The notes beneath the pieces were generated by a model that saw only the letters and a program-made list of their open reading frames with translations, was not told the DNA's origin and did not search any database. This document shows positions 1 through 64,000 of a DNA stretch of 64,000 bases, one piece after another (positions within the stretch are counted from its first letter, which is position 1; each line of letters opens with the position of its first letter). Where the stretch lies: contig JAFGSQ010000016.1 in assembly GCA_016934535.1 (NCBI GenBank), positions 70,685-134,684 of the forward strand, given 5' to 3'. Origin of the DNA: a candidate division WOR-3 bacterium (GTDB taxonomy: Bacteria > SDB-A). A program made the position numbers and the translations under genes.

Positions 1-356
1 CCGGTAAAATAGACTCAGATTTCGAAATACTGTCTGGAGACGACGGCCTGACTTTACCTTCCATGTCTGTTGGAGCTAAAGGCGTGATATCAGTGAGCGC
101 CAATGTAATTCCCTCCGAAGTTTCCAGAATGACCCGCTCTTTCGCTGAAAGAGACACTGAAACTGCTAGAATCATTCACATCAAATATTTCGAACTCACA
201 AAACTGCTTTTTGTAGAGACAAATCCGGTTCCCGTGAAGACGGCCATGAGGATGATGGGTTTGCCTTCGGGAGAGCTTAGACTTCCTCTTGGTGAAATGT
301 CCGAATCCCACAAGGTTTTACTGAGGAACGAACTTGAAAAACTTGACCTTTTATGA
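1..356 (+). CDS. dapA: 4-hydroxy-tetrahydrodipicolinate synthase, C-terminal part (5' end lies outside the window)
   Basis: The ORF runs open to the window edge. Its C-terminal motifs (GVISVSANVIP, NPVPVKTAMRMMGL) are typical of DapA, and lysC follows it directly. Confidence 0.8.
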   Translation, partial: GKIDSDFEILSGDDGLTLPSMSVGAKGVISVSANVIPSEVSRMTRSFAERDTETARIIHIKYFELTKLLFVETNPVPVKTAMRMMGLPSGELRLPLGEMSESHKVLLRNELEKLDLL

Positions 357-1570
357 GCGGAATTATAGTACAGAAATTCGGCGGGACAACTGTCGGCAGT
401 CCTGAAAAAATTAAACTCGTAGCCCGCGAAATTTCAGACATGGTCGACAAAGGATATAAAGTAACGGCAGTGGTTTCGGCCATGGGAGACCAAACTGATG
501 ATTTAATCACTTTAGCCCGTTCTGTTACAGAAAATCCGGACGCGAGAGAATTAGACATGCTCGTCACTGTCGGAGAAAGAATTTCAATTTCGCTTTTGTC
601 CATGGCTCTGAATAGTCTCGGCAAAGATGCTATTTCTTTCACCGGGAGCCAAGCGGGTGTAATAACTGACTGCAATCACTGCGAAGCCAGAATTCTCAGG
701 ATAACTCCGGGAAGAATCCTCGAGGCCTTGAATTCCGGTAAAATTGCCATAATCGCGGGTTTTCAGGGCGTCAGTGAAAAAAAAGAGATCACTACACTCG
801 GAAGAGGTGGATCGGACACTTCCGCGGTCGCTCTTGCGTGCGTGCTGGGAGCGGATTTCTGTGATATTTTCACAGATGTGGATGGTGTTTTCTGCTCAGA
901 TCCGAGAATACTGCCCAAAACAAAACTTATCGAACATATTTGCTATGATGAAATGATGGAAATGGCTTCGCTGGGAGCGAAAGTAGTCCACCCCAGGGCG
1001 GTCGAAATAGCATCCCGATACGATCTCGAAGTCAGAATCCGGAACATGGAGAATTATTTCAAAAAAGACTTCGGAGGTAAATTGACTCAAATAAAAAATG
1101 CCCCTATGTCCCTCGAAGCTGTCACCGTGAAAGGTTTGACGATAGATCACGAAGTGACTCTGATATCCGCCTCATTTAATGACGACCTCTGTCTTTCCTT
1201 CCTTCACTCCCTTTCTGAAAATAATGTGCCTGTCAGGAATTTCTTATATGAAAGCAAAGACGGATCGTTTTTACTTGAAGTCCTTATAAGCTCGAATTAT
1301 TTTGAAAAAGCAAAAAAGACGGCACAAACATACGGATGCTGCAGATTCGAATCGTGGGACAATTACTCGATGATAAGCCTCGTGGGAACCGGCAGCGGTA
1401 ACTCCCCCGAAGTAATGGAAAAACTCAGTTCCATACTTATAAAGAACGGTTCAGTCCTTAAAATGCTGTCGGCATCAGAAGTAAAAGTAAGCTTTTTGCT
1501 TGAAGAAAACAAGGCCGCCGCCGTGCTAAAAGAACTCGCTTCAGAATTCGGTCTTTTCGAAGAAGATTGA
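353..1570 (+). CDS. lysC: aspartate kinase
   Basis: The N-terminus (KFGGTTVGSPEKI) is an amino-acid kinase fold and the C-terminal half carries two ACT-like domains. Its start overlaps the dapA stop (ATGA). Confidence 0.9.
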   Translation: MSGIIVQKFGGTTVGSPEKIKLVAREISDMVDKGYKVTAVVSAMGDQTDDLITLARSVTENPDARELDMLVTVGERISISLLSMALNSLGKDAISFTGSQAGVITDCNHCEARILRITPGRILEALNSGKIAIIAGFQGVSEKKEITTLGRGGSDTSAVALACVLGADFCDIFTDVDGVFCSDPRILPKTKLIEHICYDEMMEMASLGAKVVHPRAVEIASRYDLEVRIRNMENYFKKDFGGKLTQIKNAPMSLEAVTVKGLTIDHEVTLISASFNDDLCLSFLHSLSENNVPVRNFLYESKDGSFLLEVLISSNYFEKAKKTAQTYGCCRFESWDNYSMISLVGTGSGNSPEVMEKLSSILIKNGSVLKMLSASEVKVSFLLEENKAAAVLKELASEFGLFEED

Positions 1571-1576
1571 CCGGAT

Positions 1577-1870
1577 TTATCTGGATTCGCCTTTCTCGGC
1601 CGTTTTGACTTGTTTCTTTTTCTGAATACTGATTATAAGACCCAGAGGTATCAAAACAACATATCCTGCAATTAATAGAATCGGCGCCAGAGTGATCGAG
1701 CCCTGTCTCAAAAATATATACCCGAACAAAACGGACACTATTCCCGCCGCTATTATAAGATAATTGTATATGTTCAGCCCCAAACCCTCGGTTGCCTGGT
1801 TTCTTTGAACTTTACCCGTATCTTTTGTGTCTTTGTCCTTCTTTTTTTCTTCAGTCTTCTTACTCGGCAT
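1577..1870 (-). CDS. small Lys-rich membrane protein (two predicted TM helices), unknown function
   Basis: The ORF has two hydrophobic segments and K-rich termini. I recognise no family for it. Confidence 0.4.
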   Translation of the reverse strand: MPSKKTEEKKKDKDTKDTGKVQRNQATEGLGLNIYNYLIIAAGIVSVLFGYIFLRQGSITLAPILLIAGYVVLIPLGLIISIQKKKQVKTAEKGESR

Positions 1871-1894
1871 ATTATCTCCTTCTTGCGTGCAGTT

Positions 1895-3565
1895 TCACTC
1901 GTTTAACGGAAGAATGCGCCCTCTCTGTATCGTCAGTAATTTATAGCTGAGGTGGCTTCCGGATTCGAGGGCTATCTGCCCTGATACGCCGGAATAAATC
2001 CTCAAAGAGATTATTGCATCTCCCAATTGTTTGGAATTCTCAAAAACTCTGTTCTGGGCGGCGACAAGAATGATTTTCATTGAATCGTAACCCAATCTTG
2101 CAACGCGACTGGGTTCTCTCCCGTATTGTTCGGTGTACCCGTTTACGAATTCAAGAGTTTCCGTGCCGTAATAACCTTTTCCAGGGAAAACCGATCCAAC
2201 TACCGCATCCTCTCCGTACCTTACTATTTCATCGTTGTTCCATAAAGAGGATCCCAGAAATCTGGCCTTGCAACCCATGAATCTTAGCGTCGGTGTAAGT
2301 TGGACGATTTCGCTCACGCTCGAAGATATGAAAACTGCGTCTGGTTCCTCTAAAATGATTTCAGACGAAATTCTTGAATAATCACTGGTACCTCTGGGGA
2401 AAGTCCAGGAACCGGCGATTTCTGCGTTAAGATTTGTAGCGTAATCCGAAAATTTCCTCAAATCGTCTTCGTAACCTTCTCCGCCAACAACGCACAATCT
2501 TCTATAACCCGCTGTTTCCACAGCCCATTGAGCCAAAACATAAAGTTCCTCATCCGTTTCTGGTTTGTTAAGTTGAAAAATATAATTACCGATTTCACCG
2601 ATTCCTTCCTGAGTCGCCGTCGGAGTCAACATTGGAACACCCGCCTCTTTACATATTTTCGCCACTTCAAATGAAGCCGAAGACAGCAAAGGACCTATGA
2701 TGGCAATGACTCCTTCTTCGTATATGAGTTTTTTGGCGCATTGGACCGCCTGTGAGGCTTCTCCATAAGAATCGTACACCAGAATTTCCATGTTGCTGCC
2801 CCTGAGCGCAAGTTTTACGCCATTTATGACCTCGGTGCTGTATTGAGCGTGTTGACCAGTCAGAGGCATTATTACGCCGACTAGCCTGGGATTGACACGG
2901 CGAAGGAAGGGCGGACTTCCGGTGGCCAGGGGAGAATCCGGGTGATTTTTTTTTAAAAGATCCCATATTCTCTCCGATTCCTGCTGATTTCCCTCGCTGA
3001 ACGCGGCTTTGGAGGCGAAATAAAGAATGTCCGGCGCGAGAGTCAGGGTTCTCTTTGCCTGGTATATTCCCATTAACTCTGCCGATGACAGATTCGCCGA
3101 AATCTCGTTTATTTTGTTTTGCGCTATGACCTTGTAAGGATCTTCGTTCGGTATCAAATCGTACATGTCAAGTATCGAGACAAAAGCCTCTTTGAAAGCC
3201 TGCTCGTCAGAATAAATCTGAGAGAGAAGCCGCAGAGCGGAAATTCTGTTTTTCTTGGGCAGATCGCCTGAAGAAGTAAGCCCGAGCAGTATTTCTTCCG
3301 AACCGGGCAGGTCTCCGAGCATGTATGAGCTAAGGGCGATCATGTATTCGGTCTCCTGCCTTGTGGAATCGGAAGGAGAGGAAGCCAGAATCTGTTTAAA
3401 AATTATTATGGCGTCGGAATATTCTCCGAGATCGTATTTTTCAAAAGCCATCCTGTTCAGATCTTCGATATACACTGACTCTTCTGTTCCGTCTCTCCGC
3501 AAAGTCGTACATGACAAAACGAGAAGAATCGAAAATCCCAAGGTGAGCAGGTGTTTTTTTTTCAC
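1895..3565 (-). CDS. lipoprotein with an N-terminal TPR-like region and a C-terminal type-I periplasmic-binding-protein fold (LivK/LpoA-like)
   Basis: It has a signal peptide with a lipobox (LVLSC). The N-terminal third is TPR-like helical, and the C-terminal part resembles Leu/Ile/Val-binding-protein / PBP1 folds. Confidence 0.6.
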   Translation of the reverse strand: MKKKHLLTLGFSILLVLSCTTLRRDGTEESVYIEDLNRMAFEKYDLGEYSDAIIIFKQILASSPSDSTRQETEYMIALSSYMLGDLPGSEEILLGLTSSGDLPKKNRISALRLLSQIYSDEQAFKEAFVSILDMYDLIPNEDPYKVIAQNKINEISANLSSAELMGIYQAKRTLTLAPDILYFASKAAFSEGNQQESERIWDLLKKNHPDSPLATGSPPFLRRVNPRLVGVIMPLTGQHAQYSTEVINGVKLALRGSNMEILVYDSYGEASQAVQCAKKLIYEEGVIAIIGPLLSSASFEVAKICKEAGVPMLTPTATQEGIGEIGNYIFQLNKPETDEELYVLAQWAVETAGYRRLCVVGGEGYEDDLRKFSDYATNLNAEIAGSWTFPRGTSDYSRISSEIILEEPDAVFISSSVSEIVQLTPTLRFMGCKARFLGSSLWNNDEIVRYGEDAVVGSVFPGKGYYGTETLEFVNGYTEQYGREPSRVARLGYDSMKIILVAAQNRVFENSKQLGDAIISLRIYSGVSGQIALESGSHLSYKLLTIQRGRILPLNE

Positions 3566-3774
3566 TTCTCTTTGACTGAAATTAATTCGTTCATTTCCTT
3601 AACTATCTGATCTACGTCGAGCCCGTGAGCCAAAAGGCCGTCTTTCAGAGATTCTCCTGCCGCCAGAACACAGCCAAGGCAATGGAGGTTGTACTTATGA
3701 AAAACTTCGAGAGTTTCAGGATATTTTTGAATTACTTCGGTTAGTTTTGTATCGGGCGTGATGACATCAGACAT
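3562..3774 (-). CDS. DUF1858-type small redox protein (hybrid-cluster-protein-associated disulfide domain family)
   Basis: It is 70 aa with a CLGC motif, and its overall pattern matches DUF1858 / ScdA-N-like small proteins. Confidence 0.5.
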   Translation of the reverse strand: MSDVITPDTKLTEVIQKYPETLEVFHKYNLHCLGCVLAAGESLKDGLLAHGLDVDQIVKEMNELISVKEK

Positions 3775-3856
3775 AATACCTCCGAATTATATTTTTTACT
3801 TTTTTTCCTCATTTATCAACTAAATATATCCGAAATAAGCCATAAAGCAAGCCCCT

Positions 3857-4504
3857 TTAAGGACAATCGAGCTTTTGAGCGACTGCACAGCAGTATCTTG
3901 ATATATCGCAACTTCCGCAAGCAGGTTTTCTGGCTTTGCAAATTTCTCTTCCGTGATCTCCGATTACGAACGAGAATTTTGTCATAATCTTTGCCGGAAT
4001 AACTTTAATGAGCTCGAATTCTATTTCGTCGGGAGTAAGACCTTCCGGCACAAGTCCCAACCGGGCGGTGACTCTGATAAAGTGCGTGTCTACAATTATT
4101 GCGGGTTTACCGAGATATTCTCCGATGAAAAGATTGGCCGTTTTCCTTCCCACACCGGGAATTTTAACCAGTTCATCCATATCCTCCGGAATTGAGCCTC
4201 TGAATTCTTTCACAATGAATGAGGCTGCATCTTTCAGCCTTCTGGATTTCATCTTGTACATTCCTACCGGCTTGAGCAGTTTCTCAAGAAACTCAATATC
4301 TGCCTTCGACAAATCCACAAGAGAGGGATATTTCCTGAAAAGCGTAGGTGTAATTGAATTGACCCTTGCGTCGAGAGTTTGCGCCGAGAGTATGCCTGAA
4401 AGAAGCAGTTCGTGCGGTTCCTTGTAAACAAGATGACAACCGGCTCCGGGATACAAATCAGACAGGCGCTCGAATATTTTTGAAATTCTCGATTCAACTT
4501 TCAT
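3857..4504 (-). CDS. nth: endonuclease III
   Basis: It has the HhH-GPD motif (VDTHFIRVTARLGL) and a C-terminal 4Fe-4S Cys cluster (Cx6CxxCx5C). I placed the start at the internal Met (MKVESRISKIF), which gives about 215 aa; the longer upstream extension looks non-coding. Confidence 0.85.
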   Translation of the reverse strand: MKVESRISKIFERLSDLYPGAGCHLVYKEPHELLLSGILSAQTLDARVNSITPTLFRKYPSLVDLSKADIEFLEKLLKPVGMYKMKSRRLKDAASFIVKEFRGSIPEDMDELVKIPGVGRKTANLFIGEYLGKPAIIVDTHFIRVTARLGLVPEGLTPDEIEFELIKVIPAKIMTKFSFVIGDHGREICKARKPACGSCDISRYCCAVAQKLDCP

Positions 4505-4631
4505 CTTTATCCTTTCAGAAATTAGAATGAACCTGACAGAACAGACCATCTGAATTAAAACATAAAATTTGTCACATGAAAACATCCTCAAACTCTGTTG
4601 ACTGTAATCTCCTCGTGTAATATATATTCTC

Positions 4632-5615
4632 GTGAATTCTGAAATACCTTTATACACCGCTCTTATGAAAAAAGGTTCTCTGGGTGAAACAACCGCCGAG
4701 TTAGAAAGAATACTCGAAAAATGCGAACTTTGTCCCAGAAAATGCGGTGTCAACAGGCTCAAGGGTGAAAAAGGATTCTGCAGGTCGGGAAACAAAGCTT
4801 TGATCTCCTCTTACGGGCCTCATTTCGGAGAAGAACCGTTTATCAGCGGGAAAAACGGTTCCGGGACCGTATTTTTCGCAAACTGCACTATGCGATGTGT
4901 TTATTGCCAAAACTATCAGATAAGTCAGAATTATTCCGATAGTGCGTCTCGATCAGTCGATGTATCTTTGGCTGAAATCATGCTTTCCCTTCAGCACACC
5001 GGCTGTGAAAACATCAATCTGGTAACTCCCACTCATTATTTACCTCAGATATCCGCTTCAATCTTAACCGCAGCCGAAAAGGGACTGATTCTGCCTCTGG
5101 TTTATAACTGCGGAGGTTATGAGAATCCTGACGTCATAAAACTTCTTGAGGGGATAATTGACATTTACATGCCCGACGTGAAATATTACGACGAATCACT
5201 GGCACAAAAATACTCCGGCGCACCCTTCTATTTTGAAAACGCGATTAAATCGCTCGAAGTAATGATAGAACAGACAGGCAATTTCACTGCAGGAAAGAAC
5301 GGAAAGGGCGCCAGGGGAGTTGTCTTGAGACATCTGGTCCTTCCGGGAAATTCAAGTGACAGTAAAAATATTCTGTCATCAGTGAAAGAAATAATTGGTG
5401 TAAATATCTGTCTCAGCATCATGTCACAGTACTATCCCTGCAATGTCGCAGGGCTGTATCCTGAACTTAACAGAACGCTGGGAAAAGACGAATATTCCGA
5501 GGTCGTGGATTTTGCCTGCGATCTGGGTTTTGATAATGTCTTCGCTCAGGATTTGAACGAATCTCCTTATATTTATAAACCGGACTTCAGGAAAGACAAG
5601 CCTTTTGAAACATGA
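4632..5615 (+). CDS. radical SAM protein, PflX-like (COG1313; pyruvate formate-lyase activating enzyme homolog family)
   Basis: It carries the CxxxCxxC radical-SAM motif (CTMRCVYC) preceded by an N-terminal CELCPRKC Cys motif typical of the PflX family. Confidence 0.75.
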   Translation: MNSEIPLYTALMKKGSLGETTAELERILEKCELCPRKCGVNRLKGEKGFCRSGNKALISSYGPHFGEEPFISGKNGSGTVFFANCTMRCVYCQNYQISQNYSDSASRSVDVSLAEIMLSLQHTGCENINLVTPTHYLPQISASILTAAEKGLILPLVYNCGGYENPDVIKLLEGIIDIYMPDVKYYDESLAQKYSGAPFYFENAIKSLEVMIEQTGNFTAGKNGKGARGVVLRHLVLPGNSSDSKNILSSVKEIIGVNICLSIMSQYYPCNVAGLYPELNRTLGKDEYSEVVDFACDLGFDNVFAQDLNESPYIYKPDFRKDKPFET

Positions 5616-5619
5616 TGAA

Positions 5620-5961
5620 TCAGGTTTCGTCTTCGGTTTTTTTCAGGCGAAAAAAAAGTGCCGCAGCATTGGCTGCGCAAAACACTGACGTCAAAGCTAT
5701 CCCCGCAATCCCTGAATACTCGAAAAACCTGTATGTCTCGGCTACTATCCAACCGAGTGCTCCAACGACTGCAAAATAAGCGAAATGTTCTTTGAGAATT
5801 TTCTCTTTTTTTGACAATCTTTTCCTGAGGATTTTCGGCTTTTTGTATGATTCTTTCTGTCCGAGCATTACACTCCAGCTTCCGAAAAATAACAAAAGAA
5901 TCCCTCCCGTTATTCTGCTCAATAATACAGTAACCATGGATTTTCTCCTTTTTCCGTGCAA
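5620..5961 (-). CDS. hypothetical membrane protein
   Basis: Its hydrophobic helices look more protein-like than the overlapping Arg-rich ORF in the other frame. Confidence 0.3.
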   Translation of the reverse strand: MHGKRRKSMVTVLLSRITGGILLLFFGSWSVMLGQKESYKKPKILRKRLSKKEKILKEHFAYFAVVGALGWIVAETYRFFEYSGIAGIALTSVFCAANAAALFFRLKKTEDET

Positions 5962-6046
5962 ATTCAGGCAAGTGTTTTGATATTCCGGACGAAACCTGTA
6001 TAATATATCAACACGAAAAGAGAAGCAACTTCAACCGGAAGAAAAC

Positions 6047-6820
6047 ATGAAAATCGCATCCTGGAATGTAAATTCGCTTAAAATGCGTGCCGAATACCTT
6101 CACATCTGGCTCGAAAAAAATGACGTCGATATCATCCTTCTTCAGGAGATAAAAACCACCGACGATAAATTTCCAGTCTCATTTTTTCAAGAAGTCGGCT
6201 ACAGATCATATTATTACGGTCAGAAATCATACAACGGAGTGGCGATCCTTTCAAAAATGACTTTGGAAAATGTCGTCAAGGGGCTTGACGGATATCTTGA
6301 AGAAGAAAAAAGGTTCATATCAGCACAGTTAGGTGATTTTGTCTTTGCCAGCGTTTACGTCCCCAACGGTAAGTCTCCCGAAGACCCGGCTTTTAAAATT
6401 AAGCTCTCTTTTCTCGAAAAACTGAAAAACCATCTGGTAGGCATTCCCAAACCAAATACTGTAGTCGGAGGCGATTTCAACGTGGCTGTTCGGGACATTG
6501 ACGTTTGGGATCCCGTTTACCTCGACGGCTCTATCTGTTTCCACAGTTCTGAAAGACAGAGAATGCAGGCTATTCTAGACAGCGGTTTTGTGGACTCTTT
6601 CGCGAAAACCCATCCCGACAAACAGTCATTCTCTTGGTGGGACTACCGCGACGGAGCTTTTCATAAGAATCACGGTATGAGGCTTGATTATATCCTTGTA
6701 TCCGAAAACCTGTCCGATAGGATCGTCTCAAGTTCTATAGACAGGGAATCGAGGAAAAAAGCGGGAGAGTTGAAACCTTCGGATCACTCTCCCGTTCTGA
6801 TTGAAATCAGGGAGCGATGA
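6047..6820 (+). CDS. xth: exodeoxyribonuclease III
   Basis: The N-terminus (MKIASWNVNSL), the catalytic D/N/H motifs and the C-terminal SDHSPV all match the Xth/APE1 family. Confidence 0.9.
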   Translation: MKIASWNVNSLKMRAEYLHIWLEKNDVDIILLQEIKTTDDKFPVSFFQEVGYRSYYYGQKSYNGVAILSKMTLENVVKGLDGYLEEEKRFISAQLGDFVFASVYVPNGKSPEDPAFKIKLSFLEKLKNHLVGIPKPNTVVGGDFNVAVRDIDVWDPVYLDGSICFHSSERQRMQAILDSGFVDSFAKTHPDKQSFSWWDYRDGAFHKNHGMRLDYILVSENLSDRIVSSSIDRESRKKAGELKPSDHSPVLIEIRER

Positions 6821-7316
6821 TTTCCAGAAGCGCTTCCGTCACTTTTGCCTGAATCTCTGCATTTTCAGGATTTGACAAGTGACTCGCTATCCATATAAAT
6901 TCGTCTTCGGTCATGGAGTACTTTCTGTAAATGTTTTTTTCGGATTCAGTAAAATTTCCCCCGACCGTTATGTTGTTGTAATTGTCTACGATTTCTTTAT
7001 TATTTGTTTTAAAAGCTGAATCCGCGAGTTGTTCATACGTTACTCCAAGACTGTCCAGATAATTTTTTCCCGCTTCCGCTCTCTGCTGTATAAGCGAGTT
7101 TATGTCTTTCGCGCACATAATATATCTTTCAGACATATCTTCAGTAATTATTCCGTCCGCCGGAGGCGTGAAGACTACGTCCATGGTGTCTACTGTGATG
7201 GTGTCTATTGCGCCGTTGACTCCTGCCAGGGTCGAGTCTCCTGAGTCACCGGGTTTTTGACTGCACGATAACAATGTTAAAACAGTCAGGATAACTGCTG
7301 TGTAAACTCTTTTCAC
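6807..7316 (-). CDS. hypothetical lipoprotein
   Basis: It has a signal peptide with a lipobox (LLSCS). I recognise no family. Confidence 0.5.
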   Translation of the reverse strand: MKRVYTAVILTVLTLLSCSQKPGDSGDSTLAGVNGAIDTITVDTMDVVFTPPADGIITEDMSERYIMCAKDINSLIQQRAEAGKNYLDSLGVTYEQLADSAFKTNNKEIVDNYNNITVGGNFTESEKNIYRKYSMTEDEFIWIASHLSNPENAEIQAKVTEALLEIIAP

Positions 7317-7362
7317 GATTCCTCCTTTTATAAACTATAAACTAAAAATTCGAATATGAAAT

Positions 7363-7818
7363 TTACCATATTTTGTTGAAAGAATCCATACATCCGAAAT
7401 ATTTTTCGTAATCAGGCCCTACGATAATAGTGACGTCGTGCATGCAGTTTTTCTTTATCTCGACGAGAGGAGGAGATATCGAGGAAGCCCGGCAAAGGAT
7501 TTTAGCGTTTCTGCCGGTTGAATCTTTTCTATCGACGACGAATGATCTGTCGAGTTCGGGTTCATACCAATTGTCAATCCTGATTACGTCGAATATGAAT
7601 AAAGTTTCGTTGAACAACACTCTTGTGGATTTTAGTGTGTCAGCGACGTATCTGCCGAGAGCGTCTTTTCCTGTTCCGTTAAGTATTTCAACCAGCACCG
7701 TGTCCTGCGGATACTGAGAATAATCTGCGTACGGATTTTCAGTTTGCAACCTGATTTTCGGAGGTTTGCTGCAGGACAGCAAAAGGATTAAAACAACTAT
7801 CGGTAAATTTTTTTTCAC
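7363..7818 (-). CDS. lipoprotein, possibly with a LytR_C-like domain
   Basis: It has a lipobox (LLSCS). The VLVEILNGTGKDALG...V pattern resembles the LytR C-terminal domain. Confidence 0.45.
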   Translation of the reverse strand: MKKNLPIVVLILLLSCSKPPKIRLQTENPYADYSQYPQDTVLVEILNGTGKDALGRYVADTLKSTRVLFNETLFIFDVIRIDNWYEPELDRSFVVDRKDSTGRNAKILCRASSISPPLVEIKKNCMHDVTIIVGPDYEKYFGCMDSFNKIW

Positions 7819-8738
7819 GCGGTTTCACCGTTTTTCAAAACAAAGTCTTTTAAATGGCAATGCGGACCCACGACGCAATTTTCGCCAATTTTTGTTTTTC
7901 CGGTCAGGTACGCGAAAGGGTGGATCACCGACCCCGCCCCTATATCAACCTCGTAATCGATGACAGTATTCTCTGGAGACGTTATTGTGACGCCTTTCTT
8001 CATCAGTTCGTTCATTTTGTCATTTCTTACCAAGGAGCTCAGAATTGAAAGTTCGGCCCTGTCGTTAGCTCCCTGAAATTCTGAAGAATCGCTGGCAATT
8101 GAATACATGACTCTCACTCTTTTCTTATTCAATATCCGGATCGTGTCGGTTAGATAATACTCTTTCTGATCGTTTTCCGGCTTCACTTCAGCGAGGGATT
8201 CAAACAGCATTTTCCTTTCGCAGATCATGATTCCAGTGTTGACAAGTTTTATAAGTTTTTCAGAATCGTTTGCATCTCTGGCTTCCCTGATGGCCGACAA
8301 ATTCTCGCCTTCAGTTATCAGTCTGCCGTACGAACCTGGTTTATCGAGCTTCATACCGAGAATAGAGGCAGTCGCTTTTTCGGACCGAAGAATAAAATCC
8401 TCCAGCGTTTTAGCTTTAACCAGAGGCACGTCTCCGTAAAGCACCAAAATTCTCATGGATCCTGAAAACATCTTTTCTGTCTGCAGAACTGCGTGACCGG
8501 TGCCCAGCTGTGGTTTCTGTTCGACAAATTCCAGGGGTCTTGATTTGAAAAATTCCATAATCAGATCGCCCCCTTTTCCGATTACAACCACCGTTTTATC
8601 AGGATGTAATCTATCCGCCTGATCCAAAACATAACAGAGCATAGGATATCCCGCCACTTCGAGCAGAGCTTTGGGTGTTTCCGACTTCATTCTTTTGCCT
8701 TCACCCGCGGCAAGTATTACAACGCCTAAGCCGTTCAT
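7815..8738 (-). CDS. glmU: GlmU-like UDP-GlcNAc pyrophosphorylase, truncated (uridyltransferase domain only, acetyltransferase beta-helix absent)
   Basis: The N-terminus (GVVILAAGEGKRMKS, LGTGHA, YGDVPL) is collinear with E. coli GlmU residues about 1-307. The ORF stops after about two hexapeptide turns, and the next gene is an unrelated lipoprotein. Confidence 0.8.
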   Translation of the reverse strand: MNGLGVVILAAGEGKRMKSETPKALLEVAGYPMLCYVLDQADRLHPDKTVVVIGKGGDLIMEFFKSRPLEFVEQKPQLGTGHAVLQTEKMFSGSMRILVLYGDVPLVKAKTLEDFILRSEKATASILGMKLDKPGSYGRLITEGENLSAIREARDANDSEKLIKLVNTGIMICERKMLFESLAEVKPENDQKEYYLTDTIRILNKKRVRVMYSIASDSSEFQGANDRAELSILSSLVRNDKMNELMKKGVTITSPENTVIDYEVDIGAGSVIHPFAYLTGKTKIGENCVVGPHCHLKDFVLKNGETA

Positions 8739-8739
8739 T

Positions 8740-9090
8740 CTAATTAATCAATCTGTTGTCGCCGTCAAATTTCAAGACAGTCATTTCAAAGCTGTCAATC
8801 TCTTCCATAGACAACAGCACCTCTGACATTATTATCAGCCTGTCGTTTGGGAGACCCAACCTCGCAGCAGCTCCGTTCAGCTTGACTTCACCCGAGAACG
8901 GCTCTTCCTCTATAATGTATGTTTGAAATCTTTCTCCGTTGTTGAGATTGGCGACGAGAACCATTTCACCCGGCATCAAAGACGCCTTTTTCAGTATTTC
9001 AGAATCAATTCCTATACTGCCGGTGTAAGCGAGGTTGGCCTCTGTCACTTTAAGCCCGTGTAGTTTGACTTTCACAAATCTCCTCAGCAT
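8740..9090 (-). CDS. panD: aspartate 1-decarboxylase
   Basis: It is 116 aa with the typical PanD sequence including the Gly-Ser self-cleavage site (TGSIGID). Confidence 0.9.
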   Translation of the reverse strand: MLRRFVKVKLHGLKVTEANLAYTGSIGIDSEILKKASLMPGEMVLVANLNNGERFQTYIIEEEPFSGEVKLNGAAARLGLPNDRLIIMSEVLLSMEEIDSFEMTVLKFDGDNRLIN

Positions 9091-9939
9091 TCATTTCTCC
9101 TTGCGGTCGATTATTTCGTTGTCAATGAGTCTCGTTTTACCCACAAAAGCCGCGACAACCAGCAACATCTTTCCTTCCGCTTTCCTGAGAGGTTCCAGGG
9201 TCAATGGATGGACGATTTCGGCGTAATCAGCTTCCGCTCCGTACCCGGACAAGACATCGAGCATGACCTTTTTTATTTTTAAAGGATCTTCTTCTCCGGT
9301 TTCAATTTCCTTTTTACCCGCCATAACTGCTTTTCTCAAGGACAATGCCTTTTCTCTGTTTTCGCCGGACAAATACCTGTTCCGTGAACTCATCGCCAAG
9401 CCGTCTTTTTCTCTGACAATAGGACACATTATAAGTTCGACACCTAATGCGAGGTCTTCGACCATGCGTTTTATTATCATAAATTGCTGATAATCTTTTT
9501 GCCCGAAAGCGGATACCGAAGGCTTGATTATCCCGAATAATCTCGCGACGACTGTTGTGACTCCTTTGAAATGACCCGGTCTTTTCAAACCACAAAGTCT
9601 TTCTGCTAAATTTCCAACTTCGACCGAGGTTGAAAATCCCTGCGGGTATATTTCTTTATCGTCGGGAATAAAAACATAATCACAGACGCCTTCAAGCATC
9701 TTCAAGTCGTTCTTCTCGTCTCTCGGATATCTTTCAAAATCCTCTCCAGGACAGAATTGCTTGGGATTGACATATATACTCGCCACCGCGGCGTGGCATC
9801 TATTTTCAATATGCCTGAATAGAGAAACATGACCCTCGTGAAGACTTCCCATTGTCGGAACAAAGCCCAGCCTCAAACCCTGTTTTTTGTAAAATTCCGA
9901 TATCTCCGTCATTTCAAAACGTTTTCTGACGACTTTCAA
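9091..9939 (-). CDS. panC: pantoate--beta-alanine ligase
   Basis: It has the PTMGSLHEGH HIGH-like motif and is PanC throughout. Confidence 0.9.
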   Translation of the reverse strand: MKVVRKRFEMTEISEFYKKQGLRLGFVPTMGSLHEGHVSLFRHIENRCHAAVASIYVNPKQFCPGEDFERYPRDEKNDLKMLEGVCDYVFIPDDKEIYPQGFSTSVEVGNLAERLCGLKRPGHFKGVTTVVARLFGIIKPSVSAFGQKDYQQFMIIKRMVEDLALGVELIMCPIVREKDGLAMSSRNRYLSGENREKALSLRKAVMAGKKEIETGEEDPLKIKKVMLDVLSGYGAEADYAEIVHPLTLEPLRKAEGKMLLVVAAFVGKTRLIDNEIIDRKEK

Positions 9940-10568
9940 CGGTAATCTCCTATGTTGTAAAATTTCAATCCTTCTCCAAAGTTTGAAATTTCCCTTATCA
10001 CGGCAGATGTGTCTTCGCCGTTTGATTCGTCGTAGCCGTTTATTACCATCATGTCCTGATTTGAAAGATTCAACAGGTAATCATCCATCGCCTTAAAAAG
10101 AGTTGAAAGATAATCTTTGCTGAGTTCTCTTTCGGAGATGAAACCTGATTTTGCAAGTTTGGCTTTGGCTAAAACAGGATCCGTTCGGATGTATACTATC
10201 AGATCCGGTTGGGGCAGGTTGTCGAGGAGAAGTGAAGACATATTGAGAAAAAGCGAATATTCATCGGAGTTCAGGGTACAGGATGCGTAAATTCTTCCTC
10301 TGTGCAAAGAAGCATCGGCGATGTAACATCCGCTGCCGAATATTTCAGGTTGAACGATTTTTTTAAGTATTTCTCTTCTTTCGAGAAGCAAAGAAACCTC
10401 GGCCGCAAAAGCGAAACTTCCCTCAGAAGAATAAAAATTCTTCAAAAAGGAATTCTGAGAAAAATCAGACCAATATATCCTGGCATCGAGTTCCTCCGAC
10501 AGTTTTCTGGCCAGACCGTATTTTCCAGAACAGGGCAATCCTTCCATAGAAATCATTTTAAAACGCAT
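9936..10568 (-). CDS. deoxynucleoside kinase family protein
   Basis: It has a P-loop (EGLPCSGKYG) and an ERR motif region like the dCK/dGK family, and its size is about 210 aa. Confidence 0.5.
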   Translation of the reverse strand: MRFKMISMEGLPCSGKYGLARKLSEELDARIYWSDFSQNSFLKNFYSSEGSFAFAAEVSLLLERREILKKIVQPEIFGSGCYIADASLHRGRIYASCTLNSDEYSLFLNMSSLLLDNLPQPDLIVYIRTDPVLAKAKLAKSGFISERELSKDYLSTLFKAMDDYLLNLSNQDMMVINGYDESNGEDTSAVIREISNFGEGLKFYNIGDYR

Positions 10569-10965
10569 CGATTTCCTTTCTCAATTGGTCTCTTTTCCTG
10601 AATGCGCACACTTCCACCTGGCCGACAACGCCGCCCAGGCTCGGTGAAGGTTTTTTCACTGTCACCTTTATCTCTTCAATTATGCTGAATTTTTCAAACA
10701 GAGATTCCATTATGCTCCTGGCAATCTTTTCAAGGAGGTTAAACCTGTTGTTCATGACCTCCTCTTTAACGGCCGTGTAAACTTTTCTGTAATCGAGTGT
10801 GTCCCTGAGATTGTCTGAAATCATTGCTTTATCAATATCAAGAATTATCTCCGCGTCTATTTCAATGTTTATTCCGTTGTTTCTTTCTACTTCAGCGTGT
10901 CCGTGATAAGCATAGAATTTCAGTTTTTTCAGCGAAATTCTATCCAGCATCGTTGCCCCTTTCAT
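10558..10965 (-). CDS. folB: dihydroneopterin aldolase
   Basis: The LKKLKFYAYHGHAEVERNNG sequence is the FolB signature. Confidence 0.8.
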   Translation of the reverse strand: MKGATMLDRISLKKLKFYAYHGHAEVERNNGINIEIDAEIILDIDKAMISDNLRDTLDYRKVYTAVKEEVMNNRFNLLEKIARSIMESLFEKFSIIEEIKVTVKKPSPSLGGVVGQVEVCAFRKRDQLRKEIDAF

Positions 10966-11001
10966 ATATTTCAGTTGTCTGATAGAATATCACAAAAGAA
11001 T

Positions 11002-11382
11002 ATGAATTCAAGAATTTTATCAATAGACCCGGGACGAAAAAAGTGCGGAGTTTCCATTTCAGACGAAACGTGCGTTATTTCCAGACCTTTGATGACTGTA
11101 GAAAGAGACAAGCTTTTCGAAATCCTCGCCAAGCTAATTGAAGAATACTGCGTCGCTGAAGTTGTTGTTGGCCAGACAATGACTCTTAACGGCCCATATA
11201 AACCTTCCGCTCGTCTCGCCGAAAAAATAAGAAAAGAATTCAGAATTAAAGTCTCTCTTTACGACGAGAACCTCTCAACAAAAAGAGCGAAAGAAATAAA
11301 ATCGAAAAAACACGGCGACGATGCGCTTTCTGCCGCCGTAATACTCCAGGATTATCTCAATGAAAATAATTCGGCAAAATAG
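11002..11382 (+). CDS. ruvX: Holliday junction resolvase-like protein RuvX/YqgF
   Basis: The N-terminus (ILSIDPGRKKCGVSISD) is YqgF-like. I placed the start at the internal ATG at 11002; the upstream extension of the ORF is unlikely to be coding. Confidence 0.85.
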   Translation: MNSRILSIDPGRKKCGVSISDETCVISRPLMTVERDKLFEILAKLIEEYCVAEVVVGQTMTLNGPYKPSARLAEKIRKEFRIKVSLYDENLSTKRAKEIKSKKHGDDALSAAVILQDYLNENNSAK

Positions 11383-12379
11383 GATTTTTTTCCCCTTTCC
11401 TTTTTTGGTTCAGCTGTTTTTTATATCTTGTAAAATGCTGAATTTATCTCAGAGCTTCACAGTTAACGGATCCGATTCAGTGATCTTCGAAATCAAAAGC
11501 GGTTCCTCCGTCGACGAAATAATGGACGATCTGGAAAAAAAAGGCGTTCTTCTCAGAAACGACAGGCAGTATTTCCTCAGATCCATAATCAGAAACGGCA
11601 AAGACAGATCAATTGCAAGCGGCAATTACCTTCTGCCCGTTCCTTCCAATCCCGAATCCCTGGCTTTGATTCTCGAAAGAGGTCCCGTTAAAAAATATGT
11701 CACAATACCTGAAGGTTTGACGATTGAACAGACGGCTTCCATTTTAAGCACAAAAGCAAATTGCGACAGCGCGGAATTTATCAAACTTTGCACTCAAACG
11801 GAAATGATATCCGCAGTATTTTCCGGAGACCGCTTCCGATCCGATCTACCCTCCTCTCTCGAAGGATTTCTTTTCCCGTCGACGTATGACTTCGGTTTCG
11901 GGGCATCTCCCGCCGAGGCCATACAAGAAATGGTTTTCCTTTATTTTACCGTCATCGATTCCGTTGAAAGACCTCAAATTATGATTTTGAACGATTACGA
12001 AGTCCTCATTCTCGCTTCCATGATTGAGAAAGAAGCCAAAGTTGATGAAGAAAGAGAAGTAATTTCTTCCGTTTACATCAATCGCCTTACAGCCGGAATG
12101 CCTCTTCAGTGTGACGCGACAATCCTTTACGCCTTGGGCGGACACAGAGAAAAAATATATTTCAGAGACCTTGAAATCAACTCTCCTTACAACACATATC
12201 TTTACAAGGGGCTTCCGCCGACACCGATATGCAATCCCGGAAAAAAATCCATTGAAGCGGCTTACTGTCCATCAGAAACAGATTATTTTTACTATGTGGC
12301 AAAAAAAGACGGAACACACATTTTTTCAAAAACTTACACCGAACATATAAGAGCTGTCAACAGCGTCAGAAACAATTGA
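11360..12379 (+). CDS. mltG: endolytic murein transglycosylase MltG (YceG family)
   Basis: It has an N-terminal TM segment and the YceG signature near the C-terminus (ILYALGG...YNTYLYKGLPPTPICNPG). Confidence 0.85.
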   Translation: MKIIRQNRIFFPFPFLVQLFFISCKMLNLSQSFTVNGSDSVIFEIKSGSSVDEIMDDLEKKGVLLRNDRQYFLRSIIRNGKDRSIASGNYLLPVPSNPESLALILERGPVKKYVTIPEGLTIEQTASILSTKANCDSAEFIKLCTQTEMISAVFSGDRFRSDLPSSLEGFLFPSTYDFGFGASPAEAIQEMVFLYFTVIDSVERPQIMILNDYEVLILASMIEKEAKVDEEREVISSVYINRLTAGMPLQCDATILYALGGHREKIYFRDLEINSPYNTYLYKGLPPTPICNPGKKSIEAAYCPSETDYFYYVAKKDGTHIFSKTYTEHIRAVNSVRNN

Positions 12380-12392
12380 ACGAGAGGCGGTC

Positions 12393-13955
12393 ATGTTTAT
12401 TCTCGGATCTGAACAAATAAAAGAGGCAGACAGAAAGGCGATCGAAGAGACGGGAATTCACCCTCTCGCGATGATGGAAAATGCCGGAAGAGCCGTGGCT
12501 GTCGCGGCAATAAATAATTGGAATTTACATGACTGCGATGAAGTCTTAATTCTAGCAGGAAAAGGGAACAACGGCGGTGACGCCTTGGTTTGCGCAAGGT
12601 TTTTAACCAATTTTGGGATCAAAACAAATGTTTTTTGTGTTTTCGATCCTTCTCTATTCTCAAAAGATGCGGAAATTCAGTACGGGATACTCAAAAGAAT
12701 CGGAATAACCTTGAATGAACTCTCTGTGTCAAATTTTAAAGAAAAATTTGAAGACAGTCTTTTTAACTCGCACCTTGTGATAGACGGAATTTTCGGGACG
12801 GGATTCAAAGGTCCGGTCACGGGTTTGCCTTCGGTTATCATTGATTCGGTCAACAAAGCTAAAAAGCCGGTACTTTCAATCGACATACCAAGCGGAGTCA
12901 ATTCTGACGACGGTTCTGTGAAAGGGACAGCCGTGAGAGCCAGTATCACAGTTACTTTCGCCTGCCCGAAAAAAGGACACTTCTCTATATCAGGAAAAGA
13001 ACATTCCGGAAGAATAATAGTCGCCGATATAGGATTACCAGGATCAATCGTCGAACAGCTTCACGATTCAGAACTCCTGACAACTGACTACGTCAGAAAA
13101 GTCATACCGGCCAGAAATGACACATGGCACAAGGGACAGTTCGGTAAAATACTCGTTGTCGGCGGGTCTGCATGCATGCCGGGAGCCCCTTTCCTCGCGG
13201 GCAAAGCGGCCTTCAAGACCGGAGCAGGTTTCGTCACTCTCGCCGTGCCGTCTGATATAATCGGCAATCCGTTCGGTTTTGAAGAGGCGACTTACTTCTG
13301 CGCGAACGACGGACCGTATCTGACCATGAAAGGTGCGAAAAGAATAATCGAACTGTCGGAGAATTACGACGCGGCCGTAATTGGTCCCGGCCTCGGCAGG
13401 GAAAAAGAAACCGCTTCAGCCGCCGCGGAAATACTGCTCGAATCAAAAATTCCGGCTGTCGTCGACGCTGACGCCCTGCATGCTGTTGTCCCTTTTCTGA
13501 AGAATGTCTCCGGGAGAAAACACACTGTGCTGACACCGCATTTAGGTGAATTCAGCGCTTTGACAGGACTCCCTACTGAAGAAATTAATAAGGATCCGGC
13601 CGGCCAAGTTCTGCGTTTTGCAGAAAAATACTCACTTACAATTCATTTGAAAGGTCCTCTCGGGAGAGTGACTTGCGGCAGTACATTGATGACCGCTGTG
13701 AATCCGGTGATGGAAAGCGCTCTCGCCACAGCTGGAAGCGGCGACGTTCTTTCGGGCATAATCGCCGCTCTCCTTGGAAAAACTTTTGACGCTTTCAAAA
13801 GCACCGGAGCAGGAGTTTTTATACACGCAGTATCCGGGATTATTGCGAGAGAAAAGTTTTATGCCGTTACTGCTTCCGACATTTACCGAAGTATTCCGGA
13901 CGCGATAAAAGCCGTCATAGAAAACAGAGACTTCGGATTTATAGATACAATTTAA
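12393..13955 (+). CDS. nnr: bifunctional NAD(P)H-hydrate epimerase / ADP-dependent dehydratase
   Basis: It has a YjeF-N domain (LAGKGNNGGDALV) and a YjeF-C carbohydrate-kinase domain (GSGDVLSG). Confidence 0.85.
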   Translation: MFILGSEQIKEADRKAIEETGIHPLAMMENAGRAVAVAAINNWNLHDCDEVLILAGKGNNGGDALVCARFLTNFGIKTNVFCVFDPSLFSKDAEIQYGILKRIGITLNELSVSNFKEKFEDSLFNSHLVIDGIFGTGFKGPVTGLPSVIIDSVNKAKKPVLSIDIPSGVNSDDGSVKGTAVRASITVTFACPKKGHFSISGKEHSGRIIVADIGLPGSIVEQLHDSELLTTDYVRKVIPARNDTWHKGQFGKILVVGGSACMPGAPFLAGKAAFKTGAGFVTLAVPSDIIGNPFGFEEATYFCANDGPYLTMKGAKRIIELSENYDAAVIGPGLGREKETASAAAEILLESKIPAVVDADALHAVVPFLKNVSGRKHTVLTPHLGEFSALTGLPTEEINKDPAGQVLRFAEKYSLTIHLKGPLGRVTCGSTLMTAVNPVMESALATAGSGDVLSGIIAALLGKTFDAFKSTGAGVFIHAVSGIIAREKFYAVTASDIYRSIPDAIKAVIENRDFGFIDTI

Positions 13956-15943
13956 TGAATTTTAGCAAAAACAGAAAATATTATTTCGTTTCAGCGTTTT
14001 TAGCCCTGGCGATACTGATCTTTTTTTCTTTTTTTTCAAAATCACTGCTTATAAAATCTGTCGACAAAATCCTTCGATCACGCGGAGTCGAAGCCTCACG
14101 GATCGCATTCCGGTTCCCTCTATTTTTTACTCTCAAAGACGTGAAATTTACAGAGGCAAACAGATTTGAAGGCGGATACGCGGAAGAAATTTCTTTCGCG
14201 CTTTCCCTACCGGATCCGGGAAAGATAAAGTTTTTATCTGTCGAAGATTTCCGAATTCCGTTTGCCAGCCGGATGAAAACAGGTGAAAGCGGAGATATTT
14301 CAGTTTCCGGCAGAAATATTCCTGACGAAATAAGACTGAAAAACGGGATCATAGAATTTTCAGGGCGTGAAATTATTGTGGATTCTTTTTCAGTGAAAAC
14401 GCAAGAAGATTCTCTCACGGGATATTTCAGTTCTTCTGGATCATTTTGCACTATTAACCTGCGTGATTCATCCGGAGTCTATCTTTTGTCAGCGCGGTCC
14501 AAAGACACTATAAAAATCTCTGAATACATGAACTTAAGCGGCTTCTCACTGAAAGCTGAAATTACAAGCGGTTCAATAAAAGGAAGCGTAAGAGGGAACT
14601 TTTCGACTTCGTTTTTCGGCGGGATCGAAACAACCTTAGAAGATAAAATCGAGATTGATTTTTCAGCTTCCCCCGCTGTCTTCTCACTTCCCAACAGAGG
14701 TGTTCGTGTCTCGACCAGTGAAGACTGTCTGATGATATCAGCCGACAGTTTCTTTTCACCGATCAAACCTCACGAAAAATTCGAGATAATATCATACAGC
14801 GTTTCCGGAAATTTGAGATTTTGCATAAAAGAAGGATTGTTCCTCGTAGATGCCGACTCTCTGAAAGTTTCAAACCTTCGGGTTCATTCACGTTTCATCT
14901 GCCGGGACACAGTGACTTTCAGCAGTTTGAACATACCATTGGCGCGGCTGTCGATTTCCTTTGATGACAGTTTAGTCGAAATTGACACTTTTGTCTTCGC
15001 TTTAGACAATTCTGATGTTTCGATCAACGGTTTTGTTGATTATTCCGACTCAGTGAGACTCCGGATTTCTTTCTGCGGAGAAAAAATCTCAGTCGAGGAC
15101 ATCATCAACTTTGTACCTGATGAACTTCTTCCGAATCTTTCCGGAATAAGCGGAAGAGGAGATTTCGATGTCTCGGGATATTTTTATTACGTTTCCTGCT
15201 TTCCAGAAAGCACAGATTTCGGCATCGGTTCTGTTTTCCGTGGAGTGTCAATAGATCACTTCGGACCGAAAATAGACATGGACACTTTTTCAAGACCTTT
15301 CGTCGCCACCGTCAGGATCGGTTCTTCGAAAGGTGAAAAGATAGCTCTCGGTATTCACAACCCGAATTTTGTGCCCATTGAAAATTTGCCCCAGTCTCTC
15401 ATCGGCGCCGTACTGGTTTGCGAAGACGGATCGTTTTTCAGCCACAGGGGATTCAGTCTTTTCCATATAAGAAGAGCCATGAGAGAAAACCTCAGCGCCG
15501 GCAGATACATAAGCGGCGGAAGCACTATAACGATGCAGTTGGCCAGAAATCTATTCCTGTCGGACGAAAGAAGCCTTTCAAGAAAACTCGAAGAAGCGGT
15601 GCTCACCTGGCAGTTGGAAAAACACCTCTCAAAGAAAAGAATACTTGAAATTTATCTGAATATTATCGAATTCGGTCCCGGAATCAGAGGAGTACAGGAG
15701 GCGTCAAAAGAATATTTCGGAACTGACGCCTCAAATCTTGATCCTCTTCAATCAGCGTATTTCGCCAGTATTATACCAAACCCCAGAAGATATTATCAGA
15801 TTCAATTCGAAAGAGGCTCCATCTCGCCGTACTGGCACCAGAAACTTGTCAGAATTATGGAACTGGAACTGGCAAGAAATTACATCGATTCAACCGCTTT
15901 CGACAGTTTCTCCGCAATTGATTTGGAATTCATTGATCGATAA
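13955..15943 (+). CDS. membrane protein with a large N-terminal beta-rich domain fused to a C-terminal GT51 peptidoglycan transglycosylase (MtgA-like) domain
   Basis: The C-terminal 200 aa carries the GT51 motifs EDGSFFSHRG, GGSTITMQLARN and RKLEEAVLTWQLEKHLSKKRILEIYLN. It has an N-terminal TM helix followed by a roughly 420-aa repetitive region of unknown function. Confidence 0.75.
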   Translation: MNFSKNRKYYFVSAFLALAILIFFSFFSKSLLIKSVDKILRSRGVEASRIAFRFPLFFTLKDVKFTEANRFEGGYAEEISFALSLPDPGKIKFLSVEDFRIPFASRMKTGESGDISVSGRNIPDEIRLKNGIIEFSGREIIVDSFSVKTQEDSLTGYFSSSGSFCTINLRDSSGVYLLSARSKDTIKISEYMNLSGFSLKAEITSGSIKGSVRGNFSTSFFGGIETTLEDKIEIDFSASPAVFSLPNRGVRVSTSEDCLMISADSFFSPIKPHEKFEIISYSVSGNLRFCIKEGLFLVDADSLKVSNLRVHSRFICRDTVTFSSLNIPLARLSISFDDSLVEIDTFVFALDNSDVSINGFVDYSDSVRLRISFCGEKISVEDIINFVPDELLPNLSGISGRGDFDVSGYFYYVSCFPESTDFGIGSVFRGVSIDHFGPKIDMDTFSRPFVATVRIGSSKGEKIALGIHNPNFVPIENLPQSLIGAVLVCEDGSFFSHRGFSLFHIRRAMRENLSAGRYISGGSTITMQLARNLFLSDERSLSRKLEEAVLTWQLEKHLSKKRILEIYLNIIEFGPGIRGVQEASKEYFGTDASNLDPLQSAYFASIIPNPRRYYQIQFERGSISPYWHQKLVRIMELELARNYIDSTAFDSFSAIDLEFIDR

Positions 15944-15946
15944 ATT

Positions 15947-16019
15947 TGCTGGGGGACAGAATCGAACTGTCCACACCGGGATTTTCAGTCCCGTGCTCTA
16001 CCTACTGAGCTACCCCAGC
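15947..16019 (-). tRNA. tRNA-Phe (anticodon GAA)
   Basis: The reverse complement, GCTGGGGTAGCTCAGTAGGTAGAGCACGGGACTGAAAATCCCGGTGTGGACAGTTCGATTCTGTCCCCCAGCA, folds as a cloverleaf with anticodon loop CTGAAAA. No CCA is encoded. Confidence 0.85.
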
Positions 16020-16114
16020 AAAAGAAAAACGATTCTATAACATAGCCGAATGATTGTCAATAATAATGAAACAAAAAAATGGACACCAAGCCTTAAAAAC
16101 TTTATCATCCCTGT

Positions 16115-17065
16115 ATGATTAGAATTTCGAGCGTTTTCGTTATCCCGGCTTCTTTGATTTTCCTTTGTTTGTCCTGCACACAGCCCGCAGATCCGTCATA
16201 TAAGGGTCCCGTAATTGAAAGTGTCAGCGGCCGCCATGTTTTCATTCTGTCGGAACCTTGTTCCCTCAAGATATATGTTTCCGACGAGAAACACTCTTCC
16301 ATAGAGATCAGATCTATTACAGGAGAAGACACCTCTCAATGGATGAATTCTTTTCCTTCCAATCAGGATTTCTACATGGAATTGAATCAACCGGACACGG
16401 GCTTCAACTCCGTAACACTGCAGGCGAGAAATCCTGATGAAATGACTTCTTCCTGGTCCGACCCGTTTATTTTTTTCGCGGCGGCGGACTCGCTTTATTT
16501 TTATGATGATTTCAACACACAGGACACATTTCTCGACACGTCCGTATGGACATTCGGCACGAGCGGCAACGCCGTAATAAAGATCGGCGACTGTGATCAA
16601 AGAAGGGCGGTTTTATTTTACGACCCTCTGATAGGTTCGAGCTGGATTACAGCCTACGCCTACATTCCGTTGGCGGATTCCGGTTCGATTTCATTTTCAG
16701 TTTTCATTCCTTCGTCTGCTTCTGCGGACGAAAGCAATTTACTGTCTTTCCGGACATTTCCCTATAACTGGGACTGGCCCTCCCGGGGAATGCATTTCGG
16801 GATAGTTTCAGATTCACTCTGCTACAAATACGGAACCACGTGGAACAAACTTGCTTCCATCCCCAGAGGGCAATGGAACGATATATCTGTTGTATACAGC
16901 TCCATGTCGAAAAAGTATTCTTTTTTAATTAATCAAACCCAACTGAATGTGCCCATTGATTTTGACGGTTCCGGCACGGACAACATTCTCTTCCAGATAC
17001 TTTGCCCGGATAACGCCTTCAGGGACAGTATTTGGCTTGACGACCTCTCTTTCAGGCTTCTTTGA
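16115..17065 (+). CDS. hypothetical lipoprotein (first gene of the dacB operon)
   Basis: It has a signal peptide with a lipobox (FLCLSC). I recognise no family. Confidence 0.5.
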   Translation: MIRISSVFVIPASLIFLCLSCTQPADPSYKGPVIESVSGRHVFILSEPCSLKIYVSDEKHSSIEIRSITGEDTSQWMNSFPSNQDFYMELNQPDTGFNSVTLQARNPDEMTSSWSDPFIFFAAADSLYFYDDFNTQDTFLDTSVWTFGTSGNAVIKIGDCDQRRAVLFYDPLIGSSWITAYAYIPLADSGSISFSVFIPSSASADESNLLSFRTFPYNWDWPSRGMHFGIVSDSLCYKYGTTWNKLASIPRGQWNDISVVYSSMSKKYSFLINQTQLNVPIDFDGSGTDNILFQILCPDNAFRDSIWLDDLSFRLL

Positions 17066-17103
17066 ATACCGATTCTTAATCTACTTCATGCGCTGTTTGT
17101 GTA

Positions 17104-18492
17104 TTGATTTACTCTCATCCATGGGATAAAATGCTCATTATGCTTAACCATCTTCTTGTGTTCTTTTTTCTCACTTCTGCCGTTAATTCGTCGAAAATTG
17201 ACGGCTTTATAAGATCTTTGGGACCAGTACATTCAGGTATTCATTGCGTCAACACTAAAACGGGTGAATCAGTTTATTCTTACAACCAGGATTTCCTGTT
17301 CGTGCCGGCTTCGGTTCAGAAACTTCTGACGGTAGCGGGATCGTTTTTCATACTCGGCACCGATTACAGATTTTCGACCTATCTCCTCTGCGATTCTATC
17401 AGATCCGACACCGTTTACAATCTCGTTTTAAGAGGATCGGGAGATCCTTCGTTAGATTTAAAATCCATAGAACTCCTCGTCAAACACCTGAAATCCATTG
17501 ACATTAATAATATTCAAGGAGATATTTGCACGTATTCACGCGATCTCGACACACTTCCTCTCGGCGTCGGCTGGATGTGGGACGAAGGTTATTACGCTTA
17601 CAGTGCGAGAATTTCGGCTTTGAGCTGCTGTGGGAATTACGTTACTGTCAAAGCTGCCGTGACTGATGGAAGGATAACTTATGACATAATGCCGAAATCT
17701 GACTTCGTCGAATTGGTAAATCTTCTCGCTCCGGGAACCGAAAACAAATACACCGTCGAAAGATACTTCGACGGAGAAATTAACATCATTGTACTCTCCG
17801 GTACTCTCAAAACCCCTATCGAGAGAACAGTGAATTTGGAAAGGCCGGACCTTTTCACGGGACACCTATTTATGAGAGCCGCAATCGAAAGCGGGATATC
17901 CTTCCAAGGAATGGTACGATCCATACAGACCCTGCCTGCAGTTTATGAAACGGCTGCTGTTTTTGTATCCCCGCCTCTTTTCGCCCTGTCAGACAGCATA
18001 TTGAATTACAGTCTCAATCTCTCGTCAGAACTATTGTTGAGAAAGATTGCCTCTCTGAACTCTTTGGGAGCGTCTTCTCTCGAAGGCATATCCCTCATTT
18101 TCCAGAAATTCAGTTATTTAGGCCTCTCAACGTCAGGTATTGTGTCAAAAGACGGTTGTGGTCTGTCGAGATACAATCTTCTTTCACCAAGATTCCTGAC
18201 TTCTCTTCTCTCTCTGATGTTAAAACAACCCGGTACGTCTAATCTTTTTTTCAATTGCCTTCCGATAATGGGCAGGGAGGGCACCGTGAACAACAGACTT
18301 CGCAGAATTTCTGAAGACAGAGCGAGAGCAAAAACTGGAACTTTGTCAGGCATATCAACTATAGCCGGCTACATTGTAACGAAAAGGCAGGACACTCTTT
18401 CTTTCGCTATTATGATGAATAATTTTTCTATATCCCAAAACCAGATAAAAAATGTTCAGGACAGTATTATCCTCGAACTGATGAACTACTGA
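17104..18492 (+). CDS. dacB: D-alanyl-D-alanine carboxypeptidase/endopeptidase, PBP4 (peptidase S13) family
   Basis: It has the SVQK (SxxK) and KTGT motifs and S13-like organisation throughout. Confidence 0.8.
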   Translation: MIYSHPWDKMLIMLNHLLVFFFLTSAVNSSKIDGFIRSLGPVHSGIHCVNTKTGESVYSYNQDFLFVPASVQKLLTVAGSFFILGTDYRFSTYLLCDSIRSDTVYNLVLRGSGDPSLDLKSIELLVKHLKSIDINNIQGDICTYSRDLDTLPLGVGWMWDEGYYAYSARISALSCCGNYVTVKAAVTDGRITYDIMPKSDFVELVNLLAPGTENKYTVERYFDGEINIIVLSGTLKTPIERTVNLERPDLFTGHLFMRAAIESGISFQGMVRSIQTLPAVYETAAVFVSPPLFALSDSILNYSLNLSSELLLRKIASLNSLGASSLEGISLIFQKFSYLGLSTSGIVSKDGCGLSRYNLLSPRFLTSLLSLMLKQPGTSNLFFNCLPIMGREGTVNNRLRRISEDRARAKTGTLSGISTIAGYIVTKRQDTLSFAIMMNNFSISQNQIKNVQDSIILELMNY

Positions 18493-18493
18493 A

Positions 18494-19669
18494 ATGAACT
18501 CACTGGTGCTTTTCGAGAAAGACAGAGACAATTTTTACCCCCTTTCCCTTTCAAGGCACGTATCGGATCTAATTACAGGTTATTTTACTTTTTCGGAGGG
18601 TTTCAGACGCCTGTACGATTTGTGCGAAATCACTTTATTATCTCCCGCTTACATGGAAGAACACCTCAGAGAATCTCATCCCGCTTTCCGAATTAACGAA
18701 GAACAGCAGTATTCCCTATATCTTCGCGCCTCTATTTTGCCCGAAAAAAAAATTAAAAAACAAATATCGTTGGACGGACCCGAAGAAGCCTTCACCTGCG
18801 AAGGAAGTGTTATCGGATTCAGAGGATCCCCTGACACTGCAAAAATGTTTTTTAAGGAAGGCTTGACCCCCAAAAACATGCCTGTCAGGGAAGTTGAAGC
18901 GCAGGTTTTCAATAGCGTGTGTGATATCGTCGAAGGCAATGCTTTGTCGCTTGAAAGAAATTTTACACGCGGAGCTCTGAACGGCGAGATAGCAGGAACG
19001 GCTAAACTCATATCGCCCGAAAAGATATTTGTCGGCGCAAATTCGACAGTTGAAGATTATGTTCTTATCGACGCGAGGAAAGGTCCCGTTCACATAAGCG
19101 AAGGAGTAGAAATTAAATCCCACAGCGTTGTGGCCGGTCCGGTTTACATAGGACATGGTACTCTTGTAAAACCATTCACTCACATACTCAACGGATGCAG
19201 TTTCGGTCCTCAGTGCAGACTGAGCGGAGAAATATCAAAATCGCTGTTTATCGGATACTCAAACAAACAGCACTCCGGTTTTTTGGGCAATTCATACGTT
19301 GGAGAGTGGGTCAATTTCGGAGCCGGAACGACAAACTCAAACCTCAAGAATAACTATTCCGAGATCACCGTGCATTATAAAGGTGAATTTCACCGGACAG
19401 GAATGACTTTTTTGGGCCTGCTCTGCGGAGACCACGTCAAAACAGCCATTGGCACTCTCTTCAACACAGGAACGACTGTAGGCTTGGGCGCCAACATCTT
19501 CAAACCAGGTTTGACGGATAAATGTATTCCATCTTTAAGCTGGGGACCCGGAGAAAAGTATTCATTTGACAAATTCCTGAAAACAGCTGAAACCGTCATG
19601 TCGAGGAGAGAAAGAAAATTGACGGATTCATACGGAGAAATGCTCGAACACATATTCATAAATTCATGA
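18494..19669 (+). CDS. hexapeptide-repeat (left-handed beta-helix) protein with a degenerate N-terminal nucleotidyltransferase-like domain; GlmU-like, possibly acetyltransferase
   Basis: The C-terminal third has hexapeptide repeats (GEWVNFGAGTTNSN...GLGANI). The N-terminus is a diverged sugar-nucleotidyltransferase fold lacking the GxGxR motif. It is translationally coupled to the PAP2 gene (ATGA). Confidence 0.6.
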   Translation: MNSLVLFEKDRDNFYPLSLSRHVSDLITGYFTFSEGFRRLYDLCEITLLSPAYMEEHLRESHPAFRINEEQQYSLYLRASILPEKKIKKQISLDGPEEAFTCEGSVIGFRGSPDTAKMFFKEGLTPKNMPVREVEAQVFNSVCDIVEGNALSLERNFTRGALNGEIAGTAKLISPEKIFVGANSTVEDYVLIDARKGPVHISEGVEIKSHSVVAGPVYIGHGTLVKPFTHILNGCSFGPQCRLSGEISKSLFIGYSNKQHSGFLGNSYVGEWVNFGAGTTNSNLKNNYSEITVHYKGEFHRTGMTFLGLLCGDHVKTAIGTLFNTGTTVGLGANIFKPGLTDKCIPSLSWGPGEKYSFDKFLKTAETVMSRRERKLTDSYGEMLEHIFINS

Positions 19670-20202
19670 AAATCCTTCTCCTGTCTTTTTTTTTTCTTTT
19701 TTGTTTTAACAGTTTGTGTTCATTCGACCCTGACCGTCGGGTAACCGAAACCGTAAGAAACAAACTCTCTTCTCCCTTGTCTCAAAATTTAATGGAATAT
19801 ACTACAAAACTCGGGGACGGCAGGACAGTTCTTCTAACTTCCACAGTCATGTCTTTTGGTGATGAAAAAATGAGAAGGTGCGGCGAGCTTTCGATGGCAT
19901 CTTTCGCCGTTTCCGGAATACTTACCGTCGGCATAAAATACGCTGTGAACAGACAAAGACCCAACGGCGGCACCAGCTCTTTCCCATCGGGTCATACTTC
20001 CACCGCTTTTTCCTGGGCCGCGGTTGTTTCCAGCGAATATCCTCAATACAGTATTCCGGTTTTCGCAGTCGCCGGATTAGTTGGTGTTTCGAGAATAGCT
20101 TTGGATAAGCACTGGACTTCCGATGTAATCGCAGGAGCAGTCATAGGATATTTTTCGGGTTTGTTTATCGAAAAGATTTCCTGCTGGATAACGGATTATT
20201 GA
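19666..20202 (+). CDS. PAP2-family phosphatase (membrane)
   Basis: It has the three PAP2 motifs: KYAVNRQRP, PSGHTS and SRIALDKHWTSD. Confidence 0.8.
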   Translation: MKILLLSFFFLFCFNSLCSFDPDRRVTETVRNKLSSPLSQNLMEYTTKLGDGRTVLLTSTVMSFGDEKMRRCGELSMASFAVSGILTVGIKYAVNRQRPNGGTSSFPSGHTSTAFSWAAVVSSEYPQYSIPVFAVAGLVGVSRIALDKHWTSDVIAGAVIGYFSGLFIEKISCWITDY

Positions 20203-21041
20203 AAAACCTCGCATATAAAAAATTCCTGCCTTATTTAATTGTAACAAGGCCGTTAAACCTTGTCATAATCGCCGCAGCAGTTTATTTGGGATTTGCAGTC
20301 ACTTCTAACGCTTTTGTGCCTTCTGTCCGCCAAACAATTTTATTCGTGCCAATTATCCTTCTAGCCGCCGCGGGATACTGCATCAACGATGTTCTTGACA
20401 TGAAAGAAGACAAAATCAACAAACCTGATCGAGTTCTCGTCAGAAAAGCCGTGTCTAAAAAGACTTGCACTATTTACGCCCTGGTACTTACAGCTTTTTC
20501 TGTTGCTATTTCTCTTCATGATATGACTCTTGCTGTCGTAAACACCACTTTGATAGTCTTCGTTCTAGCGTACAATTTTTTTCTTAAAAAAACACCCCTC
20601 GCAGGAAACTTTACGACGGCAATTCTTTCATCTTTCCCCGTAATTTGGGGAAGTTATATTGGAGGTACTGTAAATCTCGACATTATATATATCGCTGTCC
20701 TCGCCTTTATCCTTCACTTTACCCGTGAAATAGTAAAGGACATTGAAGATATCAAAGGAGACTCACTCGCAGGTAAAAACACAACGGCGGTCTTTTTCGG
20801 AGCAAAAATATCGGTTTTGCTCGCTTCTTTTCTGATTTTATTATCCTGTGTAATGGCGATTTTTGTTTTTACATATCTTTTTAGAATATCTGTCTGCTCA
20901 ACTTTTTCTTCCGCAATTGTTACTTTATCATTGATGTTCAGTTTGTTTGCTTTGTTGAGGGCAAAATTTCCGATTGCTTCAAAATCCATCAGAATCTCAA
21001 TGATTCTGTGTGTCTTCTGTCTGTTTTTCCTCTACTTATAA
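20199..21041 (+). CDS. UbiA-family integral membrane prenyltransferase (TTG start overlapping the PAP2 stop)
   Basis: It has the NDVLDMKEDKINKPDR Asp-rich motif (NDxxDxxxD) and a second D-rich motif (KDIEDIKGD). It is about 280 aa with 8-9 TM segments. Confidence 0.8.
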   Translation: MKNLAYKKFLPYLIVTRPLNLVIIAAAVYLGFAVTSNAFVPSVRQTILFVPIILLAAAGYCINDVLDMKEDKINKPDRVLVRKAVSKKTCTIYALVLTAFSVAISLHDMTLAVVNTTLIVFVLAYNFFLKKTPLAGNFTTAILSSFPVIWGSYIGGTVNLDIIYIAVLAFILHFTREIVKDIEDIKGDSLAGKNTTAVFFGAKISVLLASFLILLSCVMAIFVFTYLFRISVCSTFSSAIVTLSLMFSLFALLRAKFPIASKSIRISMILCVFCLFFLYL

Positions 21042-21047
21042 AAAAAA

Positions 21048-21067
21048 GGGACCGGATACCCGGTCCC
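21048..21067 (-). terminator. rho-independent terminator for the minus-strand three-lipoprotein operon
   Basis: A perfect hairpin (GGGACCGG-atac-CCGGTCCC) is flanked by an A8 run on the plus strand, which is a U8 run on the minus-strand transcript, directly after the stop of the 21089..22699 gene. Confidence 0.55.
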
Positions 21068-21088
21068 TGTAAACCCTAAAAGGATAAT

Positions 21089-22699
21089 TTACAAACCGAA
21101 CCAAACAAGCACTGCGTCGTAAATAGAAGCGATAGGTTCGTAATTAACCGCATCCCACTGCATGACTCTTCCTCCAAAACTAAAGGAAACAGATTTTATA
21201 TCCATCGACGGATTAGAATGAAAAACTCCAATCGGAGTTTCAGTCCATGGAACAGGTCCTATCCATTTGTAGATAACTGTAATATTTGGATCGGAAGTTC
21301 TTAGGTTTTCAACATAAGCTAATGCTGGATATACAGGTGGAATGTTATGAGTCATTTCAACATATAAAGTGTCCTGAGGAAGTCCGTATGTCGAAGCATA
21401 ACTGCTTGGAGCTGCTCCATCGAGTACCCAGTTTCCTGAACAATTCGTATAATATTCAACTCCCAGATATTTTTTTACAATAGTACCGCCAATACCGAAA
21501 GTATCAAGCTGATTAAAGAAATTCAAACCAAATGTCCACAACCTTCCACCGCAGTTAAGATAATCTTCAAGCGCCAGAGTATCTCTCGAAAAACCTGAAA
21601 TAAATGTACTCGGATCGTCGCGTACATAAATAACAAGCTTGGCGTTTTTGAGACTGTCTTTGGGTAAGACTCCACTATTTCTGTTAATGAATCTCACAGT
21701 TGTGTTGGGTCTTATTGTGTTGAAAAGGTCCACGTACCAGTTAAGATTATTATAAGTTTGGGTTGTTGCCATCAAAACGAGTATTTCTCCAGCATCAAGA
21801 TTCGGATTTATTGTTCTGAACGCTAAAGAATCTACGTTGCTTTGGACATGGGATGCATTTCTGCCCTGTAAATAAAAAACGTGCAATCCATCATTCAGGT
21901 TCTGGGTCACTGTAATAAACGAATCACCTGCTGTGTTCGGATTCATATCGGTCCATTCTGACCAGATGTCATTATCAATTTTATATCTATACCCGATAGG
22001 CATGTTCCATTCTGGATTGAGCGTATCAATTCTACTCCACCAGAACTGCAGGCCTTTCCATGACGGTGTGCTGTGATCAAGATAAAACATTACCGGTGTG
22101 TCTGTTTTGAACCAAAAATATGGCCTTGTTTCATCGTAATATTTTAGCAGACCAGAGTTTAAATCGTTTGCCATAGTGTCCGGTGGTACAATTTCTATCA
22201 CCGGTTTTTCACTATAAACACTCCATCCTCTTTGAGCTGGCATCGGATCTCTCATACCTTCGTCGTCGACAGCTCTGACGTAAAAATATCCCCTAAAATG
22301 CCATATCTCTCGGACATCGTAAAATGTGTCCGGTACTATTATTACCGTGTCAACAATTGTGTCGAGTACAATTAGCGAATCCGGGACATCGTCGACCGTA
22401 AGTTTCATCGTGTCGCTCGAAGCGAAAATCGAGTCCCAGCCTGTAATTTGGGAAGGATTGACTGAATCTCCTGACACAAACCATTCGTAATAAGCAACAA
22501 CTCCGTCTTCGTCTGTACCGTACCAATAAACCAGAGAAACAGCATTTATAGTGTCTATTCCGGGCGGTACATTGACGATGTAAGTTTCGGGCGGTTTGTT
22601 CTGATTAAGAGATCCAGTTGGGGCTGTGCTGCAACCCAACCAGAGTCCGGCGGCCAAAGCGGCCAGGACGAATAAAGTAGCAATAGTTGTTTTTCTCAT
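21089..22699 (-). CDS. large hypothetical lipoprotein (third gene of the three-lipoprotein operon)
   Basis: It has a lipobox (LWLGCS), is 536 aa and is rich in W/Y/N/D. I recognise no family. Confidence 0.55.
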   Translation of the reverse strand: MRKTTIATLFVLAALAAGLWLGCSTAPTGSLNQNKPPETYIVNVPPGIDTINAVSLVYWYGTDEDGVVAYYEWFVSGDSVNPSQITGWDSIFASSDTMKLTVDDVPDSLIVLDTIVDTVIIVPDTFYDVREIWHFRGYFYVRAVDDEGMRDPMPAQRGWSVYSEKPVIEIVPPDTMANDLNSGLLKYYDETRPYFWFKTDTPVMFYLDHSTPSWKGLQFWWSRIDTLNPEWNMPIGYRYKIDNDIWSEWTDMNPNTAGDSFITVTQNLNDGLHVFYLQGRNASHVQSNVDSLAFRTINPNLDAGEILVLMATTQTYNNLNWYVDLFNTIRPNTTVRFINRNSGVLPKDSLKNAKLVIYVRDDPSTFISGFSRDTLALEDYLNCGGRLWTFGLNFFNQLDTFGIGGTIVKKYLGVEYYTNCSGNWVLDGAAPSSYASTYGLPQDTLYVEMTHNIPPVYPALAYVENLRTSDPNITVIYKWIGPVPWTETPIGVFHSNPSMDIKSVSFSFGGRVMQWDAVNYEPIASIYDAVLVWFGL

Positions 22700-22714
22700 T
22701 TTCCCCCTCCTCGA

Positions 22715-23719
22715 TTACGGAGCCGCAAAATAATAAATCGAAGTGTGAAGAGCTATTCCGATAGCGGCCTGATACTGCGTTGACACATCGATGTATCCTC
22801 TTCTGCCCGACGGAGTGTGTCTTTGGAACCTTATTTCATAAACGTTGTTCTGTGCTCCTCTTATTTCGTCCATGATTCCCCAGACGCTCCCCATTGAAAG
22901 CTGATACTGATAATAGGCATCGGTGCCGAGAGACAACTGTTCGATGTTAGCCGTGTCGGGATTGTCACTGAACTTCAGAAAATATATCGGAACTCCTGCG
23001 GCGTTCGCGGCGTTTATCACAGCCTGTCTGTCTAATGGATCCTCATTATTAACACCGTCACCAAAAACTACTATACCTTTGTTTCCGCTCTGCCCCTGAA
23101 TCTCAGTTATCGCTCTATTTACGCCCCTGAACATTGCACTTCTCCCCCAATAGCTCGGGAAATCGGCTCCGGCTTCAAGAATCGTTATCGATTTCGTGAA
23201 ATCGGTTATGAGTGTGTCATAACTGTGGAATCCGATGATTGCTATGGAATCTCTGGGATCTTTCCAGTTTATGAAACGTTTGATGTATGTTGTTATGGTT
23301 GCATCGTAGGAGGCGACTGACGAAGACATGCTTCTCACAAGAACAATTGAATTGTAATCGTTTCCGCCAGTAGTGTTCAGCGTCCTCATAGTCATATCAT
23401 TGAAGAGAACGGCGTTAGTGTCTATGCTGCCGTCAGGTCTGTAAGACATTTCACGGACAGTGAAATTCGCTTTGTTGAGATTTTCGACGGATATATTTTC
23501 CTGCGTCTTAACGCTCACTCTCACTATTACGTCACCGCCCGAAAACTCGATGCCGAGAATCGAAGTTGTAATGCCTGTAGTCGAGCTGTCGTCTCTGTTT
23601 ATATAAGGAGGAATTGTTGGCGGTTGATCGATAACGCTTTTCGAGCAACCGGCGAAAACAGTCAAAAGCGAAATCAGAAACGTCAGAGATGTAAAAATTG
23701 TTCTGCCATTTATTTTCAT
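22715..23719 (-). CDS. lipoprotein with a vWA-like domain (degenerate MIDAS)
   Basis: It has a lipobox (FAGCS). The vWA-like alternation of strand and helix motifs is present (IVLVRSMSSS, IAIIGF, IVVFGDGVNN, VPIYFLKF), but the DxSxS Asp is replaced by Arg. Confidence 0.45.
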   Translation of the reverse strand: MKINGRTIFTSLTFLISLLTVFAGCSKSVIDQPPTIPPYINRDDSSTTGITTSILGIEFSGGDVIVRVSVKTQENISVENLNKANFTVREMSYRPDGSIDTNAVLFNDMTMRTLNTTGGNDYNSIVLVRSMSSSVASYDATITTYIKRFINWKDPRDSIAIIGFHSYDTLITDFTKSITILEAGADFPSYWGRSAMFRGVNRAITEIQGQSGNKGIVVFGDGVNNEDPLDRQAVINAANAAGVPIYFLKFSDNPDTANIEQLSLGTDAYYQYQLSMGSVWGIMDEIRGAQNNVYEIRFQRHTPSGRRGYIDVSTQYQAAIGIALHTSIYYFAAP

Positions 23720-23732
23720 CTGGTCCTCCGTA

Positions 23733-24677
23733 TTAATACACGTATCTGAGTTTGGGAACGGGTTGATAGTTCCAGCGGAAATAAATCACGGCTGAATCCA
23801 AATCACTTGCCGGAGGAGACATATATATGCTGTCTACGCTGATCTTCAGATACCGTTGCATCGTGCTCTGCAACCAAACAATGTCTCCCATGACGATAGG
23901 AGTTGTATACAAATACTGGTCTCCTATCGGAGCTATCCTAAGCTCAGCCCAGCTGGAATCAGAACCGACATTATAAATACCTGCTTGTTTTCCTCCGGAA
24001 AACGGCGGATTGAATGCGGAATTTATCTGAAGGAATGCGAGGGCTGTATCGGTTACAATAGTTGTATCGTAAACCCATAAAGTGTCAATGAATGTAGAGT
24101 CTATTATGAAAACGGTAGTGTCTATTCTGTCCAACGAGTCGCACGGATCGTACAGGTACACTTCGGCAATTGAGTGTAGCTGGGAATTTCCGAAACCGAT
24201 GACTTCAAATGTATTTTCATCCCATATCGCGGCAAAATTTCCGTTGAGTCCGTATGCGACCATGTGGGAAGAACCGGATTTTGTAGTTGTGCTGACCCTG
24301 CCGACTGTATCTGCGGACCAGACATTCCCGCTGCTCTCTCTCGAAAAAAGGACAGTATACGTACCAAGCTGTTGTGCGTCGTTGAGCGTCCAGCTGTTGA
24401 AATAAGTTGTGTCGCCGCTGACGACTTCGTATGCCGGGAATACAGTGTCTATAGTGTTCCCGAAAATTACTCTGTATCTTCTCGCCTGGGTTATTATGTC
24501 CCATGTGAATTTGACGCCTAGACCGTCGGTAGTAGTGCCCTGAGCGGCAAAATGGTAATCAATCACTATGGTGCCTTCGTGTCGCTTCCCTTCGTCCAAA
24601 GGAATAGTCGAACATCCCACGAATATGAACATCACCAGGAAAACGGCAGATAGTATAAACCCCGTTTTTCTAACCAT
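23733..24677 (-). CDS. hypothetical lipoprotein (first gene of the three-lipoprotein operon)
   Basis: It has a lipobox (FVGCS). I recognise no family. Confidence 0.5.
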   Translation of the reverse strand: MVRKTGFILSAVFLVMFIFVGCSTIPLDEGKRHEGTIVIDYHFAAQGTTTDGLGVKFTWDIITQARRYRVIFGNTIDTVFPAYEVVSGDTTYFNSWTLNDAQQLGTYTVLFSRESSGNVWSADTVGRVSTTTKSGSSHMVAYGLNGNFAAIWDENTFEVIGFGNSQLHSIAEVYLYDPCDSLDRIDTTVFIIDSTFIDTLWVYDTTIVTDTALAFLQINSAFNPPFSGGKQAGIYNVGSDSSWAELRIAPIGDQYLYTTPIVMGDIVWLQSTMQRYLKISVDSIYMSPPASDLDSAVIYFRWNYQPVPKLRYVY

Positions 24678-24856
24678 CAGCTTCCCTCCTTCCTGAAAGG
24701 CATACTATATGTTTTGAAACTCAAAATCATTTAATTAGTAAAATTATCAGCTGGTTCAACCAAAGTCAACATAAATTTGACCTTTAAAATGACAGTCTAA
24801 TCAATATTTATGAAATCTTTGTTGTTGGTTGATATTTACCGTGATAAAACATACGC

Positions 24857-25603
24857 ATGAAAATCAGCCTCGTCATACCCGTGTTCAATGAAACATCCAT
24901 CCTGAGAAGGACTCACCGTTCCGTGAAAGCCTTTTTAGATGATTTCGGACCCGGAGAAGCGGAAGGTATTTACGTCGACGACGGCAGTTCCGACGGATCA
25001 TTCGAAGTGCTCGAAAAACTTTGCCTGGGCTCTTCTCAGGTGTTCAAGCTGGTTCGGCATCATGTTAATTGCGGCCAGCACTGCGCCGTTCTCACGGGCA
25101 TGAGACGTTCCACCGGAGACCTTGTTCTCACTGCCGATGCAGACCTTCAGACTCCTCTTTGGAATTTTCAAACCCTATTGAATGCCATGGAAAGCGGAGA
25201 TTCCGTAATCTCGGGAATTAGAATAGACAGGACAGATCCGCTTCCTAGGAAAATCATTTCATTTTTTCTAAACGCTCAGCTTTCTTTCCTGTTCAGAAAC
25301 CGCATAAAAGACATCGGCTCGATGTTCAAGTGCTACCGGAAAAATGCCGTCCAAGATATTTTGAAAAATTCAAACAAAAACACTTTTGTGCCGGCTCTTG
25401 CTATGAAACTTGGATACACGATTAAAGAAGTTCCTGTCCGGCAGGAATCTCCCGTGAGAAAATCGCGATACGATTTGGCGAGACTGTCCAGGCTCTATCT
25501 CAGACTCGCTGTCGAAGTAGGATTACCGTGTCATTTGCTGATTTTTGCTTTTTCAGTTTTTATTATAATCTTTTTTGCGGAATTGGTTATCATGCTATTT
25601 TAA
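24857..25603 (+). CDS. GT2 polyprenyl-phosphate glycosyltransferase (GtrB/ArnC/Dpm1-like)
   Basis: It has the motifs VIPVFNE, DDGSSDGS and DADLQTP that are diagnostic of polyprenol-P sugar synthases, plus a C-terminal TM anchor. Confidence 0.8.
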   Translation: MKISLVIPVFNETSILRRTHRSVKAFLDDFGPGEAEGIYVDDGSSDGSFEVLEKLCLGSSQVFKLVRHHVNCGQHCAVLTGMRRSTGDLVLTADADLQTPLWNFQTLLNAMESGDSVISGIRIDRTDPLPRKIISFFLNAQLSFLFRNRIKDIGSMFKCYRKNAVQDILKNSNKNTFVPALAMKLGYTIKEVPVRQESPVRKSRYDLARLSRLYLRLAVEVGLPCHLLIFAFSVFIIIFFAELVIMLF

Positions 25604-25695
25604 AGAATTCTTAATATATATTGTTATGATTTTGGTCCGGTATACTATATGTCCTTTAATAATCAGTTCAATTAAATCGAAACTCAGGGGGCGGC

Positions 25696-27540
25696 GTGCG
25701 ATTTGATAAAAAATACGGATTTTTGCTTTCGTTTCTTTTTTTTATGTTGCTGAACGCGACTTTTTACCTGGCCACTGTAGCTCCGGGTCTGACGTTCATT
25801 GATTCCGGAGAACTTACCGCCTGCGGAGCGCTTTACGGCATTCCTCACCCGACGGGATATCCGCTATATTCGCTTTTTGTCAGAATTTTCATCTCTTTGA
25901 CTTCCGTTTTCAAAGTTGAAGCGGATATTGCTTCAAATCTGTTTTCGGTCCTCTGCGCCTGCCTGGCGGGCGCAGTTTTGTCTTCATCCCTGCATAGAAA
26001 AACCGGTTTTATTCCGGCCCTGATTTTAGACATTCTCCTTTGCTTTCATCCGATCGTGTGGTCGGCGGCTACAGAAACTGAGGTTTACGCTCTTACTCTC
26101 CTTCTTTCATCAACGCTTCTCGCCGTATTTTTGAACACTCCGAAAAAGAAATACTATCTTTCTTTCTCTTTACTTCTATCTTACATGTGCGGACTTTTTT
26201 TGGGAAATCATCTCATGATAGCCGGATTTGTATTACCTCTGCTCTTTTATTCAGCCCTGAGGCTCCAGAGAAAAAAAAGATTTTTCGCCTTTTTCGCCAT
26301 TGTCGCCGCTGCAGCAGGCGCCAGCATATATTTGACAATCTACTACAGGTCTATGTGCCCACCGCCCCTGGATTGGGGCGGGACTTCGCGAGGATTCACC
26401 CAGCTTTTTTATCACGTGACCGGAAAGCAATATCAGGTCTGGATGTTTTCAAAGGGTGCCCTCGGTTTCTTGTCCGCTCTTTCAAATCTTCTTAAATTTA
26501 TTTTCATAAATCCGTTCGCGCCTCTTTATCTTCTCGCAGTCCCCGGGATCATGCACCTTTACAGAAAAAACAGGCCTTTACTGTTCATTCTGCTGGCGTG
26601 CTTCGGTCTCAACCTTGCCTACGCTTCCTCATACAGCATACCGGACATATCAAGCTATATGATTCCTTCAGTAACGGTCATAGCGGTTCTCTGTGCTTTC
26701 GGATCATTTTGGCTTTTTTCAAAAAAATCCGCTCGGTTTTTTATCGCGGTGGTTTTGATCCTCGCCGTTTTTCCGATGTACAACGGATTCAGAAAAGAAG
26801 ACAAAACAGGTCTTTTTCTCGCCGAGGACTACGCTCTTTCCATACTCTCTTTTCTTCCGGAATCGTCGGTTTATCTCGTAAACTCCCCCGGGGCTCTCGC
26901 CTGGGAGGAAGTATCTCCGATCATATACTTTCAAAGCATTAAAATGCACAGAACAGACGTCACGGTAATCGACAAAGAACTTTTGCGGAGGTCGTGGTAT
27001 GTGATTTGGATAAACTCTGAAAATCCTGATCTTGCGGAATCATGGCCGAATGAGTACAACAGTTTCCTGCTTCTTCTGACCGCCTGGGAGAAAGGAGACG
27101 AAGTGGACACAGGCTCTCTTCAGAATGCTTTTGAAAATTTGATTTTTGCCCTTTACAGATACGGAAAAAGCCGTGGCGGATTTTTCATTTCCAATCCGCC
27201 TTCCGGAAAGTTCACGGCACATCCCGATCATGACCTGAGAAAATTATCCGAAGTCTCGTTTTTGCCTTACGGTTTTTTCTTCACGGACGACAGCTCGGCA
27301 GATGACTCGCATATTTGGAAATCACTGACCTTGAGGCCTGTTCCCGGAAATTTGTCCCGTAACGAAAGAGTCCTCATGATAACGGGAAACATCAAACAAT
27401 CCGCCTGGAGAAAGGTTTACAGAATCAATATGGAAAGCGGAGGGAAGTTCACTGAGAAGTCACTTCCCTACATCGAATTCATTATCAAGCTTGATCCGGA
27501 GGATACTCTGGCGTCTGGAATCATGAATCGGTTTTACTGA
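25696..27540 (+). CDS. DUF2723 / TMEM260-like polytopic membrane protein (GT-C fold, putative polyprenyl-P-sugar-dependent glycosyltransferase)
   Basis: The N-terminus (FIDSGELTACGALYGIPHPTGYPLYSL) is characteristic of DUF2723. It has about 11 TM helices followed by a soluble C-terminal domain of about 200 aa. Confidence 0.7.
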   Translation: MRFDKKYGFLLSFLFFMLLNATFYLATVAPGLTFIDSGELTACGALYGIPHPTGYPLYSLFVRIFISLTSVFKVEADIASNLFSVLCACLAGAVLSSSLHRKTGFIPALILDILLCFHPIVWSAATETEVYALTLLLSSTLLAVFLNTPKKKYYLSFSLLLSYMCGLFLGNHLMIAGFVLPLLFYSALRLQRKKRFFAFFAIVAAAAGASIYLTIYYRSMCPPPLDWGGTSRGFTQLFYHVTGKQYQVWMFSKGALGFLSALSNLLKFIFINPFAPLYLLAVPGIMHLYRKNRPLLFILLACFGLNLAYASSYSIPDISSYMIPSVTVIAVLCAFGSFWLFSKKSARFFIAVVLILAVFPMYNGFRKEDKTGLFLAEDYALSILSFLPESSVYLVNSPGALAWEEVSPIIYFQSIKMHRTDVTVIDKELLRRSWYVIWINSENPDLAESWPNEYNSFLLLLTAWEKGDEVDTGSLQNAFENLIFALYRYGKSRGGFFISNPPSGKFTAHPDHDLRKLSEVSFLPYGFFFTDDSSADDSHIWKSLTLRPVPGNLSRNERVLMITGNIKQSAWRKVYRINMESGGKFTEKSLPYIEFIIKLDPEDTLASGIMNRFY

Positions 27541-27784
27541 TTTTCGCCGCTTTCGCCATTTTGCTTTTAAGCCTGGCGGCCTTGTTTTTGTGATAGACAT
27601 TCTTCTTCGCCGACTTGTCTATCAGCGAATAGGCTTTAGAGAGATTTGCTTCCTTTTCCTTTATCTCTTTTGAAGTTTTGATTTTTTTAGATACGGTCTT
27701 CACCTGGCTTTTCATGGCGCGGTTTCTCAGGTTGCTTTTCTCGTTCTGCCTTATCCTTTTTTTCTGCGATGCATGTCTCGGCAA
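27521..27784 (-). CDS. rpsT: 30S ribosomal protein S20
   Basis: The Lys/Arg-rich 87-aa sequence (SQKKRIRQNEKSNLRNRAMKSQVKT...NKAARLKSK) matches the S20 pattern. Confidence 0.8.
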   Translation of the reverse strand: MPRHASQKKRIRQNEKSNLRNRAMKSQVKTVSKKIKTSKEIKEKEANLSKAYSLIDKSAKKNVYHKNKAARLKSKMAKAAKISKTDS

Positions 27785-27811
27785 TTTACCTCCTATTTAA
27801 AATTTTGAATA

Positions 27812-28540
27812 TTATAATTTAATTTCGTGTTTTGTCAAATTCATAAAATATTCTTTTTCCTTCCCGCTGAGAATCCTGTATTCTCCGGGTTTCATATTCC
27901 CCAACAGCACTGCGCCGTGACGCGTTCTGACAAGTCTTCGGACTGAAACCGAAAAAAAACCCAACATTTTTCTTATTTGCTTGTTGTATCCTGTCTTGAG
28001 AGTCAGTCTTATAATTCTTCCATCCGTTACGACTTTCTCAAACTTCATCAGCTTTCCTTCGATATCGATGCCTTCAACGCTTTTCACGATCTCTTCCCTG
28101 TTCAACTCTCTGTCAAGAGTAGCCTCGTATTCTTTATCGCAGCCGAACGACGGATGAGATGCTCTGTGAAGGAACTGACCGTCGTCACTGATTATCATCA
28201 GCCCTTCGCTCTCTGCGTCAAGCCTTCCCGCCCATTTCCATCCTATCCCGGAGGGGAGAAGGTTTATTACACTTTTTTTTCCGGGAGCGTGCGTGCAGAC
28301 GAATCCTATGGGTTTGCATAAAACGCCGTAGGAATATTTTTTATCAGGATCACCCGTGAGCTCTTTCCCGAAAACTTTTACTTTGTCGTGAGACAAAATG
28401 TTCTGCCCCAAAACGGCTTTTTTCCCGTTGACAAGTATTTTACCTTCCGAGATCAGAAAATCCGCTTTTCTTCTGCTCGCGACGAATCCCTCAATGACAA
28501 GAAAGCGGTTGAGCCTCAATTTATATTTCTCAGAATACAA
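27812..28540 (-). CDS. rRNA pseudouridine synthase (RsuA/RluB family)
   Basis: It has an N-terminal S4 domain and the catalytic motif GRLDAESEGLMIISDDG. Confidence 0.8.
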   Translation of the reverse strand: MYSEKYKLRLNRFLVIEGFVASRRKADFLISEGKILVNGKKAVLGQNILSHDKVKVFGKELTGDPDKKYSYGVLCKPIGFVCTHAPGKKSVINLLPSGIGWKWAGRLDAESEGLMIISDDGQFLHRASHPSFGCDKEYEATLDRELNREEIVKSVEGIDIEGKLMKFEKVVTDGRIIRLTLKTGYNKQIRKMLGFFSVSVRRLVRTRHGAVLLGNMKPGEYRILSGKEKEYFMNLTKHEIKL

Positions 28541-29202
28541 AACGGCGTCATTTCAGCACCCTGCCCCATGGGATTATCTTTCATCGCCGACGAGAGTCTT
28601 TTCCTGTCAATACCATCGGAAGCTCCGAGAACCCAACTGCCTCCTATATCGTTTATGTCCATGACGGCTACTTCCACAGCGAATTTGGAAGCCAGGGCGC
28701 GGGCGTTCTCTTCCGGATCCAAAGGACCTTTGATTACGCATTTGGTGTAAGGTTCGACAGGAGAAGTGAAAGCGGCGTCAACTGTCGCCGCCTGTTTGCC
28801 TGCCACCATGTAAAACATTCCCTTTTTCCCTAAAATTTTTGTGACACCGCCTGCCACCGCCGCTGCAATGATTCTAATAGCACCCGTTTCGTCTATGGCG
28901 CACTGCATGCTGGTCGGGCTCCTGAGTCCTATGCCGTAAGGGACTTTGCCGACCAATCTCCACATGACTCGGGCGAGAAATCCGACCTTTATCTCATCGA
29001 CAGGCACAGCCCTGCCCTGAGTTATCGCCAAAACGCTCTCAGCGATTACGAGGCAATCGCCTTTTTTAAGATGTCTTCCGGCGTACCTGTTGACGGCTTT
29101 ACTAATGTGCATCTTCTCCGTGATCAAATCTGTCTTTACAAGAAATCTTCTGTAGCCTTTTTTGGACTTTACTTCTTTAATATTTCCTGAAATTAATTTC
29201 AA
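28516..29202 (-). CDS. CofE-like (F420-0:gamma-glutamyl ligase family) domain protein
   Basis: Its motifs are collinear with the CofE fold: GDCLVIAESVLAITQGRA and DINDIGGSWVLGASDGID. Confidence 0.45.
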   Translation of the reverse strand: MKLISGNIKEVKSKKGYRRFLVKTDLITEKMHISKAVNRYAGRHLKKGDCLVIAESVLAITQGRAVPVDEIKVGFLARVMWRLVGKVPYGIGLRSPTSMQCAIDETGAIRIIAAAVAGGVTKILGKKGMFYMVAGKQAATVDAAFTSPVEPYTKCVIKGPLDPEENARALASKFAVEVAVMDINDIGGSWVLGASDGIDRKRLSSAMKDNPMGQGAEMTPFCILRNIN

Positions 29203-29699
29203 CTCTGTGCCGCGATTTCATCCATCGAAGGCAGGTCTTCGACAGAATTGAGCTGAAAAAATCTCAAAAATTCCTTTGTAGTCGAATAAAGAGTGGGTTT
29301 CCCGGGAGAATCAGCTCTCCCTGCCGCGTGGATCAGGTTCCTTTCCAACAGCGTTTTTACGGGGCTGTCACAGCTTACGCCTCTTATCTTTTCGATTTCG
29401 GCTTTCGTCACGGGTTGTCTGTAAGCTACCACAGCGAGGGTTTCCAAGGCTGACTGGGTAAGTCTGGATTCTCTTGTCCTGTCGAGTTTCGACACCAGCT
29501 CCGCGTACTGCGGTCTCGTGTACATCTGATAACCGCCGGCTATTTCCAGAATGTGAAAAGACCTTTTTGTAGAATCGTAGAAATCGTTAAGAAAAGTCAC
29601 TGCAGTTTTTATCTCCCTTATCTGTGCGTCGTCGATGATGTTTTTCAGTTTTTCCACTCCGACGGGCAATTCCGAGGTCATGAGGACGGCTTCGACCAT
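29199..29699 (-). CDS. scpB: segregation and condensation protein B
   Basis: It has the winged-helix ScpB pattern (EAVLMTSELPV..., KAEIEKIRGVS, LLERNLI). I placed the start at the internal Met; the upstream extension of the ORF is probably not coding. Confidence 0.6.
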   Translation of the reverse strand: MVEAVLMTSELPVGVEKLKNIIDDAQIREIKTAVTFLNDFYDSTKRSFHILEIAGGYQMYTRPQYAELVSKLDRTRESRLTQSALETLAVVAYRQPVTKAEIEKIRGVSCDSPVKTLLERNLIHAAGRADSPGKPTLYSTTKEFLRFFQLNSVEDLPSMDEIAAQS

Positions 29700-29901
29700 C
29701 CGTGAAATTTCAAGAATTCTATCTTCGCTTGTGTTATCCAAATTTCCTCCGTAAATGAAAGAATACAAATAGTATTTTACATTATTTGTGTCAATAAAAA
29801 AAATATTCATGCACGCTTTATGTGCTCAAATTTTCAGATTCCAAGATACTGAAAAATATTATTTCTCTTCATTTCGTAACATAAGAAAATATTTTATTTT
29901 A

Positions 29902-29916
29902 GGCACGCTTGTTGCT
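29902..29916 (+). promoter_or_regulatory. candidate sigma-54 (-24/-12) promoter
   Basis: The sequence aGGCACgcttgTTGCt matches TGGCAC-N5-TTGCW, about 80 nt upstream of the ATG at 29995. Confidence 0.5.
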
Positions 29917-29994
29917 AATTATGAAATAAAATGGAGTTGAATTTTGGACGGTAAAAGATTAGAATTTAACACAAATAAATGTAAGGAGGAAAAA

Positions 29995-30423
29995 ATGAAG
30001 AAACTGACGATGTTGGCGATTTTGACAGCTGTTTTGTTTTCCACTGCATGGGCTAAACCCGCTACATCGAGTGAAGTGACTTTCGACTGGGCGGCTCTTT
30101 TTGTCATTGAAAGCGGCATTGACGACGTTGAAGCAGACGACGACTGGCTTCTCGATAATGACAGAGACGGCGGCTATGTTTACGAGACTCTGGCTTCACT
30201 GGTTTTCAGCTGGGATGAAGTCTCGGGCGGAGACTGGAACATACAGTTCAGAGTTAACGACGCCAACGGTGACGATATTTGGTCTGACGTCTTCTATTTC
30301 GGTTCTTCCGATGATTACAAAATTCAGAAATGGGAATTTGACGTAGACTATACAGGTACTTACGACGTTTATGTCTATATAAACGGTTACGAATGGTACC
30401 ACGGAACTTTTGAATCCAAGTAA
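29995..30423 (+). CDS. small secreted acidic protein with EF-hand-like Asp-rich loops
   Basis: It has a signal peptide (MKKLTMLAILTAVLFSTAWA) and a strong RBS (AAGGAGG). The DNDRDGGYVYE and DANGDDIW loops resemble Ca-binding motifs. I placed the start at the second Met of the ORF. Confidence 0.55.
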   Translation: MKKLTMLAILTAVLFSTAWAKPATSSEVTFDWAALFVIESGIDDVEADDDWLLDNDRDGGYVYETLASLVFSWDEVSGGDWNIQFRVNDANGDDIWSDVFYFGSSDDYKIQKWEFDVDYTGTYDVYVYINGYEWYHGTFESK

Positions 30424-30429
30424 ATTTCT

Positions 30430-30454
30430 GGCGGCGCTCAGGCGCCGCCATTTT
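30430..30454. terminator. bidirectional rho-independent terminator between convergent genes
   Basis: A perfect hairpin (GGCGGCGC-tcag-GCGCCGCC) followed by ATTTT lies between the 29995..30423 gene and murA. Confidence 0.6.
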
Positions 30455-31733
30455 AAACTCTCTTAATTTTCAGGCCAAGATCAGACAATCTTCTGTCTAT
30501 GTTCTCGTAACCCCTGTCTATCTGATGGGCGTTGCTTATCACGCTTTTTCCTTCGGCAATTGAAGCCGCTATGAGAAGCGCCATCCCGGCTCTTATATCG
30601 GGACTCGACATGTATTGAGCCCTGAGTTTTGAAGGTCCTGTGATGACGGCTCTGTGTGGGTCGCAGAGAACTATTTTTGCACCCATCGACACGAGTTTGT
30701 CTACGAAGAACATCCTGCTTTCAAACATCTTCTCAAAAACAAGCACAGTTCCGCGCGAACCGGTTGCAGTGACAAGAGCAATGCTGGTAAGATCCGCCGG
30801 GAATCCGGGCCACGGACCGTCTGAAACCGTCGGTATCGCGTCTCCGAAATCAGTTTTTACGGCGAGTTCCTGGTTTTCAGGAACAGTGAGAATTCCGTCT
30901 TTGAACTCCGTTTCAATTCCGAGTTTTCTGAAACTTATCAAAACCGGTTCAACGTGATCTTTCTGAAGCGAGTCTATTTCAATTCTCCCGCCAGTAAGAG
31001 CCGCAAGAGCGACTACGCTGCCTGTTTCGATATAGTCGGGGCTTATTTCGGCCTCCGCTCCGTGAAGAGAGCCTTCACCCGTTATTTCAAGCCTGTTGGT
31101 TGAAATTCCCGATATAGAAGAACCCATTTTTACAAGCATTCCGCAAAGATCCTGAACGTGCGGTTCACACGCGGCGTTTTTTATCAAGGTCGTGCCTGAG
31201 GCGAGAGAAGCCGCCATCAAAGCGTTTTCAGTACCCGTCACGCTCGGTTCATCGAGGAAGATCTCCCGGCCCATGAGTTTCTTCTCTGCTTTGAGAACAT
31301 AAGCCGATCCGTCCCATTCTATTTTTGCCCCCATAGATCCCAGAGAAACGAAATGAGTGTCCAGTCTTCTTCTGCCTATCACATCTCCTCCCGGGGGAGG
31401 GAATCTCACGTATCCGTTGCGCGCCAAAAAAGGACCGGCCAGCAAAATGGATGCTCTTATCTTTGAACAGATTTCCGGATCGAGATCGAAATTGGTTATG
31501 CGGCGCGAATTCAATCTCAGCACGCCGTCTCCTTCCCATTCGCATTCTGCGCCTGCCAAACGAAGAAGATCTATCATGTACTGAACGTCTCTTATTACAG
31601 GCACATTTTTCAGCGTGACCTCTTCTTCAGTCAGGCAAGCCGCTGCGATCATAGGCAGAGCGGCGTTTTTGTTTCCTTTGGGTTTGAAAAAGCCTTCAAT
31701 CTTTGAAGGGCCTGTGATTTCGAATGAATCCAT
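30453..31733 (-). CDS. murA: UDP-N-acetylglucosamine 1-carboxyvinyltransferase
   Basis: It is MurA/EPSP-synthase fold throughout (KNAALPMIAA, LRLAGA). Confidence 0.9.
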   Translation of the reverse strand: MDSFEITGPSKIEGFFKPKGNKNAALPMIAAACLTEEEVTLKNVPVIRDVQYMIDLLRLAGAECEWEGDGVLRLNSRRITNFDLDPEICSKIRASILLAGPFLARNGYVRFPPPGGDVIGRRRLDTHFVSLGSMGAKIEWDGSAYVLKAEKKLMGREIFLDEPSVTGTENALMAASLASGTTLIKNAACEPHVQDLCGMLVKMGSSISGISTNRLEITGEGSLHGAEAEISPDYIETGSVVALAALTGGRIEIDSLQKDHVEPVLISFRKLGIETEFKDGILTVPENQELAVKTDFGDAIPTVSDGPWPGFPADLTSIALVTATGSRGTVLVFEKMFESRMFFVDKLVSMGAKIVLCDPHRAVITGPSKLRAQYMSSPDIRAGMALLIAASIAEGKSVISNAHQIDRGYENIDRRLSDLGLKIKRV

Positions 31734-32812
31734 TATGATTCACCGTTTTCGTGTTTTTCCAGATGGATAGTCTGGGTCGGATAGGCAAATTCAATTCCCG
31801 ATTCACTCAGAAGCTCGAATGTTTTTGAGTTGATCCTCTGTTTAACGTCCATGTACTTCAAATAATCTCCTCCTTCGATGAAATATATCGCTTCGAAAAC
31901 AAGCCCCCAATCGGAAAAAGAACCGAAATGAGATCTGTCGTATATCGATCCTTCGGTATCTTCAATAGCTTTTTTAATCAGATCAGGTATTTCTTTGAGC
32001 TTTGCGAGCTGAGTTTCGTATTTGACCTGAATATTGAAAACGACTCTCCTTCTTTCCATTTCCGAGTAGTTTTTTATCACTGATTCGGCGAGAAATGTGT
32101 TTGAAAAAATCAGTTTCTCCCCGCTTATACTGGTCAGTCGCGTGCTCTTAATGCCTATTCGTTCAACGATTCCTTTGAAATCCCCGACCGTTATGAAATC
32201 ACCTATGACAAAAGGTCTGTCGGTCACGATAACGAAATAGTTGAAAAGGTCTCTCAATACGGCTTGAGCGGCAAGAGCCACAGCCACTCCTCCGATTCCG
32301 AGACCTGCCAGAAGAGTGTTTATGTCGAAACCGAAATTGTCGAGGACGAACAATAATCCCGCGGACCAGAGGGCAACTTTGACAAAAGGCATTAGCGGGA
32401 TCTTGGCGGCGCCCGTTTTTGTATCTCCGTCGTAGGATCTTTTCAGGAAATAGGAAACCGCGAAAATCAGAAATCTGACAACGAGAATAATGGCTGCGAC
32501 TAAAGATGTTTTATCTATAACTCTGCAGACCGTTTCAGGAAAGGAAAGAAATCTGAGACCAGCATACAGAACCAGAAAATACAAGACAGGGAAAAAGTGC
32601 TTCTTCAGCGTCTCTGATAAAAAACCTCTGTTTTCGTCCTTTTTTCTGAATATTATTCTCGAGGAGACTGCAAGCAGCATTGAAAGGACAACAACAAAAG
32701 ACAGTGCTGAAAAATAAGCAAGAACCGGATTTCCGAAACAGTTTCGGTTCAAAAATTCAGTCAAATTTGTCTCTTTTGCAGTTTTCGAGAAGCGATTGTC
32801 TGATCTCTTCAA
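31733..32812 (-). CDS. mechanosensitive ion channel protein (MscS family)
   Basis: It has three or more N-terminal TM helices and the MscS beta-domain motif (GDFITVGDFKGIVERIGIKSTRL). The 5' end overlaps the add gene, so the start is uncertain. Confidence 0.75.
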   Translation of the reverse strand: MKRSDNRFSKTAKETNLTEFLNRNCFGNPVLAYFSALSFVVVLSMLLAVSSRIIFRKKDENRGFLSETLKKHFFPVLYFLVLYAGLRFLSFPETVCRVIDKTSLVAAIILVVRFLIFAVSYFLKRSYDGDTKTGAAKIPLMPFVKVALWSAGLLFVLDNFGFDINTLLAGLGIGGVAVALAAQAVLRDLFNYFVIVTDRPFVIGDFITVGDFKGIVERIGIKSTRLTSISGEKLIFSNTFLAESVIKNYSEMERRRVVFNIQVKYETQLAKLKEIPDLIKKAIEDTEGSIYDRSHFGSFSDWGLVFEAIYFIEGGDYLKYMDVKQRINSKTFELLSESGIEFAYPTQTIHLEKHENGES

Positions 32813-33929
32813 ATCCGGGTTTTATAATCTTGTATATCAGGTGGTTTCTCTGCCTGTAAGGTAAAAAAGCCGACTTCATCGCGTTTACAGTCAATTTTTC
32901 GAGGTCTTTCATCGTCAGTCCGTAATGCTCCACGGCTTTTAAAAATTCACCGCTCATCGTCGTCTCGCTCATCAGAGTGTTGTCCGTATTGACAAAAACC
33001 CTGTACTCCATTTCGTGAAAATGCTTAAAGGGATGTTTTTCGTAAGATTCCGCGGCTTTAGTCTGGACGTTCGAAGAAAGGCAGACTTCGAGGGGAATCC
33101 TGTGATCGAGAACGTAACTCGCCACGGATCCGATTTTCTCGACTTTTCCTTCCGGTGAAATAATCATGTCTTCGATAAGCTTAGTGCCGTGACCTATCCT
33201 GTGAGCTCCGCAGTATTGGAGAGCCTGCCAGATCGAATCTACTCCGAATCCTTCCCCCGCATGGATAGTGATGTTGAAATTGGCCTTTTTGCAGTAATTA
33301 AAGGCATCCAGATGTTCTTTTGCCGGATAACCGGCCTCTTCTCCCGCCAGATCGAAACCGACAACCCCCTTGTCCCTGAACCTGACGGCAAGCCTGGCTG
33401 TTTCAAGAGAGTCTTTTCTGTGCCTCATCGCGCAGATTATAAGACCCCATGAGCAATTGTACTTTTTGCCGGCTTCTTCGAATCCGGAGAGGACTGCATC
33501 GACTATTTCATCCTCGCCGAGGCCTTTTTCCGTGTGAAGAACCGGCGCGAATCTCAATTCGCTGTAAACCACGCCGTCTCTGACATTGTCCTCTATGACC
33601 TCAAAAGCTGCTCTTTGAAGATCTTCGGAAGTCTGAAGCACCGAAGTCGTAATGCCGAAACCCTCCAGATACAAGGAAAGGGATCCTCTTCTCGCTCCTC
33701 TTTGAAAATACGATCTGAGTTCTTCGGATTCGTAATGAGGAAGCTCGATGCCGTTCTTTTTTGCGAGCTCTATGATGGTCTGCGGTCTCAGGCTCCCGTC
33801 AATGTGCTGGTGCAGATCCACTTTGGGAAGAGCTCTGACAATGTCATAGGAGAGAATGCTTTTCGGATGAATTTCTTTCTTGCAGTCCTTGTCCCATGTT
33901 GAATAGTTGAAATTTCTCGTTTTGAACAT
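32757..33929 (-). CDS. add: adenosine deaminase
   Basis: It has the PKVDLHQHIDGS metal-binding motif, the HAGE motif and other ADA-family features. Confidence 0.8.
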   Translation of the reverse strand: MFKTRNFNYSTWDKDCKKEIHPKSILSYDIVRALPKVDLHQHIDGSLRPQTIIELAKKNGIELPHYESEELRSYFQRGARRGSLSLYLEGFGITTSVLQTSEDLQRAAFEVIEDNVRDGVVYSELRFAPVLHTEKGLGEDEIVDAVLSGFEEAGKKYNCSWGLIICAMRHRKDSLETARLAVRFRDKGVVGFDLAGEEAGYPAKEHLDAFNYCKKANFNITIHAGEGFGVDSIWQALQYCGAHRIGHGTKLIEDMIISPEGKVEKIGSVASYVLDHRIPLEVCLSSNVQTKAAESYEKHPFKHFHEMEYRVFVNTDNTLMSETTMSGEFLKAVEHYGLTMKDLEKLTVNAMKSAFLPYRQRNHLIYKIIKPGFEEIRQSLLENCKRDKFD

Positions 33930-33933
33930 TTTT

Positions 33934-34614
33934 TCACCTCAGTTTTTCTTTCGCCCATTCTGCCTCCTGACTTTCGGGATATGCGTCAATAACGTCCGCA
34001 AAAAATCTTTGCGATTCGGACTCTATACCGGTGGCAAGTTTGCACAAGCCGCACTTATACAAAGCCGAAGGCATGAAAGGACTCAGTGGATAATTGGCTC
34101 TGAAAAGCGAGTAATTCGAGAAAGCATCATCGTATTTTTTCTGGTTGAATTGCGACTCCGCCAGATAGAAAAGGGCGTCGGAATTTTTCAGGCTTGCCGG
34201 ATATAATCTCAAAAAATCAACGAAAGCCATCTCGGCTATATCATAATTTCCCCTGGAGAAATCCACCATTGCTCTCTCAAAAGCCTGCTCGGAAGCAGTT
34301 CTGTCCGTATCGGACATATTCTGGATCCTGTGAGTCAAAGCGTCCAGCTGGCTTTTCGAAAGCTGGAGCGCCTGCCTCAGAGCTTCGATTTTTTCGTTCA
34401 GATTCTGCAGGTTCTGAAGATAATAGGCGTCGTTTTCGCGCTGATAGTGAGATATGTCACTCGTCGTCGAGTCAAGTGAATTCACTTTTTCTTCCACTCT
34501 AACCAGCCTCTGGTCCATCTCTCTGACCGTGTCCCTGACATAGTCGAAATCCTTCTTGACCGAACAAGACAGGACAGACAAGCACAAAAAAGCCGGGAAG
34601 AAAGTCTTTTTCAT
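33934..34614 (-). CDS. cpoB: Tol-Pal system protein CpoB/YbgF (coiled coil + TPR lipoprotein)
   Basis: It has a lipobox, an N-terminal coiled coil and a C-terminal TPR domain, and it sits immediately downstream of pal. Confidence 0.7.
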   Translation of the reverse strand: MKKTFFPAFLCLSVLSCSVKKDFDYVRDTVREMDQRLVRVEEKVNSLDSTTSDISHYQRENDAYYLQNLQNLNEKIEALRQALQLSKSQLDALTHRIQNMSDTDRTASEQAFERAMVDFSRGNYDIAEMAFVDFLRLYPASLKNSDALFYLAESQFNQKKYDDAFSNYSLFRANYPLSPFMPSALYKCGLCKLATGIESESQRFFADVIDAYPESQEAEWAKEKLR

Positions 34615-35117
34615 ATCTGCCTCGAAGGCCTGAATTCAACTCTTCTGTTTTTTGCCCAGACGCTTTCGCCCGTTCCTACGGCCGCGGGTCTTTCACGCCC
34701 GTAAGAAACAGTAATCAGCCTGTCCGGTGCTATACCGTAATTTATCAGATAGGCTCGGCAGGCGTCGGCTCTTTTCTGGCCGAGTGCCAGGTTGTAATCT
34801 GAAGTTCCTCTTTCGTCGCAATGTCCTTCGAGTACGACTTTGACCGACGGGTATTTCTGCATTTCCCTCGCGTTTTGTGAAATTATATCGCGGGCGGAAG
34901 AGCTCAATTCAAATGAATTGTAATCGAAATACACAGTTTTCAGTACAATCAGGTCTTCGGGGGCCGTCGTTGCAATTGTGTCGTTTTCTCCGTTGAGACC
35001 GTTTAATGTCGTGTCGATGATAACCGTGTCGTCGTCGTTTCTTTTTGGCGTGCAGGAAAAAAGAACGGCAATTGAAATTACAATAAAAACCGCAATAGAT
35101 GAATCCTTTAATTTCAT
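34611..35117 (-). CDS. pal: peptidoglycan-associated lipoprotein
   Basis: It has a lipobox (LFSCT) and the OmpA-like domain (YFDYNSFEL...LEGHCDERGTSDYNLALGQKRA). Confidence 0.85.
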   Translation of the reverse strand: MKLKDSSIAVFIVISIAVLFSCTPKRNDDDTVIIDTTLNGLNGENDTIATTAPEDLIVLKTVYFDYNSFELSSSARDIISQNAREMQKYPSVKVVLEGHCDERGTSDYNLALGQKRADACRAYLINYGIAPDRLITVSYGRERPAAVGTGESVWAKNRRVEFRPSRQI

Positions 35118-35132
35118 GTTTCCTCCATTTTT

Positions 35133-36377
35133 TTATTTCGACCAGGCGGGCATTACACTTCCCGGAGAAGAAACTATTTCTCTCACGAAAGTGCCGTCGA
35201 AATTCATAGTGTAAAGTCTGTCGTTTCCCGACCTGTTGCTCGAAAAAACAACGTGAAGTCCGTCTGGAGACCACGAGGGATCTTCGTTGTCTCCGACAGC
35301 CGTCAGTTGTCTTAAATTGTCTCCAGAAGGTGAAACACTGAATATCTGGAAAGACCCTCCTCCCTGCATTCCGACAAAAAGTATCCTGTCTCCCCTCGGA
35401 GACCACGCCGGCGATGTGTTGTAGGAACCTGTGAAGGTGATCTGCCTCGCGTTGATGCCGTCTCTTCCCGAAACGTAGATCTGAGGTCCACCGGCTCTGT
35501 CGCTCGTGAAAGCGATTTCATTGCCGGAGGGCGACCACGTCGGAGAACACTCTATCGAATGTGCGGTAGTGACTCTTTTGAGGTTGTTGCCCGGAAGTTC
35601 GAGGACATATATGTCAGTATTTCCGTCGATGTTCATCGCGAAAGCCAACGAACTCCCGTCCGGTGAAAATTCACCTCCGACTTGCAGGTTACCGGAAACG
35701 GGGATGGGTTCAAGTTTGCCCTGTGCCAAAGTAACTATTTCGGGTTTTTCGCTGACGTATGAAGTAAAAAGCAAACCTCCTGATGAGTTCCAGAAAGGAG
35801 AAATGTTTATGGACCCGTTGCTGACAAAACTTTCGTCGTTGAAACCGTCGTAATCGCAGACACGAACGCCCGAGGTCGAGTGGCCTCTTCTCGTATAGGC
35901 TATCCTGGTAGTAAAAATACCCTTTTCGCCTGTCAGGGCCGCTACAATGTCGTCTGAAAACTCGTGAGAGATTTTCCTTATCTGATCGCGCGATCCCGTG
36001 TACGTATTCTCGAAAATCGCACTTTCTGAATACAGGTCAAGAAGAACTCCTTTTATCAGAATCTTCCCTCCTTCTTCGGAGATCGACGCGATGGCGATAG
36101 CTTCGGTTCCCGTCGCCTGAAGCTTACTCCACCTGGGAGGCAAAAGGTCGCCAATCGTCAAACCGGCTTCTTGCGGTGTGACTATGGAAAAATAAAGGCT
36201 GTAAAGAAGGTCGGAACCGACAATCTGCTGGGACTGAGTCGCCGTTCCTGAAAGTTCTCCGGAAGAAGTGAACGGCATGATTATTATGTCAATTTGCTCT
36301 TTTCCGTAAGCTGTTATTCCGACGTAGATGTCACTCTGTGACAAAAACAGGTTCAATATCAAATACAAAGCAAACAT
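35133..36377 (-). CDS. tolB: Tol-Pal system beta-propeller protein TolB
   Basis: It has repeated WSPDG / SPxWSP propeller motifs and an N-terminal TolB domain. Confidence 0.85.
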   Translation of the reverse strand: MFALYLILNLFLSQSDIYVGITAYGKEQIDIIIMPFTSSGELSGTATQSQQIVGSDLLYSLYFSIVTPQEAGLTIGDLLPPRWSKLQATGTEAIAIASISEEGGKILIKGVLLDLYSESAIFENTYTGSRDQIRKISHEFSDDIVAALTGEKGIFTTRIAYTRRGHSTSGVRVCDYDGFNDESFVSNGSINISPFWNSSGGLLFTSYVSEKPEIVTLAQGKLEPIPVSGNLQVGGEFSPDGSSLAFAMNIDGNTDIYVLELPGNNLKRVTTAHSIECSPTWSPSGNEIAFTSDRAGGPQIYVSGRDGINARQITFTGSYNTSPAWSPRGDRILFVGMQGGGSFQIFSVSPSGDNLRQLTAVGDNEDPSWSPDGLHVVFSSNRSGNDRLYTMNFDGTFVREIVSSPGSVMPAWSK

Positions 36378-36394
36378 CGCTGTCTCTCCCCTGA

Positions 36395-37039
36395 TTACTT
36401 GTGTTCAAAATAAAAATGGACGACGACGGAATTTCCGAACCTTTCTGGCAGCGGAGGAAGAGGTGAAGAATTTCTGACAGCTCTGAGACCAGCGAGGTCC
36501 AGCGCCGAGTTTCCCGAGCTCTCTTCTATCTCTGCCCCGGATATTTCCCCGTTCGAATTTATTGTGAATTTTATAGTCGCTTTTCTTATTTCCGCTCCGG
36601 CACCTAGAGGGTCGGAATAATACCTGGAAACTTTTCTGACTATTGACTTGATGTAGGGATCTTCAGGTCCGACGCCGGGAATGTTTACGGATATCGGATC
36701 GCTTCCTCCCGTCGCGACCGGCAGGACGTTCTGCTGATCGGTCTGTGTTACGTCGTCTTGCTGAATGACCGTTGTCTGGTTCTGGTTGTCTGTCTGCAGA
36801 AGCGGCTGTGTTTCTGCAGTACTACCCGTGTGGCTTTGCGTTCTATCGCTGGAGGCTACCAGATTGACTCTGTATCTTACAATCTCAGTGACCACTGTAA
36901 AATCACTCATTTTCACGAAAACTGCTCCTGCCAATAATGCAAAAACTGCGTGTGCCGCGAATGAAAACGAAAATCCCTTGAACGTGTCAGCGCTTGACCG
37001 TGTATACAAGTTCGACATTGTTAATCCCTGCCTTCGCAA
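36395..37039 (-). CDS. tolA: TolA/TonB-like energy transducer (TonB C-terminal domain)
   Basis: It has an N-terminal TM helix, a Pro/Gln/Thr-rich linker and a C-terminal TonB_C fold. It lies between tolR and tolB. Confidence 0.65.
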   Translation of the reverse strand: MRRQGLTMSNLYTRSSADTFKGFSFSFAAHAVFALLAGAVFVKMSDFTVVTEIVRYRVNLVASSDRTQSHTGSTAETQPLLQTDNQNQTTVIQQDDVTQTDQQNVLPVATGGSDPISVNIPGVGPEDPYIKSIVRKVSRYYSDPLGAGAEIRKATIKFTINSNGEISGAEIEESSGNSALDLAGLRAVRNSSPLPPLPERFGNSVVVHFYFEHK

Positions 37040-37433
37040 CTGCTCTGACGCAGTCGAGCACGTGTTTGTACATCGCCGAGGAATCAGCCTCTATGCTCAC
37101 CGGTGTCAAAGGATCGAGTGCCCTGAGACGGGGTATGAGGTCCTCGGCCGCTGAAAGAGTTTCACTCGAAACGGCTCTCTGACCAAGGTAAAGACCGAAA
37201 AAAATATTTCCGGTGCTGTCAATTGAAATGACGGAAGTTTTTAGGTCTTCGGGTACGACTTCCGAGCGGGCGCTGTCGCTCAAAACAGGCACACCGACAG
37301 AAGACCTCACCCTCTGTTCGTTTATAAGCGGGACGGTAATCATGAACATTATAAGCAGAGACATCGTTACGTCCACCAAACTGGTGACATTTATTCCGGA
37401 CATCGGTTTCAGTTCGTCGGAAACCGCCATCAT
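36987..37433 (-). CDS. tolR: biopolymer transport protein TolR/ExbD
   Basis: It has the ExbD/TolR pattern (INVTSLVDVTMSLLIMFMITVPL). Confidence 0.8.
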   Translation of the reverse strand: MMAVSDELKPMSGINVTSLVDVTMSLLIMFMITVPLINEQRVRSSVGVPVLSDSARSEVVPEDLKTSVISIDSTGNIFFGLYLGQRAVSSETLSAAEDLIPRLRALDPLTPVSIEADSSAMYKHVLDCVRAVAKAGINNVELVYTVKR

Positions 37434-37440
37434 TCACCTC

Positions 37441-38133
37441 TCATGAAATCATGCCCCAAACAAGGGATTTTTCAATTATTTCGTCCGAAAAATTTTCCAT
37501 TGATACTACCATGCTTCTAAGTTTGGAATTCAGTCCGTTGTAAAGCATCACGGCCGGAATGGCGACCAGCAATCCGACGATAGTCGTCACAAGAGCTGCC
37601 GCAACACCGGGGCCAATGGCTGAAATGTCGGTTGATTTGTGCTGTCCCATCGCCATGAAAGACAGCATTATGCCCCACACTGTACCCAGCAGGCCGAAAA
37701 AAGGCGCCACGGTAGTAGTAGTCGCGAGAAACGTTATTTTTCCCTCTAGCCTGTGCATTTCCTCTCTGACAAGTTTTTCCGAGAGCATTTTAATCTCTTC
37801 GAGTTTCGGTTTTGCCGGTACAGGGGCTTCGGGATTCGGAGTAAAAAAAAGTCTGTTGTGAAGGCCGATGAATATCCTTGCAAAAGGTGCCGGGTCGCCG
37901 ACGATAGTCAGATTTCCCATCATCTCTTTGGTTTTGATGTTGCCGAAAGTAGTTTCAAAACTGTTGTTGAGAGACGTCGCTTTTCTGAAAAGCAGAAACC
38001 TTTCAACCGCGATCGAAACCGTAAAAAAAGATATTATAAAAAGCGCGCCTAGGATCACCCAGGTGACGGGATCGTTTTTGGATATGCGTGCCGCGTTTTC
38101 GTACGACAGTGCCGAAAGGTAAATCAGGACCAT
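37441..38133 (-). CDS. tolQ: proton channel TolQ/ExbB (MotA/TolQ/ExbB family)
   Basis: It has three TM helices and the conserved motif APFFGLLGTVWGIMLSF. Confidence 0.85.
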   Translation of the reverse strand: MVLIYLSALSYENAARISKNDPVTWVILGALFIISFFTVSIAVERFLLFRKATSLNNSFETTFGNIKTKEMMGNLTIVGDPAPFARIFIGLHNRLFFTPNPEAPVPAKPKLEEIKMLSEKLVREEMHRLEGKITFLATTTTVAPFFGLLGTVWGIMLSFMAMGQHKSTDISAIGPGVAAALVTTIVGLLVAIPAVMLYNGLNSKLRSMVVSMENFSDEIIEKSLVWGMIS

Positions 38134-39104
38134 AATCCGGTTTTCTCCTTAACTTCTTTCATTGTTGACTTGGCCGTTTCGCGGGCTTTCCTGCTGCCCT
38201 CCGAAAGGATTTCCTTGACGTCAGGAATTCTTGAAAGCCACTTCTCCTTGTTTTCCCTGTAAGGTGCGAGTTCTTTTGCGAGGTTTTCAGCGAGTATTTT
38301 TTTACATTCGAAACAGCCGATGGAAGCTTTTATACATCCTTCTTTACAATATTCTATCTGCTGGGGTGTGGAAAGTAAACCGTGCAGGGAAAAAACGTTG
38401 CATTCGGTCGGTACACCGGGATCTGTTTTTTTCTGTCTTCGGGTATCCGTGACTGCCGTCGCCAGTTTTTTGTTAATTTCCTCCGGTGAGTCCGACAGGT
38501 AAATGCAGTTGCCCAGACTTTTCGACATTTTTAATTTTCCGTCCAGGCCGAGAATGACCGCTCCTTTACCTATAATCGGCTGAGGTTCGGGAAAAGTGTC
38601 ACCGAAAGTTGCGTTGAATTTTCTGACAATTTCCCTGCAGAGTTCGAGGTGAGGGAGCTGGTCTTTACCGACGGGGACAAGTTCCGATTTGTAGACAAGT
38701 ATGTCTGCAGCCATCAAAACCGGATAGTCGAGCAGTCCGACATTGACGTTGTCTGCGTTTTGAGCGACTTTGTCCTTGAAAGTAGGTACCCTTTCGCACC
38801 ACGAAAGAGGGGTGGCACAGTTGAGTATCCACGCAAGTTCCGTATGTTCGGGAACCATAGACTGAACCATCAGGACTGAGGTCTCGGGATTCAATCCCGC
38901 CGAAAGGTAGGAAACGGCGGCGTCCAGAACTCTACCTTGAAGCTCGCCGGGGTCATACCTGACGGTCATGGCGTGGTAATCCACTATTCCGTAGACACAG
39001 TCGTATTTATCCTGAATTCCTATCCATTGTTTCAGAGCTCCGAAATAATTGCCGACGTGGAGGTTTCCCGAGGGCTGGATTCCGGAAAAAACCTTTTTGC
39101 TCAA
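38124..39104 (-). CDS. trpS: tryptophan--tRNA ligase
   Basis: It has the class-I HIGH-like motif (GNLHVGNYFGAL) and KMSKS. Confidence 0.9.
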   Translation of the reverse strand: MSKKVFSGIQPSGNLHVGNYFGALKQWIGIQDKYDCVYGIVDYHAMTVRYDPGELQGRVLDAAVSYLSAGLNPETSVLMVQSMVPEHTELAWILNCATPLSWCERVPTFKDKVAQNADNVNVGLLDYPVLMAADILVYKSELVPVGKDQLPHLELCREIVRKFNATFGDTFPEPQPIIGKGAVILGLDGKLKMSKSLGNCIYLSDSPEEINKKLATAVTDTRRQKKTDPGVPTECNVFSLHGLLSTPQQIEYCKEGCIKASIGCFECKKILAENLAKELAPYRENKEKWLSRIPDVKEILSEGSRKARETAKSTMKEVKEKTGLWS

Positions 39105-39107
39105 AAT

Positions 39108-40148
39108 TCACCTCATTTTCTTTTGTTTTCCTGTGAAGAGTTGTCCGCACGCGGCTTGTATATCTTCTCCTTTGCTGAACCTTGTAGTTACTTCTACCCC
39201 TTCTTTTTTCAGGGCTTCCTGAAATCTCAGAAGTATTGCCGGCTCAGGTCTTTCGAAGCCTTTCTCTGCGCGGTTATAAGGGATCAGGTTCACTTTGCAA
39301 AGAACTCCATCAAGCAGTTCCGATAGTTTTCTCGCGTCCGAAGGTCCGTCGTTGAAACCTTTTATCAAAACGTATTCGAAAGTCACCTTCTTGTTCGTTA
39401 TATCCGTGTATTGCTTGACGGCGTCCATGAGAGCCGACAAAGTCCATTTCCTTGCCACAGGCATGATTTTCTTCCTGTCGGTATCGTTCGAAGCGTTCAG
39501 AGAAACAGCCAGTTTGTATTGTTTGGCGCTTTTTGCCAGAAATAGTATTCCCGGCACTACCCCCGCAGTGGAAACTGTGATTTTTCTCTGGCCGATCCCG
39601 AGCATTCTCTTGTCGTTAATCATGTCGCACGCAGCCATTGCTCCTTTGTAGTCGTAAAAAGGCTCCCCCATCCCCATCAGGACGACATTTGTAGGGTTCG
39701 CCTTTCCGGCGGACGCGGCGAGAAGAACCTGAACGGCTATCTCGTAAGGCGTCAGCTGTCTTACGAATCCCATTCCTCCTGTAGCGCAGAAAAGACATCC
39801 GTACGGGCAACCTATTCCGGTCGAAACGCACACGGTCGTCCTGCCCCCTTCTTTTATGAGAACGGTTTCCGCTTCATTTTTGTCCCAAAACTTCACTTTA
39901 TACTTTACCGTTTTATCACCGGATTTATTCATTTTTTCTATCTCCGGCAAGTAAATCTTTTCCCTGAGGTCTTCTCTGACGGAAGTCGGCAAATTGGACA
40001 TCGAAAGAGGATCCAGTGCCTTCTTTTTCCATATCCATTCGAGTATCTGACCTTCCCTGTAAGAAGGAAGCCCCTCTTTGTGACAATAATCGGAAAGATT
40101 GTCCGGAACAGGTTCCATGAACTTATGCTTTCTTTCTTCGGTGTTCAT
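39108..40148 (-). CDS. rlmN: 23S rRNA (adenine2503-C2)-methyltransferase / tRNA methyltransferase, radical SAM
   Basis: It has the radical SAM motif CPYGCLFC and the overall RlmN pattern (VCVSTGIGC, GMGEPF). Confidence 0.85.
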   Translation of the reverse strand: MNTEERKHKFMEPVPDNLSDYCHKEGLPSYREGQILEWIWKKKALDPLSMSNLPTSVREDLREKIYLPEIEKMNKSGDKTVKYKVKFWDKNEAETVLIKEGGRTTVCVSTGIGCPYGCLFCATGGMGFVRQLTPYEIAVQVLLAASAGKANPTNVVLMGMGEPFYDYKGAMAACDMINDKRMLGIGQRKITVSTAGVVPGILFLAKSAKQYKLAVSLNASNDTDRKKIMPVARKWTLSALMDAVKQYTDITNKKVTFEYVLIKGFNDGPSDARKLSELLDGVLCKVNLIPYNRAEKGFERPEPAILLRFQEALKKEGVEVTTRFSKGEDIQAACGQLFTGKQKKMR

Positions 40149-40588
40149 TCGACCGGATATCCGAGTTGTATCCAGGATTTAATCCCCCCGGACAGATTCA
40201 ACACTCTTATGAAATTCAATTCTTTCATGATTGTGGCCGCGCTCGAACTCCTCGCTCCGTGTTTGCAGTATAAAAGATAGAGACATTCCCTGGGAAAAGT
40301 ATCGATTATTTCCCTGAAATTCTCAGAACCGTAATTTACGTTTATCGAATTGGATATCCTGAAAGAATCGAATTCTTCGGGCCGTCTTACGTCTATAATA
40401 CGGACACTGCCGTCGGACAATCTCAGTATTTCCTGCGTCTGTTCGGGCGTGACGTCCATGTAAACGGTATCTCTGTTCAACAATTCGACACAGACAGATT
40501 CCATACTCATCCCTCTCCTCGCGTTACAGCTTGATAAAGTGATTCCGGTTGAAGATAAAACAATAATCCCTGCCAAATATTTTTTCAC
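40145..40588 (-). CDS. rhodanese-domain lipoprotein (sulfurtransferase-like)
   Basis: It has a lipobox (LSSCN), and the rhodanese active-site loop is CKHGARS. Confidence 0.65.
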   Translation of the reverse strand: MKKYLAGIIVLSSTGITLSSCNARRGMSMESVCVELLNRDTVYMDVTPEQTQEILRLSDGSVRIIDVRRPEEFDSFRISNSINVNYGSENFREIIDTFPRECLYLLYCKHGARSSSAATIMKELNFIRVLNLSGGIKSWIQLGYPVE

Positions 40589-40655
40589 AATAAACCTCTT
40601 ATCTGTAATTACTCCTTTTTTCTTATCTACATTCCAATGTATTGTTTTCAGAATC

Positions 40656-42425
40656 TCAGTAACGGTTGAATTTTCTGCTGAAAGTCGCCTGTCCTATCCT
40701 GGCGAGCACGAAATAACTTCCCGCCTGGATTCCCTCTCCAATATCCTCTGATAATAAGTGGTGTCCCTCCGAATACCTGCCTTCAGCGACGACATAGACG
40801 CTTCTTCCTGTGACGTCAAAAATCTTTACTGAAACGTCGGTCATCTCAGTGAGAGAGAATTCGACTCTCAACAATCCCTCCGAAAAGACGGACGCGAATT
40901 CCACCTGCGCCGGAACGACAGTGACAGGCATCTCTTCAACGGAATTAATTTCGTAAGACACGGTGTAGAATCCTTCCGGAGCCGTGTAGGGATCCCTTTC
41001 GGTCCTTCCGGAGGAGTCTGTCGCCTGGATAAAGTAATCAATAACAGCAGTGTCGTCGGCGACCGGTTGAGGCAAAATACACCAAAAACTGTCGGGAAAG
41101 CCGGTTACCCTCTCCATTGTCTCAAAATTTTCAAAAACGCTGTCTCCGTGGAACTTCCACGCGAAAAACACCTGATCGCTTATTACGCCTTCGCCGCTGT
41201 AATCATGGACGAGAGCGCGGATTCTCAGTTCGAAAGGATCTATACCGGGGTCGTGATCTACAAAAAGCATTCCGGGGTCGAAAATAGCCATAGTCCTGCA
41301 GTGGATGGCGTCTGTGGGTTCAAAACTGTAATCCGTATAACCTACTGCGTCGTAACCGGGCATCTCCCTCTCGTAAAAGTTGATCGCGGCAGTGTCGTAC
41401 AATGTATTGCCGGTCACCGGCACGTAGACTTTATTGTTGAGTATCAGGCTGTTGACGTAAGCGGCGTATATGCTATCAGGACAGTTGAGCCTGACGACCT
41501 CGTAATTTCTGCCGTAACAGTTTGTAAGAGTCGTAATGTAATTCGCGAGCTGATTGAGAGCGGCGTCGTCAACTCCGTTCCTTATGACGACAACTTTCTC
41601 TTCCGAAAGAAATTTAGCATAACAATCTATGTGATTTATGTAGCTTCCGAGCGGGTCGTTGAAAGTGTAATAGTTGGAAATTCCCCAGTAGGCGAGCATC
41701 AAAGCGTTGACCGAATCTACGGACAAAGACGGGTTGTCGTCTGAATATACGTTGTTGCTCGACATCGCTCTGCCGTGGCCGTCGCACATCATATTGCCGC
41801 CCGTGTGAGCGAGCATTGTTTTCCACAGTTTTATTCCGAGAGCCGGTGCGAGGTCCCAGTTGGACTCGTCGTCGTCTATCCTGCCGTGAGTGTATCTTCT
41901 GTTGTAGACGTGGTCTGAAATTCCCACTGAATCGTTTCCGTCGAAGACCGACCAGGGGCCGTAATCCCTCGTCCAGTAGCTGTTGGTTGGAGTCGAAACG
42001 AAAGTTACGTCGGAGAGAGAAATGCCGTGGCTCGTGAAAGCCGACTGGGCGGACGAGACGTTGTCCGTAAGACAGGTGACGTGGAGATCCTGAGCGAGAT
42101 CTGATATAAGATTCCACGGCAGTCCGACGGGATATCTTATGAGAACGGAAACCGCCGGTTCCCACTCGGCGCACATCCTGACGGGCGCGGCGGGAGGATC
42201 GGTCGGCACAACGGGATCTTTTCCCATGGAAGGATAATATTCAGGCAGAAGCGGTTTTAAAGGGCCTGGATCGTGAGGAGGATGATTGACAGACATTCCG
42301 TCGACGATTAGTTCGGCGAATTCTCCGGAAAACGGCCCTTCTTCATGTCCGGGTATCCAGGTATTCGCGGAAGTGAGTACAATTGTCAGAACGAATATTA
42401 AAAACATGTCACCTTCCTTTTTCAA
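40656..42425 (-). CDS. secreted agmatine deiminase / Porphyromonas-type peptidylarginine deiminase (PPAD) family enzyme with a T9SS-type C-terminal sorting domain
   Basis: It has a signal peptide and the guanidino-modifying motifs WTRDYGP, GGN..DG.G, HID and IHC (catalytic Cys). The last 75 aa or so (VSVKIFDVTGRSV...GSYFVLARIGQATFSRKF) match the Por secretion tail pattern. Confidence 0.65.
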   Translation of the reverse strand: MKKEGDMFLIFVLTIVLTSANTWIPGHEEGPFSGEFAELIVDGMSVNHPPHDPGPLKPLLPEYYPSMGKDPVVPTDPPAAPVRMCAEWEPAVSVLIRYPVGLPWNLISDLAQDLHVTCLTDNVSSAQSAFTSHGISLSDVTFVSTPTNSYWTRDYGPWSVFDGNDSVGISDHVYNRRYTHGRIDDDESNWDLAPALGIKLWKTMLAHTGGNMMCDGHGRAMSSNNVYSDDNPSLSVDSVNALMLAYWGISNYYTFNDPLGSYINHIDCYAKFLSEEKVVVIRNGVDDAALNQLANYITTLTNCYGRNYEVVRLNCPDSIYAAYVNSLILNNKVYVPVTGNTLYDTAAINFYEREMPGYDAVGYTDYSFEPTDAIHCRTMAIFDPGMLFVDHDPGIDPFELRIRALVHDYSGEGVISDQVFFAWKFHGDSVFENFETMERVTGFPDSFWCILPQPVADDTAVIDYFIQATDSSGRTERDPYTAPEGFYTVSYEINSVEEMPVTVVPAQVEFASVFSEGLLRVEFSLTEMTDVSVKIFDVTGRSVYVVAEGRYSEGHHLLSEDIGEGIQAGSYFVLARIGQATFSRKFNRY

Positions 42426-44496
42426 ATTCGGCTTCGAGCCGGTTCTTCAGAAAAAAGTTTCTGTTTGAAGATTTGTCGTTGGCGAGCGCAGTGTAAAGCG
42501 CCTTTTTGTCGCCTACGATTATAACAAGTTCTTTGCCCCTGGTCACCGCTGTGTAAAGAAGATCCCTGGCCAGCATCATGTAATGACTCGAATGAACAGC
42601 GACGACAACTGCCGGATACTCCGTTCCCTGTGATTTGTGAACTGTGACGGCGTAGCCCAGGACGAGATTATCTCTTTTTTCTTTTTCAATTTCAACGGTT
42701 TTGTAAGAGAAGTCTACTGTAAGAGAAAAATTATTTTTTGCGACTACGACGCCGGTGTCGCCATTGAAAATATCCAGATCATAATCGTTTGAAATCTGCA
42801 TCACTTTGTCCCCGGATGCCGGTCTTTCAGTCTTTCCGGGATTGAGAAGCTCCGCGAGTCTTGAATTCAGTTCCTTGGTTCCGGCTTCGCCTCCGTTGAC
42901 AGGGGTTATGACCTGAACGCAATGGGAGGTTCTCTTTCCGTATCTTTTTACGAGTTCTGTACCTGCTATCCTGCACACCTCTTCAGCAATTTCAATGAGG
43001 CTCCCTTTTTTGACAAAGACGAAATCTTTTCCGTTGAAAGAAGGCATTTTCCCCACGAGAATGTCTTTGGCCGCCGGTATGATGCCTCCCGTTGATTTCT
43101 GTCTGAACACTTCTTCGAGCCTTACGGCAGGTATGAAAGAGCAATTGACAATGTCCCTGAAAAAATTCCCCGGTCCTACAGGCGGTAGTTGGTCGGCGTC
43201 GCCTACAAAAATAAATCGGGTATTTCTACCCGCAGCCTGAAGAAGGCTCGCGGCGAGATATATGTCTATCATTGAGCTTTCGTCAACTATTATGAAAGTG
43301 TCGTCAATTCTGCTGTTCGAATTGTATTTGAACATGCCCGTGACCGGATTGTAATTCAACAATCTGTGAATTGTCCTGGCTTTGATTTTTGTCACTTCTT
43401 CGAGTCTCTTCGCCGCCCTTCCGGTAGGGGCGCAGAGCTCGATATTCCCTTTGAAGCTCTCTGCGATTTTCCTTATCAAAGTCGTTTTACCAGTTCCCGG
43501 TCCTCCGGTTATGACGCTGACGGCGAATGCCGATGCGTTTGACACTGCTTCTTTAAGAACAGGTAAAAATTCAGAAGATATGTTGAATTTTTCCGGACAA
43601 GCTCCGCTCTCGCCGAAAAGCCGGATTATCTCTTTGCAAGCCGTTTTTTCGGCTCTTTCGGTTGAAAACGTGTATACATATTTGACGCCCGAGAAATCCG
43701 CGCTTTTCAATGCCGCGGCGCCAAGCATATCACCGAGAACCGGCCTTATCTCAATCGCATCCGCCCCCGTGATCTTTGAAGTTGCGTCTATTAGTTCTTC
43801 AAGAGGTATACATGTGTGACCAAAAGCGATTGATTCGGACAATACGTGGTTCAAAGCCGATCTCAACCTGAAAGGCGAATTCTTCGCTATCCCCATTCCG
43901 AGTGCTATACCGTCCGCTTTTTTAAAACCAATGCCGCCGACTATTTCCGACAAAACGTAGGGATTGTTCTCGACGACTCCCGCGACATTGCCTGGTCCAA
44001 GTTCGCGGGCTATTTTCTCTGCGGTCTTCTGCCCGACACCGAATTTCGACAGATAAATGAGAACATTTCTCGCCTCGGCGTCTTTCTTCCATTCGCGATC
44101 AATTTCCTCGGCGGCTTTTTTTCTCAGACCTTTTATTTCACGGAGTTTTTCGGGATGATTATCTAGTACGAAGGCCGTTTTTTCGCCGAAGGCTTCCACT
44201 ACTTTTTCAGCCGTCTTTTTTCCAACTCCTTTTATTCTTCCTCCGCCAAGAAATGCCAAAATTCCTTTTTTTGAATTTATGTCTTCCGGAAAGGCTGATT
44301 TAACGGAAAATTGCCTGCCGAATTTCGGATGGACTGCCCATTCGCCCGTCAGCTTATACACTCTGCCCTGAGTCGGAACAGGTATGGATCCTGCGGCAAT
44401 GAATTCGGAGGAGTTTTTGAATTTGGCGACTGAAAACGTTCTGTCTCTGTTTTCGTATATAAGCTTGACGAGTTCGGCTCTGATTTCCATTCTCAA
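42409..44496 (-). CDS. recD2: RecD-like ATP-dependent DNA helicase (RecD2 family)
   Basis: It has N-terminal HhH repeats, the Walker A motif GGPGTGKTT, and helicase motifs through the C-terminus. Confidence 0.85.
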   Translation of the reverse strand: MRMEIRAELVKLIYENRDRTFSVAKFKNSSEFIAAGSIPVPTQGRVYKLTGEWAVHPKFGRQFSVKSAFPEDINSKKGILAFLGGGRIKGVGKKTAEKVVEAFGEKTAFVLDNHPEKLREIKGLRKKAAEEIDREWKKDAEARNVLIYLSKFGVGQKTAEKIARELGPGNVAGVVENNPYVLSEIVGGIGFKKADGIALGMGIAKNSPFRLRSALNHVLSESIAFGHTCIPLEELIDATSKITGADAIEIRPVLGDMLGAAALKSADFSGVKYVYTFSTERAEKTACKEIIRLFGESGACPEKFNISSEFLPVLKEAVSNASAFAVSVITGGPGTGKTTLIRKIAESFKGNIELCAPTGRAAKRLEEVTKIKARTIHRLLNYNPVTGMFKYNSNSRIDDTFIIVDESSMIDIYLAASLLQAAGRNTRFIFVGDADQLPPVGPGNFFRDIVNCSFIPAVRLEEVFRQKSTGGIIPAAKDILVGKMPSFNGKDFVFVKKGSLIEIAEEVCRIAGTELVKRYGKRTSHCVQVITPVNGGEAGTKELNSRLAELLNPGKTERPASGDKVMQISNDYDLDIFNGDTGVVVAKNNFSLTVDFSYKTVEIEKEKRDNLVLGYAVTVHKSQGTEYPAVVVAVHSSHYMMLARDLLYTAVTRGKELVIIVGDKKALYTALANDKSSNRNFFLKNRLEAEFEKGR

Positions 44497-45173
44497 AGCG
44501 ACGACGAGAGAAAATCCTTCATCGAATACAAACCGGCACTTCGTTCAGAAAACCAGAAAAGAGCCTCCAAAGCTCCCCTTGCAAAAACCTCTCTCGATAT
44601 CGCTCTGTGGTGGAATTCGATCATCTCTCCGGGTTTGGCGAAGTATATCCAGTGATCACCCGGTATGTCCGCCGCTCTGATCGAGTGTATCCTGGACGAT
44701 TCAATTCCCGCCGCATCAGCGAGCAGTAAAGCCGTTCCGCTCGGAGCGTCTTTCTTGGCCCGGTGGTGAGCTTCGACGATCTCGGTTTCGAAAGTTTTAA
44801 GGATTCGGAAATTATCCGCGAGAATTTTCTGAAGGAGGTTAATGCCTATTGACATGTTCGGAGAATAAAATACCGGTATTTTTACTGAAGCGTTTTTCAG
44901 AAAAGATTTCTGTTCGGGATTTAATCCTGTAGTCCCGGAAAAAAAAGGAGTTTGGTGTTTCAGCGAAATCTTGAGCGCGTTCTCAAATCCCGACGGTGAT
45001 GAAAAGTCGACCACCGCGTCTCCCGAAGAACTGTCTGTTAAAATATTTCCGGCGTCGTGGGCAGATACAAGAGAGAATCTCCTGTCTTCACTTATCAGTT
45101 CCGTCATGAGCTTGCCCATCTTTCCATCGGAACCGTTTAAAACAACTTTTATCTCTTCTTTCATACAGTTCAA
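44493..45173 (-). CDS. dapB: 4-hydroxy-tetrahydrodipicolinate reductase
   Basis: It has the EAHHRAKKDAPSGTA motif and an N-terminal NAD-binding region. Confidence 0.8.
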   Translation of the reverse strand: MNCMKEEIKVVLNGSDGKMGKLMTELISEDRRFSLVSAHDAGNILTDSSSGDAVVDFSSPSGFENALKISLKHQTPFFSGTTGLNPEQKSFLKNASVKIPVFYSPNMSIGINLLQKILADNFRILKTFETEIVEAHHRAKKDAPSGTALLLADAAGIESSRIHSIRAADIPGDHWIYFAKPGEMIEFHHRAISREVFARGALEALFWFSERSAGLYSMKDFLSSSL

Positions 45174-45937
45174 GTGACGAAACGCGCGAGCAATTCTTTA
45201 ACGGCGCTGAATTCTGTCGTGATAGCGGCAACTTTCATGTCTTTTTTCTCTTCGTCAATTTCCATCCTGTCGGACCGCTGAATGCTGTCCAAATAGGCGT
45301 TCCCTGTGGCGTCGTCGCTCGTCGGGCTCCATCCTTTGTAAGCTGTCTTCGGTTTGTACAATATGACTTTGGCTCCCCAGTCGCTCAATCCCTTTACGTA
45401 ATCTCCGGTTCTCGACGTCAAAATGATCACGTTTTCAGGTTTGATGGATTCTTTGTCAAAATGAGTAATGAGGAAAGAAGGATTCGGGATTTCAAGCCAG
45501 CCTTTTTCGAAAATTTTTATTTGCCTGTATATGTTTTTTATTTTTTTTTCGGCTATAAGATCTTCTATTGATTTCGGCTGAAAAGCTATGAAAGTGATTT
45601 TCAGATTTTTTATCATCCTTATATCTTTTAGTTGAGGAACTATGTCGTCAAAAAACCTGACGTGATTCATGTAATTTTTTCTGATTTCTTTGTTAATGCG
45701 CTGTTTCAAAGTGTCCCAATTGTCTTTTCCCAGCAGCCGGGTGCCGAGTATGTTGAAGGGAGGCCCTTTTCTCTTTTCCCTTATCAAAGCTTCTCTCATG
45801 GCCAAAAGTCTCGGAAACGTAATTGTTTTACCGAGTTCACTCGCCCTCTCCCACATCCTTTTATAAATGTAGGCGTATATCTTGTCTTCATTTATGAGCG
45901 TGTTTTCGAGTTCTATGAAGAGCCAGTACGTTCTCAT
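45170..45937 (-). CDS. hypothetical protein (possibly a degenerate HAD-like fold)
   Basis: I recognise no clear family. The N-terminal FIELENTL resembles HAD motif I with Asp replaced by Glu. Confidence 0.35.
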   Translation of the reverse strand: MRTYWLFIELENTLINEDKIYAYIYKRMWERASELGKTITFPRLLAMREALIREKRKGPPFNILGTRLLGKDNWDTLKQRINKEIRKNYMNHVRFFDDIVPQLKDIRMIKNLKITFIAFQPKSIEDLIAEKKIKNIYRQIKIFEKGWLEIPNPSFLITHFDKESIKPENVIILTSRTGDYVKGLSDWGAKVILYKPKTAYKGWSPTSDDATGNAYLDSIQRSDRMEIDEEKKDMKVAAITTEFSAVKELLARFVT

Positions 45938-46200
45938 TAAAACTGTTTAATCCTTGTTTTCGGTTAATTGGGCTTCATTTCGCAATCAGAACAACACAAA
46001 AATAAACATAACCCGGCTTAATAATGCAATATAATACAATCGTCACTATAATCCGCAATCACGCATTATAGCAGTTTTCATCCAATTTGTCAACAATGAC
46101 GGCTAAATTTTGATCTGTATATGTAAGTAAACGGCCCGGAACCCTGGGGACCCGAGCCGTTTTATTCAGAAATTATTATAAATCGCAGTTTTAGTGATTT

Positions 46201-46905
46201 TTAGTTTTTTGTCCAGACTTCAGATCCTGTTCCTTCAGATCCGTAAAATGCCCATATACCGTCATATCCGTCACCTGATTTTTTCATCAGAGAAATTCCT
46301 ACGGTACTCAAGGAACCGTCAGTCCAGGCACAAATCAGGAGGTTTCCGTCAGAGAAAGCTATGCCGTCATAGCTGAAACTGTCAAAAATCCATGAGATAG
46401 AGTAAATGTCGTCGTATTCCTGTATTTCGAGATCGCATGAATATACGGATTCGTCGGCGTTTGTCCCTGCAACATTATATGAACCGACAGGATTTGCTGT
46501 CTCCGAACTAAGAACGTACCTGAAATCATAATCAGTGTCGTGCATAGGCCCTTTGAAAGCATTTTCAAGACCTCTTATTCCGGATATTGTCGCCCAGTAC
46601 CCCTTGAGATTCTCACCTTCTACTTTATATATAACGGCACCGAGATCAGAATTGCTTTCGTCGGTGTAAGCCACGGCAAAGTAGTATCCGCTTTGGATTC
46701 CAACTCCGAAATAATATTCTTCCCCTCCGAAAAGCCAATTAACTTCGTATGCTCCTCCGTGTTCAATTATTTCGAGCTGGCCCTCGTATTCGTTTTCTCC
46801 GTTTGTGCCCCATATATCGTATGTGCCTTCCAAAGAAGCGGCTGTCAGCGAGCTATACGGCAATAAAAACAAAACGGCCGTTAAAATTCCAAACAAATCT
46901 TTCAT
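46201..46905 (-). CDS. secreted protein made of two tandem homologous domains of about 95 aa each
   Basis: It has a signal peptide. The repeat GTYDIWGTNGENEYEGQLEI... recurs as GSYNVAGTNADESVYSCDLEI... Confidence 0.5.
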   Translation of the reverse strand: MKDLFGILTAVLFLLPYSSLTAASLEGTYDIWGTNGENEYEGQLEIIEHGGAYEVNWLFGGEEYYFGVGIQSGYYFAVAYTDESNSDLGAVIYKVEGENLKGYWATISGIRGLENAFKGPMHDTDYDFRYVLSSETANPVGSYNVAGTNADESVYSCDLEIQEYDDIYSISWIFDSFSYDGIAFSDGNLLICAWTDGSLSTVGISLMKKSGDGYDGIWAFYGSEGTGSEVWTKN

Positions 46906-46921
46906 ATCAGTCCTCCCGCTG

Positions 46922-47386
46922 TTAAGGTTCAATTCCAAACCAGGAAGCAATCGTGCCTAAATTCTGATCAACCGCGTAGGCGACAAACTCAAGATTGCTC
47001 AAAAGGTCAGTTTTTGTCACTAGATGATAAGGCATTTCGACTTGCATAAAAAGATATCCCTCCTCAGAAAGTCCCAGTTTCAGCTGGTTCATCTGATAGT
47101 TGGCGAGGGCGACTTGTTTGAACGCGTCTGCAGGATAAGACGACGGGACTTCAAAAAGGGGTGTCATGATCAAGACCCATTTATCTTCGACAGTCAGAAT
47201 GCCAATGTTTATTGTTCCTCCCAGACTCGAAGAATAAGGCACGATCCAGGTGTTTTCATCGGGCATTTCATAAAAAATGCTGTCTGACTCAAGCCAGTTT
47301 GAAATCGGATGAGCAAACGACAATACCGGAACAAGTAAAAAGGCAAAGAAAAAAAATTTCATCAGCATCCCTCCTGATTTTTTCAA
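46922..47386 (-). CDS. hypothetical secreted protein (YbjN-like?)
   Basis: It has a signal peptide and is about 150 aa. It bears a weak resemblance to YbjN-type domains. Confidence 0.4.
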   Translation of the reverse strand: MKKSGGMLMKFFFFAFLLVPVLSFAHPISNWLESDSIFYEMPDENTWIVPYSSSLGGTINIGILTVEDKWVLIMTPLFEVPSSYPADAFKQVALANYQMNQLKLGLSEEGYLFMQVEMPYHLVTKTDLLSNLEFVAYAVDQNLGTIASWFGIEP

Positions 47387-47501
47387 GCAGAGTAATTCTC
47401 AAAAACATCAAACGCTACAAGTAACAAATCAATCGTAGTTAGATAATTATCCACAACACGGCGTAACTGTCAATCACAATGAGAGAAAGTCAATTTAAGT
47501 G

Positions 47502-47529
47502 TTGACAATCACATCAAAAAAAAATAAAA
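47502..47529 (+). promoter_or_regulatory. sigma-70-like promoter for tRNA-Val/thrS-infC-rpmI-rplT
   Basis: TTGACA, a 16-nt spacer and TAAAAT end about 17 nt before the tRNA 5' end. Confidence 0.45.
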
Positions 47530-47545
47530 TCCTTTCTTGAAAATA

Positions 47546-47623
47546 CGGGCGGTTAGCTCAGTTTGGTCAGAGCGCTTGCTTGACATGCAAGAGGCCACAG
47601 GTTCAAGTCCTGTATCGCCCACC
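47546..47623 (+). tRNA. tRNA-Val (anticodon GAC), CCA encoded
   Basis: It folds as a cloverleaf: a 7-bp acceptor stem GGGCGGT/ATCGCCC, anticodon loop TTGACAT, TPsiC loop TTCAAGT, and a 3' ACCA. Confidence 0.85.
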
Positions 47624-47653
47624 ATATTATTGCGGTAATCCGCCGTTTGTTCA

Positions 47654-49528
47654 ATGAAATTCAAGGAGATACGCATGAAGGCTTATGAATTATTGAAAAA
47701 AGACAATTACTCGGTTTTCTGCAAAGGAGAACCGGTAGACCTCGACGATGAAATCGCCGAAATAGACTCGTGTTCACCCCTGCCGTTTTCAGACGAAAGA
47801 TGCAGAAAGATTTTCTGGCATTCCTCGTCTCACGTCCTCGCTCAGGCAGTTTTGCGGCTTTTCCCCGGCACCAAACTCGGTGTTGGCCCGGCCGTTGAGG
47901 AAGGATTTTATTACGATTTCATCCCGCCGAAACCGTTCACTCCCGACGATCTTGCGGCCATAGAAAAAGAAATGCAGAAAATAATCTGTGAAAATCTTTT
48001 AGTAAAAAAAACAATGGTCGAGAAAAATGAATTGATAAAAATCTTGAAAAAGCAAGGGCAGGATCTGAAAATTGAACTCATCGATGAACTGGAAGGTCCG
48101 CTCAGTTATTATTCTCAGGGTGATTTCTTCGATCTTTGCAAGGGACCCCACTTGAGATCGACCGGATTCGTGGGGTACGTTAAGGTTCTCAGCGTCGCCG
48201 CGGCGTATTGGAAAGGCGACGAAAAAAATCTTTCGATGCAGAGAGTGTACGCAGTTGCTTTCCCGACAAAAGAACTTCTCGATGAACATCTTGAAAAGCT
48301 CGAGCAGGCGAAGCTCAGAGACCACAGAAAAATCGGAAAAGTCATGAACGTATTCAGCATAGAAGAAGAAGGAGGACAGGGACTGATCTACTGGCACGAA
48401 GCTGGAAGCGTAATAAGGGAAGAAATTGAAAACCTCTGGATAAACGAGCACAGGAGGCGCGGATACGGTTTTGTCAGGACTCCTCACATTGCAAGATCGG
48501 AATTGTGGAGACAATCGGGCCATCTCGATTATTACAGTGAAAACATGTTTTTCGTCGAAGACGGAGAATTCGTTTTAAAACCGATGAACTGTCCTGAACA
48601 TATTCTCATATTCAAAAAGAACAAGAAAAGCTACAAAGATCTTCCCTACAAAATGGCCGAACTGGGAACAGTATACAGAAAAGAAAGGTCCGGAGTGCTC
48701 CACGGAATGCTGAGGGTCAGAGGATTCACTCAGGATGACGCTCACATTTTCTGTACCGCCGATCAGATAGAACATGAAATAACCGGTGTTCTCAATCTGG
48801 CTCTCGGCTGGATAGAAAGATTCGGGTACGAAAAGTATTCGATCGAACTCAGTTTGAGGGATCCTTCGGAGACCGGGAAGTACGCGGGTGATGACCAGAG
48901 CTGGCAGATAGCTGAATCTGCACTCAAGACCGCCCTCGAAAAAAACGGCCTACCGTTCAAGGATATGCCCGGAGAAGCAGTTTTTTACGGCCCAAAAATT
49001 GATTTCAAACTGTTCGACGCCATAGGAAGATCATGGCAGGGGACCACCATACAGCTTGATTTCAACCTACCTAAAAGATTCAACCTCGTCTATATCGATT
49101 CGGAGGGCAAAGAACAGACGGTCATAATGATTCACCGTGCCATAATGGGATCTGTGGAGAGGTTCATCGGAGGTCTGATAGAACACTATTCGGGAAGATT
49201 CCCCTTCTGGCTTTCTCCGGAGCAGGTCAGGGTCATACCGATAACTCAGGATCAGCACGCCGCCGCTTTCGATCTTGTGAAATTGATGGAAAAAAACGGG
49301 ATCAGAAGTTCCGCTGACACGAGAAATGAAAAGATAGGTCACAAGATCAGAGACGCCGAAACTTCTCACGTCCCATTCATGGCTGTAATCGGCAAGAAGG
49401 AAATTCAGTCCGGATCCGTTTCTCTGAGAGAATCTCAGGGAAAAGAAATAGGCTTGCTGTCTTGCCAATCCCTGATAGAATTATCTATTGAACGCATTAA
49501 AGAGGGCAGAGCAAACTTAAAAAAATAA
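47654..49528 (+). CDS. thrS: threonine--tRNA ligase
   Basis: It has an N2 editing domain (HSSSHVLAQA), a class-II catalytic core and an anticodon-binding domain. Confidence 0.9.
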   Translation: MKFKEIRMKAYELLKKDNYSVFCKGEPVDLDDEIAEIDSCSPLPFSDERCRKIFWHSSSHVLAQAVLRLFPGTKLGVGPAVEEGFYYDFIPPKPFTPDDLAAIEKEMQKIICENLLVKKTMVEKNELIKILKKQGQDLKIELIDELEGPLSYYSQGDFFDLCKGPHLRSTGFVGYVKVLSVAAAYWKGDEKNLSMQRVYAVAFPTKELLDEHLEKLEQAKLRDHRKIGKVMNVFSIEEEGGQGLIYWHEAGSVIREEIENLWINEHRRRGYGFVRTPHIARSELWRQSGHLDYYSENMFFVEDGEFVLKPMNCPEHILIFKKNKKSYKDLPYKMAELGTVYRKERSGVLHGMLRVRGFTQDDAHIFCTADQIEHEITGVLNLALGWIERFGYEKYSIELSLRDPSETGKYAGDDQSWQIAESALKTALEKNGLPFKDMPGEAVFYGPKIDFKLFDAIGRSWQGTTIQLDFNLPKRFNLVYIDSEGKEQTVIMIHRAIMGSVERFIGGLIEHYSGRFPFWLSPEQVRVIPITQDQHAAAFDLVKLMEKNGIRSSADTRNEKIGHKIRDAETSHVPFMAVIGKKEIQSGSVSLRESQGKEIGLLSCQSLIELSIERIKEGRANLKK

Positions 49529-49535
49529 GGAGGTC

Positions 49536-50135
49536 ATTATCACGTCTTCGCCGAGAGGTTATAAAAGTGTTCAGGTCAATCATTCAATAAAGAGCCCGAC
49601 AGTGAGAGTTGTAGACGAAAACGGGAAATATGTGGGCATTATGGACATCAAAACAGCCGTCGACACCGCCATTGAAAGAGGCTACGATCTTGTGATGATA
49701 TCCGAAGCGGCCACTCCCCCCGTCTGCAAAATAATCGATTTCGGGAAATTCAAGTTTGACGAAAAAAAGAAACTCAAAGAAGCACAGCACAAACAGACAA
49801 CGATAAAAGTCAAAGAACTGAGGATGAGACCGGGAATAGACGAACACGACTATAAAGTAAAACTTGAAAAAGCCAAGTCCTTTCTCTCTCAGGGTAAAGA
49901 CGGGAAACAGACAAAATCCCCCCTATCTAACAAGAAAAACAAAGTGAAATTTATAGTCCGGCTTTTCGGACGAGAAATGGCTCACTCTGAACTCGGAATG
50001 GCCGTTCTTAATAAATTCATCGAGGATCTAAACGAAATTGGTACAGTTGAACAAAATCCGATTCAGGAAGGCCGGGTAATCAGCATGATTATCTCGCCTA
50101 AAAAAATGGAGGGCAAACAAAATGCCAAAAATTAA
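49536..50135 (+). CDS. infC: translation initiation factor IF-3 (probable non-AUG start)
   Basis: It is IF-3 N- and C-domains throughout (PPVCKIIDFGKFKF). The in-frame region upstream of the GTG at 49602 (QVNHSIKSPTVRVVDENG) aligns with the IF-3 N-terminus. A candidate ATT/ATC start lies just after AAGGAGG. Confidence 0.75.
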   Translation: MITSSPRGYKSVQVNHSIKSPTVRVVDENGKYVGIMDIKTAVDTAIERGYDLVMISEAATPPVCKIIDFGKFKFDEKKKLKEAQHKQTTIKVKELRMRPGIDEHDYKVKLEKAKSFLSQGKDGKQTKSPLSNKKNKVKFIVRLFGREMAHSELGMAVLNKFIEDLNEIGTVEQNPIQEGRVISMIISPKKMEGKQNAKN

Positions 50136-50319
50136 AACCAACAAATCTGCAGCAAAAAGGCTTAAAGTCACAAAAAACGGTAAAATAAAAAGATGGCAAT
50201 CGTTCACTGGGCATCTGAAAACGGGTAAAACCGCAGGCAGAAGAAGAAAACTCAGATCGTCAACTCTTGTTTCAAAGGCCAATCTCGCCAAAACAAAAAT
50301 GCTAATACCATACGCTTGA
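50122..50319 (+). CDS. rpmI: 50S ribosomal protein L35
   Basis: MPKIKTNKSAAKRLKVTKNGKIKR matches L35. Confidence 0.9.
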   Translation: MPKIKTNKSAAKRLKVTKNGKIKRWQSFTGHLKTGKTAGRRRKLRSSTLVSKANLAKTKMLIPYA

Positions 50320-50331
50320 GGAGGAAAGGAC

Positions 50332-50688
50332 ATGCCACGCGCAACAAACAATCCCGCATCGCGGTCGAGACATAAAAAAATACTGAAACTCGCGAAAGGT
50401 TTTTACGGAGTAAGGCATTCGAGGTTCAAATCAGCCAATCAAGCGGTGATGAGGGCTGGAATAAACGCCTTCGCAGACAGAAGAAAGAAAAAAAGAGATT
50501 TCAGAAGGCTCTGGATAACGAGAATATCCGCTTCCTGCCAGAACGAAGGCATCTCGTACTCGAAATTCATGTGCGGTTTGAGCAAAGCGGGTATTCAGGT
50601 GAACCGCAAGATAATTGCCGAAATCGCGGCGAAAGATTATGAAGCCTTCAGCGATCTGGTTAAAATCGCTCAAAAATCCCTTTCTTAG
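50332..50688 (+). CDS. rplT: 50S ribosomal protein L20
   Basis: The L20 pattern is present (RSRHKKILKLAKGFYG). Confidence 0.9.
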   Translation: MPRATNNPASRSRHKKILKLAKGFYGVRHSRFKSANQAVMRAGINAFADRRKKKRDFRRLWITRISASCQNEGISYSKFMCGLSKAGIQVNRKIIAEIAAKDYEAFSDLVKIAQKSLS

Positions 50689-51403
50689 GGCAACGGCTCT
50701 CTCAGCGCTGTTATTTTTTTCGGCGCCGTCCTGCTCGAAGGGAAAAACCGAAGATATTCTTTCCCAACCTGGCAATATCCAAAGATGGGCTAAGGGTCAA
50801 TGGAGCGAATACGAAATTCACAAGGGCGATAAAGAGTTCGTAGTCAGATATACAATCATCGGAAAAGACGACGCCGACACCGGGCTTTTCTGGATAGAGT
50901 CCGTCGTCAAAACACCTGAAGATTCATTTCTCTGGCAGGCGCTCGTTCCGGAGTATTTCATGGGTAATCCGAAAGAACTTGTCATTGTCGATTTGACTCA
51001 AAGCAGACTCGAAGCTCTCGCCATTCCGCTGGGGAAAAAATGCAACACGGATTTTCTAATAGGCTCTTTTGATCCTGAAAATTTAAAGAGACTCGGTTTC
51101 GAAACGGACTTCATAAATACTCCGGCGGGTAAATTCTATTCTCTTCATTGTCAGCTGATGATTGAAGACAAACCCGCGAGCGTATGGATAAGCAGTAAAG
51201 CTCCTATTTTCGGACTTATCACCTGGGAATCACAAAATGAGGTAAGGACTTTGATCAATTTCGGATACGACGGTAAATCTGTTCTTCCTCCCGACATAGT
51301 CAGAATGCAGATAGGACCTGCCGATTTTTCCAAACCCGTTTTCAGGAACAATCTGGTTACTTTCGTCAGCGACACAACCGGCTCAGTCGGAGATTCTCTT
51401 TGA
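50639..51403 (+). CDS. hypothetical secreted/lipoprotein
   Basis: It has a signal peptide with a lipobox (FSAPSCS). The start is uncertain because the ORF overlaps the rplT 3' end. Confidence 0.45.
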   Translation: MKPSAIWLKSLKNPFLRATALSALLFFSAPSCSKGKTEDILSQPGNIQRWAKGQWSEYEIHKGDKEFVVRYTIIGKDDADTGLFWIESVVKTPEDSFLWQALVPEYFMGNPKELVIVDLTQSRLEALAIPLGKKCNTDFLIGSFDPENLKRLGFETDFINTPAGKFYSLHCQLMIEDKPASVWISSKAPIFGLITWESQNEVRTLINFGYDGKSVLPPDIVRMQIGPADFSKPVFRNNLVTFVSDTTGSVGDSL

Positions 51404-51439
51404 CGGCAGTTTCCTACTCAAAAGTCAACTGGAGGTTTC

Positions 51440-51748
51440 ATGAACGGGGATAAACTTTCTCTGATTTCAGAAAAAATCGAACATCTTATTAGGAAGATTG
51501 AGTATCTGAAAAAGGAAAATGAGGCATTCAGGATAAAAGTAAATGAATCGGAAATAGACGAAAAATCACTCTACGCGAAGATCGATGAACTTGAAAACGA
51601 AATCAGCGCTCTGAAAACAACAGTCGAAGAAAAATCCGAAAAACTTCAATACCTGACCGGAAAAAACGACGAATTGACTGAAGCGGTGCAAAAAACTTCG
51701 GCCGTAATTGACGAAGTGCTTTTGAAACTCGAAGGAATTTCCGAATGA
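51440..51748 (+). CDS. coiled-coil protein, possibly ZapB-like cell-division factor
   Basis: It is 102 aa and almost entirely heptad coiled coil. It sits directly upstream of zapA. Confidence 0.4.
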   Translation: MNGDKLSLISEKIEHLIRKIEYLKKENEAFRIKVNESEIDEKSLYAKIDELENEISALKTTVEEKSEKLQYLTGKNDELTEAVQKTSAVIDEVLLKLEGISE

Positions 51749-51803
51749 AAAGGATTGACAGTTTATTTAGAAGCTTTATTATTTCGCCGTTTCCGGAGCC
51801 AAA

Positions 51804-52082
51804 ATGGACGACGGCGTCATAGAAACTGTCATTGACGGCAAAAAAATATCGCTAAAAGTTACCGAAAATCTGGACGTCGTAAAAAAGGCCATTGAAACAG
51901 TCAGAAAAGAACTCGCAGAAATAAAAAACGGTTCTCCCTCTCCAATATCCCGCGAAGATGCTTTCCTGCTCACAGCTCTCAACATCGCAGGCTATCTCAT
52001 CAAGGAAAGATCCCGGGAATTAAGTCAGATCGAAGAATTAAGCCCTGAACTGCTGGAAAAAATAGAAAAGGCTATCGGCTGA
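51804..52082 (+). CDS. zapA: cell division protein ZapA
   Basis: The N-terminal beta region (VIDGKKISLKV) and the LLTALNIAGYL helix are typical of ZapA. Confidence 0.65.
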   Translation: MDDGVIETVIDGKKISLKVTENLDVVKKAIETVRKELAEIKNGSPSPISREDAFLLTALNIAGYLIKERSRELSQIEELSPELLEKIEKAIG

Positions 52083-52083
52083 T

Positions 52084-52887
52084 TTATAAATAAGCTCTTT
52101 CGACATGTTTTATTTGTTCTCCCAGAAATCTTTCGGCTAATCCTATGAAGTTGGGCGGAATATCGCTCAGGAAAAATTTTTCCCATCCTTCTGATTTCTG
52201 CTCCGATAATATTTCATTGCTTTCGAGAGTCGCTTTCAAAAGAGACGAGACCTCATCAGCCGAGTCCACAAGTGAAACATGAGGACCGACCGCTTCTTTT
52301 ATTGTGTTTTTCAAAAGAGGATAATGAGTGCATCCAAGTACGAGCGTGTCTATATCATTGGCAGAGAGAGGCGACAGATATTGTCTCGCGGCAATCAGTG
52401 CCAGTTCAGTGTTCTCCCACCCCTCTTCTACTATAGGAACGAAAAGAGGGCACGCCTGTGTGAAAACCTTAACAGCGGAATCATTCTTTCTGATATGTTC
52501 CGTGTAAGCGCCGCTCGATATCGTCGCCGAAGTTCCTATCACACCGACCCTCGAGTTTGAAGTTTTACGGCAAGCCGCTTTAGCACCGGGTTCCAGCACT
52601 CCGATTATCGGGACACTGTAACTGCCTGAAATCTTGTCCAGTGCTATTGCCGAGACAGTATTGCAGGCGGCGATTATCACCTTTACGTCTTTAGAAAGAA
52701 GAAAGCCGACATCCTCCTGGGCAAATCTCATGATTGCCTCTCTCGACTTTGTTCCGTAAGGAACCCTTGCGGTGTCGCCGAAATAAATAATGTTTTCAGC
52801 CTTCAAAGCCTTTCTGACAGCTTTGACGACAGTTAGACCGCCCACTCCCGAATCGAATATGCCGATGGGTTTGTCTTTTATTCCCAC
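52084..52887 (-). CDS. murI: glutamate racemase
   Basis: It has [13 protein letters not shown] and the catalytic Cys motifs (AACNT, LGCTHYP). Confidence 0.9.
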
Positions 52888-53333
52888 TTTTTTCTCCTTA
52901 TGTCTCTTTCTACATCAGCTTTTTTTATGGCTTCCCTCTTATCGTACAATTTTTTTCCTCTCGCGACGCCTATTTCGATTTTGACCATGTTTTTCGTGTT
53001 GAAATATATCATGAGCGGAACGGCTGTCAGGCCCTCCTGCTCTATTTTGGCTTTCAGTCTGAATATCTCTTTTCTGTTCAGGAGAAGTTTTCTTTTTCTC
53101 ATGGGGTCCGGGACATAAGCGGATGATTTATCATAAACAGGTATAAGAACCGCCAGCAGATAGGCTTCCCCATCAATTATCCTCACGTAGCCTTCTCCGA
53201 GACTGCACGATCCTTCCCTGAGCGATTTTACTTCGGATCCTACGAGAGCTATTCCAGCTTCTATTTTATTCATAATAGTGTAATCGTGATATGCTCGTCT
53301 GTTTTTAGATATGATTTTTTTAACTTCACTCAT
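52878..53333 (-). CDS. smpB: SsrA-binding protein
   Basis: It has [10 protein letters not shown] and is SmpB throughout. Confidence 0.9.
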
Positions 53334-53601
53334 CGTTTTTTTCTTTTTTCCTGTATATAACTATTTTTCTGCCTATTACGCGTACTATTTCCGAAGAAGT
53401 TTTGGCAGATATCTCTTCGGCGGCTGTTTTGAGTTCTATCAGAGAATTCTTGTTTATCTCGATTTTGACCAATTCACGGGCGCTGAGAGCTTTCCCGATT
53501 TCTGTTATCAAAATTTCCGTGATGCCGGATTTACCGATACTGAAGATCGGTTTAAATTTTGATGCCGCCGAGATCAAATTCTTTCTTGTTTTCGCGTCCA
53601 T
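53326..53601 (-). CDS. CRM-domain RNA-binding protein YhbY
   Basis: It is about 90 aa with the GKSGITE motif of YhbY/CRS1. Confidence 0.7.
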
Positions 53602-53621
53602 CGATCAATCCTTCAAAGTTG

Positions 53622-54941
53622 TCACTTCAGATGGTTTTGCAAGTAAAGGTAATTAGGCGTCAGTCGGCCCCTGTGGGTTATTACTGCGTTCTTTATCTCG
53701 CCAGGCAATTCGAGGTTTTCAAAAGGAAGGTTAAAATCAGCTTCCGCGATTTCAGGAATAAACTTCATAAGAACACGGCTGAAAAAATTCGACGATTCGA
53801 GCGGAAGCTCGCTCGGAAGTATATCAACTGCGAGGATAACTATTCCTTCGCCTTCTATACCGTCAGAAATGTTCCCGTCGGAAGGGTTGTATACAAAAAC
53901 AGGATCGCCCGGACCTGTTGTTTTAACAGTTATCTCCACTCCACCGGCTATGTCGCAACTGACATCTCCTATCACTTTTAGTTTTCTGGATCCTGATTTC
54001 CAAAGCCTTTTGGCATTTTCTGACGTAAAAGTTCTGGGATATCTATCGTCCCAATAACTTCCGTTTACGAGCACCGATATTTCTCCGGAATATTTTTCGA
54101 AAACACATTCGTACTGTCCGGGATTTTCGTAATAATGATTCAGATCGAATTTAATCTTCGGATCTTTTCTGACAAAAAGATCCTCTTCCCTGAAAACCGT
54201 CTTGTAAACGTTACGCCTGGAATAATCTGCCGACGAGAGTTTCAGGAGTTCTTCCGGCGAAATTGATACGACGGGAAGAAGATCGAAAATTTCCTGAGCT
54301 CCCGACGAAACATTTCCATAACCCGTAAACGCTACCGTCAAAGGAGATATTATCTCCGGCAAACCGTCTTTTTTTATGGCTTCTCCGGCAAGTTTGACGT
54401 CGTTTTTAACTTCCTCAAGGTCTTTGTATTCCAACGCTCTTTTTATATTCCTGAAAGGAGTGCTTATCCCTTCGTATGAAAGCCTCTTTCCAAGAGCCCA
54501 CAAAGTGTCAATCGCACCGGCGAGTCCGGCGTATCTTCCAAAAAAGATGAGTCTTTTACCCTGATCGTCCTTTATGGTTTCGTAGTCAATCAGGGTTATG
54601 TTTTTCTTCAGTATTTCTTTGAGCATTTCCATGTTGTACTTCTGCCCTTTGATTACGTGGGCGAAAAACATGTAAACTTTTTCTTCAAGGAGATATTCAG
54701 GCTTGACTTCCTTTATCCCGAGGATCAGATCCGCTTCTATACCTGTGAAGTTATCTACCGATTCGGCTCCTACCTTCTCGTATTCTTCAACAGGGATAAT
54801 CCTGTCCCGCGATTTTTCGACAAAAACCTTCAATCCTGATTCGATCAGTTTTTTTACGTCGTTTGGCACGATAGGGCTTCTCTTTTCAAAAGGTCCCTTG
54901 TTCTCTCTTCTGATGCCGATTTTTTTCATATCATTCTCCAA
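53622..54941 (-). CDS. saccharopine dehydrogenase (L-lysine-forming) / lysine-ketoglutarate reductase family protein (AlaDH/PNT fold)
   Basis: The N-terminus is GIRRENKGPFEKRSPIVP, followed by ADLILGIK and RLIFFGRYAGLAGAIDTL. This is collinear with LKR domains. Confidence 0.55.
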   Translation of the reverse strand: MENDMKKIGIRRENKGPFEKRSPIVPNDVKKLIESGLKVFVEKSRDRIIPVEEYEKVGAESVDNFTGIEADLILGIKEVKPEYLLEEKVYMFFAHVIKGQKYNMEMLKEILKKNITLIDYETIKDDQGKRLIFFGRYAGLAGAIDTLWALGKRLSYEGISTPFRNIKRALEYKDLEEVKNDVKLAGEAIKKDGLPEIISPLTVAFTGYGNVSSGAQEIFDLLPVVSISPEELLKLSSADYSRRNVYKTVFREEDLFVRKDPKIKFDLNHYYENPGQYECVFEKYSGEISVLVNGSYWDDRYPRTFTSENAKRLWKSGSRKLKVIGDVSCDIAGGVEITVKTTGPGDPVFVYNPSDGNISDGIEGEGIVILAVDILPSELPLESSNFFSRVLMKFIPEIAEADFNLPFENLELPGEIKNAVITHRGRLTPNYLYLQNHLK

Positions 54942-55565
54942 TCAATTTAATCTCATTGCAAAGTCCTCAGGTATCCAGCCTTCGAGGCTTCCGAAATCAA
55001 CCTTCAACCAGATCCCTCTTTCATCCTTAAATTCAACAACGTCTCCGGGTTCAAGTTCCAGAGGATATGAAGAACCGTAAAGAGGCTGCTCTCTCAGGGG
55101 AATTTTTGACAATATAAAAGCTTTTTCCGTTCGGTGAATTCTATCGAGTTTACTTGAAGTTAAAAAAAACGGCAGGCTCAAAGTGAACACCAAAGCGGTG
55201 GCGATGGTGAGGTTTTTTCTCTGTTTGAAAAGGTTTGCAAGCGCGATCACGGAAGCCGAAACGACTAAAACCAGACCCGCCCACTTAAAAAGAGGTCTGA
55301 ACGGCAGAAAATAATACTCGGGTCTGATAATCAATTTTTTCCCGATTTTATCGTAGGATTTTTCAAGCGCGGACCTGGTTTCGCGATCGAATGGATTTCT
55401 CATAAAAACAGCGTAAAAATAACCCGCGGCTCTCTCGTAATCGCCGGAGTTGTACAACCGTGAACCTTCGGTGTACAAATTATTCTCTGTGCTCATCCGG
55501 ATGTGATCCGCACCGGTTCGTACGGTAAAAACGAAACTGCTAACAAATATAAATATTACAGTCAT
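54942..55565 (-). CDS. hypothetical membrane protein
   Basis: It has two TM segments and a TPR-like helical stretch. I recognise no family. Confidence 0.4.
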   Translation of the reverse strand: MTVIFIFVSSFVFTVRTGADHIRMSTENNLYTEGSRLYNSGDYERAAGYFYAVFMRNPFDRETRSALEKSYDKIGKKLIIRPEYYFLPFRPLFKWAGLVLVVSASVIALANLFKQRKNLTIATALVFTLSLPFFLTSSKLDRIHRTEKAFILSKIPLREQPLYGSSYPLELEPGDVVEFKDERGIWLKVDFGSLEGWIPEDFAMRLN

Positions 55566-55660
55566 TTCTTCTCTTTCATTATTGTGTAATCAGGTCCTTG
55601 GAAACACAGGCATTATATAGGAATTGACTCTTTAAATCCATCACAAAGAACTATAAACGC

Positions 55661-56686
55661 TTGTCTGAAAAGAACAAGTGGTATAAAATTCAAAACATGG
55701 ATTTTAACCGAGCAAGTCAAATATCCGGCGGCTTTTCCGGAAAAGCGGTTGTCGTAATAGGCGACGTCATGCTTGACGAGTATATCTGGGGCAATGTCGA
55801 CAGGATATCTCCCGAAGCTCCCGTCCCAGTTGTCGATGTAGTGAAAGAATCATACCAGCTGGGCGGAGCGGCAAATGTCGCTCATAACTTAAAAGCCCTC
55901 GGCGCCGAGGTTATTCCTGTCGGAACGATAGGCCGTGACACGGCGGGAGAAAAGCTAGCGGAAATTTTGGCATCTCTATCAATATCCTGCGACGGAATTT
56001 TTAGAGAAAAAGACAGAAACACAACTCAGAAAACAAGAATAATTGCCCACTCTCAGCAAGTCGTAAGAGTTGACAGAGAGAAAAGATCGGCCATAACACG
56101 AAGCACTTCCGAAGCTGTAATCGGATTTGTCGAAAAAACAATACCGCGTTGTGATGCTGTTTTGTTTGAGGATTACGACAAAGGACTTCTCGGAGGCGAA
56201 CTGGTGAAAATCATTTTAAACGTCGCTTCTTCAAATTTGAAACCTGTATTCGTCGATCCGAAATTCGACAATTTTTTTGAATACAGAAACGTTAAATTAT
56301 TCAAGCCGAACCAGAAAGAATTGTCGAAAGCAACCGGCTTGAAATGCTCGACGGAGGAAGAAATCCGGATAGCAGTGTCGGTCGTCATAGACAGAATCGG
56401 ATGTGATTTTCTTCTACTGACTTTGGGTGAAAAAGGAATGCGTGTCTTTTTCAGGGACAAAAGAGAACCCCTGATAATACCGACCAAAGCGAGAGAAGTT
56501 TACGACGTCAGCGGCGCTGGGGACACAGTGATAAGCGCCGTATGCCTTTCTCTTCTATCCGGAGCGGACATCGAAGAATCAGCCGTCATCGGAAGCCACG
56601 CAGCCGCTGTCCAGCTGAAAAAGATCGGCGCGCAAACCGTCAATGTTAATGAGATTCTGGAAAGTTTTAAAAAACACGAAGATTAA
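55661..56686 (+). CDS. hldA: D-glycero-beta-D-manno-heptose 7-phosphate kinase (RfaE domain I / HldA)
   Basis: It is a PfkB-family sugar kinase with the RfaE-I N-terminus (KAVVVIGDVMLDEYIWG..ISPEAPVPVV). Confidence 0.8.
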   Translation: MSEKNKWYKIQNMDFNRASQISGGFSGKAVVVIGDVMLDEYIWGNVDRISPEAPVPVVDVVKESYQLGGAANVAHNLKALGAEVIPVGTIGRDTAGEKLAEILASLSISCDGIFREKDRNTTQKTRIIAHSQQVVRVDREKRSAITRSTSEAVIGFVEKTIPRCDAVLFEDYDKGLLGGELVKIILNVASSNLKPVFVDPKFDNFFEYRNVKLFKPNQKELSKATGLKCSTEEEIRIAVSVVIDRIGCDFLLLTLGEKGMRVFFRDKREPLIIPTKAREVYDVSGAGDTVISAVCLSLLSGADIEESAVIGSHAAAVQLKKIGAQTVNVNEILESFKKHED

Positions 56687-56695
56687 AACACCAAG

Positions 56696-57193
56696 ATGAG
56701 AGACAACATATATGTTTTCGGAAAAGACAACAGTGAAATTCGTGAATTTTTAGAACATGCTTCCCTGTCGGGAAAAACAGTCTTTACCAACGGCTGTTTC
56801 GACATAATTCACTTAGGCCACGTAGAAGTTTTAAGGTATTGTAAAACCTTTGGGAGCACACTGTTAGTTGGTCTCAACAGCGACGAATCAATCCGGAGAC
56901 TTAAAGGCGACAAGAGACCTATTCTGATCGAATCTGAAAGAGCTTCGCTTCTGCGTGCCGTAAGATACGTCGATTGCGTTATTATTTTCGGAGAAGACAC
57001 TCCGTTTGAATTAGTAAATTTCGTCAAACCTGACGTAATTGTCAAGGGAGGCGATTACACTCCGGAAACGGTCGTAGGAAGCGGTGTGGCATCAGAGACC
57101 CATATTTTCCCTCTCGTCGAAGGAGCGGGCACTTCAAAAATCATTGACAAGATAATCAAAAGGTACTGCGAAAGGAGAATTGATGAGAATTGA
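56696..57193 (+). CDS. hldC: D-glycero-beta-D-manno-heptose 1-phosphate adenylyltransferase (RfaE domain II / HldC)
   Basis: It has the cytidylyltransferase motif (TNGCFDIIHLGH), and it directly follows the kinase gene. Confidence 0.8.
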   Translation: MRDNIYVFGKDNSEIREFLEHASLSGKTVFTNGCFDIIHLGHVEVLRYCKTFGSTLLVGLNSDESIRRLKGDKRPILIESERASLLRAVRYVDCVIIFGEDTPFELVNFVKPDVIVKGGDYTPETVVGSGVASETHIFPLVEGAGTSKIIDKIIKRYCERRIDEN

Positions 57194-57488
57194 AGAGCAT
57201 CCTGTGATTGACTTTAAAAGAAAAAATAAGATTCATTTCTTTTTTGAGGACAAAAAAATAGAAGCTTACGAAGGAGAAACCGTTGCTGCCGCTCTGATAG
57301 CCAGCGGAAATATCACTTTCAGGATCACAGACAAGCACGACCGGCCGAGAGGACTTTTCTGCAGTGTGGGAAAATGCGCGAGTTGTCTTATGGTAGTCGA
57401 CGGAAAACCAAACGTGATGACATGTGTAACTCCTGTCAGAGAAGGCATGCTCGTTAAAAGACAGAAAGGAAAAGGAGACCTGACTTGA
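57180..57488 (+). CDS. small [2Fe-2S] subunit (HcnA / sarcosine-oxidase-alpha-N-like) of a heteromeric dehydrogenase
   Basis: It is 102 aa with a Cys cluster (CSVGKCASCLMVVDGKPNVMTC) as in HcnA/OoxA N-termini. Confidence 0.6.
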   Translation: MMRIEEHPVIDFKRKNKIHFFFEDKKIEAYEGETVAAALIASGNITFRITDKHDRPRGLFCSVGKCASCLMVVDGKPNVMTCVTPVREGMLVKRQKGKGDLT

Positions 57489-58585
57489 AATTCCGCACTG
57501 ACGTAGCAATAATCGGAGGCGGCCCCGCGGGACTTTCCGCCGCTCATGAGGCATCTGCATACGGAATGAAAGTCGACGTCTTCGACGACAATTTCATTCT
57601 CGGCGGCCAGCTGATCAAGCAGACGCACAAATTTTTCGGGTCTAAAGAGCATCTTTGCGGCTTCAGAGGAATAGACATAGCTGAAATTCTCATAGACAAC
57701 TGCAAAAAAAACGGCGTATCCATACATACAGAAGCTTGCGCCACCGGCATATACGGAAATACAATAGGAATAGCTTATCCTGACAGTTTTGAAGAAATAG
57801 AAGCCAAGGCGATCGTCGTAGCTACGGGAGCATCAGAAAATTCGATAAACTTCGTCAACAACGACTTGCCTGGCATATATGGCGCAGGCGCTATACAGAC
57901 TCTCATGAACGTTTTCGGTGTAAAACCTGCAAAACGGGTTTTAATGATAGGATCGGGCAACATAGGGCTCATTGTTTCTTACCAGCTCATCCAGGCCGGA
58001 GTTGAAATCGCGGCCGTCGTCGAAGCCCTCCCCCGTGTCGGAGGTTACCTCGTTCACTCTGCAAAGCTTCGCAGAACAGGAGTTCCAATTCTCACAAAAC
58101 ACACGATTGTGAAAGCCGAAGGCGACGGTGAAAAAGGAGTAAATGCCGCAATAGTTTCTGAAATTGACAGGAATTTTAATCCTGTCGCAGGAACCGAGAA
58201 AAAATTCGAGGTTGATTCGATATGTTTGGCCGTCGGACTGACGCCTCTTTCAGACCTTCTCGAACTGGCCGGCTGCAGAATGAAAATTGTTCCAGAGTTG
58301 GGAGGAAAACTCGCCGTTCACGACGAATATATGACGACGACGAGAAAAGACGTGTTTTTATGCGGTGACGTATCCGGCATCGAGGAAGCCGTCACTGCAA
58401 CTCTTGAAGGCAAACTCGCCGGATTATCCGCGGCTCTGTCGATTTCGCGGGAAAGACATGATGAAATTCAAAAATCGCGAGAAAGCATATTAGAGCAATT
58501 GAGGATTTTCAGAGACGGCCCTTTCGGAGAAAAAGCGAGAGTTGGAAATTCAAAATTAATCGGAGAGTTTATAAATGAAAAATAA
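57485..58585 (+). CDS. FAD/NAD(P)-binding pyridine nucleotide-disulfide oxidoreductase-type subunit (HcnB / PDH1-alpha-like)
   Basis: It has two Rossmann dinucleotide motifs: DVAIIGGGPAGLSAA and KRVLMIGSGNIGL. Confidence 0.65.
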   Translation: MKFRTDVAIIGGGPAGLSAAHEASAYGMKVDVFDDNFILGGQLIKQTHKFFGSKEHLCGFRGIDIAEILIDNCKKNGVSIHTEACATGIYGNTIGIAYPDSFEEIEAKAIVVATGASENSINFVNNDLPGIYGAGAIQTLMNVFGVKPAKRVLMIGSGNIGLIVSYQLIQAGVEIAAVVEALPRVGGYLVHSAKLRRTGVPILTKHTIVKAEGDGEKGVNAAIVSEIDRNFNPVAGTEKKFEVDSICLAVGLTPLSDLLELAGCRMKIVPELGGKLAVHDEYMTTTRKDVFLCGDVSGIEEAVTATLEGKLAGLSAALSISRERHDEIQKSRESILEQLRIFRDGPFGEKARVGNSKLIGEFINEK

Positions 58586-59084
58586 TGTTTCAAACGACGG
58601 ATTACCCTGCCGCGATTCTCTGGCTAATTCTTTTCCTGACAAAAATGCGCTCGCCGTTTCAGCAAAAGCAGTCATAGAATGCTTTCAGGAAATACCCTGC
58701 AATCCATGCGTTGGAGCTTGTCCGCGAGGAGCCATATCCATTGCCGAAGGAATAAACGGAATACCGTCAATAGACCACACTTTGTGCAACGGCTGTTCAC
58801 TCTGCGTGTATCAATGCCCCGGACTGGCGATCTTCGTCGTTGGTTTAGACAGGAAAGACCCCGCGAAGGGTTTTGTTTCTCTTCCGTACGAATTTCTGCC
58901 GGTACCTGAAAAAGACGACATTGTTGACGTCCTCGACAGAGAAGGCAAAGTCATATCAGAGGGAAAAATTCTCAAGGTTAACAAGTCAAAAGCCACAGAC
59001 AGAACTTCAGTCGTAACGGTCGAAGTTCCTTCGAACTTGCTTGACAAAGCCAGATTCATCAAGACTAAAAGAGGCTCAAAATGA
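58575..59084 (+). CDS. 4Fe-4S dicluster ferredoxin-like subunit
   Basis: It has two CxxCxxC-type Cys clusters: CNPCVGACP and CNGCSLCVYQCP. Confidence 0.6.
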   Translation: MKNNVSNDGLPCRDSLANSFPDKNALAVSAKAVIECFQEIPCNPCVGACPRGAISIAEGINGIPSIDHTLCNGCSLCVYQCPGLAIFVVGLDRKDPAKGFVSLPYEFLPVPEKDDIVDVLDREGKVISEGKILKVNKSKATDRTSVVTVEVPSNLLDKARFIKTKRGSK

Positions 59085-59398
59085 AAGACATGAAAATAAT
59101 CTGCAGGTGTCAGGACGTCACTGAGCAGGAAATAGTAGACGCGATAAGAAAGTACAACCTCACAAGCGTTGACGAAGTGAAAAGACTTACGAGAGCCGGT
59201 ATGGGGCATTGCCAGGGCAAAACCTGCAGAAAACTCGTAGAACAGATATTGTTTAGGGAAAACGGCTTTTTATCCGATGAAGACACCTGGTCCATCTCGA
59301 GACCTCCTGTCAAAAGCATTCCCGTTAAGTTCCTCGCGGAATCGGAAGAGCCGTTTGACGCCGTTGTGGCGAGAGGAAGAGGAGGCCAGCATGGCTGA
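59081..59398 (+). CDS. BFD-like [2Fe-2S]-binding subunit
   Basis: CRCQDV...GHCQGKTC is the BFD-like [2Fe-2S] motif. Confidence 0.6.
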   Translation: MKDMKIICRCQDVTEQEIVDAIRKYNLTSVDEVKRLTRAGMGHCQGKTCRKLVEQILFRENGFLSDEDTWSISRPPVKSIPVKFLAESEEPFDAVVARGRGGQHG

Positions 59399-60545
59399 TT
59401 TTCCGAAAACGGCCGACTGCGTCATAATCGGCGGAGGAATAATAGGCGCTTCCATTGCCTACGAACTCTCAAAAAAGAACATCAAAAATATAGTCGTCGT
59501 GGAAAAAAACACTGTCGGATCCGGAAGCACTGGAAGATGCGGCGGAGGAATAAGGGCTCAGTGGTCCACGCCGGAAAATGTCAAACTGGCGATGGCATCC
59601 GTGAAAAGATTCAGAGAACTCGAAGAAGAACTCGCCTCGGTCACCGAATACGAAGAAGGCGGTTATCTGATACTCGCTCACTCCGACACCGAAATGAATC
59701 AGTTCAGGGAAAACGTCCTGATGCAGAAAAAACACGGCCTCGAGGTCGAAATCCTCACTGCCGAAGAAACAAAAAAAATAGTCCCTCTCATCAACACGGA
59801 AAAAATAACAGGCGCCACGTGGTGTTCGACGGACGGATCGATAAATCCTTTTCTTATAAATTTTGCGTACATGAAAAATGCCATGGACAAAGGGGTTTCA
59901 CTTTTCACAAGAACCGAGGTTCTGTCGATTAAAACCGGCGATTCAAAGATAACCGGAGTCTCCACCACGAGAGGTGAAATATCCTCTCCCGTTGTCGTCA
60001 ACGCCGCCGGAGGATATGCCGGATTCGTCGGATCCACAGCCGGACTCAACTTGCCTCTGACTCCACACAGACATGAAATTCTTGCCACGGAACAGGTCAA
60101 CCGATTTTTCAGAAACATGATAATGTCTTTCGAATACAACATATATTTCAGGCAGGTCAAGGACGGCGGCATCGTCGGCGGACAAACAAATCCCGGAGAA
60201 AAACCCGGAACCGAAGTCAATTCCGGCATCGCTTTCCTCAAAGAGATGTCCGTTAAACTCAATCATTTCATTCCGGCGCTGGGAAACGTCAAAATTCTCA
60301 GGCAATGGGCCGGACTTTACTGCATGAGCCCTGATGCACAACCGATACTCGGCGAAATCAGCGGTCTCGCCGGTTATTTTCACGCCTGCGGTTTCTCAGG
60401 ACACGGATTGATGCTCGCTCCGAGAGTCTCGGTTCTAATGGCAAACACGATAACGGACCCTTCTTTCTCGGACCCCGATCTTGAAAGACTCGGAATTGAC
60501 AGGTTCGAGAAGGGAATCGTCGCTCATGAAAAGTCGGTGGTATGA
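59391..60545 (+). CDS. FAD-dependent oxidoreductase, DAO family (sarcosine oxidase beta / HcnC / PDH1-beta-like)
   Basis: It has the N-terminal Rossmann motif (DCVIIGGGIIGASIAYEL) and DAO-family features through its length. I placed the start at the ATG at 59391, which overlaps the stop of the preceding gene (ATGGCTGA). Confidence 0.7.
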   Translation: MADFPKTADCVIIGGGIIGASIAYELSKKNIKNIVVVEKNTVGSGSTGRCGGGIRAQWSTPENVKLAMASVKRFRELEEELASVTEYEEGGYLILAHSDTEMNQFRENVLMQKKHGLEVEILTAEETKKIVPLINTEKITGATWCSTDGSINPFLINFAYMKNAMDKGVSLFTRTEVLSIKTGDSKITGVSTTRGEISSPVVVNAAGGYAGFVGSTAGLNLPLTPHRHEILATEQVNRFFRNMIMSFEYNIYFRQVKDGGIVGGQTNPGEKPGTEVNSGIAFLKEMSVKLNHFIPALGNVKILRQWAGLYCMSPDAQPILGEISGLAGYFHACGFSGHGLMLAPRVSVLMANTITDPSFSDPDLERLGIDRFEKGIVAHEKSVV

Positions 60546-60892
60546 GAGAGACACACAGAAAGAAAAAAGTTGAGGAAACGATAGCCAAGGAAATAGCCAA
60601 AATCCTTAATTCATTCACCAGAAAAAACAATCTGTCCATGTCCACAGTTACGGGAGTTCTCGTTGACTCCGCTTTGCAAAATGCGAAAATCAGAGTGAGC
60701 GTCTTCGGCTCCACTGACGAACAGGCGAAAACTGTCGAATCTCTCAACGCGAATAAAAAAACGCTTAGATACCTTCTCGCCCAGAATATCAGGATCAAAT
60801 ACATGCCGGACATCCATTTTATTCAAGATCAAAGCAGGGAGATAATTGAAAAAATCGAATCATTGATGAAAGAAGAAAACGATGACAATTGA
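60542..60892 (+). CDS. rbfA: ribosome-binding factor A
   Basis: It has the KH-like RbfA pattern (VTGVLVDSALQNAKIRVSVFGS). Confidence 0.8.
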   Translation: MRETHRKKKVEETIAKEIAKILNSFTRKNNLSMSTVTGVLVDSALQNAKIRVSVFGSTDEQAKTVESLNANKKTLRYLLAQNIRIKYMPDIHFIQDQSREIIEKIESLMKEENDDN

Positions 60893-61835
60893 AAAAGTTT
60901 CTGACAAGCCCTCTTTTTTCGAAGGAACCGATCTCACTTCAATAAAATCAGCCGACGTTTACACGCACTCTTCACCCGACGGTGACGCAATAGGTTCAGC
61001 TCTGGCCATGCAAAGCATTTTCGAAAGCATCGGCATTAAAACAAGAGTGTTCTGCGAAGGACCTTTCCCAAGGAAATACTCTTTTTTACCTGTAGTGAGA
61101 TTTCATAAAAAGTTCCCGGAAATTTTTTCCGAATCGGCGTTTTTCGTAGACTGCGGAGACGTAAAAAGACTGGGAAACACTTTTTCAGACATTCTTAAAT
61201 ATTATAGTTTAAAGATAAACATAGACCATCATGTCGACAATAAACTTTTCGGGGACATAAACATAGTTGACCCTAACGCTTCTTCAACGGCCGAATTGAT
61301 AGCGAGCGTGATAGGAACAAACAGTATTGATCTTCAGACGGCAGAATACCTTTACATCGGTATACTCTCCGACACTTACGGTTTTTCAACTTCCAGCGTG
61401 TCTTCGAAAACTTTTATGATCGCTTCCTCCCTCATAGAAAAGGGAATAAATTCGAACAGGATATGGAAAGAGATTTTCAGACTGCCCTCCGACACTCTGC
61501 TTTTTTACGCCGAGGTTCTCAGAACTTCGGAAACAGACAACGACATTATTTACTGTAAAGTGACCAAAGACCTGATGGATGATTACTCGGTTTCTGAAGA
61601 AGACACGGAAGGATTGGCCAATTATCTTCTACAGCTTAAAGACATAGACACAGTAGTTCTTTTAAGGGAGAGAAACGGTTCCACGAGACTCAGTTTCAGA
61701 TCTTCCGGAAACAAAGACGTCGGCGAACTGTCGAGAAAACTCGGCGGCGGCGGTCACAAACTCGCTTCCGGAGCGATAATAGAACATGATTTAACGCGAG
61801 CTCTTTCAATAGTAAAAAACACGCTCAAAGTCTGA
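60882..61835 (+). CDS. nrnA: DHH-family bifunctional oligoribonuclease / pAp phosphatase
   Basis: It has the DHH motifs (HSSPDGDAIGS, NIDHH) and the DHHA1 GGGGH motif. Confidence 0.75.
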   Translation: MTIEKVSDKPSFFEGTDLTSIKSADVYTHSSPDGDAIGSALAMQSIFESIGIKTRVFCEGPFPRKYSFLPVVRFHKKFPEIFSESAFFVDCGDVKRLGNTFSDILKYYSLKINIDHHVDNKLFGDINIVDPNASSTAELIASVIGTNSIDLQTAEYLYIGILSDTYGFSTSSVSSKTFMIASSLIEKGINSNRIWKEIFRLPSDTLLFYAEVLRTSETDNDIIYCKVTKDLMDDYSVSEEDTEGLANYLLQLKDIDTVVLLRERNGSTRLSFRSSGNKDVGELSRKLGGGGHKLASGAIIEHDLTRALSIVKNTLKV

Positions 61836-61854
61836 CGAAATTCAAGGAGGAAAC

Positions 61855-62664
61855 ATGAACACCTTAGGTATAGTACTGTCAACTTCCGTTGTAGGAGCAC
61901 TCGGACTCTGCTTTGGCATTGTCCTCAGCGCAGCCGCAAAAAAATTCAAAGTGGAAACAGACCCCAGAGTGGAACAGATTCTAAAACTCCTCCCGGGAGC
62001 CAATTGCGGTGCCTGCGGCGCTCCGGGATGCTCGGCTTACGCCAAGGGAGTTGTCGAAGGCAAATATCAACCTTCCGGATGCATACCCGGAGCCGGGGTT
62101 ACAGCGGAAAAAATCGCAAAGATTCTCGGGGTCAACGCTGAGACGGAAACCAAAAAAACAGCTTTCCTTCTCTGCGGAGGCGACAGGGAACAATCTCCCG
62201 ACATAGGAAAATACCAGGGCTTCATGACGTGCAGAGCGGCAAATCTCGTCATTGCCGGGATGAAATCGTGTGTTTACGGGTGTATAGGTTTCGGCGACTG
62301 CGTGTCGGTTTGCCCTTTCAACGCAATCAAAATGGGAGCAAAGGGCTTGCCTGAAATTGACGCGGAAAAATGCACGGGTTGCGGAAAATGCGTCGAAGCA
62401 TGCCCGAAAGGCGTTCTGAAACTTTTCGAATCAACTGTCCCAATAGTAATAAGATGCTCTAATCCGGAAAAGCTCAAAAATGTAAAAGATGTCTGCAAAG
62501 TCGGTTGCATCGCCTGTTCACTCTGTGTAAGGAAATCTCCCGAAAATTCACTCGAGATGAACGCCAATCTGCCCCGACTAAGGGTAAATTACCCAACAGA
62601 CAAATCTCTCTGGCTTGAAGCGATAAAAGCATGTCCCTCAAAATGCATCACTGAGGGCGTATAA
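61855..62664 (+). CDS. RnfB-like membrane-anchored polyferredoxin (stand-alone; no other rnf genes in the window)
   Basis: It has an N-terminal TM helix, the Cys-rich segment GANCGACGAPGCSAYA typical of RnfB, and then multiple 4Fe-4S CxxCxxCxxxCP motifs. Confidence 0.65.
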   Translation: MNTLGIVLSTSVVGALGLCFGIVLSAAAKKFKVETDPRVEQILKLLPGANCGACGAPGCSAYAKGVVEGKYQPSGCIPGAGVTAEKIAKILGVNAETETKKTAFLLCGGDREQSPDIGKYQGFMTCRAANLVIAGMKSCVYGCIGFGDCVSVCPFNAIKMGAKGLPEIDAEKCTGCGKCVEACPKGVLKLFESTVPIVIRCSNPEKLKNVKDVCKVGCIACSLCVRKSPENSLEMNANLPRLRVNYPTDKSLWLEAIKACPSKCITEGV

Positions 62665-62665
62665 T

Positions 62666-63451
62666 ATGTTCAGATTATTGTTGGACCTGGGACCATTTAA
62701 AATATACAGTTACGGTTTCTTGCAGTTCCTCGCTTTCCTGGCCGGTATACTTCTTGCGACAAAGCGTGCCAAAAAACGCGGTGTGGACACTAACGTGGTT
62801 TACGATCTCGCGTTCTGGATACTTGTCGGCGGAATACTGGGGGGAAGATTGTGGTACGTGTTAGAGCATTTCGGATACTTCAGAGAAAACTTCTGGGAAG
62901 TTTTACAGGTTTGGCACGGTGGGATGGTAATATACGGCGGTTTGTTCCTGGGTTTTCTGACCGGTTTTATTTACATCAAAAAAAATAAACTCGGTTTCTT
63001 AAAAATAGCCGACATAGTTTCGCCCTCGATCACACTAGGACTTTTCATTGGCAGAATAGGCTGTTTTATGAACGGCTGCTGTTACGGAGTGGAAAGCGAC
63101 AGATTCGGCATTCTCTTTCATGACTATTCAAATTGCAATCTGATACCAGATGCGCCCGTTGGAACCAAAGTTATCCCGACACAGCTCATCATGTCTGCTT
63201 CCGCTCTCTTTCTTACTTTTTTCCTTCTTCTGATAGATAAAAGGAATAAAATTGTTGGAGCCGTTTTTTCCTGGCTCATGATTTTGTACGGCGTTCACAG
63301 GTTTTCAATAGATTTTCTGAGACACTACGAAGGATCGGCTCTGATTTTCAGACATCTCAGCCTTTCACAGGTGTTCAGCCTGCTTCTTGTCCTTACCGGC
63401 ACTGTCTTTCTGTTTTTTCTAAACTCCAAAAACAAAAAAACGGCACCTTGA
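62666..63451 (+). CDS. lgt: prolipoprotein diacylglyceryl transferase
   Basis: It has the Lgt signature region (YGFLQFLAFLAGILLA, HGGMVIYGG, GRIGCFMNGCCYG). Confidence 0.85.
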   Translation: MFRLLLDLGPFKIYSYGFLQFLAFLAGILLATKRAKKRGVDTNVVYDLAFWILVGGILGGRLWYVLEHFGYFRENFWEVLQVWHGGMVIYGGLFLGFLTGFIYIKKNKLGFLKIADIVSPSITLGLFIGRIGCFMNGCCYGVESDRFGILFHDYSNCNLIPDAPVGTKVIPTQLIMSASALFLTFFLLLIDKRNKIVGAVFSWLMILYGVHRFSIDFLRHYEGSALIFRHLSLSQVFSLLLVLTGTVFLFFLNSKNKKTAP

Positions 63452-63888
63452 ACTACATTGACGCAGTAATAATCACGGCCGTGGCCGCAGCTTTTGTCAC
63501 TGGGGCGGTTCTTGGAATAGTCAGGCTTGTTTTTTATCTCCTGGGTCTTCTTTTAGGAGCCATTGCCGCTTCGTATGTGGAGGCTTCCCTGCCATACAGC
63601 CCATGGGTGGTTCGTATTGTTTCAATTTCCGTCTGGATCCTTGTCAGTTTTTCCAGCGGTGCCCTGGGATGGATGCTTCAGAAAAAACTCAGGAACTTCG
63701 GCGTCTCATTTCTGGACAGGCTGTGGGGATCGTTGTTTTCAATAATTTCAGTATCTTTTGCTCTCACTGTCGTTTTATTGTACGTAAAATCAATATATCC
63801 GCCTGCGTCAGTTGTCATTGACAATTCATTCGCGGCGGATTTTCTTTTTTCCTCCACTCGATCAGTATTTTCAAGTTTTAACAGGTAG
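63448..63888 (+). CDS. cvpA: CvpA-family membrane protein
   Basis: It has four TM helices and a CvpA-like N-terminus (NYIDAVIITAVAAAFVTGAVLGIVR). Confidence 0.5.
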   Translation: MNYIDAVIITAVAAAFVTGAVLGIVRLVFYLLGLLLGAIAASYVEASLPYSPWVVRIVSISVWILVSFSSGALGWMLQKKLRNFGVSFLDRLWGSLFSIISVSFALTVVLLYVKSIYPPASVVIDNSFAADFLFSSTRSVFSSFNR

Positions 63889-64000
63889 ATTTGAAAACCA
63901 GTATTTAATTTTCCGGACCACTGGCGTTTCAAGAATATTAATTTGCACGGATTGATTTTTTGTCTTTCGATTCACGCCCCTCTTGTCATTTTTCCGGTCT

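Follow-up and report, generated by a model that had tools for sequence, protein, structure and literature searches.

The DNA analysed here, a 64-kb stretch from a candidate division WOR-3 bacterium (in the following: the window), carries on its minus strand a gene whose product, judged from sequence comparison and a structural model, is a full-length architectural homologue of the Porphyromonas gingivalis peptidylarginine deiminase (PPAD) and not an AguA-type agmatine deiminase. An earlier sequence-only reading had described a secreted enzyme of the PAD_porph type that modifies guanidino groups and has a Por-type tail, and had named PPAD as the best parallel; sequence, fold and residues support this description. 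The choice between agmatine deiminase and PPAD had been left open there, and the same comparisons support the PPAD type. We consider it fairly probable that the protein is a PPAD-type, cysteine-dependent arginine deiminase, which is secreted by way of a T9SS-type export route and acts on peptides ending in arginine.

The open reading frame of 589 amino acids noticed in the sequence-only reading is found in the ORF listing at exactly 40656 to 42425, stop codon included, on the minus strand and with a TTG start, and all the motifs that had been quoted are present in the translation (SYWTRDYGPW, GGNMMCDGHG, INHIDCYA, DAIHCRTM, VKIFDVTGRSV and GSYFVLARIGQATFSRKFNRY). Residue numbers refer throughout to this 589-residue frame, with the TTG at 42425. 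The ATG at 42407 (Met7) is the likelier start, since a Shine-Dalgarno-like GGAAGG (42412 to 42417, minus strand; read from the sequence, its function predicted) is located 4 nucleotides upstream of it, and since the deposited protein MBN2363174.1 (583 amino acids, candidate division WOR-3), which is 100% identical, starts at the same codon. Listing, NCBI identity and start context together give a preferred coding sequence from 40656 to 42407 on the minus strand, with 583 amino acids and the stop codon. The Shine-Dalgarno-like sequence lies at the recD2 stop codon (42411 to 42409), a position which suggests that the deiminase gene may be co-transcribed and translationally coupled with recD2. 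In the WOR-3 clade the gene has a conserved context, downstream of dapB and recD2 in a housekeeping operon, and orthologues with 91%, 73% and 56% identity share the same chromosomal context. Housekeeping genes were also found in the approximately 5 kb past one edge of the window. The gain from our analysis is modest, as the protein was already deposited and recognisable; what is added is a sharper classification. Its NCBI name, 'agmatine deiminase family protein', is probably wrong as to the substrate.

The family named in the sequence-only reading was recovered with the PAD_porph profile: PF04371 matches residues 84 to 380 with 100.2 bits against a cutoff of 25 (E=1.7e-28), thus far above chance. 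The top sequence matches in the PDB are PPAD crystal chains (E=2.4e-72 for 4yt9), which align with query residues 75 to 486 and thereby with the catalytic and the Ig domain; the identity to PPAD is 36% over about 400 residues. The AlphaFold model of the full protein has a mean pLDDT of 85.3. In the Foldseek comparison it superimposes on the PPAD structures 4ytb, 4ytg and 5ak7 with TM scores of 0.90-0.92 and an rmsd of 2.0-2.3 Å over 425-434 columns, comprising catalytic and Ig-like domains, whereas agmatine deiminases reach TM scores of only 0.71-0.80, for the catalytic domain. Scores on the aguA equivalog models are low, with 32.7 bits for TIGR03380 (cutoff 381.8, about twelve times the score) and 31.7 bits for NF010070 (cutoff 483); an agmatine-deiminase-family comparator reaches 230-240 bits on these models, likewise under the cutoffs. 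Known agmatine deiminases (E. faecalis 2JER, C. jejuni 6B10, H. pylori 3HVM and A. thaliana 1VKP) have PF04371, the propeller and the Asp/His/Asp/Asn/Cys set in common with the WOR-3 protein, but they are single-domain enzymes with neither Ig domain nor sorting tail. In addition, the two types differ in short motifs, with N-[AG]-W-G and T-[DN]-x-H in agmatine deiminases against N-R-x-R and [YG]-I-x-H in the PPAD type, a difference which holds for N-[AG]-W-G and T-[DN] in five agmatine-deiminase-family comparators (three solved, two putative). The motifs N-[AG]-W-G and T-[DN]-G-H-[VI]-D are absent from the query, which has N-R-R...R and Y-I-N-H-I-D instead.

The roles of the catalytic and clamp residues of PPAD have been established by structures and mutants (PMC4893104; PMC4487231). 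All catalytic residues are conserved in the WOR-3 protein, as the sequence-only reading had supposed: Asp154, His265, Asp267, Asn325 and Cys376 correspond to PPAD Asp130, His236, Asp238, Asn297 and Cys351. By alignment the clamp for the substrate alpha-carboxylate is kept as well, with Arg176, Arg182 and Tyr262 in the places of PPAD Arg152, Arg154 and Tyr233, and Trp151 and Ile263 in the pocket wall correspond to W127 and I234. Catalytic pentad, Arg-Arg-Tyr clamp and Trp/Ile pocket wall are therefore identical to those of PPAD; the clamp is missing in the five agmatine-deiminase-family comparators. A peculiarity of the query is an insertion of 4 residues between the two clamp arginines, located within RYTHG (residues 177-181), and insertions of 4-5 residues are present at this place in the WOR-3 clade.

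The order of the segments is the same as in PPAD (4YT9, 4YTB, 4YTG, 5AK7, 5AK8 and 6I0X): putative signal peptide, N-terminal extension, propeller, Ig-like domain and probable sorting domain. A putative Sec signal peptide was recognised by inspection at residues 7-20 (42366 to 42407, minus strand; MFLIFVLTIVLTSA, followed by N), with the hydrophobic core FLIFVLTIVLT and T-S-A at -3 to -1. The AlphaFold model predicts a helix at residues 5-20; a basic n-region is absent if the ATG start is used, and the signal peptides that relatives have in this position are canonical. Residues 21-74 (42204 to 42365, minus strand) form a disordered N-terminal linker or possible pro-region, with pLDDT below 50 over residues 21-65, in which an HPPHDPGP motif is conserved in the clade and Pro49 is nearly invariant in the alignment. 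By analogy, this region may be likened to the PPAD pro-peptide. The catalytic alpha/beta-propeller domain comprises residues 75-395 (41241 to 42203, minus strand), as indicated by PF04371, the match to 4yt9, the residue mapping, pLDDT values above 90 and Foldseek. It is followed by an Ig-like beta-sandwich domain at residues 396-495 (40941 to 41240, minus strand; pLDDT above 90), which is equivalent to the IgSF domain of PPAD, is aligned with PPAD up to its residue 458 and lies within the superposition on the PPAD crystal structures. A flexible linker (residues 496-509, 40899 to 40940, minus strand; pLDDT below 50 over 497-506) leads to the C-terminal seven-strand beta-sandwich at residues 510-589 (40659 to 40898, minus strand), which is probably a divergent type-A T9SS sorting domain. 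The WOR-3 enzyme, known from sequence, differs from PPAD in its clamp insertion, its longer disordered N-terminal region, its more divergent tail and its location in a housekeeping operon. It also differs in its source, which is an uncultured environmental bacterium and not a host-associated member of the Bacteroidota.

The activity, substrate preference, export route and physiological role that we infer from these features would be the following. A Sec signal peptide would take the protein across the inner membrane, where it would fold into a five-bladed alpha/beta-propeller packed on the Ig-like domain, and a T9SS-type pathway, addressed by the C-terminal seven-strand domain, would carry it through the outer membrane, either to the surface of the cell or into the medium. 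In the active site, Asp154 and Asp267 would hold the guanidinium group of the substrate, and Cys376, aided by His265 and Asn325, would attack its central carbon; ammonia would leave and hydrolysis would then yield citrulline. Arg176, Arg182 and Tyr262 would bind a free alpha-carboxylate, and thus a peptide's C-terminal arginine should be the preferred substrate. Free L-arginine would probably be a substrate as well, agmatine and internal arginines would not. The role of the enzyme might be the processing of Arg-ended peptides from extracellular proteolysis, with release of ammonia and removal of charge.

For the C-terminal domain, the sequence-only reading had proposed a Por secretion tail. 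Its homology to type-A sorting domains holds, but its scores stay below the curated cutoffs: 14.2 bits against 27 for PF18962, and 17.9 bits for the whole protein or 22.4 bits for the isolated domain (E=8.9e-5) against 23 for TIGR04183. The latter profile matches 20 of the 21 aligned family tails, some of them strongly (4.7e-13), and the query tail is in register with these tails. Seven strands are predicted over residues 510-588, with pLDDT values of 85-94 in the full model and 90.8 in a model of the C-terminal domain (CTD) alone. Similar to the type-A CTDs of RgpB, PorZ and RemA, the tail is an 80-residue seven-strand sandwich that follows a linker and forms the extreme C-terminus, and it contains the conserved blocks D-x-x-G-R-x-V and G-x-Y-F. 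Compared with many relatives it is without the N-terminal PNPF block, and its last residues are KFNRY, where K-[ILV]-[ILV]-[ILV]-[KR] is usual. A fold search with the CTD alone gave a TM score of 0.67 to the translocon-bound RemA-CTD (8gl6_D), but it returned generic Ig-like sandwiches only, with E values of 1.2e-3 or worse, and does not discriminate. Since this fold is generic, a seven-strand sandwich is necessary but not sufficient for T9SS cargo. When only the tail was used to look for homologues, in a search that required three shared 5-mers, there were no matches, which is uninformative either way.

The PPAD-type family is large, with many hundreds of members in several candidate phyla. 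An Ig-like domain search of 1.84 billion representatives gave 6,504 matches, which we rejected as a measure of family size because this domain is a common tandem repeat in giant proteins. In a distant branch, a PPAD-like gene lies at most 6 kb from a C25 or M14 peptidase gene in 16 of 63 distinct metagenomic loci. It is usually located directly downstream of the peptidase gene and on the same strand, and the density falls with distance; this linkage was observed only among relatives that are 34-40% identical to the WOR-3 query. A single C25 neighbour (locus L016) was compared with the PDB and is Arg-gingipain-like: it matches RgpB with E=3.6e-89 and keeps H211, C244 and the S1 Asp163. An identification of the C25 neighbours as the sortase PorU was rejected, since NF033707 gives 52-84 bits against a cutoff of 420 in six of the seven tested, the remaining one (L073) has no PorU match, and the L016 protein matches PorU with only 4.5e-4, compared with its RgpB match. 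By analogy, these gene neighbourhoods might be seen as mirroring the gingipain-PPAD partnership, and an Arg-specific endopeptidase as neighbour fits a PPAD-like substrate, because such cleavage would generate C-terminal arginines. Near the deiminase gene of the WOR-3 clade, no C25 or M14 gene was found in the window and the syntenic loci. Two further candidates for conserved partners were rejected: the neighbours of about 500 amino acids in L085 and L086 are TPR-repeat proteins, their similarity coming from the repeats, and the OTCace-family gene directly downstream in L090, considered as a link to citrulline or carbamoylputrescine, has an aspartate carbamoyltransferase signature and is found in no other locus. 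Its motifs STRTR, HPTQ and LHPFPR are those of what we take to be an aspartate carbamoyltransferase (PyrB).

It might also be that the enzyme is as proposed and that its C-terminal sandwich is not a T9SS signal but an Ig-like module for surface anchoring or binding, with the protein being periplasmic or exported in another way and WOR-3 possibly having no T9SS. The scores under the cutoffs and the unspecific fold search fit such a module. In some relatives a dockerin stands where the CTD would be, showing that the C-terminal module is exchangeable. Components of the T9SS machinery (SprA/Sov, PorV, PorU and GldK/L/M/N) were found neither in the window and the approximately 5 kb past one of its edges nor in the syntenic or related loci L003, L085, L086, L088, L089 and L090, and a CTD profile derived from the family detected no second CTD-bearing protein in six-frame translations of the window and the syntenic loci. 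However, these roughly 70 kb are only a few percent of a genome. According to the NCBI taxonomy, WOR-3 (Caldifarciminota) is placed outside the FCB group, and our literature search for T9SS in WOR-3 or Caldifarciminota found nothing; together, these two points make T9SS export slightly less well founded. Against the anchoring module stand the register with the family tails, most of which match TIGR04183, a WOR-3-labelled relative (P0017) which passes both PF18962 and TIGR04183, and the position at the extreme C-terminus behind a flexible linker, as in known cargo. We therefore regard the anchoring module as unlikely, and T9SS-type export of the WOR-3 deiminase as the route to which the sequence of its tail points.

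The same chemistry and fold could also serve free extracellular L-arginine as the physiological substrate, making the protein a surface arginine deiminase whose products, citrulline and ammonia, would supply nitrogen or control the pH. PPAD is reported to be active on free L-arginine too, the clamp reads a free alpha-carboxylate, which is present on free arginine, and the WOR-3 gene is without a peptidase neighbour. On the other hand, genes of the wider family are repeatedly the immediate downstream neighbours of genes for Arg-gingipain-like and M14 peptidases, a placement that favours peptides as substrates, and no citrulline-utilisation gene is linked, the carbamoyltransferase-family gene of L090 being the only neighbour of this kind and not recurring. 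We thus see the use of free arginine as its main substrate as rather improbable. Much less probable still is a secreted agmatine deiminase converting agmatine to N-carbamoylputrescine. It has in its favour the shared PF04371, the weak partial matches to the aguA models and the NCBI name, but the TIGR03380 score is far below even that of the comparator, the query has R-x-R and Y-I where [AG]-W-G and T-[DN] would be expected, and neither a putrescine carbamoyltransferase nor a carbamate kinase gene was found nearby. By its fold, too, the protein is much nearer to PPAD, and it has the Ig domain that is absent from agmatine deiminases (PMC4487231). For a gene in decay, or a binding protein without catalytic activity, nothing specific can be cited, the insertion in the clamp loop being the sole anomaly; the intact reading frame, the conserved catalytic residues and the confident model speak against it, and the orthologues at three levels of identity in one context indicate purifying selection, so that we regard this as extremely unlikely.

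The attention given to PPAD comes from its citrullination of host proteins and its implication in rheumatoid arthritis. It has been called unique among microbes (PMC4487231), and its homologues have been said to occur only in P. gulae and P. loveana (PMC13539308; PMC10394638). For its origin, it was proposed that PPAD arose in the P. gingivalis lineage by the addition of two domains to a single-domain agmatine deiminase (PMC4487231). That the whole PPAD architecture, including the clamp for C-terminal arginine, is present in a distant uncultured phylum, within a family of this size, points to an origin that is older and environmental, and to the citrullination of extracellular peptides as an activity that is ordinary among microbes. 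A wider proposal is more tentative, and we offer it as a possibility that is on the whole doubtful: that the WOR-3 enzyme acts extracellularly on C-terminal arginines of peptides, that PPAD is a late twig of an old environmental family which in many lineages is wired to Arg-gingipain-like and M14 peptidases, and that CTD-dependent export exists in WOR-3. If this were true, the genes would represent a module for extracellular protein scavenging, which cuts after arginine and then neutralises or trims the new C-terminus. CTD-dependent (T9SS-type) export would then operate in Caldifarciminota/WOR-3, a phylum for which it has no prior description in the literature searched. Among the matches listed, other environmental relatives are nearer to PPAD than the WOR-3 protein, with up to 52% identity, and clamp and HCR motif are present in all 120 of 120 relatives.

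Our analysis supports the assignment of the gene at 40656..42425 (minus strand) to an enzyme of the type of the Porphyromonas gingivalis peptidylarginine deiminase (PPAD) and not to the agmatine deiminases. The sequence-only reading had proposed PAD_porph membership, which the Pfam search bore out with a PF04371 match at residues 84-380 (100.2 bits, cutoff 25). PF04371 takes in agmatine deiminases and PPAD alike, therefore four separate comparisons were used to tell them apart. The NCBIfam agmatine deiminase equivalog model TIGR03380 gave 32.7 bits against a cutoff of 381.8 for the protein of the window and 50-58 bits for three further PPAD-like relatives; the agmatine-deiminase-family protein of Parasphingorhabdus (L002) reached 230 bits, which is also under the cutoff. 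Among all PDB sequences the best matches were five distinct P. gingivalis PPAD chains (E=2.4e-72 to 1.9e-70), with query residues 75-486 pairing with chain residues 5-415 and both the catalytic and the Ig-like domain spanned; the next entry, 1xkn, followed at E=1.7e-13. The AlphaFold model, built with 75 family sequences (mean pLDDT 85.3, >90 across the catalytic and Ig-like domains), matched the PPAD crystal structures with a TM of 0.90-0.92 (rmsd 2.0-2.3 Å, 425-434 columns), whereas agmatine deiminases reached 0.71-0.80 over the catalytic domain only. In the residue comparison, five agmatine-deiminase-family sequences, L002 among them, showed N-[AG]-W-G, T-[DN] and HC[VSI] where the PPAD type has N-R-x-R, [YG]-I and HCR, and at each of these discriminating positions the query agrees with the PPAD type. 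Thus, where the earlier reading had left both families open, the PPAD side held in all four comparisons, and an agmatine deiminase identity was rejected on the model score, the lower TM and the discriminating residues.

With PPAD numbering derived from the alignment (offset 43, verified), PPAD Trp127, Asp130, Arg152, Arg154, Tyr233, Ile234, His236, Asp238, Asn297 and Cys351 correspond to Trp151, Asp154, Arg176, Arg182, Tyr262, Ile263, His265, Asp267, Asn325 and Cys376 of the query. Crystal structures and mutants have shown that catalysis in PPAD is carried out by Asp130, His236, Asp238, Asn297 and Cys351 (PMC4893104; PMC4487231), and all five are kept in the query (Asp154, His265, Asp267, Asn325 and Cys376). 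Arg152, Arg154 and Tyr233 of PPAD clamp a C-terminal arginine by its free carboxylate (PMC4893104; PMC4487231), which explains the action of this enzyme on the C-termini of peptides. Unlike PPAD, the WOR-3 clade has 4-5 extra residues between the clamp arginines (RYTHG, VDTHG, ADTHG and similar). The disordered residues 21-74 (42204-42365), between signal peptide and catalytic domain, contain an N-H-P-P-H-D-P-G motif that is conserved in the clade, and Pro49 in this region is nearly invariant across 75 relatives. By analogy with the N-terminal pro-region of PPAD, this segment may serve as a pro-peptide or plug the active site.

PPAD has been described as unique among microbes (PMC4487231), and its homologues are said to occur only in P. 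gulae and P. loveana (PMC13539308; PMC10394638). The PPAD-type family is much broader than this literature assumes. At E 1e-5 or better, our search for homologues found 1,276 clusters; agmatine deiminases may be present among the weaker ones. All of the 120 best of these 1,276 are 517-877 aa long, and in them PAD_porph occurs together with Por_Secre_tail, FlgD_ig or, in a subset, a dockerin; their named sources are WOR-3, Eisenbacteria, Krumholzibacteriota, Latescibacterota, Gemmatimonadota, Zixibacteria and Bacteroidetes MAGs. The arginine clamp and HCR are kept in every one of these 120, some of which share up to 52% identity with PPAD over the full 410 solved residues; the protein of the window, with 36%, is among the more distant. 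A metagenome scan confirmed at least 561 additional relatives. Proteins of this type are already present in the sequence databases, one of them (P0078) even under the name 'peptidylarginine deiminase'. The finding is of interest mostly because the family is large and taxonomically broad and is linked to gingipain-like genes, and less for the gene of the window alone.

Architectures vary within the family (P0009-P0012, of 874-877 aa, and P0048, P0056, P0080, P0107, P0114 and P0115). In one subgroup about 300 additional residues separate the Ig-like domain from the tail, and another subgroup, including a Zixibacteria-labelled protein, carries a dockerin instead of the T9SS tail; the module for C-terminal targeting can therefore be exchanged. 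The Ig-like domain (residues 396-495, 40941-41240) is not restricted to PPAD-type enzymes: its profile matched 6,504 representative proteins, 1,703 of them at E 1e-10 or better, and in the top matches (P0121, P0137 and others), giant proteins 2,000-7,100 aa long, it occurs in as many as 40 tandem copies. Pfam offered no good model for it, returning diffuse GlgE_dom_N_S and Big_7 matches.

The neighbours of the PPAD-like genes were clustered in 72 loci, which gave 63 distinct groups after near-identical loci were collapsed. Pfam identified gingipain-family (C25) proteins, M14 zinc carboxypeptidases and one M6 peptidase; the gingipain-family proteins contain Propeptide_C25, Peptidase_C25 and the C25 Ig-like domain, and most have a T9SS tail. 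A C25 or M14 gene lies within 6 kb of the PPAD-like gene in 16 of the 63 groups. Upstream sequence of 2.5 kb or more is available in 41 groups, and in 12 of these such a gene directly precedes the PPAD-like gene on the same strand. The density of these genes falls with distance, the values for consecutive 2-kb bins being 0.80, 0.36, 0.19, 0.11 and 0 per 10 kb. The PPAD-like gene is found directly downstream, on the same strand, of C25 peptidases (L016:543-2951, L009:779-3133, L055:16-2571, L058:4699-9720, L064:6209-9691, L073:5224-9657 and L077:4978-9924) and of M14 carboxypeptidases (L018:2164-4509, L033:5583-7940, L047:2582-4861 and L037:91-1938); in two loci C25, M14 and PPAD-like gene are serially arranged. 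The C25 peptidase of L016 matched the Arg-gingipain RgpB (E=3.6e-89) and the RgpB pro-domain (4.9e-37) far better than Lys-gingipain (2e-15). His211, Cys244 and Asp163 are conserved in its alignment with RgpB; in RgpB, Asp163 is the S1 residue contacting the P1 arginine. An identity of the C25 neighbours with the T9SS sortase PorU was rejected, six of seven tested scoring 52-84 bits with NF033707 (cutoff 420) and the L073 protein giving no match.

This linkage resembles the cooperation in P. gingivalis, in which Arg-gingipain uncovers C-terminal arginines that PPAD then citrullinates (PMC9559808; PMC4487231). It independently supports peptide C-terminal arginine as the family substrate. No description of this linkage was found in the searchable literature. 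The peptidase-linked loci, with 34-40% identity to the query, belong to a distant branch, and C25, M14 and M6 genes are absent from both the window and its syntenic relatives, so it is the conserved active site alone from which we infer this substrate for the WOR-3 enzyme. The full mechanism proposed for this enzyme appears moderately probable to us.

The Por-type tail of the earlier reading stood as a homologue but stayed under the curated cutoffs. In the whole protein, PF18962 gave 14.2 bits (cutoff 27) and TIGR04183 17.9 (cutoff 23); residues 505-589 scanned alone reached 22.4 bits with TIGR04183 (E=8.9e-5, cutoff 23). Twenty-one family tails align with the query tail in register, and 20 of them match this model (best E=4.7e-13). 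Query and family share the blocks D-x-x-G-R-x-V and G-x-Y-F; the query tail is without the PNPF block that many relatives have, and its ending, KFNRY, is unusual. Following a disordered linker, a sandwich of seven strands is predicted both by the full model (pLDDT 85-94) and by the model of the CTD alone (90.8). When the tail was searched by fold on its own, the matches were all generic Ig-like sandwiches (E 1.2e-3 or worse), and the CTD of the T9SS substrate RemA (8gl6_D) in tenth place (TM 0.67) is consistent but not diagnostic. We assign the tail to the type-A sorting domains, as a divergent member.

No T9SS component was detected among ten envelope or unknown ORFs of the window (Pfam) and ten unknown ORFs (NCBIfam; four in both sets), nor in the precomputed Pfam calls for the syntenic 22-kb locus of the 91% relative, and the family CTD profile revealed no second CTD protein in the window. 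WOR-3 is now Caldifarciminota in the NCBI taxonomy and is not nested in the FCB group; our literature search found no paper tying the phylum to T9SS. P0017, a WOR-3-labelled relative, passes both CTD models (PF18962 and TIGR04183), and given this protein a matching secretion system likely exists in the phylum. The deiminase of the window would then be exported by a T9SS.

A 589-aa ORF fills 40656..42425 exactly, and the coordinates and all motifs of the earlier reading were recovered in its translation. The protein is identical to MBN2363174.1 (583 aa, 'agmatine deiminase family protein [candidate division WOR-3 bacterium]', encoded on a 136-kb contig), which starts at Met7 of the 589-aa ORF. 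We prefer this start, ATG 42407, because a GGAAGG Shine-Dalgarno site lies 4 nt 5' of it, with the recD2 stop codon (42411-42409) between the two, and the sequence upstream of TTG 42425 has no comparable site. GC content around the gene is not unusual. The minus-strand run reads dapB, recD2, deiminase, rhodanese, rlmN, trpS, exbB, exbD, tonB, tolB, pal, and the order dapB-recD2-deiminase is kept in L003 (91%), L001 (73%), L085 (56%) and L090 (56%); the gene is therefore stably inherited on the chromosome in the WOR-3 clade and not a recent import. Far upstream, a sigma-70-like site at 46093-46065 (minus; 12/12 consensus, TTGACA, 17 nt, TATAAT, extended -10 TG) precedes the run containing dapB, recD2 and the deiminase. 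A 10/12 site with TG (42546-42518) lies in the recD2 3' end, about 110 nt before the deiminase start, and no terminator-like hairpin was found 3' of the gene. L001 (CAYNIW010000002.1) has the gene order of the window (thrS ... dapB, recD2, deiminase, rhodanese, rlmN, exbB) and was deposited as 'uncultured Desulfuromonadaceae bacterium' although it carries the 73%-identical orthologue in this order; probably the MAG is mislabelled or the contig mis-binned.

Elsewhere in the window, three consecutive predicted lipoprotein genes (21089-24677, minus; 536, 334 and 314 aa), each with a Cys after a hydrophobic leader, had no match in Pfam; in NCBIfam, the second of them gave a weak VWA-domain match below threshold. 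At 25696-27540 (plus) a 614-aa membrane protein contains a TMEM260-like protein O-mannosyltransferase domain (PF11028, 57.7 bits), an annotation uncommon in bacteria.

Follow-up and report, generated by a model that had tools for sequence, protein, structure and literature searches.

A probable PDH1-type L-proline dehydrogenase complex with a divided alpha subunit in a candidate division WOR-3 bacterium

The window analysed here, the whole 64,000-nucleotide stretch of a candidate division WOR-3 contig, carries five genes (+ strand, 57183-60545) that probably encode a soluble flavin/Fe-S complex, an L-proline dehydrogenase of the kind called PDH1 in thermophilic archaea, here with its alpha subunit distributed over two polypeptides. 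Every module is homologous to a part of PDH1, the gene order is that of PDH1, the cofactor motifs are intact, and similar clusters in other genomes have proline-related neighbours. All five ORFs were present in an ORF check of the window:

57183-57488, + strand: module A, 101 aa from ATG; [2Fe-2S] Fer2_4 protein
57485-58585, + strand: module B, 366 aa, TTG start; two-dinucleotide-site flavoprotein
58575-59084, + strand: module C, 169 aa; gamma, 8-Cys di-[4Fe-4S] protein
59081-59398, + strand: module D, 105 aa; delta, BFD-type [2Fe-2S] protein
59391-60545, + strand: module E, 384 aa; beta, DAO-family FAD flavoprotein

About 70 of 80 independent loci in genomes of other species carry these five modules in this order, so the genes are real rather than chance ORFs. 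Shine-Dalgarno-like GGAG/GAGG sequences precede every start by 5-8 nt, including the TTG of B (GGAG, 7 nt upstream). Another TTG lies at 57180, 3 nt upstream of the ATG of A. A 422-aa version of E opening at 59277 was discarded as an over-extension, given that homologues and the gene calls on related contigs begin at the position of 59391. The first-pass annotation had described five consecutive ORFs with overlaps of 4-8 nt and had read these as translational coupling within the cluster. The ORFs and their overlaps are there, but the successive overlaps (A/B, B/C, C/D and D/E) measure 4, 11, 4 and 8 nt, and they are not specific to the cluster because the flanking housekeeping genes overlap as well: the unrelated upstream rfaE domain II gene, which ends at 57193, runs 11 nt into A; the stop of E is shared with rbfA (60542) in a 4-nt ATGA; and nrnA and rbfA share 11 nt. 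The region 55661-63888 forms a single densely packed same-strand array of 12 genes, and the overlaps reflect the compact genome of the host, not the cluster itself. The host is an uncultured, mesophile-like bacterium with a GC content of about 44%.

As the reference for comparison we used the P. horikoshii PDH1 locus, PH1748-PH1751 (L086), which has served experimentally as a 'proline/NADH dehydrogenase' (PMC8703374). It contains all the modules in overlapping genes arranged alpha-gamma-delta-beta, the order also reported for T. profundus (pdhA-F-X-B) and T. litoralis (PMC4364671), bearing out the Thermococcales PDH1 alpha/beta/gamma/delta composition that had been recognized from the window alone. 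Identities are 52, 52, 41, 40 and 34% for A to E, respectively; gamma, delta and beta comprise 168, 88 and 377 aa in P. horikoshii versus 169, 105 and 384 aa here, and the Fe-S cysteines and nucleotide motifs are all common to both. The PDH1 gamma is described as resembling ferredoxin, with cysteine clusters and a mass of about 19 kDa, a description that fits the 169-aa C, and the grouping of beta, the parts of alpha, gamma, delta and the operon order all agree with PDH1. Unlike in P. horikoshii, where alpha is one chain, here it is cut into the 101-aa Fer2_4 protein and the 366-aa flavoprotein; the earlier statement that the Fe-S modules are split onto separate polypeptides thus holds for Fer2_4, whereas gamma and delta are already separate in PDH1. 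The cluster further differs from its Thermococcales counterparts in being set among housekeeping genes and in a beta subunit that falls outside their subclade.

The domain calls first made for the five ORFs were correct by Pfam. Module B (Pyr_redox_2, 3e-34) is 52.3% identical over 363 aa to a stretch of P. horikoshii PDH1 alpha (residues 122-478; E = 2e-129), and by sequence is the core of that subunit, which is reported to have NADH dehydrogenase activity. Its G11xG13xxG16 and G156xG158NxG161 motifs are invariant, and 59 of 63 homologues have an acidic residue at position 180, so that the second Rossmann motif is expected to be of the NAD(H) rather than the NADP(H) type. Module E (DAO, 3e-74) is presumably the catalytic amine dehydrogenase subunit. 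Its best solved relative in a PDB search is the L-proline dehydrogenase beta subunit, 1Y56_B (262.7 bits, E = 4.5e-77), versus 133 bits (1e-37) for SoxB, 107 for glycine oxidase and 45 for the glycerophosphate oxidase GlpO. A beta phylogeny with SoxB as the outgroup placed E within a clade of PDH-beta and window-type sequences with 100% bootstrap support, outside the 100%-supported Thermococcales subclade (PH1751 and PH1364) and in its broad sister group; identity to either P. horikoshii beta is about 34-36%. E retains 61 of 62 family-conserved positions, including R304-Q-W306, and R-x-W in beta is an FMN motif (PMC4575208).

The Fe-S modules match PDH1 equally part by part. Module A (Fer2_4, 4e-27) shares 52.6% identity over 97 aa with P. 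horikoshii PDH1 alpha (residues 4-100 of the latter), and its ligands C60, C65, C68 and C81 (Cx4Cx2Cx12C) occur without exception in 61 homologues as well as in P. horikoshii. A is the counterpart of the N-terminal ~100 residues of PDH1 alpha, and likewise of HcnA and of gamma in the opine and D-hydroxyproline dehydrogenases. Over 147 aa, module C (Fer4/Fer4_7, about 1e-6) shares 40.8% identity with P. horikoshii gamma, a 168-aa protein (E = 4e-32), and C36, C42, C45 and C49 together with C71, C74, C77 and C81 are 100% conserved in 68 homologues; these eight cysteines are predicted to hold two [4Fe-4S] clusters and to be followed by a C-terminal beta-rich domain. Homologues of C form 320 clusters (50% identity) at E<=1e-10 among 1.84 billion representatives. 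Its AlphaFold model has a pLDDT of 88.5, and Foldseek found no solved structure matching the whole fold (best E 0.02). Module D (Fer2_BFD, 2e-17, and SO_alpha_A3, 7e-10) is 40.2% identical over 87 aa to the 88-aa P. horikoshii delta, which has the same two domains, and its C8, C10, C44 and C49 are 100% conserved. D is a BFD-like [2Fe-2S] delta subunit with the SoxA A3 fold, equivalent to the domain at the C terminus of PDH2 alpha, HcnB and OdhA. All 16 Fe-S cysteines of A, C and D are invariant.

PDH2, the alpha4beta4 enzyme of Pyrococcus (PH1363/PH1364, PDB 1Y56), provides the best solved relative of E in its beta chain and combines regions like A (residues 10-88), B and D (414-491) in the single chain of PH1363 (1Y56_A), to which A and D align over these residues. 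However, PDH2 is without a 4Fe-4S gamma subunit, the cysteines that bind the cluster in A are gone from its A-like domain, where loss of the cluster cysteines has been reported (PMC1949818), and B matches PH1363 weakly (64 bits, versus 369 bits for PDH1 alpha).

On this basis we infer a path for the electrons. The FAD of beta (E) would oxidize L-proline to delta-1-pyrroline-5-carboxylate (P5C), and the electrons would exit via an FMN at the beta/alpha interface, where the R-x-W motif lies. They may then be relayed through the [2Fe-2S] cluster in D (delta), the pair of [4Fe-4S] clusters in C (gamma) and the [2Fe-2S] cluster in A (the Fer2_4 protein), finally reaching the FAD in B, the alpha core, where the second Rossmann site would bind NAD(H). 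The physiological acceptor could be NAD+ and/or a ferredoxin docking on gamma. Proline oxidation has an E0' of about -0.12 V and NAD+ reduction one of -0.32 V, and the former alone cannot drive the latter, so a simple proline-to-NAD+ scheme is thermodynamically incomplete. As a counterpoint, the characterised relatives of E appear to lie outside the window-type beta clade, and E shares only about 36% identity with either P. horikoshii beta. An opine dehydrogenase subfamily near archaeal L-ProDH does not use proline (PMC4575208), so clade proximity alone cannot fix the substrate.

The substrate, which had been called not evident, is better constrained by the neighbourhoods of the cluster in other genomes. 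The A-B-C-D-E order is spread across a wide range of bacterial and archaeal phyla and shows different fusions of the modules; loci with all modules split outnumber every other form (31 of 81, counting the contig of the window). The PDH1-type cluster is thus real but fairly ordinary, like clusters occurring in many uncultured anaerobes. A P5C (L-glutamate gamma-semialdehyde) dehydrogenase gene adjoins the cluster on the same strand at a distance of 12-178 nt in 8 loci, the tested representative (L073) scoring 797 bits against a cut-off of 648, and a ferredoxin and an AFOR_N/AFOR_C aldehyde:ferredoxin oxidoreductase directly follow it in 15-17 loci. Also found nearby are a PrdR-like sigma-54 activator (about 8 loci; score 793.9, cut-off 795), an SNF transporter (7 loci) and a PepQ-like Xaa-Pro peptidase, or prolidase (4 loci). 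Together, these neighbours point to L-proline, which for the WOR-3 organism itself would follow by extension. In this candidate lineage, the conserved flanks are housekeeping genes and a gene resembling lysine-ketoglutarate reductase (LKR), and neither a P5C dehydrogenase nor a prolidase, a PrdR or a transporter for proline was found within the 64-kb window.

The LKR-like gene, already spotted in the first-pass annotation as a lysine dehydrogenase, encodes a monofunctional homologue on the opposite strand (53622-54941), 2.2 kb upstream of the cluster, and matches the LKR domain of human AASS at 1e-75. It raises the alternative that the complex acts in lysine catabolism, oxidizing L-pipecolate or saccharopine, with piperideine-6-carboxylate/aminoadipate semialdehyde passed on to a P6C dehydrogenase; in the saccharopine version, the complex would replace a missing saccharopine dehydrogenase. 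In the related loci L002 and L082 (66-68% identity), an L-piperidine-6-carboxylate dehydrogenase gene (731 bits, cut-off 730) indeed sits between LKR and the cluster, no Sacchrp_dh-type gene was seen among the window ORFs scanned (a part of all ORFs), and L-pipecolate activity is cited for the Pyrococcus alpha4beta4 enzyme (PMC4141209). Nevertheless, we consider this reading unlikely. The LKR and P6C dehydrogenase genes lie on the other strand, with an SH3-like gene and two heptose-nucleotide genes between them and the cluster; the P6C dehydrogenase was not found in the window itself, and the association is confined to this shallow lineage, with no instance in any other locus. Aldehyde dehydrogenases that are coupled directly to the cluster are P5C dehydrogenases, and the near-complete set of family-conserved residues in E gives no hint of a specificity switch.

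The remaining alternatives concern relatives with similar scaffolds. Public pipelines use the sarcosine oxidase label (many homologues are annotated by JGI as 'sarcosine oxidase subunit beta'), the best NCBIfam matches are the soxA and soxB subfamily models, SoxABDG shares the alpha/beta scaffold and the A3 domain fold of D, and HcnABC consists of Fer2_4, Pyr_redox_2 and DAO proteins. An enzyme acting on sarcosine/dimethylglycine or glycine, that is, a heterotetrameric sarcosine oxidase or an HCN synthase, is nonetheless very unlikely: the scores fall far below the TIGR01372/TIGR01373 cut-offs (soxA 126 bits versus 1164, soxB 192.9 versus 529), Pfam detects no GcvT/folate-binding (GCV_T) domain, SoxD or SoxG in the cluster ORFs, SoxB (27-28% identity) lies outside the PDH-beta clade, neither enzyme has the 8-Cys gamma subunit, and the P5C dehydrogenase neighbours do not suit glycine or sarcosine. 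We give similarly little credence to a dehydrogenase for opines (octopine/nopaline) or D-hydroxyproline of the OdhABC/LhpBEF type. The superfamily and cofactor logic are alike (2 FAD, FMN, two kinds of [2Fe-2S] motif), one OdhB2 subfamily is reported to be near archaeal L-ProDH, and HcnABC, OdhABC/OoxAB and LhpBEF all resemble the cluster in the R-x-W of their DAO beta, the ADP-binding motif of alpha, the separate Fer2_4 subunit (Cx4Cx2Cx11-12C) and the CxC...Cx4C motif (PMC4575208). However, HcnABC, OdhABC and LhpBEF are three-subunit enzymes whose BFD domain is part of alpha, the three families as described (PMC4575208) act on other substrates in aerobic hosts, and a separate D and an 8-Cys C are family-wide features of the window-type clusters. 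The match to HcnABC, opine oxidases and LhpBEF first noted is therefore one to relatives more distant than PDH1, because they are without a 4Fe-4S subunit. Among 72,556 plasmids, the best matches (in Rhizobium, Agrobacterium and others) are no more than 29-33% identical, at 112-187 bits, and no hydroxyproline epimerase/deaminase or opine transporter occurs among the conserved flanking gene families. Finally, an anaerobic glycerol-3-phosphate dehydrogenase, GlpABC-like or of the Thermococcus G3PDH/NADH-oxidase type, named at the outset as one outcome that would overturn an amino-acid dehydrogenase, has a negligible chance of being correct. The best NCBIfam match of D is the BFD region of the GlpA C terminus (46.5 bits), and E matches GlpA at 82.8 bits, but these are domain-level matches far under the TIGR03377 cut-off of 552.8; GlpB and GlpC are missing, and no glycerol kinase or facilitator occurs in any neighbourhood examined. 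The ranking of scores effectively refutes this assignment, E scoring higher with the soxB model than with GlpA, and far higher with PDH beta than with GlpO.

ORF calls and Pfam searches confirmed five consecutive plus-strand ORFs (modules A-E) of the domain types that had been proposed from the sequence, each with a GGAG or GAGG motif 5-8 nt 5' of its start codon.

57183-57488, +, module A: 101 aa from an ATG, with a TTG 3 nt upstream; Fer2_4, 4e-27
57485-58585, +, module B: 366 aa, TTG start; Pyr_redox_2, 3e-34
58575-59084, +, module C: 169 aa; Fer4/Fer4_7, about 1e-6
59081-59398, +, module D: 105 aa; Fer2_BFD, 2e-17, and SO_alpha_A3, 7e-10
59391-60545, +, module E: 384 aa; DAO, 3e-74

Among solved structures, E is closest to chain B of PDB 1Y56, from the P. 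horikoshii L-proline dehydrogenase (4.5e-77, 262.7 bits), with scores of 133, 126, 107 and 45 bits for SoxB, dimethylglycine dehydrogenase, glycine oxidase and glycerophosphate oxidase, respectively. This structure represents the alpha4beta4 form of the enzyme (PDH2, PH1363/PH1364), in which chain A (PH1363) joins an A-like region (residues 10-88), a B-like core and a D-like C-terminus (414-491) in one polypeptide (PMC1949818); the A-like region of PH1363 lacks the cluster cysteines, whereas the window A keeps them. Searching with the 1Y56_B sequence led to a second P. horikoshii paralogue (P0330) and from there to a locus in the OT3 genome (L086), the four genes of which overlap by 4 nt throughout.

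L086 alpha: 482 aa, Fer2_4 + Pyr_redox_2
L086 gamma: 168 aa, Fer4
L086 delta: 88 aa, Fer2_BFD + SO_alpha_A3
L086 beta: 7001-8134, 377 aa

We take this locus to be the PH1748-PH1751 cluster, which has been expressed as a 'proline/NADH dehydrogenase' (PMC8703374), and its gene order is that of pdhA-pdhF-pdhX-pdhB in T. profundus and T. litoralis (PMC4364671). The five window polypeptides are homologous one-to-one with this alpha-beta-gamma-delta enzyme (PDH1), which acts both as a proline dehydrogenase and as an NADH dehydrogenase.

Pairwise BLASTP of the window modules against the P. horikoshii PDH1 subunits
A, alpha residues 4-100: 52.6% identity, 2e-34
B, alpha residues 122-478: 52.3% identity, 2e-129
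C, gamma: 40.8% identity, 4e-32
D, delta: 40.2% identity, 7e-20
E, beta: 34.4% identity, 4e-71

The gene order of L086 and these matches therefore argue that the window encodes a PDH1-type complex, the alpha subunit of which is cut between the Fer2_4 domain and the flavoprotein core. The PDH1-like reading of the first-pass annotation is thus supported by the same modules in the same order at 34-53% identity and, judged from sequence, the cluster is a bacterial PDH1-type complex displaying every defining PDH1 feature that could be tested. Its sole structural peculiarity is that A and B are separate, whereas the PDH1 alpha is one polypeptide; a separate Fer2_4 polypeptide is also present in most bacterial homologues and in HcnA/OdhC-type subunits. 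A gamma subunit from a locus labelled 'Thermococci' (L049) was dropped as a bridge to Thermococcales; the locus belongs to Theionarchaea/Methanofastidiosia.

All 16 Fe-S cysteines of the window proteins are invariant across 61-68 homologues and P. horikoshii, namely C60, C65, C68 and C81 of A (Cx4Cx2Cx12C), C36, C42, C45 and C49 plus C71, C74, C77 and C81 of C, and C8, C10, C44 and C49 of D (CxCx33Cx4C). Two [2Fe-2S] motifs have been described in this enzyme superfamily (PMC4575208); the spacing in A is one of them, and the D motif shares the CxC...Cx4C form of the second, with a spacer of 33 rather than 15-20 residues. Both GxGxxG motifs of B are invariant, and E180, at the end of its second beta-strand, is acidic (E or D) in 59 of the 63 homologues, as in NAD(H)-binding sites. 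Of 62 positions with at least 95% conservation across the family, E retains 61, the majority of them common to both characterised P. horikoshii betas, and it includes an R304-Q-W306 motif of the type assigned to FMN held between alpha and beta (PMC4575208). Between them, the five polypeptides provide sites for two FAD, for a probable single FMN, and for two clusters each of the [2Fe-2S] and [4Fe-4S] types. In the predicted model of gamma (pLDDT 88.5), the ferredoxin domain is followed by a beta-rich C-terminal domain (residues about 95-169, pLDDT about 90) with conserved P104, E106, P109, P111, R122, G124, T144 and R160. When the PDB was searched with this model, no structure matched the whole fold significantly; the closest was APS reductase beta (1JNR_B, E 0.03).

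When one genome was scanned for each species, 80 loci were recovered, which with the window's own contig make 81, and their modules were mapped by phmmer. The order of modules is constant; their fusion state varies.

Module architecture of the 81 loci (a slash separates polypeptides)
A/B/C/D/E: 31
A/B/C/D/E with a weak additional C-type match downstream: 1
AB/C/D/E (the archaeal alpha form; also Eisenbacteria, Zixibacteria): 16
A/B/CD/E (Clostridiaceae, Calditrichales): 10
A/BCD/E (Thermotogae, Planctomycetota): 5
A/BC/D/E: 1
E alone: 5
Remainder, apparently ended by a contig edge: 12

The fully split five-gene form is the commonest arrangement and no oddity. Cultured carriers of the cluster include Alkaliphilus pronyensis, Maledivibacter halophilus, Sporosalibacterium faouarense and Thermosediminibacter litoriperuensis. 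In three of the five E-only loci (L024, 7983-9128; L059, 7950-9095; L039, 7992-9140), the beta gene is an orphan, a search of 8 kb to either side having found no homologue of A, B, C or D; L024 and L059 come from other WOR-3 lineages. At E<=1e-10, the gamma family comprises 320 clusters (50% identity) among 1.84 billion representatives, with lengths that include stand-alone, CD-fused and BCD-fused forms. A literature search for bacterial PDH1 homologues returned nothing relevant. Among uncultured anaerobes (WOR-3, Eisenbacteria, Riflebacteria, Muiribacteriota, Atribacterota, Zixibacteria, Thermotogae and Clostridia), many genes annotated as 'sarcosine oxidase' or 'FAD-dependent oxidoreductase' are hereby relabelled as PDH1-type proline dehydrogenase clusters. 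The archaeal enzyme is one branch of a widespread family, the modules of which fuse and split freely, and metabolic reconstructions of these peptide-fermenting lineages gain an entry point for proline.

In a neighbour-joining tree of betas (51 sequences, 379 columns, 200 bootstraps), the PDH-type proteins were split from SoxB with 100% bootstrap, and the Thermococcales-type betas, including PH1751 and PH1364, formed one clade, also at 100%. Outside that clade, the window E joined a large group of betas encoded in A-B-C-D-E clusters, for which monophyly is weak (43%); E is 36.7% identical to PH1364, 35.8% to PH1751 and 27-28% to SoxB. A literature search found no characterised member of this group. 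All Thermococcales betas, of PDH1 and PDH2 alike, thus constitute a single divergent clade, and the window beta is only 34% identical to that of P. horikoshii PDH1, compared with 40-52% for the other subunits, which suggests that the catalytic subunit evolved quickly or was exchanged in Thermococcales.

Other families with related subunits fit less well. Membership of GlpABC, which would have undone the amino-acid dehydrogenase reading, is rejected on the score ranking of E (262.7 bits for the PDH beta versus 45 for glycerophosphate oxidase), and the features that define GlpABC are lacking. Sarcosine oxidase was likewise rejected: scores are far under the cut-offs, GcvT, SoxD and SoxG are lacking, and SoxB is an outgroup. 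HcnABC, octopine/nopaline oxidases and LhpBEF, also proposed as matches, are more distant relatives, and the cluster lacks the defining features of the three-subunit HcnABC/OdhABC/LhpBEF group. A plasmid tblastn aimed at opine oxidases recovered distant FAD oxidoreductases only, and the Agrobacterium plasmid match inspected as a candidate OoxB proved to be a DMGDH-like fusion.

The gene neighbourhoods of the family are informative as to its substrate. In eight loci (Thermotogae, Clostridia, Halanaerobiales), an L-glutamate gamma-semialdehyde dehydrogenase is encoded on the same strand 12-178 nt from the cluster; the one representative tested (L073) scored 797 against an NCBIfam cut-off of 648 bits. 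In 15-17 loci, mostly from Bacillota, a ferredoxin of ~134 aa begins 15-80 nt 3' of E and is followed by a ~718-aa enzyme of the AFOR_N/AFOR_C aldehyde:ferredoxin oxidoreductase (AOR) family; about eight of these have a PrdR-like sigma-54 activator upstream, scoring 793.9 against a cut-off of 795. An SNF-family transporter lies directly upstream in seven loci, a PepQ-like Xaa-Pro peptidase occurs in four and an M19 dipeptidase in three. A recurrent apparent operon consists of the PrdR-like activator, the SNF transporter, A-B-C-D-E, the ferredoxin and the AOR-family enzyme.

Loci with the recurrent apparent operon
Full (Clostridia-type): L040, L047, L050, L056, L071 (without the ferredoxin), L076
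At least the ferredoxin and AOR pair: L023, L025, L029, L046, L055, L060, L078, L080

Because both types of aldehyde-oxidising neighbour fit delta-1-pyrroline-5-carboxylate (P5C) or glutamate semialdehyde as the product, L-proline is the best-supported substrate of the family, and the conserved positions of the beta active site make it our best guess for the window as well. The window itself is uninformative on this point: queries from other loci for the P5C dehydrogenase, AOR, PrdR, PepQ and SNF proteins found none in its 64 kb, only weak ferredoxin-domain matches, and the annotated ORFs in its remainder are housekeeping genes.

The presence of an LKR-like lysine dehydrogenase gene, noted at first pass, was borne out: the gene at 53622-54941 (-), 2.2 kb upstream of the cluster, matches the LKR (lysine-ketoglutarate reductase) domain of human AASS (1e-75). 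The cluster might on this ground take part in lysine breakdown, oxidising L-pipecolate or saccharopine. In two relatives (L002 and L082), an L-piperidine-6-carboxylate dehydrogenase gene (P6CDH; 731 versus 730 bits) stands between the LKR-like gene and rfaE1, and no saccharopine dehydrogenase was seen near the LKR-like gene. Work cited in PMC4141209 credits the Pyrococcus proline dehydrogenase with activity on L-pipecolate as well, and in chemical terms saccharopine belongs to the opines; together these points lend such a role some likelihood. However, the LKR and P6CDH genes are on the opposite strand with unrelated genes between them and the cluster, P6CDH is absent from the window, and the association is confined to the window's own lineage, being absent from all other lineages in the loci examined. 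We therefore consider a function in lysine catabolism improbable.

With L-proline as the preferred substrate, oxidation would take place on beta, and the electrons would be relayed by FMN and the Fe-S modules toward the alpha core and on to NAD+, or pass out or in through gamma to a ferredoxin. At about -0.12 V, the P5C/proline couple cannot by itself reduce NAD+ (-0.32 V), and we know of no identified physiological electron acceptor of PDH1. The conserved ferredoxin and AOR neighbours raise the possibility, to our mind a long shot, that PDH1-type complexes are electron-confurcating (or bifurcating), in which reduced ferredoxin, docked at the di-[4Fe-4S] gamma subunit, and proline would jointly reduce NAD+. 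In many Bacillota, the co-encoded small ferredoxin and AOR-family enzyme, working on glutamate semialdehyde, could regenerate the reduced ferredoxin, which may be fed back to lift the proline electrons to NAD+, for a net reaction of proline + 2 NAD+ -> glutamate + 2 NADH. If true, confurcation would overcome the energetic barrier to oxidising proline anaerobically, the complexes would be a new class among flavin-based electron-confurcating enzymes, and proline would reach glutamate by an anaerobic pathway that has not been described. Literature searches linking AOR, glutamate semialdehyde and proline, or bifurcation and proline, found nothing relevant. More generally, the ferredoxin/AOR link points to a putative ferredoxin-linked route of anaerobic proline oxidation. 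In the window, the only candidate redox partner is the stand-alone RnfB-like polyferredoxin reported previously (61855-62664, +), which could serve in this capacity; it has an N-terminal membrane helix, is substantiated by TIGR01944 (106 versus a cut-off of 68.7 bits), and lies three genes downstream of the cluster, a position kept in all close relatives. No other rnf genes were found among the window ORFs scanned.

The five ORFs do overlap, as the first-pass annotation had it, but by 4, 11, 4 and 8 nt in order rather than by 4-8 nt. Translational coupling is plausible and not specific to the cluster: the rfaE domain-II gene just 5' overlaps A by 11 nt, rbfA starts within the stop of E (ATGA, a 4-nt overlap), and nrnA and rbfA overlap by 11 nt. 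Indeed, from 55661 to 63888 (+), 12 functionally unrelated genes (rfaE1, rfaE2, the five PDH genes, rbfA, nrnA, rnfB-like, lgt and cvpA) run head to tail, joined by overlaps or gaps of at most 19 nt, so that coupling is plausibly a property of the compact genome as a whole. Promoter-like sites were at chance level (15 versus 11.0 +/- 3.3), terminator-like sites in modest excess (20 versus 11.2 +/- 4.0 in shuffles) with none between genes, and an Rfam scan matched two distant tRNAs only; by these scans, a separate transcription unit is not definable for the cluster.

The E protein has an exact copy on one 12-kb Logan metagenome contig; among named relatives, the closest (79% identity) comes from a bacterium of candidate division WOR-3. 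The same layout recurs on contigs from relatives at 66-80% identity, with murI-smpB-yhbY-LKR-like-SH3-like on one strand and rfaE1-rfaE2-A-B-C-D-E-rbfA-nrnA-rnfB-like-lgt-cvpA on the opposite one. In the relatives, the LKR/P6CDH coordinates are 4621-6147 in L082 and 527-1827 and 2495-4021 in L002; the LKR homologue of L002 is in two ORFs, possibly a frameshift or pseudogene. Elsewhere in the window, three consecutive ORFs at 21089-24677 (-) encode proteins of 536, 334 and 314 aa without a Pfam match at 1e-6, and a 589-aa protein at 40656-42425 (-) is unassigned apart from a PAD_porph (agmatine/peptidyl-arginine deiminase) domain confined to residues 84-380.
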